A DNA stretch of 64,000 nucleotides from a virus (IMGVR_UViG_3300035670_000162:6428-70427); one strand, 5' to 3'. Shown: positions 1 through 64,000, numbered from the stretch's first letter. The notes: generated from the letters alone by a model not told the origin. Program-made: numbers and translations.

Positions 1-144
1 TTAATTCAAAATGTAGTAGATGAGTATGACATGTTTAAAAAGCATACTCTTCAGTCCGCAAGAATTCTTCATCAAACACAGTCTTGGTCCGCAGTAGCTG
101 ATATGATCATTGAGCGGATCGAAGATTTTGAAAAAAATCTTTAA
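1..144 (+). CDS. 3' end of a probable GT-B (GT4-like) glycosyltransferase, truncated by the window edge
   Basis: Frame 1 reads LIQNVVDEYDMFKKHTLQSARILHQTQSWSAVADMIIERI..., resembling the C-terminus of 49581..50660 (NNYEYIKQKTYNSAKIIHKEYSWNTV). Confidence 0.6.
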   Translation, partial: LIQNVVDEYDMFKKHTLQSARILHQTQSWSAVADMIIERIEDFEKNL

Positions 145-216
145 TCTACCCTAGTATATCTTGTTTTTAATTACCATTTTAATTGGTATTATTTTATTTG
201 TCATTTTGGAGGCTTT

Positions 217-2145
217 ATGAAAAACGTTATTACACCGGAATTTATTGAACAGTATGTAGACAAAACCCCGCCATGGGGTTTCAACGGGATGGGCGAAATT
301 GTTTATCGAAGAACATATTCAAGAGACATTCCAGCTCTAGGGCGTAAAGAGTATTGGTTTGAAACAATAGCTAGAGCTATCAATGGTGCTCAAGATATTG
401 GTGCAGGATATACAAAAGAAGAGGCCGAAAGGCTGTTTGATTATATTTTTAATCTAAAGGGTATTTTTGCTGGTAGGGCTTTATGGCAGCTGGGTACTCC
501 GCTAGTTAGACAGATGAGCGGCGCTTCTTTGGTGAACTGTTGGATGACTACTATTTCTAAAGTAGAAGATTTCCAATTCCTGATGGATCATTTAATGGTT
601 GGTGGTGGTGTTGGATTTACTGTTGAAAGATCTGTTATCCATGATCTTCCTAAAGTTCGATCTGTAAGTAAAATTATTCATGAAAAGTCTAATGATGCTG
701 ATTTTATTGTTCCAGACTCTAGGCAGGGGTGGTCGTCCCTTCTTGGTAAGGTTTTAAATAGTTATTTTTATACTGGTGAGTCTTTTACATATAGCACAAT
801 TCTTGTCAGAGGGTACGGTGCGGCTCTAAAGACTTTTGGTGGCACAGCTTCCGGTCCTGAAGTTTTAATTGAAGGTATTAGTGATATTTGCAATATTTTG
901 GATAGGCGTGTTGGTAAAAAGATTAGGTCTGTTGACGCTTTAGATATTTGCAATATTATTGGAAAAATTGTTGTTGCTGGGTCGGCACGCAGGTCTGCTC
1001 AAATTGCAATAGGTGATCCAGATGATTTCTTGTATCTAAGGGCTAAAAATTGGGGTAAGGGGGACATCCCAGCATGGAGGGCAAACTCCAATAACTCTGT
1101 TTTTGCCGACTCTTACGATGAAATTATTGATGAATTTTGGAAAGGCTATGATGGCACAGGAGAGCCGTATGGGCTTATCAATCGTGATTTAATTCGCAAA
1201 ACTGGCCGTCTTGGTGAAAAAATCAATGATAACAAGGTAATTGGTACTAATCCTTGTGGTGAAATTGGTCTTGAAGACGGCGAGCCTTGCAATCTTGCTG
1301 AGATATTTCTTCCAAATATTTCTTCAAAAGAAGAGCTGCTTGATTTGAGTAAGCTTTTATATAAAACTCAAAAAGCTATTACAACTCTTGACTATCCATA
1401 TGCAAAGTCACAGTCTGTAATTCACAGAAATCGCAGACTTGGTCAGGGGATTACTGGCTGGCTTCAGGCCACAGATGAGCAGTTGTCATGGATTGACGAG
1501 TGCTATACAAGTCTCAGAGAGTTTGATTCTGAGTGGTCTAATAAGATTGGGATTAACTCATCAATCAAGCTTACAACTGTAAAGCCTTCCGGAACTTTGA
1601 GTCTGCTAGCTGGCGTTACTCCTGGCATTCATCCAGCATATTCAAGATACTACATTCGCAGAGTTCGTATGGGTAGTAGTGATCCATTGGTAAATTATTG
1701 TCGTGAAAAAGGTTACGACGTTGAATATGATATTGGTCTAGATGGTAAAGAAAATCATACAGTTTGTGTTATTTCTTTTCCATGCGAAACTCCAGATCAC
1801 GCTGTGCTTGCAAAAGATTTGACAGCTATTGATCAGCTTGAGTGGGTTGTGAAAGCTCAATCGGTCTGGGCAGATAACAACGTATCTGTAACAGTTTATT
1901 ATCGTAAAGAAGAGCTTTCTGATATTCAGAAATGGATGAAGAAAAATTATAAAAATTCTTTGAAGTCTGTATCTTTTCTTCTACATAGCGACCATGGTTT
2001 TGCACTGGCTCCATATGAAGAAATTGATGAAGATCAATATCTCAAGATGAGGTCAAAGATTAAAAATATTTCTTTTGTTGATCAAATTAATGAGTTTTCA
2101 TTAGAAGATCTTGAGTGCGAAGGTGGAGCTTGCCCTATCCGATAA
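217..2145 (+). CDS. nrdJ: Class II (adenosylcobalamin-dependent) ribonucleotide reductase
   Basis: TNPCGEI active-site loop, TVKPSGTLS motif, C-terminal CEGGACPIR; SD GGAGG; no beta subunit in the window. Confidence 0.92.
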   Translation: MKNVITPEFIEQYVDKTPPWGFNGMGEIVYRRTYSRDIPALGRKEYWFETIARAINGAQDIGAGYTKEEAERLFDYIFNLKGIFAGRALWQLGTPLVRQMSGASLVNCWMTTISKVEDFQFLMDHLMVGGGVGFTVERSVIHDLPKVRSVSKIIHEKSNDADFIVPDSRQGWSSLLGKVLNSYFYTGESFTYSTILVRGYGAALKTFGGTASGPEVLIEGISDICNILDRRVGKKIRSVDALDICNIIGKIVVAGSARRSAQIAIGDPDDFLYLRAKNWGKGDIPAWRANSNNSVFADSYDEIIDEFWKGYDGTGEPYGLINRDLIRKTGRLGEKINDNKVIGTNPCGEIGLEDGEPCNLAEIFLPNISSKEELLDLSKLLYKTQKAITTLDYPYAKSQSVIHRNRRLGQGITGWLQATDEQLSWIDECYTSLREFDSEWSNKIGINSSIKLTTVKPSGTLSLLAGVTPGIHPAYSRYYIRRVRMGSSDPLVNYCREKGYDVEYDIGLDGKENHTVCVISFPCETPDHAVLAKDLTAIDQLEWVVKAQSVWADNNVSVTVYYRKEELSDIQKWMKKNYKNSLKSVSFLLHSDHGFALAPYEEIDEDQYLKMRSKIKNISFVDQINEFSLEDLECEGGACPIR

Positions 2146-2155
2146 TTTAAGATTT

Positions 2156-2229
2156 TCCGGAGTAGCACAATTGGCAGTTGCGCCTGACTGTTAATCAGGA
2201 TGTTGTAGGTTCGATCCCTACCTCCGGAG
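2156..2229 (+). tRNA. tRNA-Asn (GTT), no encoded CCA
   Basis: Acceptor TCCGGAG/CTCCGGA, anticodon arm CCTGA-CTGTTAA-TCAGG, T arm GTAGG-TTCGATC-CCTAC. Confidence 0.95.
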
Positions 2230-2235
2230 CTTTTG

Positions 2236-2273
2236 TAAAAAACCGTACCAAAATGGTGCGGTTTTTTACTTTT
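2236..2273 (+). terminator. Intrinsic terminator, possibly bidirectional
   Basis: AAAAAACCGTACCA-AAA-TGGTGCGGTTTTTT hairpin with A and T tracts. Confidence 0.75.
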
Positions 2274-2312
2274 TATGTGCATTTTTGTACATATTAGTGT
2301 ACTATATTCTTT

Positions 2313-2657
2313 ATGGATACAGGTTTTATCAAAAATAAAGGACTTCATGTTCCAAAAGAAATATTTGGTGTATGTATATGGATAATGCCTGATGGTAAAC
2401 CTTTGTCTGATGGGGATGGGGTTTTGTGTGCGGAGGGACTTTTGGATGATAAAAATATCGAAAGGCAGGTCGCAGAAGCTGCCAAATATTGGACAGGTAG
2501 TGATGAAGGATATGCCACATGGGTTGGTGGAGCAAGAAAAGTTACGGGTTCAGAGAGAGATGATCAAGCTGAACGCCTTGCTAATGGTTTAAATCCGGAT
2601 CCTTATCAGGATATTGTGGAAGCTGCTGCTCTTAAAGAGCTTCGTAGGAGATCATAA
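2313..2657 (+). CDS. Hypothetical protein upstream of portal
   Basis: 114-aa ORF, TAATG overlap with portal, upstream TGTACTAT-type -10. Confidence 0.75.
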   Translation: MDTGFIKNKGLHVPKEIFGVCIWIMPDGKPLSDGDGVLCAEGLLDDKNIERQVAEAAKYWTGSDEGYATWVGGARKVTGSERDDQAERLANGLNPDPYQDIVEAAALKELRRRS

Positions 2658-4267
2658 TGGCTGGCGAGATGACTTATATCAAAGACTCAGAAGATGAATT
2701 TTTTATTGATGATGTAGATTATTTTCAAGTTCTTAGAAAAACTGAAAATTCAGATCCTTTTAAGAAAGTTAGATATGAATCGCTTTCATCTAAGATGAAA
2801 AGAAAAGCTACAAAGTTACAAAAAAAATATGAAGGTATTGAGGGTACTGGGACTAAATACATAGACCCAGAAGAGCTTGACGGGTATTCTTTATATGATG
2901 TCGTGACTCCGCCATACGATCTTTTGAATCTAGCTGATTTATTTGACTCTAGTGCTATTCATAATGCAGCAATAACAGCTCGCGTTATGAATACTGTTGG
3001 TCTTGGTTATTCTTTCTCTGAAACTTTTAAATCAAAAAGGCGTCTTGAAAAAGCTCAAGAAAATCCTGAAAGGCTTAGTCGTGTAAGAAAAGCTATTCAG
3101 GATATTAGGCAAGATCTTGAAAATAAATTTGAAATTTTTAATGAAGAAGAAACTTTTATTGAAACTATTGTAAAAGTATGGACTGATTATTTAACAACTG
3201 GTAACGGGTATCTAGAAATTGGTAGAACAAATTCAGGACAGATTGGTTACATAGGTCACGTTCCGTCAGTTTTGATGAGAGTTCGCCGTCATCGCGATGG
3301 TTTTGTGCAGATTGCTAAAAGCAATAAAATACAAGCAGTATTTTTTAGAAATTTTCAAGATTTTGAAACTCAAGATCCAATTAATTCTGATCCAAGCCCA
3401 AATGAAATTATTCATTTTAAAGCTTATTCTCCTAATAATACGTATTATGGAATACCATCTGCTGTTTCAGCAGCTGCTGCTATTGTTGGTGATAAATTCG
3501 CAAAAGAATATAATATCGACTATTTTGAAAATAAAGCCATTCCTAGATATGCAATTATTGTAAAAGGTGCTAAGTTAAGTAATAAATCTAAGCAAGAGCT
3601 TGTAAATTATTTTCGTCAAGAAGTAAAAGGAAGAAATCATGGAACACTTATTGTTCCACTCCCATCTTCTCTTGGTGGGGATACTGATATTAAGTTTGAA
3701 AAACTTGAAGCCGGAATTCAAGATGCTTCTTTTGATAAATATAGAAAAGCTAATAGAGACGAAATTTTAGTCGCAAACAGAGTTCCCGCACCAAAAGTTG
3801 GTGTTTACGACAATGCAAACCTTGCCGTTTCAAGAGACGCTGACAAAACATTTAAAACTCAAGTTATATCACCAGATCAGTCTATTATCGAAAAAAAATT
3901 AAACAGGATTATTTCTGAATTCACAGATCTTGTCGAATTTAGATTTGATCGGATTGATCTTATTGACGAAGATATCCAATCAAGAATCCATGATAGATAT
4001 CTTAGGACTGAAGTGATAACACCTAATGAAGTTCGTAACGAGCTTGGGATGCCAGAAAGAGTCGATGGAGATATGCCTCTCCCATTCCCAACAAAGCTTA
4101 AAAAAGAACAAAATCCAGGTCCTGGCGCTCCATCAGGAAATAGTAATAATCAAAGCGCCTTCCCGCCTAATGCAAGGGTTGACACCCCTGCTGGTGCTTC
4201 TGACCCAAGAGTTTCTGGGGATCAAGCTGAAAGAGGTCAAAATCAAGATACAGGAGGAAATCAATGA
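2657..4267 (+). CDS. Portal protein
   Basis: EIIHFK..YYGIP, YFENKAIP, RVP..KVG, ITPNEVRNELG portal-type motifs. Confidence 0.9.
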   Translation: MAGEMTYIKDSEDEFFIDDVDYFQVLRKTENSDPFKKVRYESLSSKMKRKATKLQKKYEGIEGTGTKYIDPEELDGYSLYDVVTPPYDLLNLADLFDSSAIHNAAITARVMNTVGLGYSFSETFKSKRRLEKAQENPERLSRVRKAIQDIRQDLENKFEIFNEEETFIETIVKVWTDYLTTGNGYLEIGRTNSGQIGYIGHVPSVLMRVRRHRDGFVQIAKSNKIQAVFFRNFQDFETQDPINSDPSPNEIIHFKAYSPNNTYYGIPSAVSAAAAIVGDKFAKEYNIDYFENKAIPRYAIIVKGAKLSNKSKQELVNYFRQEVKGRNHGTLIVPLPSSLGGDTDIKFEKLEAGIQDASFDKYRKANRDEILVANRVPAPKVGVYDNANLAVSRDADKTFKTQVISPDQSIIEKKLNRIISEFTDLVEFRFDRIDLIDEDIQSRIHDRYLRTEVITPNEVRNELGMPERVDGDMPLPFPTKLKKEQNPGPGAPSGNSNNQSAFPPNARVDTPAGASDPRVSGDQAERGQNQDTGGNQ

Positions 4268-4524
4268 TTGATGGACATATCGTGTTTTCAAACACAGCTT
4301 TAACAACTGGTGATGGAGAAACTACAATCTCTCATCACACTTATGCAATATATATGTTATGTGGATCTAATAATGATGTTGAAGTGAAATTAAATGGAAA
4401 ACATTCAGTTTTGCTACCGGCAAGAAATGATCATGGTCACGCATACGTTATTGTGCCTGGTGATTACAACACTATTGAAGTTATAACTGATAGCTCAACT
4501 ATTAGTGTATTCGCAATAGGGTAA
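4264..4524 (+). CDS. Small beta-rich virion-associated protein
   Basis: SD AGGAGG, ATGA overlap with portal. Confidence 0.65.
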   Translation: MIDGHIVFSNTALTTGDGETTISHHTYAIYMLCGSNNDVEVKLNGKHSVLLPARNDHGHAYVIVPGDYNTIEVITDSSTISVFAIG

Positions 4525-4550
4525 TTTTTGATAGAATATATTGGAGGGGA

Positions 4551-4886
4551 GTGATGGCTGCTGAAAGAAATATAACAATATATCAAGGAGATACATATCT
4601 TCATGATGTAACCATTAATGACTCTTCAAATTCCGCAATAGATATTACCAATCGGACCTATTCAGCTCAGATTAGACCATTTAGAGGCTCGTCAACACTT
4701 ATCGCTTCTTTTACTACTGAGATAGTTTCTGCCGAAAATGGCCAGATGAGATTTTCTTTAACTCCTGAGCAAACATCAAATATTGAAATTGGTACATATA
4801 TATATGATTTACAACAGATTGACTCTGGAATTGTTCTTACATTGATGGCAGGAACCGCAACTGTAGTCGGGCAGGTATCTGTATGA
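4551..4886 (+). CDS. Virion protein with BppU-N-like Ig fold
   Basis: ITIYQGDTY...IDIT...SAQIR...LTPEQT...YIYDLQ pattern. Confidence 0.65.
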   Translation: MMAAERNITIYQGDTYLHDVTINDSSNSAIDITNRTYSAQIRPFRGSSTLIASFTTEIVSAENGQMRFSLTPEQTSNIEIGTYIYDLQQIDSGIVLTLMAGTATVVGQVSV

Positions 4887-5161
4887 GCGCTCAAGTTACT
4901 ACTATAACGGTCTCCCCTTCAGATTCTTCAGTTATTACTTTAGTGGAAAATCAAAGTACAGTTATTTCAGTTACTAATACAGATACTACTGTATTGCAAG
5001 CAGCCCCTGCTATAATAGCTTTAGGTCAAACTTTAATTTTATCTAATGATATTCCATTAGAGCTTGCAGAAACAGGTTCTGCTGGTATATCTAATACGGT
5101 TTCAAGATCTGATCATGTGCATCCATCAACTGGTATGCTTTTAAATGGAGGTAATTTTTAA
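4883..5161 (+). CDS. Small virion/fibre-associated protein
   Basis: SRSDHVHP fibre motif, ends in LNGGNF like the next gene (FDGGTF). Confidence 0.6.
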   Translation: MSAQVTTITVSPSDSSVITLVENQSTVISVTNTDTTVLQAAPAIIALGQTLILSNDIPLELAETGSAGISNTVSRSDHVHPSTGMLLNGGNF

Positions 5162-6802
5162 ATGTCTAATACAATCAGAATTAAAAGAAGAGCTACCGGC
5201 TTAGCTGGTGCTCCATCAACACTCAAGAATGCAGAGCTTGCATTTAATGAGGTTGATAATGTTTTATATTACGGTAGCGGTGCCGATGTAAATGGTGACG
5301 CTAATACTGTAATCTCAATTGGCGGTACTGGTGCTTTTGTGGGTCTAGCTGGGACTCAGACTATAACTGGTGCAAAAACATTCTCTGGTACTGTTGCCCT
5401 AGGATCAAGCGCCACAGCCACGACTAAAAGCGCCGGGGATAATTCGACATCTGTTGCAACAACTGCATATGTTGATAATGCCGTAACAGGTTTAAGCTCG
5501 TCTCTTGTTGTTGCTGGCGATACTGCCAATACAACAGTTGTTGTTGGAACAGACACTTTAACGATCTCTGGCGGCACAGGTTTGAGTTCTGCTGCAACTA
5601 CTGACACTATCACTATCAATCTAGATAACACAGCAGTCTCTGCTGGATCTTATGGTAACGCAGTTAGCGTTGGAACATTTACTGTTGATGCTCAGGGTCG
5701 TCTTACATCTGCAAGCAATACTGCTATCGCCATTCCTTCGACAGCGGTTACTGATTTCACAGAGGCCTCTCAAGACGTTACTGGTGCTCAGATTGTTACT
5801 AATGGTAGCCATACAGGTATTAGCGCAACTTATGATGATGGGACTGATGGCGGCATCAATCTGTCTCTTACAGACACAACTGTTACTGCTGCCTCTTATG
5901 GTACTGCTTCGTCTGTGGCTAGCTTCACAGTGGACGCTAAAGGTCGTCTGACTGCAGCTTCAAACACCACAATTTCTATCACGTCTTCTCAGGTGAGTGA
6001 TCTGTCTACCAGCGCTGTTACGTCTATCGTTGGGACTACTAATGAAGTAACGGTAAACACATCTACTGGATCTGTTCAAATTGGTTTGCCTGACAGCGTT
6101 ACAATTAGCAATAACTTAACAGTAAGTGGTGATTTGACGGTAAATGGTACTACCACAACTATAAACTCTACAACTATATCTGTTGATGATAAAAATATAG
6201 AACTTGGTTCTGTTGCTTCACCAACAGACACTACTGCAAATGGTGGCGGTATCACTTTGAAAGGCGCAACTGATAAAACTCTTAACTGGGTCAGCTCAAC
6301 TGGAGCTTGGACATCTTCTGAGCATTTCAATATTGCAACTGGTAAAGAGTATCATATTAATGGCGCTTCTGTTCTTAACGCTACAACTCTTGGATCTTCT
6401 GTTGTTGCTTCATCACTAACTAGTGTCGGAACAATTGGAACCGGTATATGGCAGGGCACCGCTGTTGCTGTAGCTTATGGTGGTACTGGTGCTACGGACG
6501 CTGCAACAGCTAGAACCAACCTTGGTCTTGCTATTGGCACAAATGTTCAGGCTTACGATGCTGAGCTTGCAGCTATTGCTGGACTATCTTCGGCTGCAGA
6601 CCGTTTGCCATATTTCACGGGGTCTGGCACGGCCGCTCTTGCAACTTTCACAAGCTTCGGTAGATCACTTGTTGATGACACAAGTGCTTCAACAGCAAGA
6701 ACAACTTTGGGTCTTGGAACAATTGCAACTCAAAACTCTAACAATGTGACCATTACTGGTGGTAGCATTGATGGTATCACCTTTGACGGTGGAACTTTCT
6801 GA
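5162..6802 (+). CDS. Fibre protein with Mtd-like N-terminal attachment domain
   Basis: IRIKRR...P..L..AELAFNE..LYYG; repeated TVDAxGRLT; VAYGGTGAT; Thr/Ser/Gly rich. Confidence 0.75.
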   Translation: MSNTIRIKRRATGLAGAPSTLKNAELAFNEVDNVLYYGSGADVNGDANTVISIGGTGAFVGLAGTQTITGAKTFSGTVALGSSATATTKSAGDNSTSVATTAYVDNAVTGLSSSLVVAGDTANTTVVVGTDTLTISGGTGLSSAATTDTITINLDNTAVSAGSYGNAVSVGTFTVDAQGRLTSASNTAIAIPSTAVTDFTEASQDVTGAQIVTNGSHTGISATYDDGTDGGINLSLTDTTVTAASYGTASSVASFTVDAKGRLTAASNTTISITSSQVSDLSTSAVTSIVGTTNEVTVNTSTGSVQIGLPDSVTISNNLTVSGDLTVNGTTTTINSTTISVDDKNIELGSVASPTDTTANGGGITLKGATDKTLNWVSSTGAWTSSEHFNIATGKEYHINGASVLNATTLGSSVVASSLTSVGTIGTGIWQGTAVAVAYGGTGATDAATARTNLGLAIGTNVQAYDAELAAIAGLSSAADRLPYFTGSGTAALATFTSFGRSLVDDTSASTARTTLGLGTIATQNSNNVTITGGSIDGITFDGGTF

Positions 6803-6814
6803 TAGGAGTTTTTA

Positions 6815-7777
6815 GTGGCTAACACTATAAAAATTAAAAGCTCTGGGGTGACATCTAATACACCAGGGGCTTTGGAGCATGGGGAGCTTGCCATCAATTA
6901 TGCTGATGGCAAGCTCTACTATAAAAATAGTAGCAATACTATTGTTGAGTTTGGCGGAGGCGGTGGTGTAACAGACCACGGCGCCTTGACTGGTCTCGCA
7001 GACGATGATCATACACAATACCTGTTGGCTGATGGGACTAGAACCGCTACGTCTCTTACTGTTTCTGGTAATCTCACAGTAGATACTAATATGTTGTTTG
7101 TTGATTCCACAAACAACGAAGTAGGAATTGGAACCATATCGCCTACCACAAAGTTAGATATTCTCGGGCTGACTACTGAAGATCCTATTCTTTCTGTTCG
7201 TCATAACGGCGGCTCTGCTGGTCATGCCGGTATAGCCATGACGAGCACGGGATCGGGGGGCAGGACATGGACCCTCATTTCTGCCGATGCTGGGTATACA
7301 CATGGTGATGGCTTCCATGTTCTAAACAGCACCTCTGGTCACATGGTGAGCATAAAGGCTCTTGGAACCAATCTAGGTTCAATTGGTATCGGCACAACTT
7401 CGCCTTCAGCCGCCCTTGATGTCGTAGGTGACGCTGAGATCAATGGGAGTATGACTGTAACTGGCAACATCGTTTATACCCAAACGATGGACACGAAAAC
7501 CGCTTCCTATACGGTCGTGTCGTCAGATGTTGGCAAGCTCCTGTACATGAACAACGGTGCCAGCAACCACACGGTTACCGTGGACTCATCGACTGGGTTC
7601 TCAGTCGGCCAGAGGGTGGATATCCTCCGAACAGGTACTGGATCGGTGACTGTCGTGCAAGGGTCTGGGGCAACGGTCTATTACACCCCGGCGCTCACTC
7701 TTCGGGCGCAGAACTCTGCTGCGACTCTCGTTTGCACAGGCTCAAATCAGTACCATCTGATAGGAGACTTGGGCTGA
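6815..7777 (+). CDS. Second fibre protein (same N-terminal domain)
   Basis: IKIKSS...PGALEHGELAINYADGKLYY; VGIGTxSP repeats; C-terminal LRAQNSAATL...LIGDL. Confidence 0.7.
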   Translation: MANTIKIKSSGVTSNTPGALEHGELAINYADGKLYYKNSSNTIVEFGGGGGVTDHGALTGLADDDHTQYLLADGTRTATSLTVSGNLTVDTNMLFVDSTNNEVGIGTISPTTKLDILGLTTEDPILSVRHNGGSAGHAGIAMTSTGSGGRTWTLISADAGYTHGDGFHVLNSTSGHMVSIKALGTNLGSIGIGTTSPSAALDVVGDAEINGSMTVTGNIVYTQTMDTKTASYTVVSSDVGKLLYMNNGASNHTVTVDSSTGFSVGQRVDILRTGTGSVTVVQGSGATVYYTPALTLRAQNSAATLVCTGSNQYHLIGDLG

Positions 7778-8682
7778 TGTTGAGCAACCTTGGGATCATT
7801 GCGTCGGCTGTCGTACCCATCCCCGATCTTGTTGTCAACTATGTCGTGGTTGCAGGCGGTGGCGGTGGAGGCGGTGGTCGTGCCTCGTTCGGTGGCTCCG
7901 GTGGCGGTGCAGGAGGTTACCGCTCAACCGTTGGTACTTCGGGCGGTGGTGCTTCTGCTGAGAGTACCCTTACCTTGGCTACAGGGACTGCGTACAGCGT
8001 AACCATCGGCGCTGGCGGTGCTGGCGGTGGAGGAAATGCAAACGGTTCTGCGGGTTCGGGCACTACATTCCATACGATCACTTCGACTGGTGGTGGTCGC
8101 GGTGTTAGACCGAACGCAAACGAAGTACCTGGCGATGGCGGTTCTGGTGGCGGTGCTGGCGCTAACGACACGACCAGTCCTGGGTCTGGGACAACCGGGC
8201 AAGGTTATGCTGGCGGTACGACGTACAGCACTAGCCAGTCTGCCGCTGGTGGTGGTGGCGCTGGCGGTGTTGGCGGTCCTGCTGGTGGGTCCGGTGACAA
8301 TGGTGGTGACGGAGGTCTTGAAAAGACAATCGGATGGCCTGCCACTTCCATCTACTGGCTTGCTCATGGCGGCGGCGGTGCCTCGGACGACACAGTCACC
8401 GTCGGTTCGGGAGGCGACGGTGGTAACTCTGGTGGAACCGGCGGTGTTGACGGCGTAGGTGGCGGTCCTGGCGAGGCTAACGGCGGTGGTGGCGGTGGTG
8501 GTGGAGGGGCAGACCAAGCCGCAGGTGGTAGTGGAGGTAGCGGAGTGGTTTTCTTGTCCTTCCCAGAAGAGTACGATATTTCAACCTCTGGCTTGACCGT
8601 TAGCGTCAACACAACATATTTGGGCAACAGGTATGTCAGGATCACAGCCGGTACTGGCACTATTACTTGGGCGGTGGCGTAA
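7777..8682 (+). CDS. Glycine-rich fibre/receptor-binding-like protein
   Basis: VVAGGGGGG...GGGGAGG...GGSGVV pattern; ATG at 7777 overlaps upstream TGA. Confidence 0.7.
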   Translation: MLSNLGIIASAVVPIPDLVVNYVVVAGGGGGGGGRASFGGSGGGAGGYRSTVGTSGGGASAESTLTLATGTAYSVTIGAGGAGGGGNANGSAGSGTTFHTITSTGGGRGVRPNANEVPGDGGSGGGAGANDTTSPGSGTTGQGYAGGTTYSTSQSAAGGGGAGGVGGPAGGSGDNGGDGGLEKTIGWPATSIYWLAHGGGGASDDTVTVGSGGDGGNSGGTGGVDGVGGGPGEANGGGGGGGGGADQAAGGSGGSGVVFLSFPEEYDISTSGLTVSVNTTYLGNRYVRITAGTGTITWAVA

Positions 8683-9041
8683 TGGCGCACTACGCATTCT
8701 TGGATGAGAACAATGTTGTCGTAGAAGTCATCGTTGGCCTTGATGAGGGCGAAACGGACTGGGAAGAGTTCTACGGAAACTTCAGGGGTGTCCCTTGTAA
8801 GCGAACCTCGTACAACACGCGAGGCGGCGTTCACCTTTCCGGGGGCACACCGTTTCGAAAAAACTACGCTGGGATCGGTTTCACATATGACCAGACACGG
8901 GATGCGTTCATCCCGCCTCAGCCGTACCCGTCTTGGCTCTTGAACGAGGAAACTTGTCTTTGGGAATCTCCTGTGCTTGCACCAAATGACGGTTTAGATT
9001 ATGATTGGGATGAATCCACTTTACAATGGATAGAAATATAG
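8682..9041 (+). CDS. Small protein typically accompanying Gly-rich fibre genes
   Basis: MAHYAFLDENNVV...TSYN...RKNYAGIG.TYD..RDAFIPPQPYPSW; TAATG overlap. Confidence 0.7.
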   Translation: MAHYAFLDENNVVVEVIVGLDEGETDWEEFYGNFRGVPCKRTSYNTRGGVHLSGGTPFRKNYAGIGFTYDQTRDAFIPPQPYPSWLLNEETCLWESPVLAPNDGLDYDWDESTLQWIEI

Positions 9042-9064
9042 TTTATAATATTTAAAGGATTGAA

Positions 9065-9874
9065 ATGACAGAAACACTTTACCCGACAAGATATGGAACA
9101 AGATTGGTTACTATTGATCAACTTTTTGCTGAGCATCATGTTGATAAAATGCATCCAGAGTTTGCGAGAAGACTTCGCTCTTGGCTAATTGGCCAGGGTG
9201 GATTAGTCGGCATTGGCGGTAGCTGGAGGGCAATCGGTGATCAGCCGGATAAACCAGGTTTTGCCCCTGAGGGGAAAAGTTTTCATCAATTTCAACAGTT
9301 TCCATCAGGTCAATTTTTTTGTGCTGTTGATTTGGTGTGTAGAAATGGTTCCGCGGTTCATCGTGCTCCTAAATGGAGTGAGGTTCCAGTTCAGGGTTCT
9401 GATATATCTTTGTACTGGGGTGTTCATGCAAATGTGTCTACGGAAAGTTGGCACATGCAGCCAATCGAAGTTGACGGTTGGCAAAGTTGGGTAAATCGTG
9501 GCAGGCCCGATTTGGAATATAATTATGGGGTCTATTCAAAGGAGTTAACTATGAAAGTTGCTAATAATCCAAACAGAGTGTATGACACTCGAAAAGGGGG
9601 TAACCCATTTAAAGCAAAAGAGACTCGCGCTATCTATGTTCAGTCAGGGGTTTCTGCTGTTTTTGTAAACGTGACCGCTGTTGGTCCAAAGGGCACTGGG
9701 TTTATAACTGTGTGGGATGGTGGCGATAAGCCCGACGTTTCTCATCTAAATTATAGATATGGTGTTGATATTTGTAATGGCGTTTGGGTTCCAGTTGATC
9801 AGTCTGGTAAGCTTTTTATTTATTCACATAACGAGTGCCATTTACTAGTCGACCTTTTAGCTATTGCTAATTGA
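9065..9874 (+). CDS. Endolysin: M15-like Zn peptidase plus C-terminal putative cell-wall-binding domain
   Basis: R...SFHQ...AVD...ESWH zinc-peptidase pattern; C-terminal RVYDTR...VNVTAV...GFITVW...SHLNY domain. Confidence 0.7.
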   Translation: MTETLYPTRYGTRLVTIDQLFAEHHVDKMHPEFARRLRSWLIGQGGLVGIGGSWRAIGDQPDKPGFAPEGKSFHQFQQFPSGQFFCAVDLVCRNGSAVHRAPKWSEVPVQGSDISLYWGVHANVSTESWHMQPIEVDGWQSWVNRGRPDLEYNYGVYSKELTMKVANNPNRVYDTRKGGNPFKAKETRAIYVQSGVSAVFVNVTAVGPKGTGFITVWDGGDKPDVSHLNYRYGVDICNGVWVPVDQSGKLFIYSHNECHLLVDLLAIAN

Positions 9875-9907
9875 TGCCTTTATTATTATTTATGATATTA
9901 TTAAGTT

Positions 9908-11509
9908 ATGGAAAATTTAAACTTTTCATTCCCAATTGATCTTGTAAAAAAAGAGCAGCGTATTGTTGTTGGAATCGCTACTGCAGATAATGTCGATAAA
10001 GCTGGCGATCTTATTGAATTTCAAGCGTCAATGGAGGCTTTTAAAAATTGGGCTGGGAATATTCGTGAGATGCATTCTCCTATAGCGGTTGGAAAAGCTA
10101 TAGATTATAAGCCAGTTATTATAACAGATGTTGGTGGTAATAAATACAACGCTATTCAAGTAGAGGCTTATATATCAAAAGGCGCACAGGACACTTGGGA
10201 AAAAGTTCTTGATGGGACCTTGAGATCTTTTTCTGTTGGTGGAAAAATTCTAGAAAAACAGCTTGATACTAAAAAAATGTTTAGAGGAAAACCTGTTAAT
10301 GTAATTAAAAAATATGAACTTGGTGAGCTAAGCTTAGTTGACAATCCAGCAAATCCTACTGCTGTTATTGATGTTGTTAAGTTTGATAATTCAAGTAATC
10401 TTGATTATATTCTTAAGATTGATTGTGAAGATATAAACTTAACTATTCCTGAATCTGTTAAAAGAATGGCTCAGGTAGGTCTTAATCAAAGAAAAGAGCA
10501 CGGCCGTGGTGGTACAAGTGTTGGGCTATCGTCGGCTAGAAGATTGGCCTCTGGGGGCACGGTTTCTCCTGAGTTTGTAAGAAAAGTAGCAAGATATTTC
10601 CCAAGACATGCTGTCGATCTTAGAGCTGAAGGTGCTGATCCGGGTGATGATGGTTATCCGTCTAATGGAAGGATTGCTTGGAATCTTTGGGGTGGCACGC
10701 CTGGTTGGGTTTGGGCTAGATCAAAAGTTCGCCAACTTGACAACTGTACAAAAAAGATGAATTTTTCTAATTTTGAAAAAGAAAATAACTGTTCATGTGG
10801 ATGTGGCGGTTGTGATGGTGATATTATTAAGGAGTTCAATATGAGTGATATTAATAAAGATATCAAAGAATCAGATTCGATACTAAGAGATCTTTTGTTA
10901 GAAATGAGTGATAACGAATTGTCTATGATTGAAGATAGTCATGAAGTCGAATTGTTGCTTAATGATGAAAATTATGATAAGGTATCAGACATGAATGTTA
11001 CAGCTGAGCAAAAGTTGTCTCTAGTAAAAAGATTTATTAACTGGTTATCAGTTGATGAACAGATGGGCATTGAAAAGTCTGTCGAAATTGAAGAAGCTTC
11101 AACTGAATCCGAAGTTGAAGCGGATAACAATCAAATGGAGGATCAAATGGATTTAGAAATTCTAAAAGATGCTCTTGGTTCAGTCATTGATCAGAAGCTG
11201 ACTGATTTCGCCGCTTCTCTTAAGGAAGAAGTTGAAACATCAGTCGACGCAAAGATTGAGGAAGTAGCCAAGAGTGCTGACAATCAGCTTCATGACCTTG
11301 AAGCTAAGTTAGCAGCTGCAGAGCAAGCTCTTGCAGAGCAAACAGCTAAAGTTGATGCGTATGCGTCAGCTGGAGCAATTAAGAAAAGTGTAGATCCAGA
11401 AGATGGTGACGGTGATGAGGATGAGTTGGTTAAGTCCGCACCTAAGCCATTCTGGAATAATGTTTATCTGCCATCAGAGCTTATCAATGCTCTTGGCTAT
11501 GAGTCGTGA
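9908..11509 (+). CDS. Prohead protease fused to scaffolding region
   Basis: IREMH, SFSVGG, ELSLVDNPAN HK97-type protease motifs; acidic coiled-coil C-terminus; precedes capsid. Confidence 0.85.
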   Translation: MENLNFSFPIDLVKKEQRIVVGIATADNVDKAGDLIEFQASMEAFKNWAGNIREMHSPIAVGKAIDYKPVIITDVGGNKYNAIQVEAYISKGAQDTWEKVLDGTLRSFSVGGKILEKQLDTKKMFRGKPVNVIKKYELGELSLVDNPANPTAVIDVVKFDNSSNLDYILKIDCEDINLTIPESVKRMAQVGLNQRKEHGRGGTSVGLSSARRLASGGTVSPEFVRKVARYFPRHAVDLRAEGADPGDDGYPSNGRIAWNLWGGTPGWVWARSKVRQLDNCTKKMNFSNFEKENNCSCGCGGCDGDIIKEFNMSDINKDIKESDSILRDLLLEMSDNELSMIEDSHEVELLLNDENYDKVSDMNVTAEQKLSLVKRFINWLSVDEQMGIEKSVEIEEASTESEVEADNNQMEDQMDLEILKDALGSVIDQKLTDFAASLKEEVETSVDAKIEEVAKSADNQLHDLEAKLAAAEQALAEQTAKVDAYASAGAIKKSVDPEDGDGDEDELVKSAPKPFWNNVYLPSELINALGYES

Positions 11510-11527
11510 TTAGGAGGATTTATTAAA

Positions 11528-12556
11528 ATGGCAACTCAAGAAGAAATTTTAGCAAAGGCTAATGAGGTAACCACTTCCGTTGTAGGTGGTGCTTCTGGTG
11601 GCCTTCTTAACGCTGAACAGTCTAATCGCTTCCTTGATTTCGTGGTCGATCAGTCTGTTCTTATGCAAAATAGCCGCGTCGTTCGGATGCGGACACCTAC
11701 TATGGACATCGATAAGATGTCAGTTGGAACTAGAATCATGCGGAAGGCAACTGAAGCTACTGATGATGGCACCAACGCAGCGGTAACCTTTTCAAAGGTT
11801 TCGCTCACCAGCGTCAAACTTCGTCTTGACTGGGAAGTCTCAACCGAGTCTCTAGAGGACAACATTGAGGGTTCTTCGCTTGAGGATCATCTCGCTCAAG
11901 TCATGGCTCGCCAGACTGCGAACGATCTTGACGATCTTCTCATCAACGGCAACACTTCGTCTTCGAATACCTTGCTTAAGGCTCTTGACGGTTTTGTTAA
12001 GCTAGCTCTTGCTAGCGGCACCACGGTTGATGAGGGTGGCGACAACGTTTCTCGTTCGGTATTCGATCGGGTTCTGCGTAATCTCCCCAACAAGTATCTT
12101 CAGCGTCGTAATGAGCTTCGGTTCTTTACTGGCCCAGGCATTGTTCAGGATGCAATCTACTCACTACAGAATCCTAACTCTGCAACAGAGGCTACCGCTG
12201 GTGCTCCAAGCCCAGGTTCAACCACTGGCGACATGGCTTTCTTGAACGGGGCTATGCGTGCAAATGGCGGTGTTGGTTCGACTGGCCTTGCTCCATTCGG
12301 TATCGGGCTTATTGAAGTTCCTCTAATGCCAGAGGCTGTTTCTGGAGACTACTCTGGCGCTGCCGGTTCACATGGTTATGTTGAATTGACTTTCCCCAAT
12401 AACCGAGTTGTTGGTCTTCACCGGGACATCACGGTATACCGCGAGTTCCAGCCTAAGACTGACACTATTGAGTACACTCAGTATATGCGTGTTGCTTGCA
12501 ACATTGAGAATGCTGATAGCTACGTAATCGCTAAGAACGTCAAGCTTCGTAGCTGA
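11528..12556 (+). CDS. Major capsid protein
   Basis: GGLLNAEQSNRF, ESLEDNIEG, DLLING; SD AGGAGG; strong codon bias; terminator follows. Confidence 0.9.
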   Translation: MATQEEILAKANEVTTSVVGGASGGLLNAEQSNRFLDFVVDQSVLMQNSRVVRMRTPTMDIDKMSVGTRIMRKATEATDDGTNAAVTFSKVSLTSVKLRLDWEVSTESLEDNIEGSSLEDHLAQVMARQTANDLDDLLINGNTSSSNTLLKALDGFVKLALASGTTVDEGGDNVSRSVFDRVLRNLPNKYLQRRNELRFFTGPGIVQDAIYSLQNPNSATEATAGAPSPGSTTGDMAFLNGAMRANGGVGSTGLAPFGIGLIEVPLMPEAVSGDYSGAAGSHGYVELTFPNNRVVGLHRDITVYREFQPKTDTIEYTQYMRVACNIENADSYVIAKNVKLRS

Positions 12557-12598
12557 TAAAAGCCTTAGGGCCGTTATAGTTATAGTCCTACAGAGAGG

Positions 12599-12626
12599 GG
12601 CGGTGAGTAAAATCACCGCCTTTTTC
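12599..12626 (+). terminator. Intrinsic terminator after capsid gene
   Basis: GGCGGTGA-GTAAAA-TCACCGCC-TTTTT. Confidence 0.85.
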
Positions 12627-12661
12627 TGTTCTTATAACTTCAATTATGATAATATTATTGT

Positions 12662-13024
12662 ATGAGTAATAATGTAATTAAATCGACTGATGTGAATGTT
12701 TCATCGACATCTGAGAGTGATGATGATGCGGGTTTAGATGATGGTGCTGTTGGTGGGCAAGATTCTGAAACACCTCCTGCTAAAAAAGTTGCAGCTAAAA
12801 GGTCAGCTCCTAAGAAGCAATCTCCTAATCAAAAAAAGATAGATACAAAGTTTATCTACTTTGATAGCGGGTCAGCTTATGTGACCAAGGGTGGTTTTAG
12901 ATTTTCTCCGGAGAATAGAATTTATGAACTTCCTATTGATGAGGCCGATCATCTTCTAAATTTTGATAATTTTAGAATTCCTAATCAGATTGAGATGGAG
13001 CAATATTATAAGGAGAACACCTGA
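12662..13024 (+). CDS. Hypothetical protein
   Basis: 120-aa ORF after TGATAATAT -10 element; overlaps next start. Confidence 0.7.
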   Translation: MSNNVIKSTDVNVSSTSESDDDAGLDDGAVGGQDSETPPAKKVAAKRSAPKKQSPNQKKIDTKFIYFDSGSAYVTKGGFRFSPENRIYELPIDEADHLLNFDNFRIPNQIEMEQYYKENT

Positions 13025-13407
13025 TGGCCGGTAATTTAAGTAATTATCTTGAGAATAAGATCCTTGATCATTTTCTTGGCACGACTTCTTACACGATGCC
13101 TTCAACTGTATATCTTGCACTCTATACAGTCGCCCCGACAGATGCTGGTGGTGGCACAGAGGTGACTGGTGGGTCTTATGCAAGAAAACCTATCACCTTT
13201 TTATCTTCTAGCGGTGGAACTACTTCGAACGACTCCAATGTTGATTTTACAGGTATGCCAGCCTGTACTGTTGTGGCTGTTGGTGTTTTTGACGCTTTGA
13301 CTTCTGGCAATCTACTTGTTTATGGAGATTTAGCTGTAAATAAAACTTTAGATGCTGGAGATATTTTTAGAGCGCAGACCGGCGATATTATTGTGTCAAT
13401 TGACTAA
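13024..13407 (+). CDS. Minor virion protein
   Basis: LSNYLENKILDH...VYLALYT..P...GGTEV.GGSYAR...FDA.TSGNLL, common phage structural pattern. Confidence 0.7.
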   Translation: MAGNLSNYLENKILDHFLGTTSYTMPSTVYLALYTVAPTDAGGGTEVTGGSYARKPITFLSSSGGTTSNDSNVDFTGMPACTVVAVGVFDALTSGNLLVYGDLAVNKTLDAGDIFRAQTGDIIVSID

Positions 13408-13409
13408 GG

Positions 13410-13766
13410 ATGCTTATGGAAAGAAGAGAGTTTAGTGGCGCTGTTGAGGAAACTTCTTTAACTGCCGGGATTTCAGATTCAGATACATCTATAACTGTTG
13501 CTGATGGTTCATCTTATCCAACAGGGGATAGTAACAATTTTGTTATTGTTATTAACAAGGGATTTTCTAGTGAAGAAAAAGTTCTTTGCTCAGACAGGTC
13601 GGGAAATACAATAACAGCTGTGCAACGAGGTTACGATGGCACATCAGCCAGCGCCCATACTTCGGGCGAAAAAATAGATCATGTTTTAGACGCAATAGCT
13701 GTGCAGAGCATGAATAATACAACTTTTAATAATTCCATACTTTTATGGAGTGGGATCGGGGGATAA
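13410..13766 (+). CDS. Minor virion protein (RG.DGT.A..H domain)
   Basis: LTAGIS.SDTSITV...QRGYDGTSASAHTSG. Confidence 0.65.
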   Translation: MLMERREFSGAVEETSLTAGISDSDTSITVADGSSYPTGDSNNFVIVINKGFSSEEKVLCSDRSGNTITAVQRGYDGTSASAHTSGEKIDHVLDAIAVQSMNNTTFNNSILLWSGIGG

Positions 13767-13769
13767 TTT

Positions 13770-14102
13770 ATGGCTAATATTGTACCAAAACTTCTATATA
13801 TAGGTAATGATACAGCTTCTAATGTATATACGGCTTCTTCAAATGTCGGATCTTATGCTATTTTGCGGACTATTAACGTTTGCAATACTTCAGGTACAGA
13901 TAAAACTTTTTCATTACATATAGTTCCGGCATCAGGATCTGCTGGTGCTAATAACAAGGTGATGAGCAACATATCTGTGCCAGCTAATGATGTAATAGTT
14001 TCTGACACAATTTTTGTTTTAAATGCTGGTGGCTCAGTGTATTTTGATCCAGTAGATTCAAACTTGACACTGACTGTTAGCGGTGTGGAGTATGTTGCAT
14101 GA
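13770..14102 (+). CDS. Minor virion protein
   Basis: VYTA...INVCN...SVPAND...VLNAG...SGVE beta-sandwich pattern. Confidence 0.65.
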   Translation: MANIVPKLLYIGNDTASNVYTASSNVGSYAILRTINVCNTSGTDKTFSLHIVPASGSAGANNKVMSNISVPANDVIVSDTIFVLNAGGSVYFDPVDSNLTLTVSGVEYVA

Positions 14103-14761
14103 TAAAAAATCTTTCTGGAAGATATAAAAATATTGAGGTTTTGAACAACATTCTTGTTGGGGGGACTGTCGATGGTAGAGATCTCTCTACTGATGGAAGT
14201 AAGCTTGATGGTGTTGAAGCTAATGCTGATGTTACAGATACTACAAATGTCACATCTGCTGGTGCTTTGATGGATTCTGAGGTTGATAGTGATATTAAAA
14301 CATTGTCACTTCCAAGCTCAACAACAATAAGCACATATGCAAAAACATTGCTAGATGATACTTCTTCTTCAGAAGCTAGAACAACGCTTGGTATAAGTTC
14401 TCTTTCACAGATTGCTTTATGTGATCCACCATCAAGAATTGTTACTGCAAATGCTATAGCAGCAGGGGCTTTTGAAACAGTCACCTGTGCGACATCTGTT
14501 GGTGGGATTTCTGTAAGTGGAGCTGATGGTATAATGTTGGCTGTTACATTTATTCCCGGTGCAAGTGGTGGATTTGCTGCAATAGTTCCAACTTCGGTCA
14601 CCACAACACCATCTGTTTCTTCTGTAAATTATGAAGGTAGTGGTAATGCTATTACAGCTTTTTCGATTGTGAAGCTGAATAGTTCAAGACAATTTAAAAT
14701 TTATTCATCACAAGCTGGTCAATATATCATTGATGCTTTTGGTTTTATATTTGATATATAA
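14099..14761 (+). CDS. Short fibre-like protein with C-terminal domain resembling the endolysin C-terminus
   Basis: TVDGRDLSTDGSKLDGVEANADVTD fibre motif; EARTTLG. Confidence 0.65.
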   Translation: MIKNLSGRYKNIEVLNNILVGGTVDGRDLSTDGSKLDGVEANADVTDTTNVTSAGALMDSEVDSDIKTLSLPSSTTISTYAKTLLDDTSSSEARTTLGISSLSQIALCDPPSRIVTANAIAAGAFETVTCATSVGGISVSGADGIMLAVTFIPGASGGFAAIVPTSVTTTPSVSSVNYEGSGNAITAFSIVKLNSSRQFKIYSSQAGQYIIDAFGFIFDI

Positions 14762-14779
14762 AATATTTAAGGAGATTTT

Positions 14780-14857
14780 ATGAGAACTAAATCGTGCAGT
14801 TGTGGGTGCGAATGCGGTGAACATTGTGATTGCGGATGCGATGAATGCACATGTTGA
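14780..14857 (+). CDS. 25-aa Cys-rich, metallothionein-like peptide (not in ORF track)
   Basis: MRTKSCSCGCECGEHCDCGCDECTC*; SD AAGGAG 5 nt upstream; fills the intergenic gap. Confidence 0.75.
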   Translation: MRTKSCSCGCECGEHCDCGCDECTC

Positions 14858-14867
14858 GGTGTAAAAA

Positions 14868-15791
14868 ATGGATGATGTAAAGATAAATACTTCTAAAACT
14901 TTAAGCTTAACTCTACCGTCTGATGCAGATTCAAATGCAGTTACCGTGAGCTTAATTCATGAGTTTGGAGATACAGTGCAGAGCAATATCTCTGCAACCA
15001 GGGTTTCTGATGGTGTCTATTCTGTTACTTTCGGACAGAGCAGTTCTGGTATTTATTCTTTGAACTCATCTGGAATTCATAGGATAGACTTTAATTATTC
15101 TATATCTGGAACATCTTATACTCAATCTAAATATATCAATGTTTATACACCATATATAGTCTGGGAAGATTTTGCATCGTCTCATCCAGAACTTGTTACT
15201 CTTGCAGGTGTGTTTGATTCAGCTGAAAAAAGAGCTAGAAGTATAATAAATACTTTTTGCGGGCAAACATTTGAATTTTATCCGGATAAATCAATCACTA
15301 TTGACGGGACTGATAGTAAAAATTTACATCTTCCACTACCAATATCTACTTTAAGAAAAGTAACTATTGATTATGGTGACAATGTTGCACAAGTCATCCA
15401 TGATTTTGAAGATGAAACATTAAACAATATAGAGAAAGTTAGACAAAATTTTAATTTTGAGTCATCTTATTTTATAAGATATAAGTCTGGAGTTTCTGAG
15501 ACAAGCTCCAATAGAGTTAGAACTCAAACATTTAAAAGCGTTTCCGACTATAGAATTGAAGGTGATTTTGGATGGCGTTTTGTGCCATTGAATATAAAGC
15601 AGGCGGCTGAGCTTATTATTCTTGATATCCTTAATGACGACTCTGAGTACAGAAGACACGCCTTAACGTCCGTTGATATGGATACTATGAGATTCACTAT
15701 GGCTGGTAATTTCTATGAGTCTACTGGCAATATCGAAGCCGATATATTGTTAATGGACTACACTCTTTTTGTGATGGATTATATAACGTAA
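14868..15791 (+). CDS. Head-to-tail adaptor with N-terminal Ig-like extension
   Basis: AR.IINTFCGQTF...GDFGWRFVP.NIKQAA...STGNIEADILL. Confidence 0.75.
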   Translation: MDDVKINTSKTLSLTLPSDADSNAVTVSLIHEFGDTVQSNISATRVSDGVYSVTFGQSSSGIYSLNSSGIHRIDFNYSISGTSYTQSKYINVYTPYIVWEDFASSHPELVTLAGVFDSAEKRARSIINTFCGQTFEFYPDKSITIDGTDSKNLHLPLPISTLRKVTIDYGDNVAQVIHDFEDETLNNIEKVRQNFNFESSYFIRYKSGVSETSSNRVRTQTFKSVSDYRIEGDFGWRFVPLNIKQAAELIILDILNDDSEYRRHALTSVDMDTMRFTMAGNFYESTGNIEADILLMDYTLFVMDYIT

Positions 15792-16168
15792 TGGCATATA
15801 AAACATATTTTAGATATCATCAAGTTTTAGATTTGTATAAAAATATTTCATCAACAAACAATGCTGGACAAAAATATAACAACTGGTCTGTCTATAAAGA
15901 AAAAATCCCATGCGTTCTCCAGCCAGTTTCGTCTGAGAGACGAGTTACGCCTTATATTGCAAATATTGATGAGTACGAAGTGTTAGTTCCTCATTCATAT
16001 GCTAGCTATTTCTCTTATGGCTATAGAATTGATGGCATTAAAGATAGATATAATACAGCTATAGTGACCGGTCCATTTGAGATTGTTGAAATAAATAGAA
16101 GGACTGGGTGGAATGGCAAACTTAGCCATATCCTGGTCAGGATTCGTCTTGTTGTAGAGGCTAGCTGA
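15791..16168 (+). CDS. Head-tail joining/stopper protein
   Basis: Size and position after adaptor; NNAGQ..W motif. Confidence 0.6.
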   Translation: MAYKTYFRYHQVLDLYKNISSTNNAGQKYNNWSVYKEKIPCVLQPVSSERRVTPYIANIDEYEVLVPHSYASYFSYGYRIDGIKDRYNTAIVTGPFEIVEINRRTGWNGKLSHILVRIRLVVEAS

Positions 16169-16169
16169 T

Positions 16170-16766
16170 ATGGTTGCAAGGTCTAGAAGACATTTTCAAA
16201 TTGAATTTGATGAGAATTCAATTTCTCGTCTTAACAATTTAGCGAACGCCATGGCTCTTTATCCTAATCGTATTGATAAAGCTATTCATGATGCAGCAAA
16301 AAAAACTGAAAAAGATACCAAAGACAAACTTAGAACTAATTATAGAAACACTAAGCTTGCAAGAGAAGACGTTGTGCCTGTGAAAGTTTATATAAATGGT
16401 AACAATATAAAAATAAAAGCTAGCGTACTTTGGGCAGAACCAAATCCAAATGCAGTGACTCAAAACGATACGACTAGGGCAAGATTTCATGCAAATATAA
16501 TGTTGAGAGGTCGAAGGAGATATACTGCAAAAAGATCTAAATTAGATGATCCATACAATCTAGTTAAGTGGAGCAGTGGGGCGATAGAGTATGCTTACGG
16601 TTTTACAGTACCAGCTAAGTCACCAAATTATCAATTTAGAAAGTTTATAACAGGTGGTATGATAAGCAAAATGTTTAAAAAAAATTTGACGAAGGCTCTT
16701 GCAAACCAGGGGATTGGTGGCAGGGGTGGTACTTCAAGAGTCACCCGTGGAGATAACCCAGTATGA
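16170..16766 (+). CDS. Basic neck/tail-completion-like protein
   Basis: Position in the connector block; Lys/Arg rich. Confidence 0.5.
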   Translation: MVARSRRHFQIEFDENSISRLNNLANAMALYPNRIDKAIHDAAKKTEKDTKDKLRTNYRNTKLAREDVVPVKVYINGNNIKIKASVLWAEPNPNAVTQNDTTRARFHANIMLRGRRRYTAKRSKLDDPYNLVKWSSGAIEYAYGFTVPAKSPNYQFRKFITGGMISKMFKKNLTKALANQGIGGRGGTSRVTRGDNPV

Positions 16767-17188
16767 CTATAAATACATTGGCAGTATATGATATAAACTC
16801 TTTCTTAAAGGCGGACTCTTCTTTATCGTCTATCTCAGGTAAAAGTTTAGGATTTTTCCCAATAGTTGCGCCAGACTCAGAGCTTGGTCCTTTTGTTATT
16901 TACTATATCAACCATAACATTCCGAGTGTTGAGGCTTGGTGGAATCGTTACGATGCTGTCAATTATGTCATTTACGATACAGATATAGATAGGATGCTCA
17001 GAATAGGTGAGAGAATGATAGATCTTTTATCTAAAGGTGATGAAATTTCAACGTCTTCTGGAAAAGAGGGCACTGATACAAGAATTTTTTCTACTTATTT
17101 TAACGGAAGCTCTGTTAGTGAATCTATAGAGCGTGACGGTTGGTTTAATATGAATTTAGAGTTTATTCTGTATTATGTTCCTAAATAG
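16763..17188 (+). CDS. Tail terminator-like protein
   Basis: 141 aa, PFVIY motif, just before the tail tube gene. Confidence 0.6.
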   Translation: MTINTLAVYDINSFLKADSSLSSISGKSLGFFPIVAPDSELGPFVIYYINHNIPSVEAWWNRYDAVNYVIYDTDIDRMLRIGERMIDLLSKGDEISTSSGKEGTDTRIFSTYFNGSSVSESIERDGWFNMNLEFILYYVPK

Positions 17189-17201
17189 TATGGTATTATA
17201 A

Positions 17202-17405
17202 ATGGATATGAAGTATACTACTATTACATATGTAGGTCGGTCTGGCAAGGGGTTCTTTGCTAGAGTAGGTAAAAATGTTTACGAATTTGAATGGCAGAAA
17301 GGTGTGGCTATTGGAAATCGTGAAGGTGAAATACCGCCAGACCATGTAAAAAAAATCGCTAAATGGCGCGATAAGCGGGGCAAAAGAATTTTTGTCCTTG
17401 AATAG
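17202..17405 (+). CDS. Small hypothetical protein
   Basis: 67-aa ORF after TGGTATTAT -10 element. Confidence 0.65.
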   Translation: MDMKYTTITYVGRSGKGFFARVGKNVYEFEWQKGVAIGNREGEIPPDHVKKIAKWRDKRGKRIFVLE

Positions 17406-17416
17406 GAGGATTTAAA

Positions 17417-18010
17417 ATGCCAGGTGCAAGTTCAGTTAATACTGCAAATATTGTTGTTGGTGAAGCGGAAGTCAAGATTGGCTCTTCTAACACCAGCATG
17501 ACAAACAGTGATTTCGATAGCCTTACCTCAGTAGGTGGTACTCAGGAAGGTGTGGAAATCTCTTGGGAGCCAGATATGGTCGATATTGAAGTCGATCAGT
17601 ATGGCGATGCTGCTAAAGTAATTCAGTCAAAAGTTAAGGTCATGTTGAAGACCACTATGGCAGAGGCTACTCTCAACAACCTCGCCGTTGCTTGGTCGTA
17701 TGATAATGCTGATGACGGCGCAGATGTTCTGGTAAACAACGATGGCGCAAACACCAAAACTTTCATGTTTGGTGTTCAAAATGTTTATCCATACGAGAAA
17801 GCGATCCAGATTGTTGGAAATGCCCCAGGTTCAAACGCTTCAACTACCAGAACTCGTAAGTTCAACACGAAGAGAGCGATCTCTTTTGAGTCTTCAACGA
17901 TCTCAATGAAGCGCGCAGAGGCCACCACCTTCGCTGTTTCTTTCAGAATTCTTCCAGTATCCGCCGATACTGGTTATGAATACGGTAAAATTATTGATCA
18001 GACTGCGTGA
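17417..18010 (+). CDS. Major tail (tube) protein
   Basis: NIVVG...VG.TQEGVEI..EP...VDQ...T.MAEATL.NL; SD AGGAGG. Confidence 0.85.
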   Translation: MPGASSVNTANIVVGEAEVKIGSSNTSMTNSDFDSLTSVGGTQEGVEISWEPDMVDIEVDQYGDAAKVIQSKVKVMLKTTMAEATLNNLAVAWSYDNADDGADVLVNNDGANTKTFMFGVQNVYPYEKAIQIVGNAPGSNASTTRTRKFNTKRAISFESSTISMKRAEATTFAVSFRILPVSADTGYEYGKIIDQTA

Positions 18011-18023
18011 TAAAAGTTAATAA

Positions 18024-18082
18024 AAAAAGAGCAATACCCTTCAACTATGGTATAATCTACAGTTGGAGGGTATTCCTCTTTT
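18024..18082 (+). promoter_or_regulatory. Terminator-like hairpin whose loop holds an extended -10 promoter
   Basis: AAAAGAG.AATACCCTTCAACT-[ATGGTATAATCTAC]-AGTTGGAGGGTATT.CTCTTTT. Confidence 0.6.
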
Positions 18083-18098
18083 ATCTATAGGGAGAAAA

Positions 18099-18398
18099 AT
18101 GTCACAAAATAAAGATTTACATAGTGGTACTGAAATCGTGTTTGCCGATGGGAAGAAACGTACCATCAAGCCTCTTACAATCCGTCAACTTCGTAAGTTT
18201 ATGAAAGTAGCATCTCAGTTAAATACTGAGTCTGAAATGAGCGACGAAGATATTGACAAAATGATTGAAGCTGCCGGGATTGCTTTGGCAAAGGTTGACC
18301 CAGATCTTGCTGAAGACCCAGATGCTTTAGAAGATATTTTGGATCTTCGGTGTTTTGGTGAATTGATGAACGCAGCTATGGGCGGCGACCCTTCCTGA
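18099..18398 (+). CDS. Tail assembly chaperone (gpG-like)
   Basis: IKPLTIRQLRKFM; between tail tube and tape measure; ATG 18099 with SD GGGAG. Confidence 0.8.
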   Translation: MSQNKDLHSGTEIVFADGKKRTIKPLTIRQLRKFMKVASQLNTESEMSDEDIDKMIEAAGIALAKVDPDLAEDPDALEDILDLRCFGELMNAAMGGDPS

Positions 18399-18730
18399 AC
18401 CCGGAGGGGGGCGTTGAAGATTCTCAAGGCGGTTTGACTTGGGATGAGATCCCTCTCCTTAAATATGAATCAGAATTGCTCGTCAAGTGCGGGGCTTGGA
18501 AATCAATTTACGATATTGAAGATAGCCTAACACTTGATGAGCTTTTCTTGCTATATAGAGCTTCAAATGCCGAATTCGGCATGAATGTTAAAGCCCTTGC
18601 GTCCGTTCAGGGAGCAGAAGTTGATTGGGAAGAGGATTGGTATGATCCAGAACCACCTCGGCCTCCTGAACTTATAGAGAAAGATGATATGAGATTTATA
18701 CCTATTGGTTTAGGTTATGAGTCTAATTGA
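18389..18730 (+). CDS. Tail assembly chaperone C-terminal part (gpT-like), probably reached by -1 frameshift
   Basis: -1 frame open from before the upstream stop (CCC TTC CTG AAC CCG...) to 18730. Confidence 0.65.
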   Translation, partial: PFLNPEGGVEDSQGGLTWDEIPLLKYESELLVKCGAWKSIYDIEDSLTLDELFLLYRASNAEFGMNVKALASVQGAEVDWEEDWYDPEPPRPPELIEKDDMRFIPIGLGYESN

Positions 18731-18775
18731 TTATTGCTTTATTCTCTTTAGAGTGAGATAATTGTATGGTGGTGA

Positions 18776-21700
18776 GTGATGGCTAGTAGAGAAGATTTTG
18801 TTCTTCAGGTATCTGTTGACGGCAAAGAACAGATTGACCAGCTTTCTGGCTCTTTGAGATCAGTTCTTACTGCGGGTAAAAATCTTACCAGGCAAACAAA
18901 AGAGATGGATGCTAAGCAGCGCGCTCTTAGCAAAGCGATAGGTCTTACATCTAAAGGCAATCAAGAGTATGCTAGAAGTCTAAAAGAGGCTATAGGTAAC
19001 CATAAAGTCATTTCTGGTGAGATGAAAAAGCTTGCTGCAGAAGCTGGCAAGCTCAATCATGCGGCCAAAAATCTTAATGGAGAATTTAGTCCAAGACAGG
19101 TTAGGCAGTTAAAGACTTACTCTAAAGGTCTTAAAGAAATGGAGCGTAACCTTAAACAGGTTAGGCCGAGAGCTTTAGTTAATGATTTAAAGTCCCTTTC
19201 CGTTCAAATTAAAAAAGCTGGTAAGGATGCCCAGTTCGTAGGTCGAAGCCTTATCATAGGTTTAACAATGCCAATTATTGGGTTTGCTAATAGAGGCATC
19301 GCAGCCCTTGTTGCTTATGATAGAGAGTTTGTTCGTCTAAATAAAATTTTAGGCGATTCAGTAAAAACAATGTCTAACCTAGAAGACCAGTTATTTGCTA
19401 TGAGCAATAAGTTTGGTGTCTCAAGGGATTTGATAACAGGCGTCACCGCTGACTTTGCCGAACTAGGTGTTACTGGCGACGAAGTTTTGATGAGGTTGAC
19501 AGAACTTACCAATGAGGTAGCCATTCTGGGTACGATGGATATCTCAGATTCTCAAGATCTCATTCAAACAATGTTTTTAGGAACAATTAGAACTTTAGAG
19601 ACAATGTCTAATGCTTCCATCCAATCAATGAATGCGATGGAGAAGCAAGAGTTGGCGATAAAGTCTCTGACTAATCAAATGTATGTCTTCAACGCTGTTG
19701 AAAACAACACGGCTCTCTCATTCAGAGATATGGCCGAGTCTTTGCCAGAAGTCACAGCTGCAGTTGTGCCATTTGGTATTTCTTTAACTCAAGCTGCGGC
19801 TTTCTTAGCCCCAATGAAAGCTGGTGGCATTGATGTGTCAGTTGCAGCCAATGGTTTAAAAGTTTCTCTACAGAGGTTAATCACCCCAACCGGCCTGCTA
19901 ACTAAAGAGATGGACAGGCTGACATCAATGTATTCCGAATCCTCAGAGGTTCTTCGTGATGCTTTTGATAGAACTACTGGGATCGGGATGTCTTCGATTC
20001 AAGGTTTGATTGATGCAACAATGGAGCTTAGAGATGTAGCTGATGATGAAACTGTTTTAAGGTTTTACTCTTTACTGTTCCAGAAAAGACAGTCTACTAG
20101 AATGTTAACTGCAATGGATAGCTTGGTTGCTTTCCAGAGGGAAATGAACACAGGCCCGTTCGCTCAATATACAGCTCAGCTTAACAATATTGTTGCGAAT
20201 ATGAACAGCATTCATGATTCAGCAATACCAGCTATTAAAGATATTGAAACATTTACTCTCGTAACAAGTATTGCAAACTCTATGGCTGGTGAGACTGTTC
20301 AAGGCTTTGTTGGTCCGTTAGCTGAAAAAGACATTCAGGCTGCAAGGCAGGCTAGGGAAGAGTTTAGGGAATACATTAAAGATATAGAGACAACTTCTGC
20401 TGATGGTGTTCAGATTGTAGATACGATTACATCACAAGCAGGCAAAACTTTGTTTGTGGAGCTTCTTGGCGCATCGAATGCTGCGGAACTAGCTCAGAAA
20501 GAGCTTAATATTGCTTTAAATTCTACATCAAAATCGATGGACCGAATAAAAATAGGTCTGAAAAATATGGCTGTGGAACTTTTATCTGTTCTGGAAGGAC
20601 CAATAAAAGCTGCCGGTAATTTTACTGTTAGAGTCGCTGAAGCTTTTAGAGGAATGCCGGAAATTCTTAAAATAGCTATTGTTTCGTTTTTTGGCCTCGC
20701 CACGGCGATCGGCCCGGCTGTTTTTATTGGAGGCCAGCTAAAGCTGGCTTTTGGGGTTTTGACTGGAGCGTTTCTTCGTTTTATACCAGCAATGTCTACG
20801 GTTACTGCTGAATCGATTATTGCAGCGCCAGCTATGTTGAGACTTAAAAGAAGTGTTCAGCTGACTGGCGATGGCTTCAGCACTTCTGCTGGTCGTTTCT
20901 CAATGTTTGTAGCTAGTTTGGCTAGTGGCGAAGGAAGAATAGCATCAGTGGCTAACAGGCTTGGTTTGATGACTGGAATTCTGAAGAAGCAAACCACTGC
21001 CGGTCTTGGTGTTGAGGCCGCTATATCTTCACAAACAGCAATGGGTGGCCGCTCAATGAAGCAACTTGTTGATGACGCATTTAGCGAATCAATGGCTACA
21101 ATGACAACTGCTGCATCCACAGCTGCCTCCACTACAACGACTGCAGCAACAACTGCAGGGACTACAGCAACGACTGCAGCCTCAACCGCTGCAGGCACAA
21201 CCACTTCAGGAGCAACTACTGCTGCCAGTATAACAACTAATGCTGCAACGAATGCTTCTGCGACAATGGTTGCTGGTGCAACACAATCTGCTGCTATTTT
21301 ATCTGCGGCAACAGGCAAGCCGTTGAGCGGTGCGTCTAAAACAGCCTCTGGTGCTCTAACTGGATTTGCAGCCATTGGTGCAGCGCCAACAGCGTCGCAG
21401 ACAGCCGCGGCTCTTGCTGCATCGACAGGTAAGCCATTAACAGGTTTAGCTAAAACTGGATCAGGAGCTATCTCAGGGTTCGCTGCGATGGGAGCGGCAC
21501 CACTTTCAGGCTCTATTCCAAAATCTGCCAGTAAACCTCAGCTTAGCTCCACTGTTAAGGCTGGCCTTTTCAATAAGGCTCAAGAAAGAGCTTTAAACAA
21601 TTTGCGTCAAGGGTTAACTATTGACGCGTATAATGATCTTCAATTAGCACATATTAAAGGTCAAGAAAAAGTTGTAAAAATAGTTGATAGAGGCGGACAA

Positions 21701-24700
21701 AAAATAAGACAAGTCCAGAAAGATATAGATGTCCAAGATTTTAAAAATTTTGATACAAGTGTCAAGAGACGCTATAACGGTCTAGTTAATGCAGAAGTTC
21801 GCAGGCTAGACCTTATCGCTCAGCAGCAAGCTGCAGCGAAAGCTCAACAGCTTGCTGCTAGCAACGCCGCAGGTAAAGCCGCAGCGGCTCAGCAAGCTGC
21901 GAATGCCAAAACATTAGCAACTCAACAAGCAGCTCAGCAGTCAGCTCAAGCTAAGCAAAATTATAAAGCTCAGCAGTCTCTTGCTAGAAAGCGACTGTAC
22001 GGAATTGATGCAGCAAAACAAAGAAGAGACGCCATTAACGCAAGGCAGACTCAAAGGCAAGCAGGAATCGATGCGGCGAAGCAGAGAAGGGATATGATTG
22101 CCAATGACAGAGCGATCAGAAGACAAGCTGGGCTTGATGCCGCCAGGCGTAGAAGGGATTTTTTCCAGTCACCAGCCCAGCAGGCTAGGCGTGCAAATAT
22201 TGAAGTGGCGAAAGATAGGCTTGAACGCTCCACCAGAAGACAATATGGTATAGATTTCGCAAAAAATCGACGTGATCAATTGGCGGCTGAACGAGCTGCT
22301 GCAAGAAGGCCTATGGCTAGAGCTAAAAAGTTTATCAAATTAGATTATGTCGATGATGCAGCAAAAGGATCACTTAATAGAGTATCAAGAATTTTTAATA
22401 AGCTACCTAATGTTATTAAAGGGCCATTTGGAAAAGTTGGTCGTATATTCTCAACTTTGTTTAACTTTGGTCCTTTAAAATCAGGTTTAAATTTTATAGT
22501 TAAAGGGTTTAAAGCCTTCGCTTTCCCAGCTTTAAAAATATTAGATGTTATTTTAAAATTAAATAAATCTTTTAAAATTTTTAAAATATTGATAGGTGGT
22601 TTAGGTCTTGGTTTAATAGCTGGAGCCGTAGCCTTACTTCTTCCATATATAAAAGCAGTTGTTGACTATTTTGAAGTTTTTAAAGTAAAAACTTCTGGAG
22701 CAGTCAAGGCTTTAAAGCAAGCTTTCGATAACGTCAAAGCTGCTGTTATGGCTATAATTTCTCCATTCCAAGATTTTATATCATCACTTATGGGTGGTGG
22801 AAGCAATGGTTATCAGAAAATGAGCGCCATTGCTGATATTGTGAATAAAGTATCAGATTTTATTCTTAAAGCATCTGAAGCTGTTAGAAGTTTTGTGGAA
22901 GATTATGTTGAGCCTTTTATAAGAAAAGCTCTCGGCGCACTTCAAGAGTTCATAGGTGGTTTTGTGGATATTATTAAAGCAGCCATCAATATGAAAAATG
23001 GTGTAGAGGGTTCTGGCGAGGCGATGAAAGAGGGCTTAAACAGGGTATTTAACGGAATAGTCCAATTTGTTTTGGGTACTGTAGTCCCAGCTATTGTCAG
23101 CGCCTTCTTCGCTTTAGCAAAAGGTGTTCTTAAAATTTTTATTGCAATAGTTCAAAGGTCCCCTTCGATTCTTGGAATGCTCGTAAAGATATTTTTGAAA
23201 GTTGTAAATATTGGTCTTGATTTATTTAAAGCTTTTGTCATGGGCGTTTTTCATCTTTGGGCTAATTTGCCAAAGTATGCTGCAATGGCTTTTAATAAAG
23301 TTTTAAATGTAATTGTTGATTTTGCAAATTTAGCTATTGATATAATAGCCACTATTGCAAGAAATGTAATTAATCTTGGTGGTCTTCTTAGTAACATACC
23401 AGGGTTTGATGGTCTTGTAAATACAGTTTTCAACTTTGTTGAAGAAAAAGTTGGTGGTGCCACTGTTGCAGTCGAAAACTTTGGTCAATCTGTTGAAGAC
23501 GCTGGGGCCAGTTTAACAGACAATCTTGTAGGTATGCTTGGAGGTGTTGACCGTGCTCTGTCATCAGTTATCAACGGTGTTCAGAGTGGGCTTGATGGAG
23601 TCGGTAACGCTGCTGCTAATGCCGGATCATGGCTCAGCGATTTTATTGATGCACCTCTTGCATCTCTTGAAGATGGTCTAGATGGAATTCTTGATTCTTT
23701 AAAAAATACAATAAATGATTCACTAAAACGTTTTGAGCCTACACCTATTGGCGAAAGAGTTGGGCGCGATATAACTGATGGAGCAAGGGATGCTTTGGAC
23801 GGTGATCAAATATTTGAGCCTGAAATGGAAAGTGCCGCCGAAGATGCTGGAGCTGCTGCTGGTGAGTCTTTTGCGGAAAAATTCGCAGAAGCTCTAAAAG
23901 GTTTACAAGAAAAATTTGTAGGTTTAGTTAAAGACTTTATTGGTGATAAAATAAAATCTGTTACTGATGAACTTACTAATGCTTTAGAAGCTCAGAGGGA
24001 AACAGCTCTTAATGTATTTGATGAGCAATTAAAGGCTCTGGATGCTTTAGAAAAAGCCGAGCAGTCTTTGATGCGTGAAAGAGAGTTTATTGCAAATAGG
24101 AAAAAAATTCTTGACGAGAGAGAGCTTAACCGTCAGAATTATATGCGCAATAGGGCGCTCGCTATTTATGAGGGTAGGATTGATGATGCAAGAATGCTTG
24201 ATTTGGAAGAGCAAAAGAGTGCTGCTGATAGCGCATCTTCACTTCAGGATCTGCAGGATAAAAGGAATGAAGAGTTAAGAAAAGAAAATCTTGACTTCTT
24301 AAAAGATCAAATTAAGGAAGCTAAAGAGGCTGCTGATGAGTTTTTCAGAGAGCAAATCGAAGCTTTTAAAACAGCTTCTCAAGAGATTACAAAGTTTGCT
24401 CCAAATACAATAGAGGATTATCAAAAGCAGCTTGATGATCTCGTAGCCCTTGCTACCGGCTTTGCTGAAGACAATGCTGCCGAATTTTCTCAAACTTTTG
24501 AGAATATGAATCAAAAAATATCTTCTGATATGCCTAATAAAGTGGTAGGTGTCTTTGGTGAAAATTTGGATGACATGATCGCTGTAGCTATTGAGAAGTA
24601 TGGTTTAGGCGATATGAATTCTGGGATTGTCGGAGCGACAACCTCAATGCTTGAAAATATTAGCAACTCTATTGATACTTCAAACGTTCTGCCATCCTGG

Positions 24701-25738
24701 GTGTCTCTACTTGGTGATATTGAAAATGAAGTATTAAATGCTGGGACTGGGAAGATAGCAGAAGTTATTGAAATGTATGGACCTCAAAAAGTCCTGGAAG
24801 AAGCTATTGATAATGCAAACCAGTCAATCCTTCATGAATGGCGTGGAACTTTAGGTCATATTGCTTCTGAAGTAGAGGGGCTGGTTGGCTTTATGGACCC
24901 AATGCTTACAGAGATTCTTAAAGCTCAAACTGCTTTTGAGATGCTAGCTGATGCTGCAAGGAGTGCCGGTTCGGCAGCTAGCGGAGCGACTGGTGGCGGA
25001 GCGACTGGTGGCGGACCCCCTGGTGGCGGACCTTCACCTTCCAATCCGCCAGTAGCGGCTGTGAACCCTCCAGCGCCAGCTTCTGCGGCCATTGCTGCGT
25101 CTGTTAGGTCTTCTTTGAGCGCATTCTTGTCTGGACGACTTCCGGCCAGCATTGTCCCATCGATTGTTTCTCAAATGTCAGGTGGTGCCATAAATATTGT
25201 TAGGCAGTATATGACAAACTCAGATTTAAATGTGAGAAGAAGTATTTATGCGACGATATCTGCATCTATGGGTGGTAATTTAAATCTGTTTAAAGACTGG
25301 GTTACAAGCAGATACGGGGCTGCTGTCACATATACCGGTGGAGGTGGGGCAAATGCTTCAGGTAGCGGCAGGAACTCAATGCTTCTTGCTAATGGAGGAT
25401 ATGTGCCTAAGTTTGCAAATCAAAGTATCCCGGCGACATTACATGGCGGAGAGTTTGTTGTAAGTGCAAATGCGGTCAAAAATATAGGGATGGCCACCCT
25501 CCAATCTCTGAATAATATGAGGTTTTCATCTCCTTCAAATTATTCAGGAAATAATAGCGGAACCACTATAAATAAAACTAGCACAACAAATATTTATGTT
25601 GAGACTTTTGTTGGGGAAGATAAGTGGTTCCAGTCAATGCTTAAAGAGTACAACATTAAGCACAAACCGATAGCTGAAAAACAGATGAGCGGTGGGAATA
25701 GATTCTATTCAACTTATCGCTCGGAGGCCGGATACTGA
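18776..25738 (+). CDS. Tape measure protein (2320 aa)
   Basis: TP901-like core (GRSLIIGLTMPI, AANGLK.SL.RL..P), long amphipathic and coiled-coil regions, ANGGYV..LHGGEFVV C-terminus. Confidence 0.92.
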   Translation: MMASREDFVLQVSVDGKEQIDQLSGSLRSVLTAGKNLTRQTKEMDAKQRALSKAIGLTSKGNQEYARSLKEAIGNHKVISGEMKKLAAEAGKLNHAAKNLNGEFSPRQVRQLKTYSKGLKEMERNLKQVRPRALVNDLKSLSVQIKKAGKDAQFVGRSLIIGLTMPIIGFANRGIAALVAYDREFVRLNKILGDSVKTMSNLEDQLFAMSNKFGVSRDLITGVTADFAELGVTGDEVLMRLTELTNEVAILGTMDISDSQDLIQTMFLGTIRTLETMSNASIQSMNAMEKQELAIKSLTNQMYVFNAVENNTALSFRDMAESLPEVTAAVVPFGISLTQAAAFLAPMKAGGIDVSVAANGLKVSLQRLITPTGLLTKEMDRLTSMYSESSEVLRDAFDRTTGIGMSSIQGLIDATMELRDVADDETVLRFYSLLFQKRQSTRMLTAMDSLVAFQREMNTGPFAQYTAQLNNIVANMNSIHDSAIPAIKDIETFTLVTSIANSMAGETVQGFVGPLAEKDIQAARQAREEFREYIKDIETTSADGVQIVDTITSQAGKTLFVELLGASNAAELAQKELNIALNSTSKSMDRIKIGLKNMAVELLSVLEGPIKAAGNFTVRVAEAFRGMPEILKIAIVSFFGLATAIGPAVFIGGQLKLAFGVLTGAFLRFIPAMSTVTAESIIAAPAMLRLKRSVQLTGDGFSTSAGRFSMFVASLASGEGRIASVANRLGLMTGILKKQTTAGLGVEAAISSQTAMGGRSMKQLVDDAFSESMATMTTAASTAASTTTTAATTAGTTATTAASTAAGTTTSGATTAASITTNAATNASATMVAGATQSAAILSAATGKPLSGASKTASGALTGFAAIGAAPTASQTAAALAASTGKPLTGLAKTGSGAISGFAAMGAAPLSGSIPKSASKPQLSSTVKAGLFNKAQERALNNLRQGLTIDAYNDLQLAHIKGQEKVVKIVDRGGQKIRQVQKDIDVQDFKNFDTSVKRRYNGLVNAEVRRLDLIAQQQAAAKAQQLAASNAAGKAAAAQQAANAKTLATQQAAQQSAQAKQNYKAQQSLARKRLYGIDAAKQRRDAINARQTQRQAGIDAAKQRRDMIANDRAIRRQAGLDAARRRRDFFQSPAQQARRANIEVAKDRLERSTRRQYGIDFAKNRRDQLAAERAAARRPMARAKKFIKLDYVDDAAKGSLNRVSRIFNKLPNVIKGPFGKVGRIFSTLFNFGPLKSGLNFIVKGFKAFAFPALKILDVILKLNKSFKIFKILIGGLGLGLIAGAVALLLPYIKAVVDYFEVFKVKTSGAVKALKQAFDNVKAAVMAIISPFQDFISSLMGGGSNGYQKMSAIADIVNKVSDFILKASEAVRSFVEDYVEPFIRKALGALQEFIGGFVDIIKAAINMKNGVEGSGEAMKEGLNRVFNGIVQFVLGTVVPAIVSAFFALAKGVLKIFIAIVQRSPSILGMLVKIFLKVVNIGLDLFKAFVMGVFHLWANLPKYAAMAFNKVLNVIVDFANLAIDIIATIARNVINLGGLLSNIPGFDGLVNTVFNFVEEKVGGATVAVENFGQSVEDAGASLTDNLVGMLGGVDRALSSVINGVQSGLDGVGNAAANAGSWLSDFIDAPLASLEDGLDGILDSLKNTINDSLKRFEPTPIGERVGRDITDGARDALDGDQIFEPEMESAAEDAGAAAGESFAEKFAEALKGLQEKFVGLVKDFIGDKIKSVTDELTNALEAQRETALNVFDEQLKALDALEKAEQSLMREREFIANRKKILDERELNRQNYMRNRALAIYEGRIDDARMLDLEEQKSAADSASSLQDLQDKRNEELRKENLDFLKDQIKEAKEAADEFFREQIEAFKTASQEITKFAPNTIEDYQKQLDDLVALATGFAEDNAAEFSQTFENMNQKISSDMPNKVVGVFGENLDDMIAVAIEKYGLGDMNSGIVGATTSMLENISNSIDTSNVLPSWVSLLGDIENEVLNAGTGKIAEVIEMYGPQKVLEEAIDNANQSILHEWRGTLGHIASEVEGLVGFMDPMLTEILKAQTAFEMLADAARSAGSAASGATGGGATGGGPPGGGPSPSNPPVAAVNPPAPASAAIAASVRSSLSAFLSGRLPASIVPSIVSQMSGGAINIVRQYMTNSDLNVRRSIYATISASMGGNLNLFKDWVTSRYGAAVTYTGGGGANASGSGRNSMLLANGGYVPKFANQSIPATLHGGEFVVSANAVKNIGMATLQSLNNMRFSSPSNYSGNNSGTTINKTSTTNIYVETFVGEDKWFQSMLKEYNIKHKPIAEKQMSGGNRFYSTYRSEAGY
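24984..25030 (+). repeat. Short in-frame tandem repeat (GGAGCGACTGGTGGC x2 plus variant) encoding GATGG
   Basis: ggagcgactggtggc ggagcgactggtggc ggaccccctggtggcgga. Confidence 0.7.
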
Positions 25739-25739
25739 T

Positions 25740-26159
25740 ATGGCTGTTATTCAAAATCAACAAACGTCTTTGATAAAATACATGTCTTTAAATAACACGC
25801 AAATTACAGTTGGCGGATCCGTTATTTCTGCGACAGAAAATTTAAACGTTTCTGATATAGAGACTGCTGCCGGTAGAAAAAAGAGGTTTTATAAAAAAAA
25901 TAAAAAAAGTATAAATGTATCATATAGCTATATCGCCTCGTCTAGCGACAAAACAGTAGATGGCCGTGAAGGTCGTGATTTTATACATAATTTAGCAGTT
26001 TCTGCTCCGTATGTTTTTGTCTCATATAGGGATGACCCGAATGGGGTAGATGAGCAGTTTTATGGATTTATAGATTCTTATAGTGACTCGGTTATTAGAA
26101 GAGATATACAAAATCAATGCATTTATTATGAAATGACTTTTGATATAATGGAGGCGTAA
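25740..26159 (+). CDS. Tail tip (distal-tail-like) protein
   Basis: Follows tape measure; ETAAGRKKRFY..KK, TVDG; ATG 25740 with SD GGAGG. Confidence 0.6.
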   Translation: MAVIQNQQTSLIKYMSLNNTQITVGGSVISATENLNVSDIETAAGRKKRFYKKNKKSINVSYSYIASSSDKTVDGREGRDFIHNLAVSAPYVFVSYRDDPNGVDEQFYGFIDSYSDSVIRRDIQNQCIYYEMTFDIMEA

Positions 26160-26905
26160 TGCTAGGAAAGTTTTCTTTTACAGATAGCCTCCGTGGAATT
26201 GATTTTTATGGCCCAGACCCCGCAAATGAGGTTTCAGTCTCAATTTCAGGGTCAGTTGAGTCAACAGGTACTGTAATAGCTTTAGGTACATCATCACTTG
26301 ATGGCGAACTTACCACTTCATTATCATCTTTAAAGATTTCACTTGGCGAGTCCTCTATGGATTCAACGTCGGTAACATTAGCCGCTTTTATTGAAATACT
26401 TTTATCCCCTGAAATCACCATCTCAAGCTCTGCAACTTTAAATTTTATCGGTGGTATTAAATTTAGCCCGTCTTTAGTTGAAGACACTCAGTCTATTAGG
26501 CCCCTTCTGGTTATTGATGGAATACCTATTTCTGAACATGGAAGAACTTTTAATGAATCAATATTTCATTCTTATGTTGAAACAAAAAATTGGGATGCTA
26601 GACTAAGAAGATATTATAGAAGAACAAACGGTCGCAAAACATTTAGTATCTCTTGGACATATCTGCCGGGGGAGAGAGAATTTACTGCTGATTTAAGATT
26701 TGGAAGAAATAAAATCAAAGAACTGGCTCAAGATCCAGATGTTCATATTTTAAAAATAAGAAATATTGATACTGATGGCTTAACACCTTATAGCGAAGAC
26801 GAATATAATGTTTTAGTTATATCTTATACAGAAACTTTGTTGAGAAGAGATGAAAATCAAAATGTTTACTTTTGGGATTGTAGTTTGGAATTGGAGGAAG
26901 TGTAG
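26159..26905 (+). CDS. Minor tail protein; C-terminus resembles the preceding gene
   Basis: RRYY...RKTFSISWTYLP...TAD...LRRD...LEE. Confidence 0.6.
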   Translation: MLGKFSFTDSLRGIDFYGPDPANEVSVSISGSVESTGTVIALGTSSLDGELTTSLSSLKISLGESSMDSTSVTLAAFIEILLSPEITISSSATLNFIGGIKFSPSLVEDTQSIRPLLVIDGIPISEHGRTFNESIFHSYVETKNWDARLRRYYRRTNGRKTFSISWTYLPGEREFTADLRFGRNKIKELAQDPDVHILKIRNIDTDGLTPYSEDEYNVLVISYTETLLRRDENQNVYFWDCSLELEEV

Positions 26906-29900
26906 TGATTGAAGTAGATATTTATGGTAAACCATTAAGTAGTGACTTTATTGCAAAAGCTTCAGCGACTGCTCAGAAGTTAAAACCAAAAGTTGTAGCT
27001 GTATGGCTTGAAAGTAAGCATAACGAAAACTTATCAGTCTCGGTTGATTCACCAAATAATCACGCATCAACAGCTGTTGGTGATATTGGTTACTACTTCA
27101 CACCAGAGCAAGCTATGAATAGTTTTGATAGGCAATCATTCACATGGGCTGTCGCTGGAGCTAAAGATTTTGATGGAAAAGTTATAAGAGCTGACGGATC
27201 TTGGTACACAATGCCTTCAGATCTTTCTGAGAACTATGAGTTTGGGTGGTGGTCTGGGTCTGTTTCTACATCTAATGCAAACACAACCTACGGCGGTTAT
27301 TCATTTGCTAATAATCCAACCGTTACATTTAATTTTGATTCTAGACCATGTAATTTAGTCAGAGTTTCGACTTCGGAGTTCAATGGCCCTGTCCATACAT
27401 ATAAGATAACTGTTAGATCAAGTGATTCAGGAGCACCTAATCCTTTGTATACAGAGATCATCACTATCCCTGATGATAGCTATTACTATGATCATTTTAT
27501 ACCTCCGTCTCTAATTAGTGGCAATTCTAACGAATTTATAAATGTTAATGAAGTTGAAATAGAAGTTATAACAACTAAGAACCCGCTAGATTATGCAAGA
27601 TTGCAAGAAGTTAACGTAATTTTTGAATCAGATGTTTCTGATGACATTATATCTCTTGATATGGAAAAAACTAGAGATTTGCATGTCACAGAATTACCTA
27701 TTGCTGGAGGCAGTAGCAGTTCAATATCTATATCTTTAGACAACACATCTAAAGATTATAATATTTTTAATTCTTCATCAAAATATGGTCCTTATATTAA
27801 AAAAAATGTAAAATTAAAATCTACAATTGGATGGCAAATTAAAAAAAATAATGATTTATATGTAGATCAGGTTTTGCTTTCAAATATTTCGTCTACTTCA
27901 AACACCATATCTATTGCATCAAACTCAGACTTCCCTGACGGCGGTGTTGGGAATAGCTTTATTGTAATTATTGATCCAGAAAATTATACAAGAGAATATG
28001 TGCTTGTTTCTTCAAAGTCTGGAAGTAGTGTTTTAAATGTTGAACAAAGAGGCTTTAATAATTCTAAAGCCAGAGATCATTCTGCCGGTACCATGGTCAG
28101 GTTTGAAACTTTTGAATACCCAGCGTTTAGTGAGTCATGGGTTGATGAGTGGTCGTCCGATACAGACTCTATGACTTTATCGGCAGCATCTACAGATTGG
28201 ACAAAATTCGCTTCTGAGAAAGTAATAACTAATGGATTTTTTATAGAAAAAGCTGTCGTAGCTGATGCTGTAAGAGATTTGCTTTTAACGACAAACTTTC
28301 CTAAAAAAAAGTTTAAGGCTTTAAATTTATATAATAAGTCAGCTTTAGAAAAAAATGCAATTTTGCATTTAAATTTTTCGGAAACAGTATCGGATAGAAG
28401 TGGGACTTCTATACCTATAAAAAATGGATTAAGATCTAGATTTTTTTCTATGCCCATGTCTCAATATAATAAGGTTAAAGACATAACGGCAGACGCCCTT
28501 GACAGGGAACTTAGTGAGCTAGAAAAAGCTTTAGGCAATACATCTTTCAACTCTGCTGACTACACCGCTAATTCTTCTGAAATTTCATCAAACACATCTA
28601 ATGCGCTAGATTTAATTGATTTTATTTTTAATGATCTGTCTGGTGAGCAGGTTGACTCTTATTACAACATGGTTTTTGACGGGTTCTACGTTCCACCAGA
28701 TAGCGGTAATCAATATCTTGGTATTGCAATAGCCCATGGAGGCGTCAGGGTTTTCCTTGAAGATATTTTAATTTTAGATGAGTTTTTTTTACATCCTGTC
28801 GCTGAGGGTGTCTATGAAGATATACAATCTTCGCTTTTAAACTTAGTTGCAGGCAAGCCGTATAAGATTCGAATAGAATGTTTTCATACTGTTTCATCTA
28901 ATGCAACAGACAAGTTTAGTGTGTATTTACAATACGCGATTGGGTCTAATCCATTAACGATAGTCCCTGCATCAAATGTATACACAATGGCTTCTTTGGA
29001 CATGGTTGGGGCTGTGGATGCTCCATACACCGCTGGGTCCTTGGACAGAGGCAAAGTTACCAATAACGGCATCTATATTGGAGAAGCTCTAATCGGTAAT
29101 GACGGTGGTCTTGTTTCGAGTTCTGAAAATTTTTCTGTAAAATTTGAATCGGGGAAGTACATGAGACTTCCTTATGACCTATCTATAGATATGAGCAACT
29201 CATCTAGCAGCAACTACACCGGAGAATGGTCTGTTGAGATAAACGTAAAACCAGAAACAGGTTCGGAAGCAGGGTTCTCGGGTGATGGTGACTATATAAG
29301 CTCTTTTGACTCCAGTACACCGGCTGGGGGTTTTGAATTTTATAATAATTCAAATAATGGTTTTAAAATTAAGACATCTAGTGGGGTTGAGACTGTCTCT
29401 GCATCCGGTGCTTTGCCAACTGATGGCTGGAGCAACATTGTTGTTACTTTTGATGGATCATCTATTAGATATTATCTAAATGGAGTTCTGGAGGATACGA
29501 CTGTTTTAACTGGATCCATTTCTTCTTGGAATAATCTTGATATATGTTTTGGTGGTAGAAATGCATACTACTTAGTTGGTACTGGAGAGGTTCCACCTGC
29601 AGCAATCAGGCCATTTTATGCAGATCAGTTCATAATCTACAGAAGTTGTTTGAATCAGGAATCCGTGTCTGATAGATACACCGAAGTAAAGATGCAGCCA
29701 TTAACTGTTTATCCATTCCTATATGGCAATGAGGCTTCTGTTAGAGATGTTATTGAAGAAATAACACTTTCTGATCTTGGGCGGTTTTATATAGATGAGC
29801 AGGGGTTCGGTAAGTATGAGCACTTCTACGCTTTCTTTGAGCCTTCTATAGATGTTCATGCAAATGTGCAGCAGATTATTAATGATAATAGTCATATAAT

Positions 29901-30822
29901 ATCTTCTGATTTTTCTGTTCAACTTCAGACGAATAAAGTGGTTGTAAAAATTGCAGGGCTGTCTACAAATCTATCCGGAACTCAATCGCTCTGGAGGGCT
30001 GACGATCCTACGACATTAGCTGTTGTGAATTTAGAATCTAATATTGCTTCTAATTCAACATCAATATCTGTTTCTTCAACAACAGATCCCCCATTCTATA
30101 ATGCTGGATATTTAATTATTGATGATGAAATAGTTAAATATTCTTCTAAAACACCTAATTCATTTAATAATGTTGAAAGAGGCATGTTTGGAACAACTGC
30201 CACTTCACACACTGCTGACTCTAAAGTCAGAGAAGTTCGTTATTGGGACCTAAAGTATGACAAAGCTCCTGCTTTTAGAGTAAAAGATCCCTTTATTACT
30301 GGTATTCAATTTGAGACTCCTAATCAAATAGATATTCTTAAATGGAATGCTGGATTTTATGGGGCAGAGTTGATTATAGCTGCTAATACAGGTGTTGAAA
30401 AAGGGTCTTTTGTGTTTGCAGAAGGAACAAACCCATTGACTGAAAAAGTCGCATATACAGCAATTGCTGGAATCCCTGTCCTAATAACTGAGCAGGGTAG
30501 TCAGATAGAAGAGCAAGTCGCGCAGCTTAGTGATAATATTAGGCTTTATGGATTAAAAGAAGTTGTAATAGAAAATAAATTTATTACAAATTTTAATCAT
30601 GGGCAAAAAATAGCGGACTTTATTATAAGCAAAATGAGTACCCCTGTTCCGATCTTAAATATCACTACGATTTTGACTCCAAAAATTGCAATAGGTGACA
30701 GAATTAAAATATCATCCCTTGATGCTTTTGATATAATTAATGGTGAGTATTGGGTTGTTTCTAAATCTATGTCTTATTCAGATTCACCGTCCCAATCAAT
30801 GATGCTGAGAAAGGTGGTGTGA
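26905..30822 (+). CDS. Large tail tip/hub protein with PA14-like and LamG-like domains
   Basis: FDGFYVPPDSG.Q...GVRVFL...LVAGKPYKIRIE (PA14-like); WSNIVVTFDGSSIRYYLNG (LamG-like). Confidence 0.75.
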   Translation: MIEVDIYGKPLSSDFIAKASATAQKLKPKVVAVWLESKHNENLSVSVDSPNNHASTAVGDIGYYFTPEQAMNSFDRQSFTWAVAGAKDFDGKVIRADGSWYTMPSDLSENYEFGWWSGSVSTSNANTTYGGYSFANNPTVTFNFDSRPCNLVRVSTSEFNGPVHTYKITVRSSDSGAPNPLYTEIITIPDDSYYYDHFIPPSLISGNSNEFINVNEVEIEVITTKNPLDYARLQEVNVIFESDVSDDIISLDMEKTRDLHVTELPIAGGSSSSISISLDNTSKDYNIFNSSSKYGPYIKKNVKLKSTIGWQIKKNNDLYVDQVLLSNISSTSNTISIASNSDFPDGGVGNSFIVIIDPENYTREYVLVSSKSGSSVLNVEQRGFNNSKARDHSAGTMVRFETFEYPAFSESWVDEWSSDTDSMTLSAASTDWTKFASEKVITNGFFIEKAVVADAVRDLLLTTNFPKKKFKALNLYNKSALEKNAILHLNFSETVSDRSGTSIPIKNGLRSRFFSMPMSQYNKVKDITADALDRELSELEKALGNTSFNSADYTANSSEISSNTSNALDLIDFIFNDLSGEQVDSYYNMVFDGFYVPPDSGNQYLGIAIAHGGVRVFLEDILILDEFFLHPVAEGVYEDIQSSLLNLVAGKPYKIRIECFHTVSSNATDKFSVYLQYAIGSNPLTIVPASNVYTMASLDMVGAVDAPYTAGSLDRGKVTNNGIYIGEALIGNDGGLVSSSENFSVKFESGKYMRLPYDLSIDMSNSSSSNYTGEWSVEINVKPETGSEAGFSGDGDYISSFDSSTPAGGFEFYNNSNNGFKIKTSSGVETVSASGALPTDGWSNIVVTFDGSSIRYYLNGVLEDTTVLTGSISSWNNLDICFGGRNAYYLVGTGEVPPAAIRPFYADQFIIYRSCLNQESVSDRYTEVKMQPLTVYPFLYGNEASVRDVIEEITLSDLGRFYIDEQGFGKYEHFYAFFEPSIDVHANVQQIINDNSHIISSDFSVQLQTNKVVVKIAGLSTNLSGTQSLWRADDPTTLAVVNLESNIASNSTSISVSSTTDPPFYNAGYLIIDDEIVKYSSKTPNSFNNVERGMFGTTATSHTADSKVREVRYWDLKYDKAPAFRVKDPFITGIQFETPNQIDILKWNAGFYGAELIIAANTGVEKGSFVFAEGTNPLTEKVAYTAIAGIPVLITEQGSQIEEQVAQLSDNIRLYGLKEVVIENKFITNFNHGQKIADFIISKMSTPVPILNITTILTPKIAIGDRIKISSLDAFDIINGEYWVVSKSMSYSDSPSQSMMLRKVV

Positions 30823-32381
30823 TGCCTAGATATACGATCAATTCAAATTCGTCTGGCAGTTCGTCTAGTGCTATAAGCGAAAACAGTGTTGTTTTTTATG
30901 ACGCTGGCGGTCATTCGCATGACGGAATAAATTCTACTCTGATCGATTTTACAAAATATAGTATTTGGGATTTTGCAATTGATAAAATTCCAACAACAAA
31001 TCCAAGGCTGTCTAGGCAGGTCACAAATATTGAAAGATTCAAGTCTTTTATTGTCAATACTGTAAACACAAATGTTTTAGAGCCAGCAGGTATAACTTTA
31101 GGTGAAAATGTTATAACTGGTTATAACATTGTTTCAAATTCAATAACAACAAATCAACTTGCTACTGATTCTATTAAGAGTTTAAATTATTCAAATCCAT
31201 CTTCAAACATATACTCAGATGTGGGAACATTTTTAGATTTGGATAATGGAGACATAATTAGTTCTAATTTTTCTTTTGTGTCTGGAACTTTAAACCTTAA
31301 AGGCAACCTTCTTGGAAATAAAAATGGTTATTCGGATTCAACCGCCGGATTTTTTTTAGGTCTTGATAGTGGACAGTATAAAATAAATTTTGGTGATTCG
31401 ACTGATTACCTTAAATGGGACGGTTCTTCTCTAGATATTAGCGGAGCAGTGACTGGTGGCACTATCGACATTGGAGGTAGTGATTCATCCTCTTTTCATG
31501 TTGATTCTTCTGGCAACATGTGGCTTGGTGCTGGCACTTTTGCTAATGGTGTTTTTAAAGTTTCATCTTCTGGCGTACTTACTGTTAAAGGTTCTGGTGG
31601 GTACGATGATCTCCAGATATCAACAGGTCAAATTTTATTGGGTAGTGGCGCTAATATATATGGGACTACTGGGACATTGTGGCTTACTGGCACTTATGTT
31701 AGCACGGTTGCAACAGATATAATACTTCAAACAGGAGATCCATTTATTAGAGGTAATGCTGTTAGTGTTGGATTTTCAAGTATTTCAACAGCATATACAG
31801 TTACTGCAAACTCAAGTTCAGCTTCTGAACCAGCTTTTGGATTTAATAGTGACACTAATACTGGTATATTTAGCCCTAGTGCAGATAATTTAGCTATCTC
31901 TACAGGTGGTGTTGAGAGATTAAGAATTCAAGACAATGGCAATGTGCTTCTTCAGACAAGCGGTGCTACTATGGGTTTAAATCCACCGACTGGATCTGGT
32001 TCACTATGCGAACTTGTTAACGCTTTTGGGTTTTATTTTATATACAGAGATACATCTCTTTCTGGAACAAAAGAAAATATACAAGAAGTAGGCGAATGGT
32101 TGGTTCCGGATATGATTGACCAAATAAACCCGCTTCTGTGGAATAGGAAGACAGCCCCTGGGATACCTGAGATTGGCCCTATGGCTGAAGACATGGAGGC
32201 TATCTCGCCCTTCCTAGTTGCTTGCGGTATTGATTTGGATGAGCATGGCGAAGTGGTTAAAACTTTAGAAGGTATTAATATTAAATCTTGGATTAATTTG
32301 TTGACTATAGGATTACAGGATGCTAGATCTAGAATTACTGAATTGGAAGAGACTGTCTCCCAGCTTCGTGGTACTGTTTAG
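30819..32381 (+). CDS. Tail fibre/spike with C-terminal S74-like intramolecular chaperone
   Basis: F..DTNTGIF....D.LAISTGG.ER; TS...KENI...IGPMAEDM...LQ..RI.ELE. Confidence 0.72.
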   Translation: MMPRYTINSNSSGSSSSAISENSVVFYDAGGHSHDGINSTLIDFTKYSIWDFAIDKIPTTNPRLSRQVTNIERFKSFIVNTVNTNVLEPAGITLGENVITGYNIVSNSITTNQLATDSIKSLNYSNPSSNIYSDVGTFLDLDNGDIISSNFSFVSGTLNLKGNLLGNKNGYSDSTAGFFLGLDSGQYKINFGDSTDYLKWDGSSLDISGAVTGGTIDIGGSDSSSFHVDSSGNMWLGAGTFANGVFKVSSSGVLTVKGSGGYDDLQISTGQILLGSGANIYGTTGTLWLTGTYVSTVATDIILQTGDPFIRGNAVSVGFSSISTAYTVTANSSSASEPAFGFNSDTNTGIFSPSADNLAISTGGVERLRIQDNGNVLLQTSGATMGLNPPTGSGSLCELVNAFGFYFIYRDTSLSGTKENIQEVGEWLVPDMIDQINPLLWNRKTAPGIPEIGPMAEDMEAISPFLVACGIDLDEHGEVVKTLEGINIKSWINLLTIGLQDARSRITELEETVSQLRGTV

Positions 32382-32417
32382 TTTTCTAACTATTTTTGGG
32401 GTATAATAGAAGTTATC

Positions 32418-33074
32418 ATGGCTTACGAAAATTATAGATTTATAAATTGGGCAACAGGTACACCTATTACTGGTGAAAGACTTTCTCAAATGTCTACAAA
32501 TATTGAGCAAGTTAAACTTGCCACAGACGATAGACCTCAAGGTCTTTTGAAGTATTCAAAATTGACATCTTTGACAACTTATCCAAGCGAAGATGTTGCA
32601 GAGAATGTCTTAGTTTATTTAAGAGATGACAGCCCAGCGAGTGCTGACAACAGAGTAAACGCAGATGCCAATAGGTATATAAGGCTTAATGTCACCATGC
32701 CTGGAATCAGAGTATCAGCAAGAGGCGCGGAAGACACTAAGTATGAGCTAAATATAAAACAAGGCACAGTTTCTCCGTTAACTGTCGCTAAATTTTATTT
32801 AAATCCACATTTATTTGGATTTTATGATGTTTCATCAAACACATCTACTGAAACAGTTTCTGTTAGAAGTTCTGGAAATGACGTTTTTTTTGGTGCCGGT
32901 TCATATTCCGCCATCATAAATACTTCAGTTTCTGGCCTTACAAATGAAGAATTTTATGTTTCTATTCAAAGATTTGCAAACTCTGATATAACAAACGCTC
33001 CATCGTATTCTATAATGGCATCGTCAACTTCTCCTTTAGAATTTTATGCTGAAGATATCGGAGGTACTTCGTAA
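32418..33074 (+). CDS. Minor tail/virion protein
   Basis: W..GTPITGERL.QM.TNI N-terminal anchor motif. Confidence 0.6.
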   Translation: MAYENYRFINWATGTPITGERLSQMSTNIEQVKLATDDRPQGLLKYSKLTSLTTYPSEDVAENVLVYLRDDSPASADNRVNADANRYIRLNVTMPGIRVSARGAEDTKYELNIKQGTVSPLTVAKFYLNPHLFGFYDVSSNTSTETVSVRSSGNDVFFGAGSYSAIINTSVSGLTNEEFYVSIQRFANSDITNAPSYSIMASSTSPLEFYAEDIGGTS

Positions 33075-33076
33075 GT

Positions 33077-33502
33077 ATGGCATTAGCCTCTCAACGTAAT
33101 GACATTGAATGGAAAGATGGATACGTAAAGGCTAGTGATGCGCCTGGGTTTAAGGGTGGCAGATATATTGATGATAAGGGTTATGTAAAAATTCTTAGAC
33201 CTGAGCACCCAAAAAATATTCGTGGCTATATTTATGAGCATAGAGCTGTAATGGAAAAATACTTGGGAAGAATGTTGCTCCCTTGGGAAACTGTTCATCA
33301 CATTAATGAAATTAAAGTTGATAACAGAGTTGAAAATTTATTTCTTTGTACTCCTCAGGAACATAGTGCTATTCATAGAGAAGGTAAAAAGCCATCGATA
33401 GCTCATAAAAATAAAATGAGAGAAGTAGCAAAAAGTAATAAACCTCACTTAAAAAAAAGAAATAGTGGCAACAGACCTCCAAGAGAAAAATTCTCAATTT
33501 GA
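33077..33502 (+). CDS. HNH endonuclease (free-standing)
   Basis: YIYEHRAVME..LGR.L...E.VHHINEIK.DNR.ENL. Confidence 0.88.
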   Translation: MALASQRNDIEWKDGYVKASDAPGFKGGRYIDDKGYVKILRPEHPKNIRGYIYEHRAVMEKYLGRMLLPWETVHHINEIKVDNRVENLFLCTPQEHSAIHREGKKPSIAHKNKMREVAKSNKPHLKKRNSGNRPPREKFSI

Positions 33503-33610
33503 CACACATCTGCACGCAGTCGGTGGTACTCTACTAATTAGTACACCATGACGCGTATTGTATACACCTACAGAACCGTCACATGAATATATACGCGTAC
33601 AGGAGTTTTT

Positions 33611-34783
33611 GTGAAAACATGTCAAGCAGATGGTTGCAGATTACAATTTGAGCCTAACTCTGCGAATCAAAAATATGCAGATCCGTCTTGCAGAAAAAGT
33701 ATTGATTCGCTGGGAATCTGTAAGTTAAGAAAAGAGATTGGACTTGTAGAGATGCCTAAAGATGTATTGTCGGATGAAGTTCCGACGTCTGATTCAGACC
33801 TTCGTATTGCTTATACCAAGCTTGTTCAGGAATATGAAAAGCTTAAGTCTAAAAAGGATGATCTTGCTGATGCAGTTTATAGAGCAGTGATTGATACTAA
33901 GATTACACCACAAGCTGAACCAACACCTTCGCCGGTGAAGGTTAGGAAGAGAACCTCTTCAACTGAAGAGGTTGCTGTTGCGGTTATTGCTGACTGGCAG
34001 CTTGCTAAAATTACGCCAGACTATAATTCAGAAATATGTGAAAAGCGTATAGAGCAGTATGCTAATAAGATCATTGATCTAACTAATATCCAGAGAGCAG
34101 ATCATCCAGTTAATAAGCTGCATGTTTGGGCGTTGGGTGATATTGTTGAAGGTGAGCTTATTTTTCCAGGTCAATCTTTTCTGGTTGATGGGGGCTTGTA
34201 CCGTCAAGTAACTGTTGATGGCCCCAGGATTCTTAAAAATTTCCTCTCAAAGATGCTTGATAATTTTGATCAAGTTCATTTTACTGGAGTAATTGGTAAT
34301 CATGGAGCAATTGGCGGCCGAGGTCGTCGTGATCACGATCCAGAAACAAATGCTGACAGAATGCTGTATAGGATTGTAGATTGGATCTTTGAGAAAGAAA
34401 AGCGAATTACTTTTGATATCCCAGATGGTCGTGGGGAGAAGCATTGGTTCGCTGTGCCTGCAATTGGTAATTATAAGACTTTGCTTTGTCACGGCGATCA
34501 GTTCAATGGTTTGTCATCTTTCTATTCTTTCCAGAAGAAAGTGTATGGCTGGAAAGTTGGCGCTTTAGGTGAAGATTTTGATGATGTTTATATTGGGCAC
34601 TGGCATACTCCAACTAAAATGACATTTAACACTATTCAGGTTAGAGTTTCAGGAAGCCCGGAGTCGACAAACACTTATGCTATGGAAAGTTTAGCGGCTA
34701 TAGGCCGTCCTTCACAGCCTTTGATGTTTGTTCACCCAGAAAAGGGTATAGTTACAGCTGAATATAACTGCTGGCTAGATTAG
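33611..34783 (+). CDS. Calcineurin-like metallophosphoesterase with Cys-containing N-terminus
   Basis: ADWQ, GDIVEG, GNHG, HGD, GHWH motifs. Confidence 0.85.
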   Translation: MKTCQADGCRLQFEPNSANQKYADPSCRKSIDSLGICKLRKEIGLVEMPKDVLSDEVPTSDSDLRIAYTKLVQEYEKLKSKKDDLADAVYRAVIDTKITPQAEPTPSPVKVRKRTSSTEEVAVAVIADWQLAKITPDYNSEICEKRIEQYANKIIDLTNIQRADHPVNKLHVWALGDIVEGELIFPGQSFLVDGGLYRQVTVDGPRILKNFLSKMLDNFDQVHFTGVIGNHGAIGGRGRRDHDPETNADRMLYRIVDWIFEKEKRITFDIPDGRGEKHWFAVPAIGNYKTLLCHGDQFNGLSSFYSFQKKVYGWKVGALGEDFDDVYIGHWHTPTKMTFNTIQVRVSGSPESTNTYAMESLAAIGRPSQPLMFVHPEKGIVTAEYNCWLD

Positions 34784-34791
34784 GAGAAAAA

Positions 34792-34989
34792 ATGAGAAAT
34801 TTATATATTGATATGGCAGAAAGAGCGCTATGGACTGCCGTTCAGGCTTTTATTGCAGTTTGGATCATAGGCGACCCAAGCAGCGCTAAGTCTGCAGCAA
34901 TCGCTGGTGTTGCTGCAGCGCTCAGTGTCGTCAAGGGGTTTGCAGCCTCTAGGATTGGCGATAAGGAAAGCGCAGCCACTTTGCGATAA
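34792..34989 (+). CDS. r1t-like holin
   Basis: AERALWTAVQAFIA...AAALSVVK, two hydrophobic helices. Confidence 0.8.
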   Translation: MRNLYIDMAERALWTAVQAFIAVWIIGDPSSAKSAAIAGVAAALSVVKGFAASRIGDKESAATLR

Positions 34990-35037
34990 TTCTGTTGTTT
35001 TAGCCCCTCCGCACAAGAACTGTGATAAAATATTCAT

Positions 35038-35226
35038 ATGGATATTAAAGTCAAAATTCCTTTGAAATGTTCAAAGTGTGGAGGGGCTAAATACATTGAT
35101 GAGCCTTATCTTATTTCTGATACTTGGTTTGTTGATATTGTCTGTTTAAGCTGTGGTGACACCAAGATTGTTGAGCAATCTTTCTTGAAAAGTTTTATAT
35201 CTAAACTTCAAGGTGGTGTCTCATAG
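35038..35226 (+). CDS. Small zinc-ribbon protein
   Basis: CSKCGG...CLSCG. Confidence 0.7.
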   Translation: MDIKVKIPLKCSKCGGAKYIDEPYLISDTWFVDIVCLSCGDTKIVEQSFLKSFISKLQGGVS

Positions 35227-35669
35227 TGCTAACAGATAAAATTATTGTTAACAAATTTTACCTTTATGCTGGAGACATTCATAAAGTTAAAAAAATCCAA
35301 AAATCAAAAAATAAGATTATTTTGCAAAATATTAAATCTCTTAACTGTGTGGAGATGCCTATTGAAGGATCAGATCTTTTACTTGTTAGACTTTATACAA
35401 TTGGTGAGGTTTCAAAAATTGTTGAAAGGCGGGCTGACACGATAAGAAAATATGAAAAAAGCGGCCTCTTGGAGAAGCCGACGGAGTATAGTGGCTACGA
35501 TTCCTACAGTAGCTGGAGGTTCTATACAACTAAAGAAGTCCGTTACATTATGGATTTCTTTTCAGATCGCACTCCAGGCAGACCTTCAAGTCATCTCCAT
35601 ACATCTTGGAATGATTTGAAGTTACAAAATTTAAACAATAAAGTAACCACAATTAATAGGAGTTTTTAA
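35226..35669 (+). CDS. MerR-like HTH DNA-binding protein
   Basis: YTIGEVSKIVER.ADTIRKYEKSGLL...WRFYT. Confidence 0.8.
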   Translation: MLTDKIIVNKFYLYAGDIHKVKKIQKSKNKIILQNIKSLNCVEMPIEGSDLLLVRLYTIGEVSKIVERRADTIRKYEKSGLLEKPTEYSGYDSYSSWRFYTTKEVRYIMDFFSDRTPGRPSSHLHTSWNDLKLQNLNNKVTTINRSF

Positions 35670-35670
35670 A

Positions 35671-35874
35671 TTGGAAAATTCAAATGTAGAAATCTGGGCA
35701 TCAATTGGTATTACTAAGAATCTTGGTAACTACGAATCTCTTCGGCTTGACGCTGGTGCCAGAGTTAAGGCGTCGTCGGAAAATGATGAAAAAGCATGGG
35801 CTGAATTGTGGAGGGCTGTCGATGAGCAAATTGAGTCTAGGCTTCGGGAGCTAGATAGCGAAAATGGTAGCTGA
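35671..35874 (+). CDS. Conserved small phage protein
   Basis: GITKNLGNYESLRLD motif; TTG start with SD AGGAG. Confidence 0.7.
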   Translation: MENSNVEIWASIGITKNLGNYESLRLDAGARVKASSENDEKAWAELWRAVDEQIESRLRELDSENGS

Positions 35875-36160
35875 CTGGCTTTCAGAGGCTTTATGCAATA
35901 ACCATGTAAACCAATCATATTGGATTTCCTCTAATTATGAGGAGATTAAAATTGCAAAATCAATCTGTGAGAAATGCCCTGTCCGACTAGAATGCCTGTA
36001 TTCAGCAATTTATGAAAAATCAGAATTTGTCGGTGTCAACGGCGGACTATCTGAGATAGAGTTCCTTATAAGGACATGGGAGGAAGCGGAGTCGGAAGAT
36101 GAAACTAACTGGAAGCGATCTGATCAACTTATTCAGGGACTGTTCAGAGAAATCGCATAA
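35864..36160 (+). CDS. whiB: WhiB-family Fe-S transcription factor
   Basis: W..EALC...AKSICEKCPVRLECL...GVNGG. Confidence 0.85.
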   Translation: MVADWLSEALCNNHVNQSYWISSNYEEIKIAKSICEKCPVRLECLYSAIYEKSEFVGVNGGLSEIEFLIRTWEEAESEDETNWKRSDQLIQGLFREIA

Positions 36161-36404
36161 ATTATTTATTCCGGACAACCCTCGTCAGTCAGAGATAGCT
36201 GATAGCCTTGTTAAGCACTATGATGGCGAGTTGCTTGAAAAAGCTGTAAAGTGGTATTTTGAAAATAGGCAAGGTCCATTTCTTATTTTTGATTTTGCCA
36301 TTGAATCAAGGCAGATTGTTGAAAAAGTAAAATATGAAAACGAAGCTAAGCTTCGCTTTCAAGATATCGTAGAAGAAACCCGTAAAAGATTGGAAAACTC
36401 TTGA
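36099..36404 (+). CDS. Hypothetical protein upstream of helicase (possible loader)
   Basis: 101-aa ORF overlapping both neighbours. Confidence 0.6.
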   Translation: MKLTGSDLINLFRDCSEKSHKLFIPDNPRQSEIADSLVKHYDGELLEKAVKWYFENRQGPFLIFDFAIESRQIVEKVKYENEAKLRFQDIVEETRKRLENS

Positions 36405-37621
36405 ACTACGAAATCAAACTGTTGAATTCAATTATTGATTCAACAAATTATGTTGACGCTGTCAACTCAGGTGTTGAAAATGTTTTTGTTCAATATCGTG
36501 ATGTGTGGAACTTTATCGTTTCTCATTACGATGATCATAAAAAGGTTCCATCCAAAGATACAGTAAAGTCACATTTCTCAGACTTTGAATACATGAATAC
36601 TCCTGAACCTTTGGAGTATTATGTTGATCTTGCTAAAAAGGAGTCGCTGGCCTTTCAGACAAGGCAGATTGTTGCAAAAGCTCACTCTTTAATTGGTGAG
36701 ATGGGTCCTAAAGAAGCTCTCTCCTACTTGATGGAGAGCACCAGTAAACTTTATAAGTATTCAAGTGCTTTAAAAGATACTGATCTTGTTGGAGAGTGGC
36801 GAGATAGATATGATGATCTTCTTGAAAGATCTAAAAATCCAGATAAGCAGTATGTAGGGATACCTAGTGGGATTGATGTCATTGATAAGACTTTTGGTGG
36901 ATGGCAAGAGGGCGACTTCATTGTACTACTTGGCTGGACTGGCGTAGGTAAGTCGTTTATTGCGAGGCTCTTTGCGGTTAACGCATGGCGTGCTGGCTAC
37001 CGACCTATGATCATTTCTCTTGAGATGAATAAGAAGCAAGAAGGTCAACGGCTTGATACTTTGCTTAATAATGGTGAGGGGTATTTCACCAATACAGACT
37101 TGATTAAAGCTAATCCATCAATTGTTGGAACCTATGAAGGCTGGGCTGAGCAAACATTTGGTGGTAAGCAGCCTATTTACTTGATCACATCAGAGGGTCT
37201 TGAAACTGCAGACCAGAATATGGTTCAGGCTAAGATTGACCAGTATCAGCCTGATCTTGTTATTCTTGACTATCATGGCCTTTTTGACGATGCGACTGGT
37301 GCAAGAAATGAAACTGAAAAGGCAAAAAATCTATCAAAGGCATTTAAGAGAATCGCTGTAAAAAACAATGTGCCGATTATCGATGTTGCTGCTGTAACGA
37401 TGTCTGACGGTCATGGCGATAGACCTCCTGAACTTGAAGAAGTCGCCTGGTCTAAGCAATTGGCTTATGATGCCGATCTTGTGTTGGCGATTCACAGAGA
37501 ATTTAACTCTGATCTTTTTCAAGTTGTTTCGAGAAAAGTTCGTAGGGCAACACACTTCGGCTTTTATTTAAGATGGGATCTTGAGACAGGAAAGTGGGGT
37601 GAAGAATGGGACGTAGGGTAA
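36401..37621 (+). CDS. dnaB: DnaB-like replicative helicase
   Basis: Walker A GWTGVGKS, ISLEM, VILDY, YDADLV. Confidence 0.92.
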   Translation: MNYEIKLLNSIIDSTNYVDAVNSGVENVFVQYRDVWNFIVSHYDDHKKVPSKDTVKSHFSDFEYMNTPEPLEYYVDLAKKESLAFQTRQIVAKAHSLIGEMGPKEALSYLMESTSKLYKYSSALKDTDLVGEWRDRYDDLLERSKNPDKQYVGIPSGIDVIDKTFGGWQEGDFIVLLGWTGVGKSFIARLFAVNAWRAGYRPMIISLEMNKKQEGQRLDTLLNNGEGYFTNTDLIKANPSIVGTYEGWAEQTFGGKQPIYLITSEGLETADQNMVQAKIDQYQPDLVILDYHGLFDDATGARNETEKAKNLSKAFKRIAVKNNVPIIDVAAVTMSDGHGDRPPELEEVAWSKQLAYDADLVLAIHREFNSDLFQVVSRKVRRATHFGFYLRWDLETGKWGEEWDVG

Positions 37622-37800
37622 ACGATAATGTTGTCCATGTAGAATGCGGAGAGGCTGTTGATATTGAAGCAGTCGTACGTTTACGGCAATGGATTGAAGA
37701 TATTATTAGTGAAAAGGTTGAGTTTTCAAAGACAAACTTAATCACAGACTATGATCGTGAGAGGCAACTCTTTGGATTCAAAATTGTTTTCATCGGGTAA
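37606..37800 (+). CDS. Small hypothetical protein
   Basis: ORF bridging helicase and primase. Confidence 0.5.
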   Translation: MGRRVNDNVVHVECGEAVDIEAVVRLRQWIEDIISEKVEFSKTNLITDYDRERQLFGFKIVFIG

Positions 37801-38701
37801 TATACAAAAGTCAGTATTAGATCTTTTAAATAGCAATAATATTGAAGTTCATACGCAGTCCGGTACTGAGGTTGCGATATATTGCCCATTTCATGACAAT
37901 ACTAATAGTCCTGCTTGCTACATAAATTTAAAAACAGGATTGTGGCAATGCTTCAACCCCTCTTGCGGCAAAAAAGGTAATTTTAGACAGCTTTATAAGC
38001 ATATTACTGGTAAAACATTTAGTAAAGAGTGGATTCTTGATCCTATCAATCTGCAAAGACAGTTGGACTCGTATTTAGATGAGACTGCTCAATCAGAGAC
38101 GCTTTCAATAGAATCTGTTGCGATTGATTATTCATCTTTAGATTCTTTAGATAAACTATCAACTCTTATTGATAGAGGGTTTAGTTTAGAAACTCTGGAG
38201 CATTTCGAGATAGGGTATTCAAAAGTTAAAGATAGGATAACGATACCTGTTCGTGATTCGCAGTATAAGCTTGTTGGTTTGATAGGCCGTGCAATTCATG
38301 AATGGCAAGATCCAAGATATCTATACAACAAAAGCTTCAGAAGAGCTGACGTATTATTCAATATACAGAATGCTAAACTGTTTGACTCTGTAATTGTCTG
38401 TGAAGGGAGTTTAGATGCTATAAAAGTAAAACAATCTGGTTTTGAAAACGTTGTAGCAACTCTTGGAGCTAAAGTTTCACATAATCAGATTAGTCTAATG
38501 AGTAAATATTTTGATCAAATCATCATATTTTCTGACAATGATGATGCAGGACGCGAGATGCAGCGTGTTATAATTGATCAATGCTGTGGCAAGGACTTGT
38601 TTACCGTTAAAATACCTGACGGCATAAAAGATCCTGGCGACATGACAGAGCATCAAATACAGGATGCTATCATTAATAAAATAAATCACATTGGAGTATA
38701 A
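37751..38701 (+). CDS. dnaG: DNA primase (CHC2 zinc finger plus TOPRIM); start uncertain
   Basis: CPFHD...CF..SC; VCEGSLDA; DNDDAG; KDPGD. Confidence 0.9.
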   Translation: MIVRGNSLDSKLFSSGNIQKSVLDLLNSNNIEVHTQSGTEVAIYCPFHDNTNSPACYINLKTGLWQCFNPSCGKKGNFRQLYKHITGKTFSKEWILDPINLQRQLDSYLDETAQSETLSIESVAIDYSSLDSLDKLSTLIDRGFSLETLEHFEIGYSKVKDRITIPVRDSQYKLVGLIGRAIHEWQDPRYLYNKSFRRADVLFNIQNAKLFDSVIVCEGSLDAIKVKQSGFENVVATLGAKVSHNQISLMSKYFDQIIIFSDNDDAGREMQRVIIDQCCGKDLFTVKIPDGIKDPGDMTEHQIQDAIINKINHIGV

Positions 38702-38702
38702 A

Positions 38703-39347
38703 ATGACATTTTCAAGCATTAAAACACTTAAGGATATCGAAAAGAGCATCCCCCAGTCAGGTTCTTCTGGGGGGACTGGTAAGAAGTTTTTCAACCTTCA
38801 ATCAGGAGACACTTACAGAATCAGATTCCTGCAAGAGCTTACAGAGGATTCTCGCGGGTACAGTGAAGACGCAGGGACAGGCATTGTTGTTCCTGTAGTT
38901 ACATCACCAATCAATTGGAAGTGGCGGTGCGCCTCTACTTTATCAATGGCTGAGCATGGCTATCGGTGCTGGGCTTCTGAGCAGATTAATCAGGATTCAC
39001 GCTGGCGTCCGAAGCCTCATCTTCTAATCAACGTTGCTGTTGAGATTGATGGGGTTTGGGAGTCTCGTATTCTTGATACAACTTTCAACCAGCGACATGT
39101 TGGCCTGATGATCATGGAGTACGCTAAGGAATTTGGTACGATTACAAATCAGACTTTTAAGTATAGCCGTACCGGGTCCGGCGCTCAGGATACAAATTAC
39201 AGCTTGATCCCGCTGGGAGCGTCTGATCCTGACCCGTCAATTGCAAATCTTCCGCTTCATCAGCTCGACAATGTTTACATGGTGCTTGCTTATGAAAAGC
39301 AGAAGACGTTTTTGACGACTGGTGAATTTAACGTAGACAGTTGGTGA
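38703..39347 (+). CDS. Single-stranded DNA-binding protein (gp32-like)
   Basis: RIRFLQE...KYSRTGSG..DTNYSL; position after primase. Confidence 0.7.
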   Translation: MTFSSIKTLKDIEKSIPQSGSSGGTGKKFFNLQSGDTYRIRFLQELTEDSRGYSEDAGTGIVVPVVTSPINWKWRCASTLSMAEHGYRCWASEQINQDSRWRPKPHLLINVAVEIDGVWESRILDTTFNQRHVGLMIMEYAKEFGTITNQTFKYSRTGSGAQDTNYSLIPLGASDPDPSIANLPLHQLDNVYMVLAYEKQKTFLTTGEFNVDSW

Positions 39348-39350
39348 TTT

Positions 39351-39418
39351 TGGTATCATAAAGTTTTGTGGGCGGTGTGTCTTGCATTATTCACTTTATC
39401 GCTTTGCGGACGCCCACA
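39351..39418 (+). promoter_or_regulatory. Extended -10 promoter followed by a leader hairpin
   Basis: TGGTATCAT then TGTGGGCG...CGCCCACA inverted repeat. Confidence 0.55.
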
Positions 39419-39441
39419 TTCTTTAATTTTTTGAGGTAATT

Positions 39442-39960
39442 ATGGCTACTGTATGTTTTGATATTGATGGTGTTATCGCGGATATCGCAGCTGGCATCAA
39501 TGTCGCTTTGGACCGGCTTGGCATTGAAAATTATGACTATGCTCATTGGCTTGTTGGTGGTTTTGAGGATGAGTTGGCTTCTGATGTTTTTGGTGATGTT
39601 TTGTTTTGGAAGAATTTGAAGCCTTTTGTTTCTTCTTGGTATGTTGTGAATTCTTTGTGGGGTCGCGGGTTTGATGTTGTTTTTGTGACTGCTCGTAGTT
39701 CTGATGCTTCTCGCGGTTGTGTGCATGACTGGCTGGATGATTGGAAGTTTCAGTATTCTGATGTTGTTTTTGCTGATGTTGGTTCTAAGATTGATGTTTT
39801 GCGTGATTGTGGTGGGTTGTTTTTAGTTGAGGATAATCCTTATGAGGTTCGTTCTGTTGTTGATGGTGGTGGTAAGGCTTTTCTGAGGCGTGCTTGGTAT
39901 AATTCCCAGTTTTGGGATGATTTTGATTCTGTTGGATCTTTGTTTGATTTGGAGGTTTGA
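39442..39960 (+). CDS. HAD-family 5'(3')-deoxyribonucleotidase-like protein
   Basis: FDIDGVIAD, VTAR, K, VEDNP, AWYN. Confidence 0.82.
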   Translation: MATVCFDIDGVIADIAAGINVALDRLGIENYDYAHWLVGGFEDELASDVFGDVLFWKNLKPFVSSWYVVNSLWGRGFDVVFVTARSSDASRGCVHDWLDDWKFQYSDVVFADVGSKIDVLRDCGGLFLVEDNPYEVRSVVDGGGKAFLRRAWYNSQFWDDFDSVGSLFDLEV

Positions 39961-39961
39961 T

Positions 39962-40111
39962 ATGTCTGGTAGGTCTAGAATTTTTTCTGTTGCCGAGACT
40001 TTGGTTGTTGCTGGTATACCTGTTGTTTGTACTTTTTTGTATAGTTGGAAGCTTGGTATTGTTTGGTTTGTTTTTACTGCGTTGTCTGGTTCGGGTCGTT
40101 CTGTTAAGTAG
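39962..40111 (+). CDS. Small membrane protein
   Basis: SD GGAGG; hydrophobic 49-aa ORF. Confidence 0.5.
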   Translation: MSGRSRIFSVAETLVVAGIPVVCTFLYSWKLGIVWFVFTALSGSGRSVK

Positions 40112-40116
40112 GTTTT

Positions 40117-40722
40117 GTGACTGTTTATGCTTTTGGTGACAGGACGAGTAATGCTGATCTTGTTGTTGATTTAGCTGAGATTGGTTATTTTCCTGGTTCT
40201 GTTTTGGATGTGACGTATGGTTTGGGTCGTTGGTGGTCTAAGTTTTGTCCGGAGGTGTTTGTTGGTTGTGATTTGGTTGTGGAGAAGTCGCCGTTAGGGG
40301 TTTCGGTGGATTTCACAGATTTGCCTTTTGGTGATTGTTCTTTTGATACGGTGGTTTTTGATCCTCCTTATAAGTTGAATGGTCGTTCTGGCGAGTTTGC
40401 TGGTGATGATTCTTATGGGGTGGGTGGCTCTTATGTTTCTGCTGCTGATCGTCTTGAGTTGATTTATGCTGGTGTTGATGAGTGTTGTCGTGTTGCTTCG
40501 AAGTTTGTTGTTTTGAAGTGTCAGGATCAGGTTACGTCTGGTCGGATGGTGTGGCAGACTCGTCTTTTTTCTGATCGTGCTGAGCTTTTTCCGGGGGTTC
40601 GTTTGGTAGATTCTTTGATGGTTCGTGGGTTTAGGAAGCAGCCGGGTAATAAGCGGCAGCTTCATGCTCATCGTGATTATTCTACTGCTTTAGTGTTTAG
40701 GAAGGGTTCTGGCCGTGGTTGA
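40117..40722 (+). CDS. SAM-dependent amino-methyltransferase (DNA m6A/m4C type)
   Basis: VLDVTYGLG, DFTDLPF, VFDPPY. Confidence 0.78.
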   Translation: MTVYAFGDRTSNADLVVDLAEIGYFPGSVLDVTYGLGRWWSKFCPEVFVGCDLVVEKSPLGVSVDFTDLPFGDCSFDTVVFDPPYKLNGRSGEFAGDDSYGVGGSYVSAADRLELIYAGVDECCRVASKFVVLKCQDQVTSGRMVWQTRLFSDRAELFPGVRLVDSLMVRGFRKQPGNKRQLHAHRDYSTALVFRKGSGRG

Positions 40723-43700
40723 TTTTGTTCATTTGCATTGTCATAGTGAGTATTCTTTGTTGGATGGGATGTCTACTCCTTTGGATATTGCTAGGGTTGC
40801 GTCTTCTAATGGCCAGTTTGCTGCGGCTATTACTGATCATGGGACGATGGGTGGTGTTCTGAAGTTTCAGGATGCTTGTGATTCTTTTGGTGTGCGTCCT
40901 TTGTTTGGTATTGAGGCTTATTTTGTTCCTTCTGTTGCTCGCGATTCTGATTCAAAGCAGGAACGTTTTCATTTGATTCTTCTCGCTAAGAACGATGAGG
41001 GCTTAAGAAAGTTGTTTAAGGCCAATAGTGTTGGTTGGGGTGACAATTTTTATTACAAGCCTCGTTTGGATTTTGATTTGTTGGAGGATTTAGTTGATGG
41101 TGATGTTGTTGCTTTGTCTGGGTGTATGGGTGGCGCTATTTCTAAGGCGATTGAGCGTGGTGATTTAACTGAAGCGGAGCGGTTGTCTGAGCGCTTTATC
41201 AGTATTTTTGGTGATGATTTTTATTATGAGGTTCAGGCTTGGAATCCTGTGTCTTTGAATAAGTCTTTGATTGATCTTGCTTCTTCTTTTGGGAAGAAAG
41301 TTGTTGCTACTGCTGATTGTCATTTCCCTACTGCTCATGATGCTCATGATGAAGAAGTTTTGCTGATGATTTCTCAGTATCCTTCTTTGAATACGGCGCA
41401 GGTTCGTAATGCTAAGGAGAAGTTGTCTGGTGGTGGTAATGTTACTGAGATGATTAATAGGATGTATCCGGATCGTTTTTTGCGGTTTGATGAGATTAAT
41501 CCTTATGTTGCCGATGCTTCTGAAGTGATGTCGTGGTTTGCGGATAAAGGTTTTCATGACGTTTCTTATTTTGAAAATACTGTTGAGGTTGCGGATAAGT
41601 GTTCTGCTAGGTTGAAGAAGAAAAATAATCTTTTGCCGAAGTATATTAAGGCTTTGGATTCCGATCAGTATTTGATGGATTTGTGTTTGAATGCTATTGA
41701 AGACAAGGGGTTGTCTGGTCAGGTTTATTTGGACCGTCTGGGTGAAGAGATTTCTATTATTTCTTCATTGGGGTTTGCCGACTATTTCTTGATGGTTTGG
41801 GATTTGGTTAAGTGGGCTGATATGAACAATATTGGTCGTGGTCCTGGCCGTGGTTCTGTTGGTGGTTCTCTTATTGCTTTCTTGTTGGATATTTCTAAGG
41901 TTGATCCGATTAAGTATGGGTTGCTTTTTTCTCGTTTTTTGAATCCTGACCGCAATGATTATCCTGATATCGATTTGGATTTTGAGGATAAGCGGCGTGA
42001 GTTGGTGAAGCAGTATTTGTCTGATCGTTGGGGGTCTGATAATGTTGCTGCTATTGCAACTTATGGTGTTTTTAAGCCTAAATCTGTTATTAAAGATGTC
42101 GCCCGTGTGTTTCAGGTTCCTTTTGATGAAACGAATAGTGTGACACCATTTTTTGAGACTCTTGATGAGTTGCAGTCTACTGATAAAGGTAAGGTGTTTA
42201 TTAAGAAGTATCCGGATGTTCTGCCTGTTGCCAAGAAGCTTGAGGGCCGTATCCGAAATACTGGTGTTCATGCTGCCGGTATGGTTGTTTCTTCTGTTCC
42301 TTTGACTGAAATTTGTCCTGTTGAGAGTCGCAAGAATGCTTCCGGTGATGGTCGTTCTCCTGTTACATCTTTTGATATGGAGGACGCTGAGTCGATTGGT
42401 TTGATCAAAGTTGATATTCTTGGGTTGAAGACTGTTTCTGTTATCAAGGACTGCATTGAAAAGATCCGTGAGATTCATGGTGTCGATGTCACAGAGAAGT
42501 CTTTAGCACTTGACGATGTTGCCGTTTTCCAGAATTTTAATGATGGCAATACTGTCGGTGTATTTCAGGCTGATGCTGCTGCTTATCGCAATTTGATTGA
42601 TCGAATGGGTATCGACAATTTTAACGATTTGGTAGTGTCCAACGCCTTGGTCCGGCCTGGTGCGCTTCTTTCTCAGGGTCAGGCTTATATTGATTGTAAA
42701 AAGGGAGTTGCTTCCCCGAAGTATCCTCATGAAGTCGTAAAAGATATTTTGTCTGACACTTATGGCACAGTTATCTTTCAGGAACAGCTTATGCAAATGG
42801 CTGTTGTTCTTGCCGATTTCTCTTGGTCTGAGGCTGATAAGCTTCGTAAGATTATTGGTAAGAAACGTGATGCTGCAGGTTTTGATGAATATAGAGAAAA
42901 GTTTTGTAGCAATACTTATTTGACTCGCAAGCAGTCTGAGAAGATTTGGGCTGATTTTGAGCTTGCTGCTTTGTATATGTTTAACAAGTCGCACGCTGTC
43001 GCCTATTCGATGCTCTCATATCAGACGATGTGGTTGAAGATTAATTATCCTCGTGAGTTTATTTGGTCGATGCTTTCAAATGAAAGTGAGAAGAGTAAAA
43101 TTACGGCTTACTTGATGGAGGCTGAACGTCTTGGGATTACTGTTTTGCCTCCTGATGTAAATGCTTCTGACGAATCCTTTTCTATTGATGAGAATGGTAT
43201 TCGTTTTGGTTTGAAGAACATTCTTGGATGTGGCAAGAACGCCATTGCTGAGATTTTTAAACATCGTCCTTATTCTTCTTATGATGAGTTTGTCAATAAA
43301 TGTAGTAAAACATCAGTTAAAGCTCCTTTGAAAGAAAACATGGAGAAGGTGGGGTGTTTTCAAAATATTGGTTATATTTCTTCTTATGATTTTGAGAAAT
43401 ATTATTTACCAATTCTTGGTTTTGCTTTCAACATGTCATCTTCAAATAACGAGATGGATGAGTTTGTTGAACCTATTGACGGGTTCCATGAGATTTATTC
43501 TGATCTGAGAATGGTGAAAGCTGTTATTAGGTCAACTAAGAAGACCCCGAAATATTTGCGTGTGGAGATGGAGGACCAGACAGCGTCTGTCAGCGTTTTC
43601 TGTGATAGAAATGCTGAGATCGCAAACAGGGATTTTTTGTACTGTCTTATCGGTGACAGAACTTTACATATGTTCTGTGATGCTTACGATTATGTTGGTT

Positions 43701-44089
43701 CTGATCTATATAATCTGACTAAGATCAAAAGTCTTAACAAGAATCATGAGTATTCATGGTTGTATGATACTGGGCTTGGTGATGCGTTTTCTGATCGTAG
43801 CCTTTTGTATATCTTTAGTACAAGAACTTTTGTTACTGCTAAAGGTAAAGATATGGCTAATGTGTATGCATGGGATGGAGAGCGTACTTTGAAAATTGTT
43901 GTATTCCCATCTATGTATGCAAAAATGCGACATTTGATTGGTGGGACCGGGTGGTTTGCAGCTAAGCTGAATGACGTTAAAGATTTGGAAGTAGCGGCTA
44001 GGCTTGATTCTTACACTTTTGCAAATGAAAATTCACTGATCACAATTGAAGATTACATTAATAGAAAAAACTTGAAAGCGCCAGAGTGA
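40715..44089 (+). CDS. dnaE: DNA polymerase III alpha subunit (family C)
   Basis: HLHCHSEYSLLDG PHP domain, GRGS, PDIDLDF, HAAG, FNKSHAVAY; no intein seen. Confidence 0.95.
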   Translation: MVDFVHLHCHSEYSLLDGMSTPLDIARVASSNGQFAAAITDHGTMGGVLKFQDACDSFGVRPLFGIEAYFVPSVARDSDSKQERFHLILLAKNDEGLRKLFKANSVGWGDNFYYKPRLDFDLLEDLVDGDVVALSGCMGGAISKAIERGDLTEAERLSERFISIFGDDFYYEVQAWNPVSLNKSLIDLASSFGKKVVATADCHFPTAHDAHDEEVLLMISQYPSLNTAQVRNAKEKLSGGGNVTEMINRMYPDRFLRFDEINPYVADASEVMSWFADKGFHDVSYFENTVEVADKCSARLKKKNNLLPKYIKALDSDQYLMDLCLNAIEDKGLSGQVYLDRLGEEISIISSLGFADYFLMVWDLVKWADMNNIGRGPGRGSVGGSLIAFLLDISKVDPIKYGLLFSRFLNPDRNDYPDIDLDFEDKRRELVKQYLSDRWGSDNVAAIATYGVFKPKSVIKDVARVFQVPFDETNSVTPFFETLDELQSTDKGKVFIKKYPDVLPVAKKLEGRIRNTGVHAAGMVVSSVPLTEICPVESRKNASGDGRSPVTSFDMEDAESIGLIKVDILGLKTVSVIKDCIEKIREIHGVDVTEKSLALDDVAVFQNFNDGNTVGVFQADAAAYRNLIDRMGIDNFNDLVVSNALVRPGALLSQGQAYIDCKKGVASPKYPHEVVKDILSDTYGTVIFQEQLMQMAVVLADFSWSEADKLRKIIGKKRDAAGFDEYREKFCSNTYLTRKQSEKIWADFELAALYMFNKSHAVAYSMLSYQTMWLKINYPREFIWSMLSNESEKSKITAYLMEAERLGITVLPPDVNASDESFSIDENGIRFGLKNILGCGKNAIAEIFKHRPYSSYDEFVNKCSKTSVKAPLKENMEKVGCFQNIGYISSYDFEKYYLPILGFAFNMSSSNNEMDEFVEPIDGFHEIYSDLRMVKAVIRSTKKTPKYLRVEMEDQTASVSVFCDRNAEIANRDFLYCLIGDRTLHMFCDAYDYVGSDLYNLTKIKSLNKNHEYSWLYDTGLGDAFSDRSLLYIFSTRTFVTAKGKDMANVYAWDGERTLKIVVFPSMYAKMRHLIGGTGWFAAKLNDVKDLEVAARLDSYTFANENSLITIEDYINRKNLKAPE

Positions 44090-44778
44090 TGACTTTTATT
44101 ATTAGTAATAAGTTTGGAAGTATAGAGTATTTTGATAATGACGAAGAGATGTTAAAACAGAAGCAAGATAATTTATTTTTTGAGCAAAATTTCGTGCTAG
44201 ATAATTTAAGTGATTTTATAAAAGCGTCCTCTGTAGTTCTAGATGTGGGTGCTCATTGTGGCTCACACACGATTCTTTATAAGCGAATAAATCCAAATTG
44301 TAAGATTTATGCTTTTGAGCCTCAAGCTGCTATGTATAGTTTGCTTGTAAAAAATGTGAAGTCTAATAATCTTGAAGATGTCCATTGTTATAATAATGCA
44401 GTTGGTCATTTTGTTGGTGACGCTGAGATGAATAAGTTTTCAGAAGATGGCTCTAACGCTTTTAAAAATGCTTATTATGATGATGAAAATATTTTCAATC
44501 TAGCCGGGATCTCTATTGGATCTGGTGGTGAGCGTGTCAAGATGATTACGATTGATAGTTTGAAAATGTCTTGTGATTTTATAAAGATTGATGTTGAAGG
44601 TTATGAGCCTTATGTTGTTAGTGGCGCTTTTGAAACAATAAAAAAGTGTCGTCCGGTTATTTGTTATGAAAATAATCACAAGTCTTGCGACGCTGAGTGG
44701 ACTGTTTCTGATATGCTTCATGACATCGGTTATTCAATAGAGAATTCCGATGGCGAAAATTGGATAGCGATCCCCTAA
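44086..44778 (+). CDS. FkbM-family methyltransferase
   Basis: LDVGAHCG, YAFEP, IKIDVEGYE. Confidence 0.88.
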   Translation: MMTFIISNKFGSIEYFDNDEEMLKQKQDNLFFEQNFVLDNLSDFIKASSVVLDVGAHCGSHTILYKRINPNCKIYAFEPQAAMYSLLVKNVKSNNLEDVHCYNNAVGHFVGDAEMNKFSEDGSNAFKNAYYDDENIFNLAGISIGSGGERVKMITIDSLKMSCDFIKIDVEGYEPYVVSGAFETIKKCRPVICYENNHKSCDAEWTVSDMLHDIGYSIENSDGENWIAIP

Positions 44779-44795
44779 TAGATTAAGGAGTTTTA

Positions 44796-45737
44796 ATGTT
44801 ATTTGTTGATAAGCGTAAAGGCGATACCGTCCCTATTCATGAGGTTATTCCAACACCTAGCCTTGGTCTAAACCTTGCGCTAGGTGGAGGTTTATATACT
44901 GGCGCAACACATTTATTTTGGGGTACACCATCGGTTGGTAAGACAACTATGTGCTTCAGAATTCTCGCTCAGGCCCAGAAAATGGGGTATCGACCTGTCA
45001 TCGTTGATTCTGAATATTCTTATTCTGAGCAGTACGCTGAAAAGTGCGGCATTGATATTAATGATGTGGTGCTTGTGCAGTCTACTGTGGTTGAAGATAT
45101 TCTAAGACATTTGACTGGCTACCTAAACCATCCAGATGAAAAGCATATTTTCTTATTTGATAGTCTTTCAAATATTATCAAAGAAGAGTTTTATGATAAG
45201 CCAGACGGTGGCAAAGCTATGGGTTTACAAGCTAGATCTCAAGGCTACTTTCTCCAAAAGCTAGTAAATCATCTTCATAAAGAACGAAATATCATGCTTT
45301 TTATCGCCCATCAAACGATTGATCTAAGTGGAATGTATGCTGTGACTAAAGCTAAGATGGGCAACACAGTCCATCACAATATGCATAATATTGTGAAACT
45401 CTTTCTGTCTATGTCTCAGAAAGAGATGGATAGAGAAGATCGTACCAACAAGATTACCAGCCAGAGGGCGTCTTGGACTATAGAGAAGACTAAACAGCTT
45501 CCTACAATTGGAACACAGGGCTACTATTACGTTCTTCCTCAAGAGGGGCGTATTGATCAAAGGCGTGAGCTGATAGAAATTGCAATTGAAAATGATATTA
45601 TTCAAAGAAGAGGAGCTTGGTACTCATATAAAGAAAATAAATGGAATGGTATGAATTCGATTGATCTGTCCGATTCAGATATTATGAATATTCAAAATGA
45701 AATTATGAATGGAGGAACTGAAAATGAAGAGGGATGA
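44796..45737 (+). CDS. recA: RecA-like recombinase
   Basis: IPTPSLGLNLALGGG, GTPSVGKTT, FDS, GAWYSY. Confidence 0.9.
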   Translation: MLFVDKRKGDTVPIHEVIPTPSLGLNLALGGGLYTGATHLFWGTPSVGKTTMCFRILAQAQKMGYRPVIVDSEYSYSEQYAEKCGIDINDVVLVQSTVVEDILRHLTGYLNHPDEKHIFLFDSLSNIIKEEFYDKPDGGKAMGLQARSQGYFLQKLVNHLHKERNIMLFIAHQTIDLSGMYAVTKAKMGNTVHHNMHNIVKLFLSMSQKEMDREDRTNKITSQRASWTIEKTKQLPTIGTQGYYYVLPQEGRIDQRRELIEIAIENDIIQRRGAWYSYKENKWNGMNSIDLSDSDIMNIQNEIMNGGTENEEG

Positions 45738-46023
45738 GGCTAGAGAGGCTAAGATCGATAACGCTAAGCCGGTCAAGAATTCTGGACGAGGATTCCAGAA
45801 GGGTGATGCAACCTTTCATAGATTTCTTCTTGATTATAAGCATAATAGCTCTAGTTTTAGCTTGACAAGAGCTGCGTGGCTAAAGCATCGTAAGGATGCC
45901 TGGAGAAGCCAATACAGATATCCTTGTATTTCTGTTGTTTTAGGGGAGGATTCTGATGTAAAAGTTGCTATAATTGACTGGCAAGTGTTTAAAGATTTAA
46001 TTGACGGATCTGATTATGAGTGA
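45724..46023 (+). CDS. PD-(D/E)XK Holliday-junction-resolvase-like nuclease
   Basis: E...KNSGRG..KGDA...DYK. Confidence 0.65.
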   Translation: MKRDEAREAKIDNAKPVKNSGRGFQKGDATFHRFLLDYKHNSSSFSLTRAAWLKHRKDAWRSQYRYPCISVVLGEDSDVKVAIIDWQVFKDLIDGSDYE

Positions 46024-46195
46024 AGACGATATTGATGAGCTTACTTTGTATAGAACTGCTTTCTACTATTCAGCAGGGCTAATTTCAACTTTCGAGTGGT
46101 ACGAAGATATTGATCCAATAGATTTGTGTGAGTCTTTACTTCAGAGATCTAAAGATATAATTTTAGAGAAAAATCGTGAGAAAGAAAAAGATTGA
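46016..46195 (+). CDS. Hypothetical protein
   Basis: Overlapping operon-style ORF. Confidence 0.55.
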   Translation: MSEDDIDELTLYRTAFYYSAGLISTFEWYEDIDPIDLCESLLQRSKDIILEKNREKEKD

Positions 46196-46436
46196 AAATC
46201 ATGGCATTTTTGGATGGATTGCAACAACTTTAGTAGTTGTGATTTTTGATTACTGGGCAATTAAGACTGGAAGGCAAACTATGTCAAAAGCCTTCAAAAG
46301 CGGCCTCTTTAGAAAGCACACGTCGCTGTTTGTTGCTGGTGGGTGGGTTATCTTGACATGGCATTTAATTCATCCTCCAAAGCTAAAGCATACTGATTTG
46401 TTTTCAATAATTTTAGATAGGAATTCTAATGGCTAA
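46176..46436 (+). CDS. Small membrane protein
   Basis: Two hydrophobic segments, W..LTWHL. Confidence 0.6.
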   Translation: MRKKKIENHGIFGWIATTLVVVIFDYWAIKTGRQTMSKAFKSGLFRKHTSLFVAGGWVILTWHLIHPPKLKHTDLFSIILDRNSNG

Positions 46437-46749
46437 TTTTTTTGTTGATTATGATACTATAAGTCATATGATGGGAGATAAGGGTGGTGAGTTTTTAGAG
46501 TGTATGCGTATTGTTGAGGATATTATTAATAATCCTCAAGATTATGTAGGAGGTCAGGCTCTAAAGTATGCTAATCAGCTTGCTGCATTTAGGACTGCGA
46601 TGATTATTAAATCTCAAGTTTATAAGAGGAAATCCCAAGTAATGTCTGAGGAAGACAAGTTTACCAATGATATTTGGAAAACAATGTATGAGGCTTTGAG
46701 TGAAAATATCAATGTTTTAAAAATTGCTGCAAAAGGAGTTTCGTCTTGA
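46429..46749 (+). CDS. Hypothetical helical protein
   Basis: 106-aa ORF overlapping neighbours. Confidence 0.65.
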   Translation: MANFFVDYDTISHMMGDKGGEFLECMRIVEDIINNPQDYVGGQALKYANQLAAFRTAMIIKSQVYKRKSQVMSEEDKFTNDIWKTMYEALSENINVLKIAAKGVSS

Positions 46750-47510
46750 AATCAATTTCTGCTCTTAAAGGTGCGGCAAAAGACAAAAAAGCTGTTGTTG
46801 AGTCTGTGCTTTTGTCGGGTCGTGATCTGGAGAGTATGTTATGCGAAAGTATTGATATCTCTCTTACCAAGAGAAATGAACCTGTTTATAAAAAGGTTGA
46901 TTTCTTTAGGCCTAGTTCAACAAATCAGTGTGCCAGGTATTGGTATTACATGTTTGATGGCATAACTTATACACCGTCATTCTCACCTCAGACGTACCGA
47001 ATTTTTGATAACGGTCACGCCGTTCACGATCGTCTGTATTCCTATTTCAAGGATATGGGAATCCTGGTCGCTGAGGAGATTCCGTTATCTAATGATGACC
47101 CACCCATCAAGGGAACCGCTGATGGAATTATTGATCTTGGTGGCCACAAACTTATCGAACTTAAGTCTATTTCTGCTGAAGGGTTTCAGTATAGAGAGTT
47201 GTATCACAAGCCATCTGATGATCATGTTAGACAGGCTAACATTTACATGCATTGTCTTAATTTAGATAGTGGTTTTGTTATTTATGAAAATAAAAACAAT
47301 CAAAAAATATTACCTATCTACATAGAGCGAGATGATGCATTTCTTGAGAAGCTTTTTAAGAAGTATAGAAAATTTCATAAAAATTATATTGACGGCATTA
47401 TGCCGGAACGACCTTATAAAAGGAGTTCAAAGCATTGTGCTAATTGCGATTTAGCAACGCAATGCTGGTCGGAGGCTCCTGTTGGAGAGAAAGAATACGA
47501 GTCATTTTGA
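46746..47510 (+). CDS. Cas4-like PD-(D/E)XK exonuclease
   Basis: PS...C.R, G..VH, GTADG..ELKS, Q..IY, C-terminal CANC....C. Confidence 0.85.
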   Translation: MKSISALKGAAKDKKAVVESVLLSGRDLESMLCESIDISLTKRNEPVYKKVDFFRPSSTNQCARYWYYMFDGITYTPSFSPQTYRIFDNGHAVHDRLYSYFKDMGILVAEEIPLSNDDPPIKGTADGIIDLGGHKLIELKSISAEGFQYRELYHKPSDDHVRQANIYMHCLNLDSGFVIYENKNNQKILPIYIERDDAFLEKLFKKYRKFHKNYIDGIMPERPYKRSSKHCANCDLATQCWSEAPVGEKEYESF

Positions 47511-47808
47511 TGAAGCTGTTTGTAAAAATCCGTTATGCAATAAATCTTTTTTACCTAAAACTTACAACGCCATATATTGCGGACCGGAATGTCGAAGATT
47601 AGTAACCAATAAAAAATTATTAGATAAATATTATTTTAATAAAGAAAAGAAAACAAAAAAAAGAAGATGTATTACTGAAAATTGCGATACAATTCTTTCA
47701 ATGTACAACTCTGAAGAGATATGTGAGAAATGTAAAACAGAGCGTTTCATAATGAGGCTTGTCTCTTGGGGTTGGAATGAGGACAAGCTAAGAGATGAGT
47801 ATAGGTAA
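47482..47808 (+). CDS. Cys-rich zinc-binding protein
   Basis: C....C...F......YC...C and C....C...LSMYN...C..C. Confidence 0.65.
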   Translation: MERKNTSHFDEAVCKNPLCNKSFLPKTYNAIYCGPECRRLVTNKKLLDKYYFNKEKKTKKRRCITENCDTILSMYNSEEICEKCKTERFIMRLVSWGWNEDKLRDEYR

Positions 47809-48382
47809 GATCGTCGGATCTTTTAAAAGCGTTCGGTTTATTTCTATAGACCCAGCCTCTCATTCTCTAGCGTGGGTTGTTTGTGATTCAGGACCTTCTG
47901 GCCTTTCTGTTGTTGATTATGGAAAGATTGATTTTAAAAACGAAAAAGAGATATCAAATAAATTTGCTATAATTAAAAAAAATTTGAAGACTATTTGTGA
48001 AAACTATAATCCTAAAGCTGCAGTCGTAGAGCAGTCTGTTTATATCCAAAATTTTCAGTCAAGCAGGATTATTTCTTACATAATTGGTTTCACATGGGGG
48101 ACGTTAGATGATCATTGTAATAGCGTGATAGATGTGAACCCCTTAGTTTGGAAAAGTGGTATTGGATATAAGAATGTGTCTAAAAACGATAAAGCATTAA
48201 TAATAAAACAACACGGAAATAAAAATATTCAAAAAAGACTTTCTAAAGAAAGAAAAGACCGTGTTAAAAATATTATTGAAAAATCAATAAATTTTAGTAC
48301 TGAAGATGAAGACATTAACGACTCAGTCGGTATAGCGTTATGGTATCATATTAATCATGGGTATGGAGCCGTACAAAGATAA
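47795..48382 (+). CDS. RuvC-like resolvase
   Basis: ISIDPAS, VVEQ, WKS.IG, DINDSVGI. Confidence 0.78.
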   Translation: MSIGKIVGSFKSVRFISIDPASHSLAWVVCDSGPSGLSVVDYGKIDFKNEKEISNKFAIIKKNLKTICENYNPKAAVVEQSVYIQNFQSSRIISYIIGFTWGTLDDHCNSVIDVNPLVWKSGIGYKNVSKNDKALIIKQHGNKNIQKRLSKERKDRVKNIIEKSINFSTEDEDINDSVGIALWYHINHGYGAVQR

Positions 48383-48653
48383 GCAATGGCTATATGATCA
48401 TTATGTTAAAAAAAGATTGAACCTAACAAAGATCTGCGAAATCTTAAAAAAGTCATACAATATTGATGTGACTCCTCAGGCAGTTTATAACTGGGTTAAG
48501 AAGTATGATCTTTTAAAGTATAGGGGTAAAGGTAGAAATCTTTCAACGACATCTATGAGGAGGCCTAAGTCGCCAATGCAGGAACGTGTTGAACAAAAGC
48601 GTCGTGAGATGAAGAAAATAAACTCATATAAAAAGAAAGGCATGGGACGTTGA
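48357..48653 (+). CDS. HTH DNA-binding protein
   Basis: YKDKQWLYDHYV...I...VTPQAVYNW.KKY. Confidence 0.7.
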   Translation: MGMEPYKDKQWLYDHYVKKRLNLTKICEILKKSYNIDVTPQAVYNWVKKYDLLKYRGKGRNLSTTSMRRPKSPMQERVEQKRREMKKINSYKKKGMGR

Positions 48654-49402
48654 GGCGTAAAGTAAATACTAAAGATATACAAACTTTTGCTCATCTAGAT
48701 ATGGTTTATAACCAAATTAGATCTTTAGAAGCAAAGCAGAATGAGACGGAATATAAGTGTCTTGGATCTGGTAAATGTTGCACAATTGGTCTAACTATCC
48801 CGATGATGGAATGTGCGAATATTGCTTTCAATATAACTCAACAATACTATCTTTACCTTGAAGATAAAGGAAAAACCTTCGCTGATGAATGGATTGAGGA
48901 TATTGTTTTTGGTCTGAAAGAGGCCATGTATGATGAAACATGGCAGATTGGTGGTGAGACTGAGCGTAAATGTACATTTTTTAAAAATGGTTGCACAATT
49001 TATCGTTTTCGCCCTATGGTTTGTAGAACTTTTGGAACAGTTACTGGTGTAGATGATTACTGCCCTAGAATTAGAAATCCATTTGGTCAAATCGACTACT
49101 ATTCAGGTGATGCTGTCAAAAAAATTATTCAATCTTTTCAAAATCTTCTTGAAGAGTATGCAATGAATAATGATGATGGATATGATATGGTTGTCTATAT
49201 GCCGACAGGTGTTCTTTCTTTTCTGTTAACAACTGACGAGCTTGTTGATCTCCAAAAAAATACTGATCCAAAGTTTTGGAGAGCTGTGAGCGGCTGGTTT
49301 AACTATAGAGTTCAATTCACTAAAGATCACGGCTACGATTGGGGCTATTTAAATGAAAAATCGGTATCTGTTAACAAGAAGCTTGTATTTAATAAAGAAT
49401 GA
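48650..49402 (+). CDS. YkgJ/FliB-like Fe-S or Zn cluster protein
   Basis: C.GSGKCC...CTFF..GCTIY..RPMVCRTFG. Confidence 0.75.
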   Translation: MRRKVNTKDIQTFAHLDMVYNQIRSLEAKQNETEYKCLGSGKCCTIGLTIPMMECANIAFNITQQYYLYLEDKGKTFADEWIEDIVFGLKEAMYDETWQIGGETERKCTFFKNGCTIYRFRPMVCRTFGTVTGVDDYCPRIRNPFGQIDYYSGDAVKKIIQSFQNLLEEYAMNNDDGYDMVVYMPTGVLSFLLTTDELVDLQKNTDPKFWRAVSGWFNYRVQFTKDHGYDWGYLNEKSVSVNKKLVFNKE

Positions 49403-49498
49403 TAGAAAAACTCACTAATCCGTGAAAACGGATAGATTTCGTGATACGATTCTCCCTGTTGCTTCGATTCCTTCTATTTTTAAAGGGGGTGTTCCGAT

Positions 49499-64000: not shown

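Follow-up and report, generated by a model that had tools for sequence, protein, structure and literature searches.

The DNA analysed here is a window of 64,000 nt taken from a 70-kb (70,427-bp) virus record (IMGVR_UViG_3300035670_000162) of a tailed phage which has not been cultured. The search gave no relative in culture either, and the best matches in the phage database were Streptomyces phages with 70-73% identity over about 180 nt of dnaE. To the right of an SSB gene, the + strand carries a tract of keto bases (G+T) which represents a single-copy, intense strand skew over four to six co-oriented replication genes (Table 1). The sequence-only reading had described a bias over four genes. 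The block extends over the genes for a HAD-like protein, a membrane protein of 49 aa, a DNA methyltransferase and DnaE, and the tail of the tract reaches an FkbM-type methyltransferase gene in addition. The 49-aa gene lies in the same frame as an ORF at 39890-40111, and a similar sequence is present in the relative L016. The phage also codes for RecA and two junction resolvase-like proteins adjoining the block.

Table 1. Features along the keto tract, with positions counted from the first nucleotide of the window
Feature	Position	Strand	Remarks
SSB gene	38691..39347	+	phrog_9721, E 4.9e-26; last gene without the bias before the block, 0.65 G/T at third positions
TGGTATCAT motif and hairpin, then T-rich run	39351..39418	+	intergenic, upstream of the true edge
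HAD-like phosphatase/nucleotidase-type gene	39442..39960	+	phrog_420, phrog_415; holds the left edge
Keto (G+T) block	39538..45000	+	sharp 5' edge, then roughly linear decay
Small 49-aa hydrophobic (membrane) protein gene	39962..40111	+	47/50 codons end in G/T
DNA methyltransferase gene	40117..40722	+	GTG start; phrog_24333, E 2.9e-12
DnaE-type DNA polymerase III alpha gene	40715..44089	+	GTG start; Pfam PHP, DNA_pol3_alpha, finger, HHH_6
FkbM-type methyltransferase gene	44086..44778	+	PF05050, E 1.4e-16; gradient tail, G/T third positions 0.72
RecA-like recombinase gene	44796..45737	+	PF00154; 0.62 in the window = background, 0.80 in relative G001

Strand composition, edge and decay

The strand block was confirmed and is stronger than first described. 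The earlier hand counts proved exact: in the 60-nt lines at 39661, 40021 and 40201, A occurs 4, 7 and 6 times and G+T 46, 49 and 49 times, compared with 17 A in the line at 38101. Per 1 kb, the G+T share rises from 0.51 at 38 kb to 0.66 at 39 kb and 0.725 at 40 kb, and falls to 0.67, 0.61 and 0.58 at 41, 42 and 43 kb. The peak value of 0.759 lies 6.4 SD above the other 1-kb windows of the 70-kb genome (mean 0.534, sd 0.035). At 39.75-40.5 kb, the skew calculated per 500 nt goes up to 0.50 for GC and down to -0.58 for AT, with G+C remaining at 0.39-0.45.

Both limits given previously, 39,348 and 43,300, had to be revised. A maximum-likelihood change point of the third codon positions places the left edge at 39,537-39,540, in codon 32/33 of the HAD-like gene, where the share of G/T third positions rises from 0.65 (n=250) to 0.95 (n=390; Fisher p 1e-23). 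To the right, the fade goes on until background is reached at about 45.0 kb. Per 500 nt from the edge, G/T third positions amount to 0.95, 0.96, 0.92, 0.92, 0.89, 0.80, 0.75, 0.77, 0.71, 0.70, 0.66 and 0.62; the decay is roughly linear and one-sided over about 5.5 kb in the window, and the left edge is only a few codons wide. The gradual fade within dnaE was reproduced, from 0.94 to 0.58 per 100 codons. Since edges lie inside genes and the fade crosses gene borders, the bias is positional and not gene-specific, as had been proposed.

A promoter plus hairpin had been taken as the start of the block. The edge does not coincide with them but lies 120-190 nt further downstream, within coding sequence. 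TGGTATCAT is found at 39351-39359, about 187 nt before the edge, and the arms of the hairpin at 39367-39374 and 39411-39418. The hairpin folds with -22.5 kcal/mol (z -1.62), a value equalled by 11 of 200 shuffles; motif and hairpin look like the terminator of the helicase-primase-SSB unit. A consensus scan of 38.6-41.2 kb gave no sigma-70-like site on the + strand, and no iterons were found at the edge region. The edges in relatives lie at other codons, also inside coding sequence, and no sequence common to the edges of different lineages was detected. Likewise, no 6-mer departed from synonymous-codon shuffles in six sequences (largest mean z 1.7), so that a selected motif was not found.

All codon positions take part in the bias. 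The G/T shares at positions 1, 2 and 3 are 0.77, 0.55 and 0.90 in the HAD-like gene and 0.71, 0.54 and 0.95 in the DNA methyltransferase gene, compared with about 0.54, 0.44 and 0.60 elsewhere, and at fourfold sites of the methyltransferase gene A and C are reduced to 0.02 and 0.03. The enrichment in Val, Gly and Phe that had been described is a real shift of unequal size: in the three small block genes versus 16 other genes, it is 2.0-fold for Val, 1.8-fold for Phe and 1.3-fold for Gly. In the same comparison Trp (2.7-fold) and Cys (3.5-fold) are raised, and Ile (0.37-fold) and Asn (0.36-fold) reduced.

These properties bear on a cause at the level of RNA or translation, such as selection for low-structure mRNA, for few Rho-binding (C-rich) or RNase sites, or for a codon/tRNA preference in early replication genes. 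The biased strand is indeed the sense strand, the bias runs along the direction of transcription of genes which are all co-oriented, and a transcript poor in C and rich in G would be unfavourable for the loading of Rho. However, with RNA parameters the + strand is predicted to fold as stably in the block as outside (-22.9 vs -23.7 and -21.7 kcal/mol per 100 nt). Furthermore, edges and fades are intragenic, the pattern being indifferent to gene borders and codon position, and the first and second codon positions shift as well, the G/T share of the first being 0.71-0.77 compared with about 0.54. G-ending twofold codons take the place of the A-ending ones usual in this genome, and the two tRNAs of the phage, Asn-GTT and Arg-TCT, do not account for the pattern. 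We consider selection on RNA or translation very unlikely.

Inheritance among relatives

Each of the 14 clade-A sequences shows the block, with its start between the SSB gene and dnaE; 13 of them are further records from other metagenomes which carry it at the homologous place. Its extent varies. One relative has 95-100% G/T-ending codons over the entire 3.4-kb dnaE, and in G001 the decay takes about 8 kb, with 0.98 in dnaE, 0.90 in FkbM and 0.80 in recA, followed by 0.75, 0.73, 0.73, 0.71 and 0.64. In the relative L005, a gene of opposite, A+C-rich bias is located immediately upstream. Among 56 other non-identical dnaE sequences, nine from more distant relatives have a block which starts inside dnaE, at aligned codon about 307 (L024/51/52, L013/42) or about 265 (L055-57, L066); in the remaining 47, no 100-codon bin exceeds 0.75.

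An abrupt compositional edge is what the junction of a horizontally acquired segment or of an assembly or sequencing artefact would look like. The proteins are nevertheless ordinary orthologues with uniform identity along the gene. Biased segments share 0.70-0.76 amino-acid identity with clade A and their unbiased sisters 0.70-0.75, and each biased lineage is nearest to its own unbiased sisters in every segment. Neither a sharp right end nor a discordant phylogeny was seen, as the right side fades and the segment-wise identities are uniform. An assembly chimera is excluded because the 13 relatives from other records share the block. Contigs from two runs also span the edge without differences; since these runs may be the source sample, they give no independent support. 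An explanation without any local process is hardly conceivable on these grounds. The bias is heritable, and as the protein identity profiles contain no imported segment, the recoding arose in place. The tract is neither a horizontal transfer nor an assembly chimera, and it is not a sequence motif or a codon-anticodon effect.

Substitution pattern and equilibrium composition

The excess of A>G and C>T expected in the sequence-only reading is pronounced. At third positions of the L024 lineage, 62 ancestral A gave 41 G and 18 T, and 18 of 19 C became T, whereas controls show A>G at 6-14 of 62-73. The reverse changes are rare, with G>A 2/50, T>C 4/171 and T>A 0/171 versus 17-25, 23-24 and 18-20 in controls. 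At twofold sites of the L024 block, 26 of 27 A changed to G and 10 of 11 C to T. Fourfold sites, where ancestral A was inferred, give a different picture for four biased lineages: A>T (20) outnumbers A>G (13) and only 4 of 37 A are kept, compared with 12 of 27 in controls. By our own estimate from the fourfold data, the relative rise is about 8 fold for A>G and about 2 fold for A>T. Over the long term, T>G is raised as well (16/171 vs 4-7 of about 180 in controls). The spectrum is therefore not pure deamination, as A is lost to T besides G.

Equilibrium models were built on baseline rates from 13 triplets with 1,219 polarised changes. In extreme blocks, fourfold sites hold A 0.002-0.019, C 0.005-0.053, G 0.23-0.27 and T 0.69-0.75. 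If only the transitions A>G and C>T are raised, 0.53 is predicted for G and 0.45 for T. A joint rise of A>G, C>T and A>T by 100-300 fold yields A 0.002-0.005, C 0.001-0.004, G 0.28 and T 0.71, with the equal multiplier on three rates being a post hoc choice and one of four models tried. In a fixation-bias model, a scaled selection coefficient of 4-6 brings A and C to less than 1% each, with 0.34 for G and 0.64 for T.

Following the sequence-only reading, one may assume an R-loop formed by a transcript from the upstream promoter, or a strand-displacement origin by which the parental + strand becomes single-stranded. Deamination (C>T, A>G), spontaneous or enzymatic, would then write the bias alone, as on the heavy strand of vertebrate mitochondria. 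The bases lost are just the two that can be deaminated, A and C, and their depletion is specific to one strand and graded by position; A>G and C>T are strongly raised, and the tract is located in a replication module directly after the SSB gene. On the other hand, the observed G/T composition is missed by the transition-only prediction and ancestral A at fourfold sites is replaced by T more often than by G, so that C>T and A>G alone do not produce the bias. In addition, the edge lies past the motif and hairpin, falls at other codons in relatives and has no promoter-like site on the + strand in the region scanned. The mitochondrial heavy-strand gradient, which extends over the whole genome, is driven by transitions and follows the time spent single-stranded, also stays well behind the strength of the bias here, where A+C goes down to 1-2% or less. 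Like that strand, the tract is G+T-rich with effects on third codon positions and amino-acid usage; unlike it, the tract is local and much stronger, A>T has a part in it, and its equilibrium holds far more T than G. The vertebrate gradient is dealt with in PMC1794132 and PMC3269014. Deamination alone is improbable in our view. What stands of the origin interpretation is the positional, heritable and one-sided geometry of a tract that arose in place; an edge at the promoter and hairpin and a deamination-only spectrum do not.

The main rival of the start-up synthesis discussed below, which we regard as somewhat unlikely, is a fixation bias without a local mutator, where A and C variants of the + strand are disfavoured, and more so nearer the start. 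It might act through selection on a cumulative strand property, e.g. a structure-free ssDNA intermediate or fewer deaminable or excisable exposed bases. Alternatively, it might act through gene conversion which starts at a recombination hot spot and is biased towards one strand, a link also proposed for GRINS. In line with a fixation bias, A at fourfold sites is given up for whichever other base. In L024, positions 1 and 2 show no rise of nonsynonymous A>G plus C>T (24 vs 22 and 24 in controls), and only the reverse G>A plus T>C are fewer (6 vs 13 and 19). Differences between G and T at fourfold sites within blocks number 54 (only five close pairs, three of which are not independent), which matches the 64 expected if T>A never persists; 99-153 are expected if T>A occurs and passes to G. 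The selection coefficient given above suffices to bring A and C below 1%, and RecA and the two resolvase-like proteins are encoded beside the block. With DNA parameters, the predicted folding energy of both strands is about halved in the block (-4.7/-4.1 vs -9.8/-8.5 kcal/mol per 100 nt), but this follows from composition alone and is therefore not evidence of selection. Against a fixation bias, we know of no function that requires kilobases of a strand free of amino bases from mid-gene on, and by our own reasoning a mismatch-repair rule that always favours the keto bases of one strand is hard to formulate. The relative rise of A>G above that of A>T suggests a mutational component, and the raised T>G also speaks against fixation alone. 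GRINS, in turn, are tied to gene conversion and are often found in replication, recombination and repair genes (PMC8256042), which would agree with a fixation bias.

Known skews and a possible start of DNA synthesis

The closest published phenomenon is GRINS, and the tract is the same kind of compositional recoding without the repeats. By the definition in PMC8256042, a GRINS is longer than 500 bp, and its GC and TA skews each average >0.15 in absolute value. With the window settings of that paper (150-nt windows, step 30), 39,538-43,300 has a mean GC skew of 0.333 and a mean TA skew of 0.352. GC and TA skews correlate with Pearson r 0.60 in the block (n=120 windows) and 0.056 elsewhere (n=2153); the values reported for GRINS are 0.70 inside and 0.09 outside (PMC8256042). 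A skew that is strongest at third codon positions and the gains of Gly (1.3-fold), Val (2.0-fold), Cys (3.5-fold) and Trp (2.7-fold) are likewise of the GRINS type. GRINS are defined as duplicated regions with >80% DNA identity within a cluster and are tied to gene conversion of paralogous modules (same source). In contrast, the tract has no second copy in the genome: blastn of 39,348-44,100 against the 70,427-bp record (word size 11, E 1e-3, dust filter off) returned the self match only. Single-copy skewed regions are reported by the GRINS authors too. According to PMC8256042, GRINS share with the tract abrupt edges, functional encoded proteins, a skew most marked at third positions, and a frequent location in replication, recombination and repair genes, with phages being mentioned. 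As described there, GRINS contain both polarities within 1 kb, whereas the tract has one polarity over 5-8 kb, a fixed start and a monotonic decay, and it is stronger, with up to 100% G/T-ending codons over 100-codon bins. The tract is a compact natural example of the published, so far unexplained "intense nucleotide skew".

A keto excess on the strand reading away from a start, with a jump at the start, is also known from bacterial chromosomes, where leading strands have a replication-associated excess of G and T, and from GC-skewed promoters prone to R-loops (PMC3269016, PMC10030826 and PMC3787257). Compared with the skew described there, the amplitude of the tract is several fold higher (GC skew 0.5 vs a genome background of 0.13), and the tract is local (kilobases), one-sided and decaying, whereas the bacterial skew is a step over a whole replichore.

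We tentatively favour, at somewhat less than an even chance, that the block is the footprint of unidirectional start-up DNA synthesis. In each replication cycle, a strand-asymmetric DNA transaction would begin at a fixed nucleotide within the replisome gene module, primed by an origin, a nick or recombination, and would run rightward over a variable distance. To the right of this start, the + strand would be the new strand of start-up synthesis, and the parental + copy a displaced single strand. Low-fidelity synthesis would misincorporate and then gradually hand over to the replicase, like Pol I at ColE1, and A and C of the + strand would be lost by A>G, C>T and A>T. Because they would not be regained, third positions would reach 95-100% G/T and variable residues would drift to Val, Gly, Phe, Cys and Trp. 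While the tract with its sharp edge and decay, its inheritance and origin in place, and the pattern of substitutions are shown, the start of synthesis at the edge, its direction and the enzyme or lesion behind the bias are inferred; we favour misincorporation over deamination of the displaced strand. A Pfam scan of 43 window proteins found no DNA polymerase besides DnaE that could take the start-up role, which would need a host enzyme.

The fixed start with one-sided decay on the displaced or new strand of a rightward start fits a unidirectional primed origin. To our knowledge, no natural keto tract is known downstream of ColE1-type origins. For error-prone Pol I on the leading strand, the ColE1 spectrum within 800 nt comprises A>G 32 vs T>C 9, C>T 140 vs G>A 29 and A>T 18 vs T>A 7, and replacement of Pol I by Pol III downstream of the switch is gradual over at least 1.3 kb, as given by Allen et al. 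(NAR 2011; PMC3167613). In both systems the bias sets in sharply at one nucleotide position and then declines step by step, in ColE1 over more than 1.3 kb; on the strand reading along synthesis, A>G, C>T and A>T are more frequent than the complementary changes in both. The equilibrium observed here fits, by our modelling, a joint rise of these three changes, which is the asymmetry found downstream of the ColE1 RNA/DNA switch. The ColE1 case is a laboratory spectrum of an engineered error-prone Pol I, whereas the tract is an evolved composition.

Several observations stand against start-up synthesis. The edge has no direct sign of an origin, nick or promoter, the tests of mutation versus fixation bias lean to fixation bias, and the composition predicted by the fixation-bias model is not very far from the observed one. 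The local excess needed is large, about 100 fold. Moreover, both polarities on one strand, in GRINS as described in PMC8256042 and in L005, are not explained by a single one-directional start.

In a wider and more doubtful sense, keto-skew tracts might be scars, readable in the sequence, of recurrent low-fidelity or strand-exposing synthesis from a fixed nucleotide. The sharp edge would then mark the start point, i.e. an origin, a nick or recombination-primed repair synthesis, the polarity would give the direction of synthesis, and the decay length the distance over which the high-fidelity replicase takes over. If this is true, GRINS in polyketide synthases would go back to the same process in the form of repair synthesis in gene conversion, this phage family would hold an equivalent of the Pol I footprint at ColE1 that evolved in nature, and starts of replication and recombination would become mappable in uncultured genomes by sequence alone.

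The keto-rich tract and its phage setting

The window stems from a tailed phage and covers bases 6,428-70,427 of the parent IMG/VR record, which has 70,427 bp and is judged 67% complete. Its gene products include a portal, a prohead protease, a tape measure of 2,320 aa and a class II ribonucleotide reductase, and it carries a replication and recombination module with a DnaB-like helicase, a DnaG-like primase, SSB, DnaE, RecA, a Holliday-junction resolvase and a RuvC-like protein. Nearly every gene is carried on the + strand. No close relative was found in the phage database, where the best matches were about 180 nt of dnaE with 70-73% identity to Streptomyces phages.

A sequence-only reading had drawn attention to a G+T-rich, A-depleted tract on the + strand, and all four of its hand counts proved exact. 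Counted per kb, G+T is 0.51 at 38 kb, climbs to 0.725 at 40 kb and has dropped to 0.58 at 43 kb with G+C unchanged, and the highest 1-kb window (0.759) lies 6.4 SD over all other windows of the genome. Third codon positions account for most of the skew: G- or T-ending codons have a share of 0.90 in the gene for a HAD-like protein, 0.95 in a DNA methyltransferase gene and 0.81 in dnaE, compared with about 0.53-0.66 elsewhere, and A at fourfold sites falls from about 0.27 to 0.02-0.09. First codon positions are affected as well (G/T share from about 0.54 to 0.71-0.77), and the encoded proteins are enriched in Val, Phe, Trp, Cys and Gly and depleted in Ile and Asn.

The left edge was placed by a maximum-likelihood change point at 39,537-39,540, at codon 32/33 of the HAD-like gene, with a step from 0.65 to 0.95 (p 1e-23). 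It thus lies 120-190 nt downstream of the TGGTATCAT motif and the hairpin at which the tract had been thought to start. Beyond this edge, the proportion of G/T at third positions falls almost linearly to the right and reaches background level at about 45.0 kb, beyond the previously proposed limit of 43,300. The tract begins within coding sequence and its decay runs across successive genes, so the view that it is positional and not gene-specific was right. Iterons or other repeats were not found at the edge, nor was a promoter-like site on the + strand; a comparison with Rfam gave no family there, the single match being at chance level (E 0.48).

Several further features were recorded in the window (see table). 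Within the tract, long ORFs of up to 237 aa are present in alternative frames and on the complementary strand. These are by-products, since depletion of A on the + strand strips stop codons from the six frames and thus leaves long spurious ORFs on both strands, which could mislead gene callers. A perfect extended -10-like sequence lies within the HAD-like gene, at its 3′ end, and codes for Trp-Tyr-Asn there, and sites of this type (TGGTAYAAY) occur in 10 of the 11 loci of the window's own clade (clade A) examined among the relatives L002-L016. In one of them, L016, the tract starts about 28 nt upstream of such a site, which is a candidate internal promoter. Three successive genes of the tract start with GTG, at 40,117, 40,715 and 44,086. 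The dnaE start codons, tentatively assigned by a simple start rule, are GTG in 11 of 14 sequences of the biased clade (TTG 2, ATG 1) and GTG 26, ATG 28 and TTG 2 in 56 others.

An AT-rich intergenic region with palindrome units and direct repeats could be an operator or origin region. The small genes at 55,100-63,900 are diffusely keto-rich (G/T third positions 0.65-0.87, peak at 59-61.6 kb) without a sharp edge, and the homologous 76-84 kb of G001, a 94-kb relative, are also raised (0.74-0.85). The gene of the dCMP/cytidine deaminase family (PF00383, E 1e-14; weaker match to MafB19-like deaminase; phrog_174) probably belongs to ordinary nucleotide metabolism and is recorded because a deaminase bears on any deamination model.

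Features recorded in and around the keto-rich tract, in window positions
Feature	Position	Strand	Remark
tRNA Asn (GTT)	2,156-2,230		phage gene
Extra ORF in tract	39,391-39,726	-	by-product
Extra ORF in tract	39,890-40,139	+	by-product
Extended -10-like sequence TGGTATAAT	39,895-39,903		in HAD-like gene
Extra ORF in tract	40,294-40,671	-	by-product
Extra ORF in tract	41,165-41,557	-	by-product
Extra ORF in tract	41,765-42,478	-	by-product
Extra ORF in tract	42,503-42,994	-	by-product
AT-rich intergenic region	54,664-54,942		possible operator or origin region
Three TTAACGTTA(A) palindrome units	54,746-54,806		within AT-rich region
Three TTCCCGAC-type direct repeats	54,812-54,847		within AT-rich region
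tRNA Arg (TCT)	57,419-57,492		phage gene
Deaminase family gene	61,576-62,037		probably nucleotide metabolism

Distribution of the tract among relatives

A search with DnaE as query yielded 168 related viral stretches, from which 80 loci were kept (L002-L081); the records stem from metagenomes of freshwater and the subsurface. After removal of eight identical copies, L065 and sequences below 1,100 aa, the full-length dnaE genes, 70 of them non-identical, were aligned by codon. The tract is present in all 14 members of the window's clade (protein identity about 80%), and it starts between the SSB gene and dnaE. In L011 and L016, 95-100% of the codons in each 100-codon bin end in G or T across the whole dnaE, and in G001, the contig of L016, this share decays over successive genes from dnaE onwards (0.98, 0.90, 0.80, 0.75, 0.73, 0.73, 0.71, 0.64). 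Among the 56 other dnaE sequences, nine have a tract that starts within dnaE over a few codons, at aligned codon 307 approximately (L024, L051, L052, L013 and L042) or 265 approximately (L055-L057 and L066), and 47 have no 100-codon bin above 0.75. The complete genome G005, from an unbiased lineage, is flat throughout at 0.52-0.63. The start position therefore varies by lineage and falls in coding sequence, with at least three different starts in the family. At the internal dnaE edges no conserved nucleotide element was found; the codon windows of highest conservation are at other places, where the protein has conserved motifs.

Because relatives carry the tract at the homologous place, it is a heritable feature of real phage populations and not an artefact. 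An assembly chimera, which the earlier reading had named as a possible source of error, is ruled out by its presence at this place in 13 other records. In addition, assembled contigs from two sequencing runs, X1 (34,000-42,850) and X2 (34,000-41,910), span the edge with 0 differences, although these runs may be the source sample; the pieces from X3 (38,738-39,352 and 39,773-41,205) do not bridge it.

Horizontal import of a biased segment, for which a sharp right edge and a discordant phylogeny had been suggested as signs, is ruled out by protein identity along dnaE, which is uniform, and the right side fades. The biased segments of L024 and L013 show 0.70-0.76 identity to the strongly biased clade and their unbiased sisters 0.70-0.75, and every biased lineage is nearest to its unbiased sisters in all dnaE segments. 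As the biased segments are no nearer to the biased clade than their sisters are, the same orthologous codons have been rewritten in place. Taken with the shared records, these uniform identities make transfer or artefact a highly improbable origin of the tract. As to whether their tracts arose once or twice, L024-type and L013-type sequences carry the same replacement at five of five informative fourfold sites, defined as sites with A in all or all but one of four reference lineages and a replacement absent from these references. The tracts of the L055 type and of the window's clade are distinct, as their start positions differ.

A mirror-image A+C-rich left arm, as for a bidirectional origin, was searched for in L002-L081 and seen only in L005, where a gene of opposite polarity (7,441-8,061; G+T 0.36, most codons ending in A or C) lies just upstream of the keto-rich tract. 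Separately, the first 3,500 nt of G001 differ strongly in character, being G+C-rich with ORFs rich in Arg and Pro and one 1-kb window at G+T 0.72; this end of the contig may be chimeric or derived from a host.

Substitution spectrum and possible causes

Changes in the L024 lineage were polarised against four unbiased relatives, at least three of which had to agree. At third positions within the tract, 62 ancestral A gave 41 G and 18 T, and 18 of 19 ancestral C became T. Reverse changes are nearly absent (G>A 2/50, T>C 4/171, T>A 0/171); in two control lineages they number 17-25, 23-24 and 18-20, respectively. The excess of C>T and A>G expected by the sequence-only reading is thus present. Its mechanism, deamination of a strand displaced at a promoter, finds only partial support: both changes are strongly raised, but A>T adds to them and the edge lies downstream of the proposed motif. 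Fourfold sites leave both routes silent, and there A>T outnumbers A>G, with ancestral A in four biased lineages replaced by T 20 times and by G 13 times and kept at 4 of 37 sites (controls: T 12, G 2, kept 12/27).

The fourfold composition of the most extreme tracts is A 0.002-0.019, C 0.005-0.053, G 0.23-0.27 and T 0.69-0.75, compared with A 0.31, C 0.13, G 0.12 and T 0.44 in unbiased relatives. Three models were run with baseline rates taken from 1,219 polarised changes in 13 triplets of unbiased relatives. Raising A>G and C>T 100 fold, as by deamination, predicts G 0.53 and T 0.45, far from the observed values; together with the A>T excess this renders deamination as the sole cause unlikely. 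A fixation bias against A and C predicts G 0.34 and T 0.64. Raising A>G, C>T and A>T together predicts G 0.28 and T 0.71 with A and C below 0.5% and comes nearest to the data of the three; since its form was picked once the data were known, the agreement is a fit rather than a test. The spectrum points to the footprint of a start-up polymerase or to fixation bias rather than to pure deamination. Our leading explanation, held tentatively, is that the tract is the footprint of unidirectional start-up DNA synthesis: synthesis would begin at a fixed site in the replisome module, run one way and leave its mark on composition.

The main rival, somewhat doubtful but to be taken seriously, invokes a fixation bias that selection or biased conversion would bring about. 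Its model lies further from the observed composition than the three-rate model, whereas two comparisons lean towards it. Nonsynonymous A>G plus C>T changes are not raised in the L024 lineage (24 versus 22 and 24 in controls), and nonsynonymous reverse changes are fewer (6 versus 13 and 19). Within the tracts, five close pairs differ by G<->T at 54 fourfold sites, near the 64 expected if T>A never persists and below the 99-153 expected if T>A occurs and goes on to G. The pairs are few, three of them have lineages in common, and protein conservation is also higher in the part of DnaE that the tract covers; these tests are therefore a real objection and not a decision. In close pairs, twofold sites show 2-10 fold less transition diversity within the tracts, a difference compatible with either bias, because at such divergences a strong mutation bias would by our own calculation have reached saturation.

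Selection at the RNA level is quite improbable. Folded with RNA parameters, the + strand is as structured as its flanks, by which a less structured mRNA was rejected as an explanation. The predicted DNA folding energy is down by half on both strands because of base composition. A Chi-like or other selected motif was likewise rejected, since no 6-mer exceeded synonymous shuffles in six sequences (top mean z 1.7).

Known systems and implications

Two published systems resemble the tract. GRINS, regions of intense nucleotide skew, are described as having intense, correlated GC and TA skews, strongest at third positions, with enrichment of Gly, Val, Cys and Trp; they are common in replication, recombination and repair genes, and they were published in 2021 without a mechanism (PMC8256042). 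The tract has skews of 0.33 and 0.35 with r 0.60 inside and 0.06 outside, in the range that defines GRINS. However, the second copy, the defining repeat of GRINS, is absent from the genome, and unlike GRINS the tract has a single polarity and a monotonic decay. It is therefore best classed as GRINS-like in its working but outside the group. The opposite-polarity gene of L005 resembles the sign changes described for GRINS.

In ColE1 replication, error-prone Pol I leaves the leading strand, downstream of the RNA/DNA switch, with more A>G, C>T and A>T changes than complementary ones, and the mutation frequency drops as Pol III replaces Pol I over at least 1.3 kb (PMC3167613). The geometry of the tract and its three favoured changes match this Pol I footprint, which comes from an experimental system. 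Literature searches on phage keto skew, on strand asymmetry with deamination and on phage GRINS turned up no phage tract of this kind; GRINS in phage and replication genes are reportedly listed in the supplements of the GRINS paper.

The phage family presents a simpler form of intense skew, being single-copy and of one polarity with a nucleotide-sharp start and a measurable decay. Lineages with a strong, a weak or no tract form natural contrasts within one gene and differ in their starts, so that the cause can be tested on the same orthologous codons. The case thus contributes a clean polar form in which biased and unbiased lineages are comparable within a single gene. If the edge marks a start of replication or recombination, such tracts would newly locate these sites in uncultured viruses.
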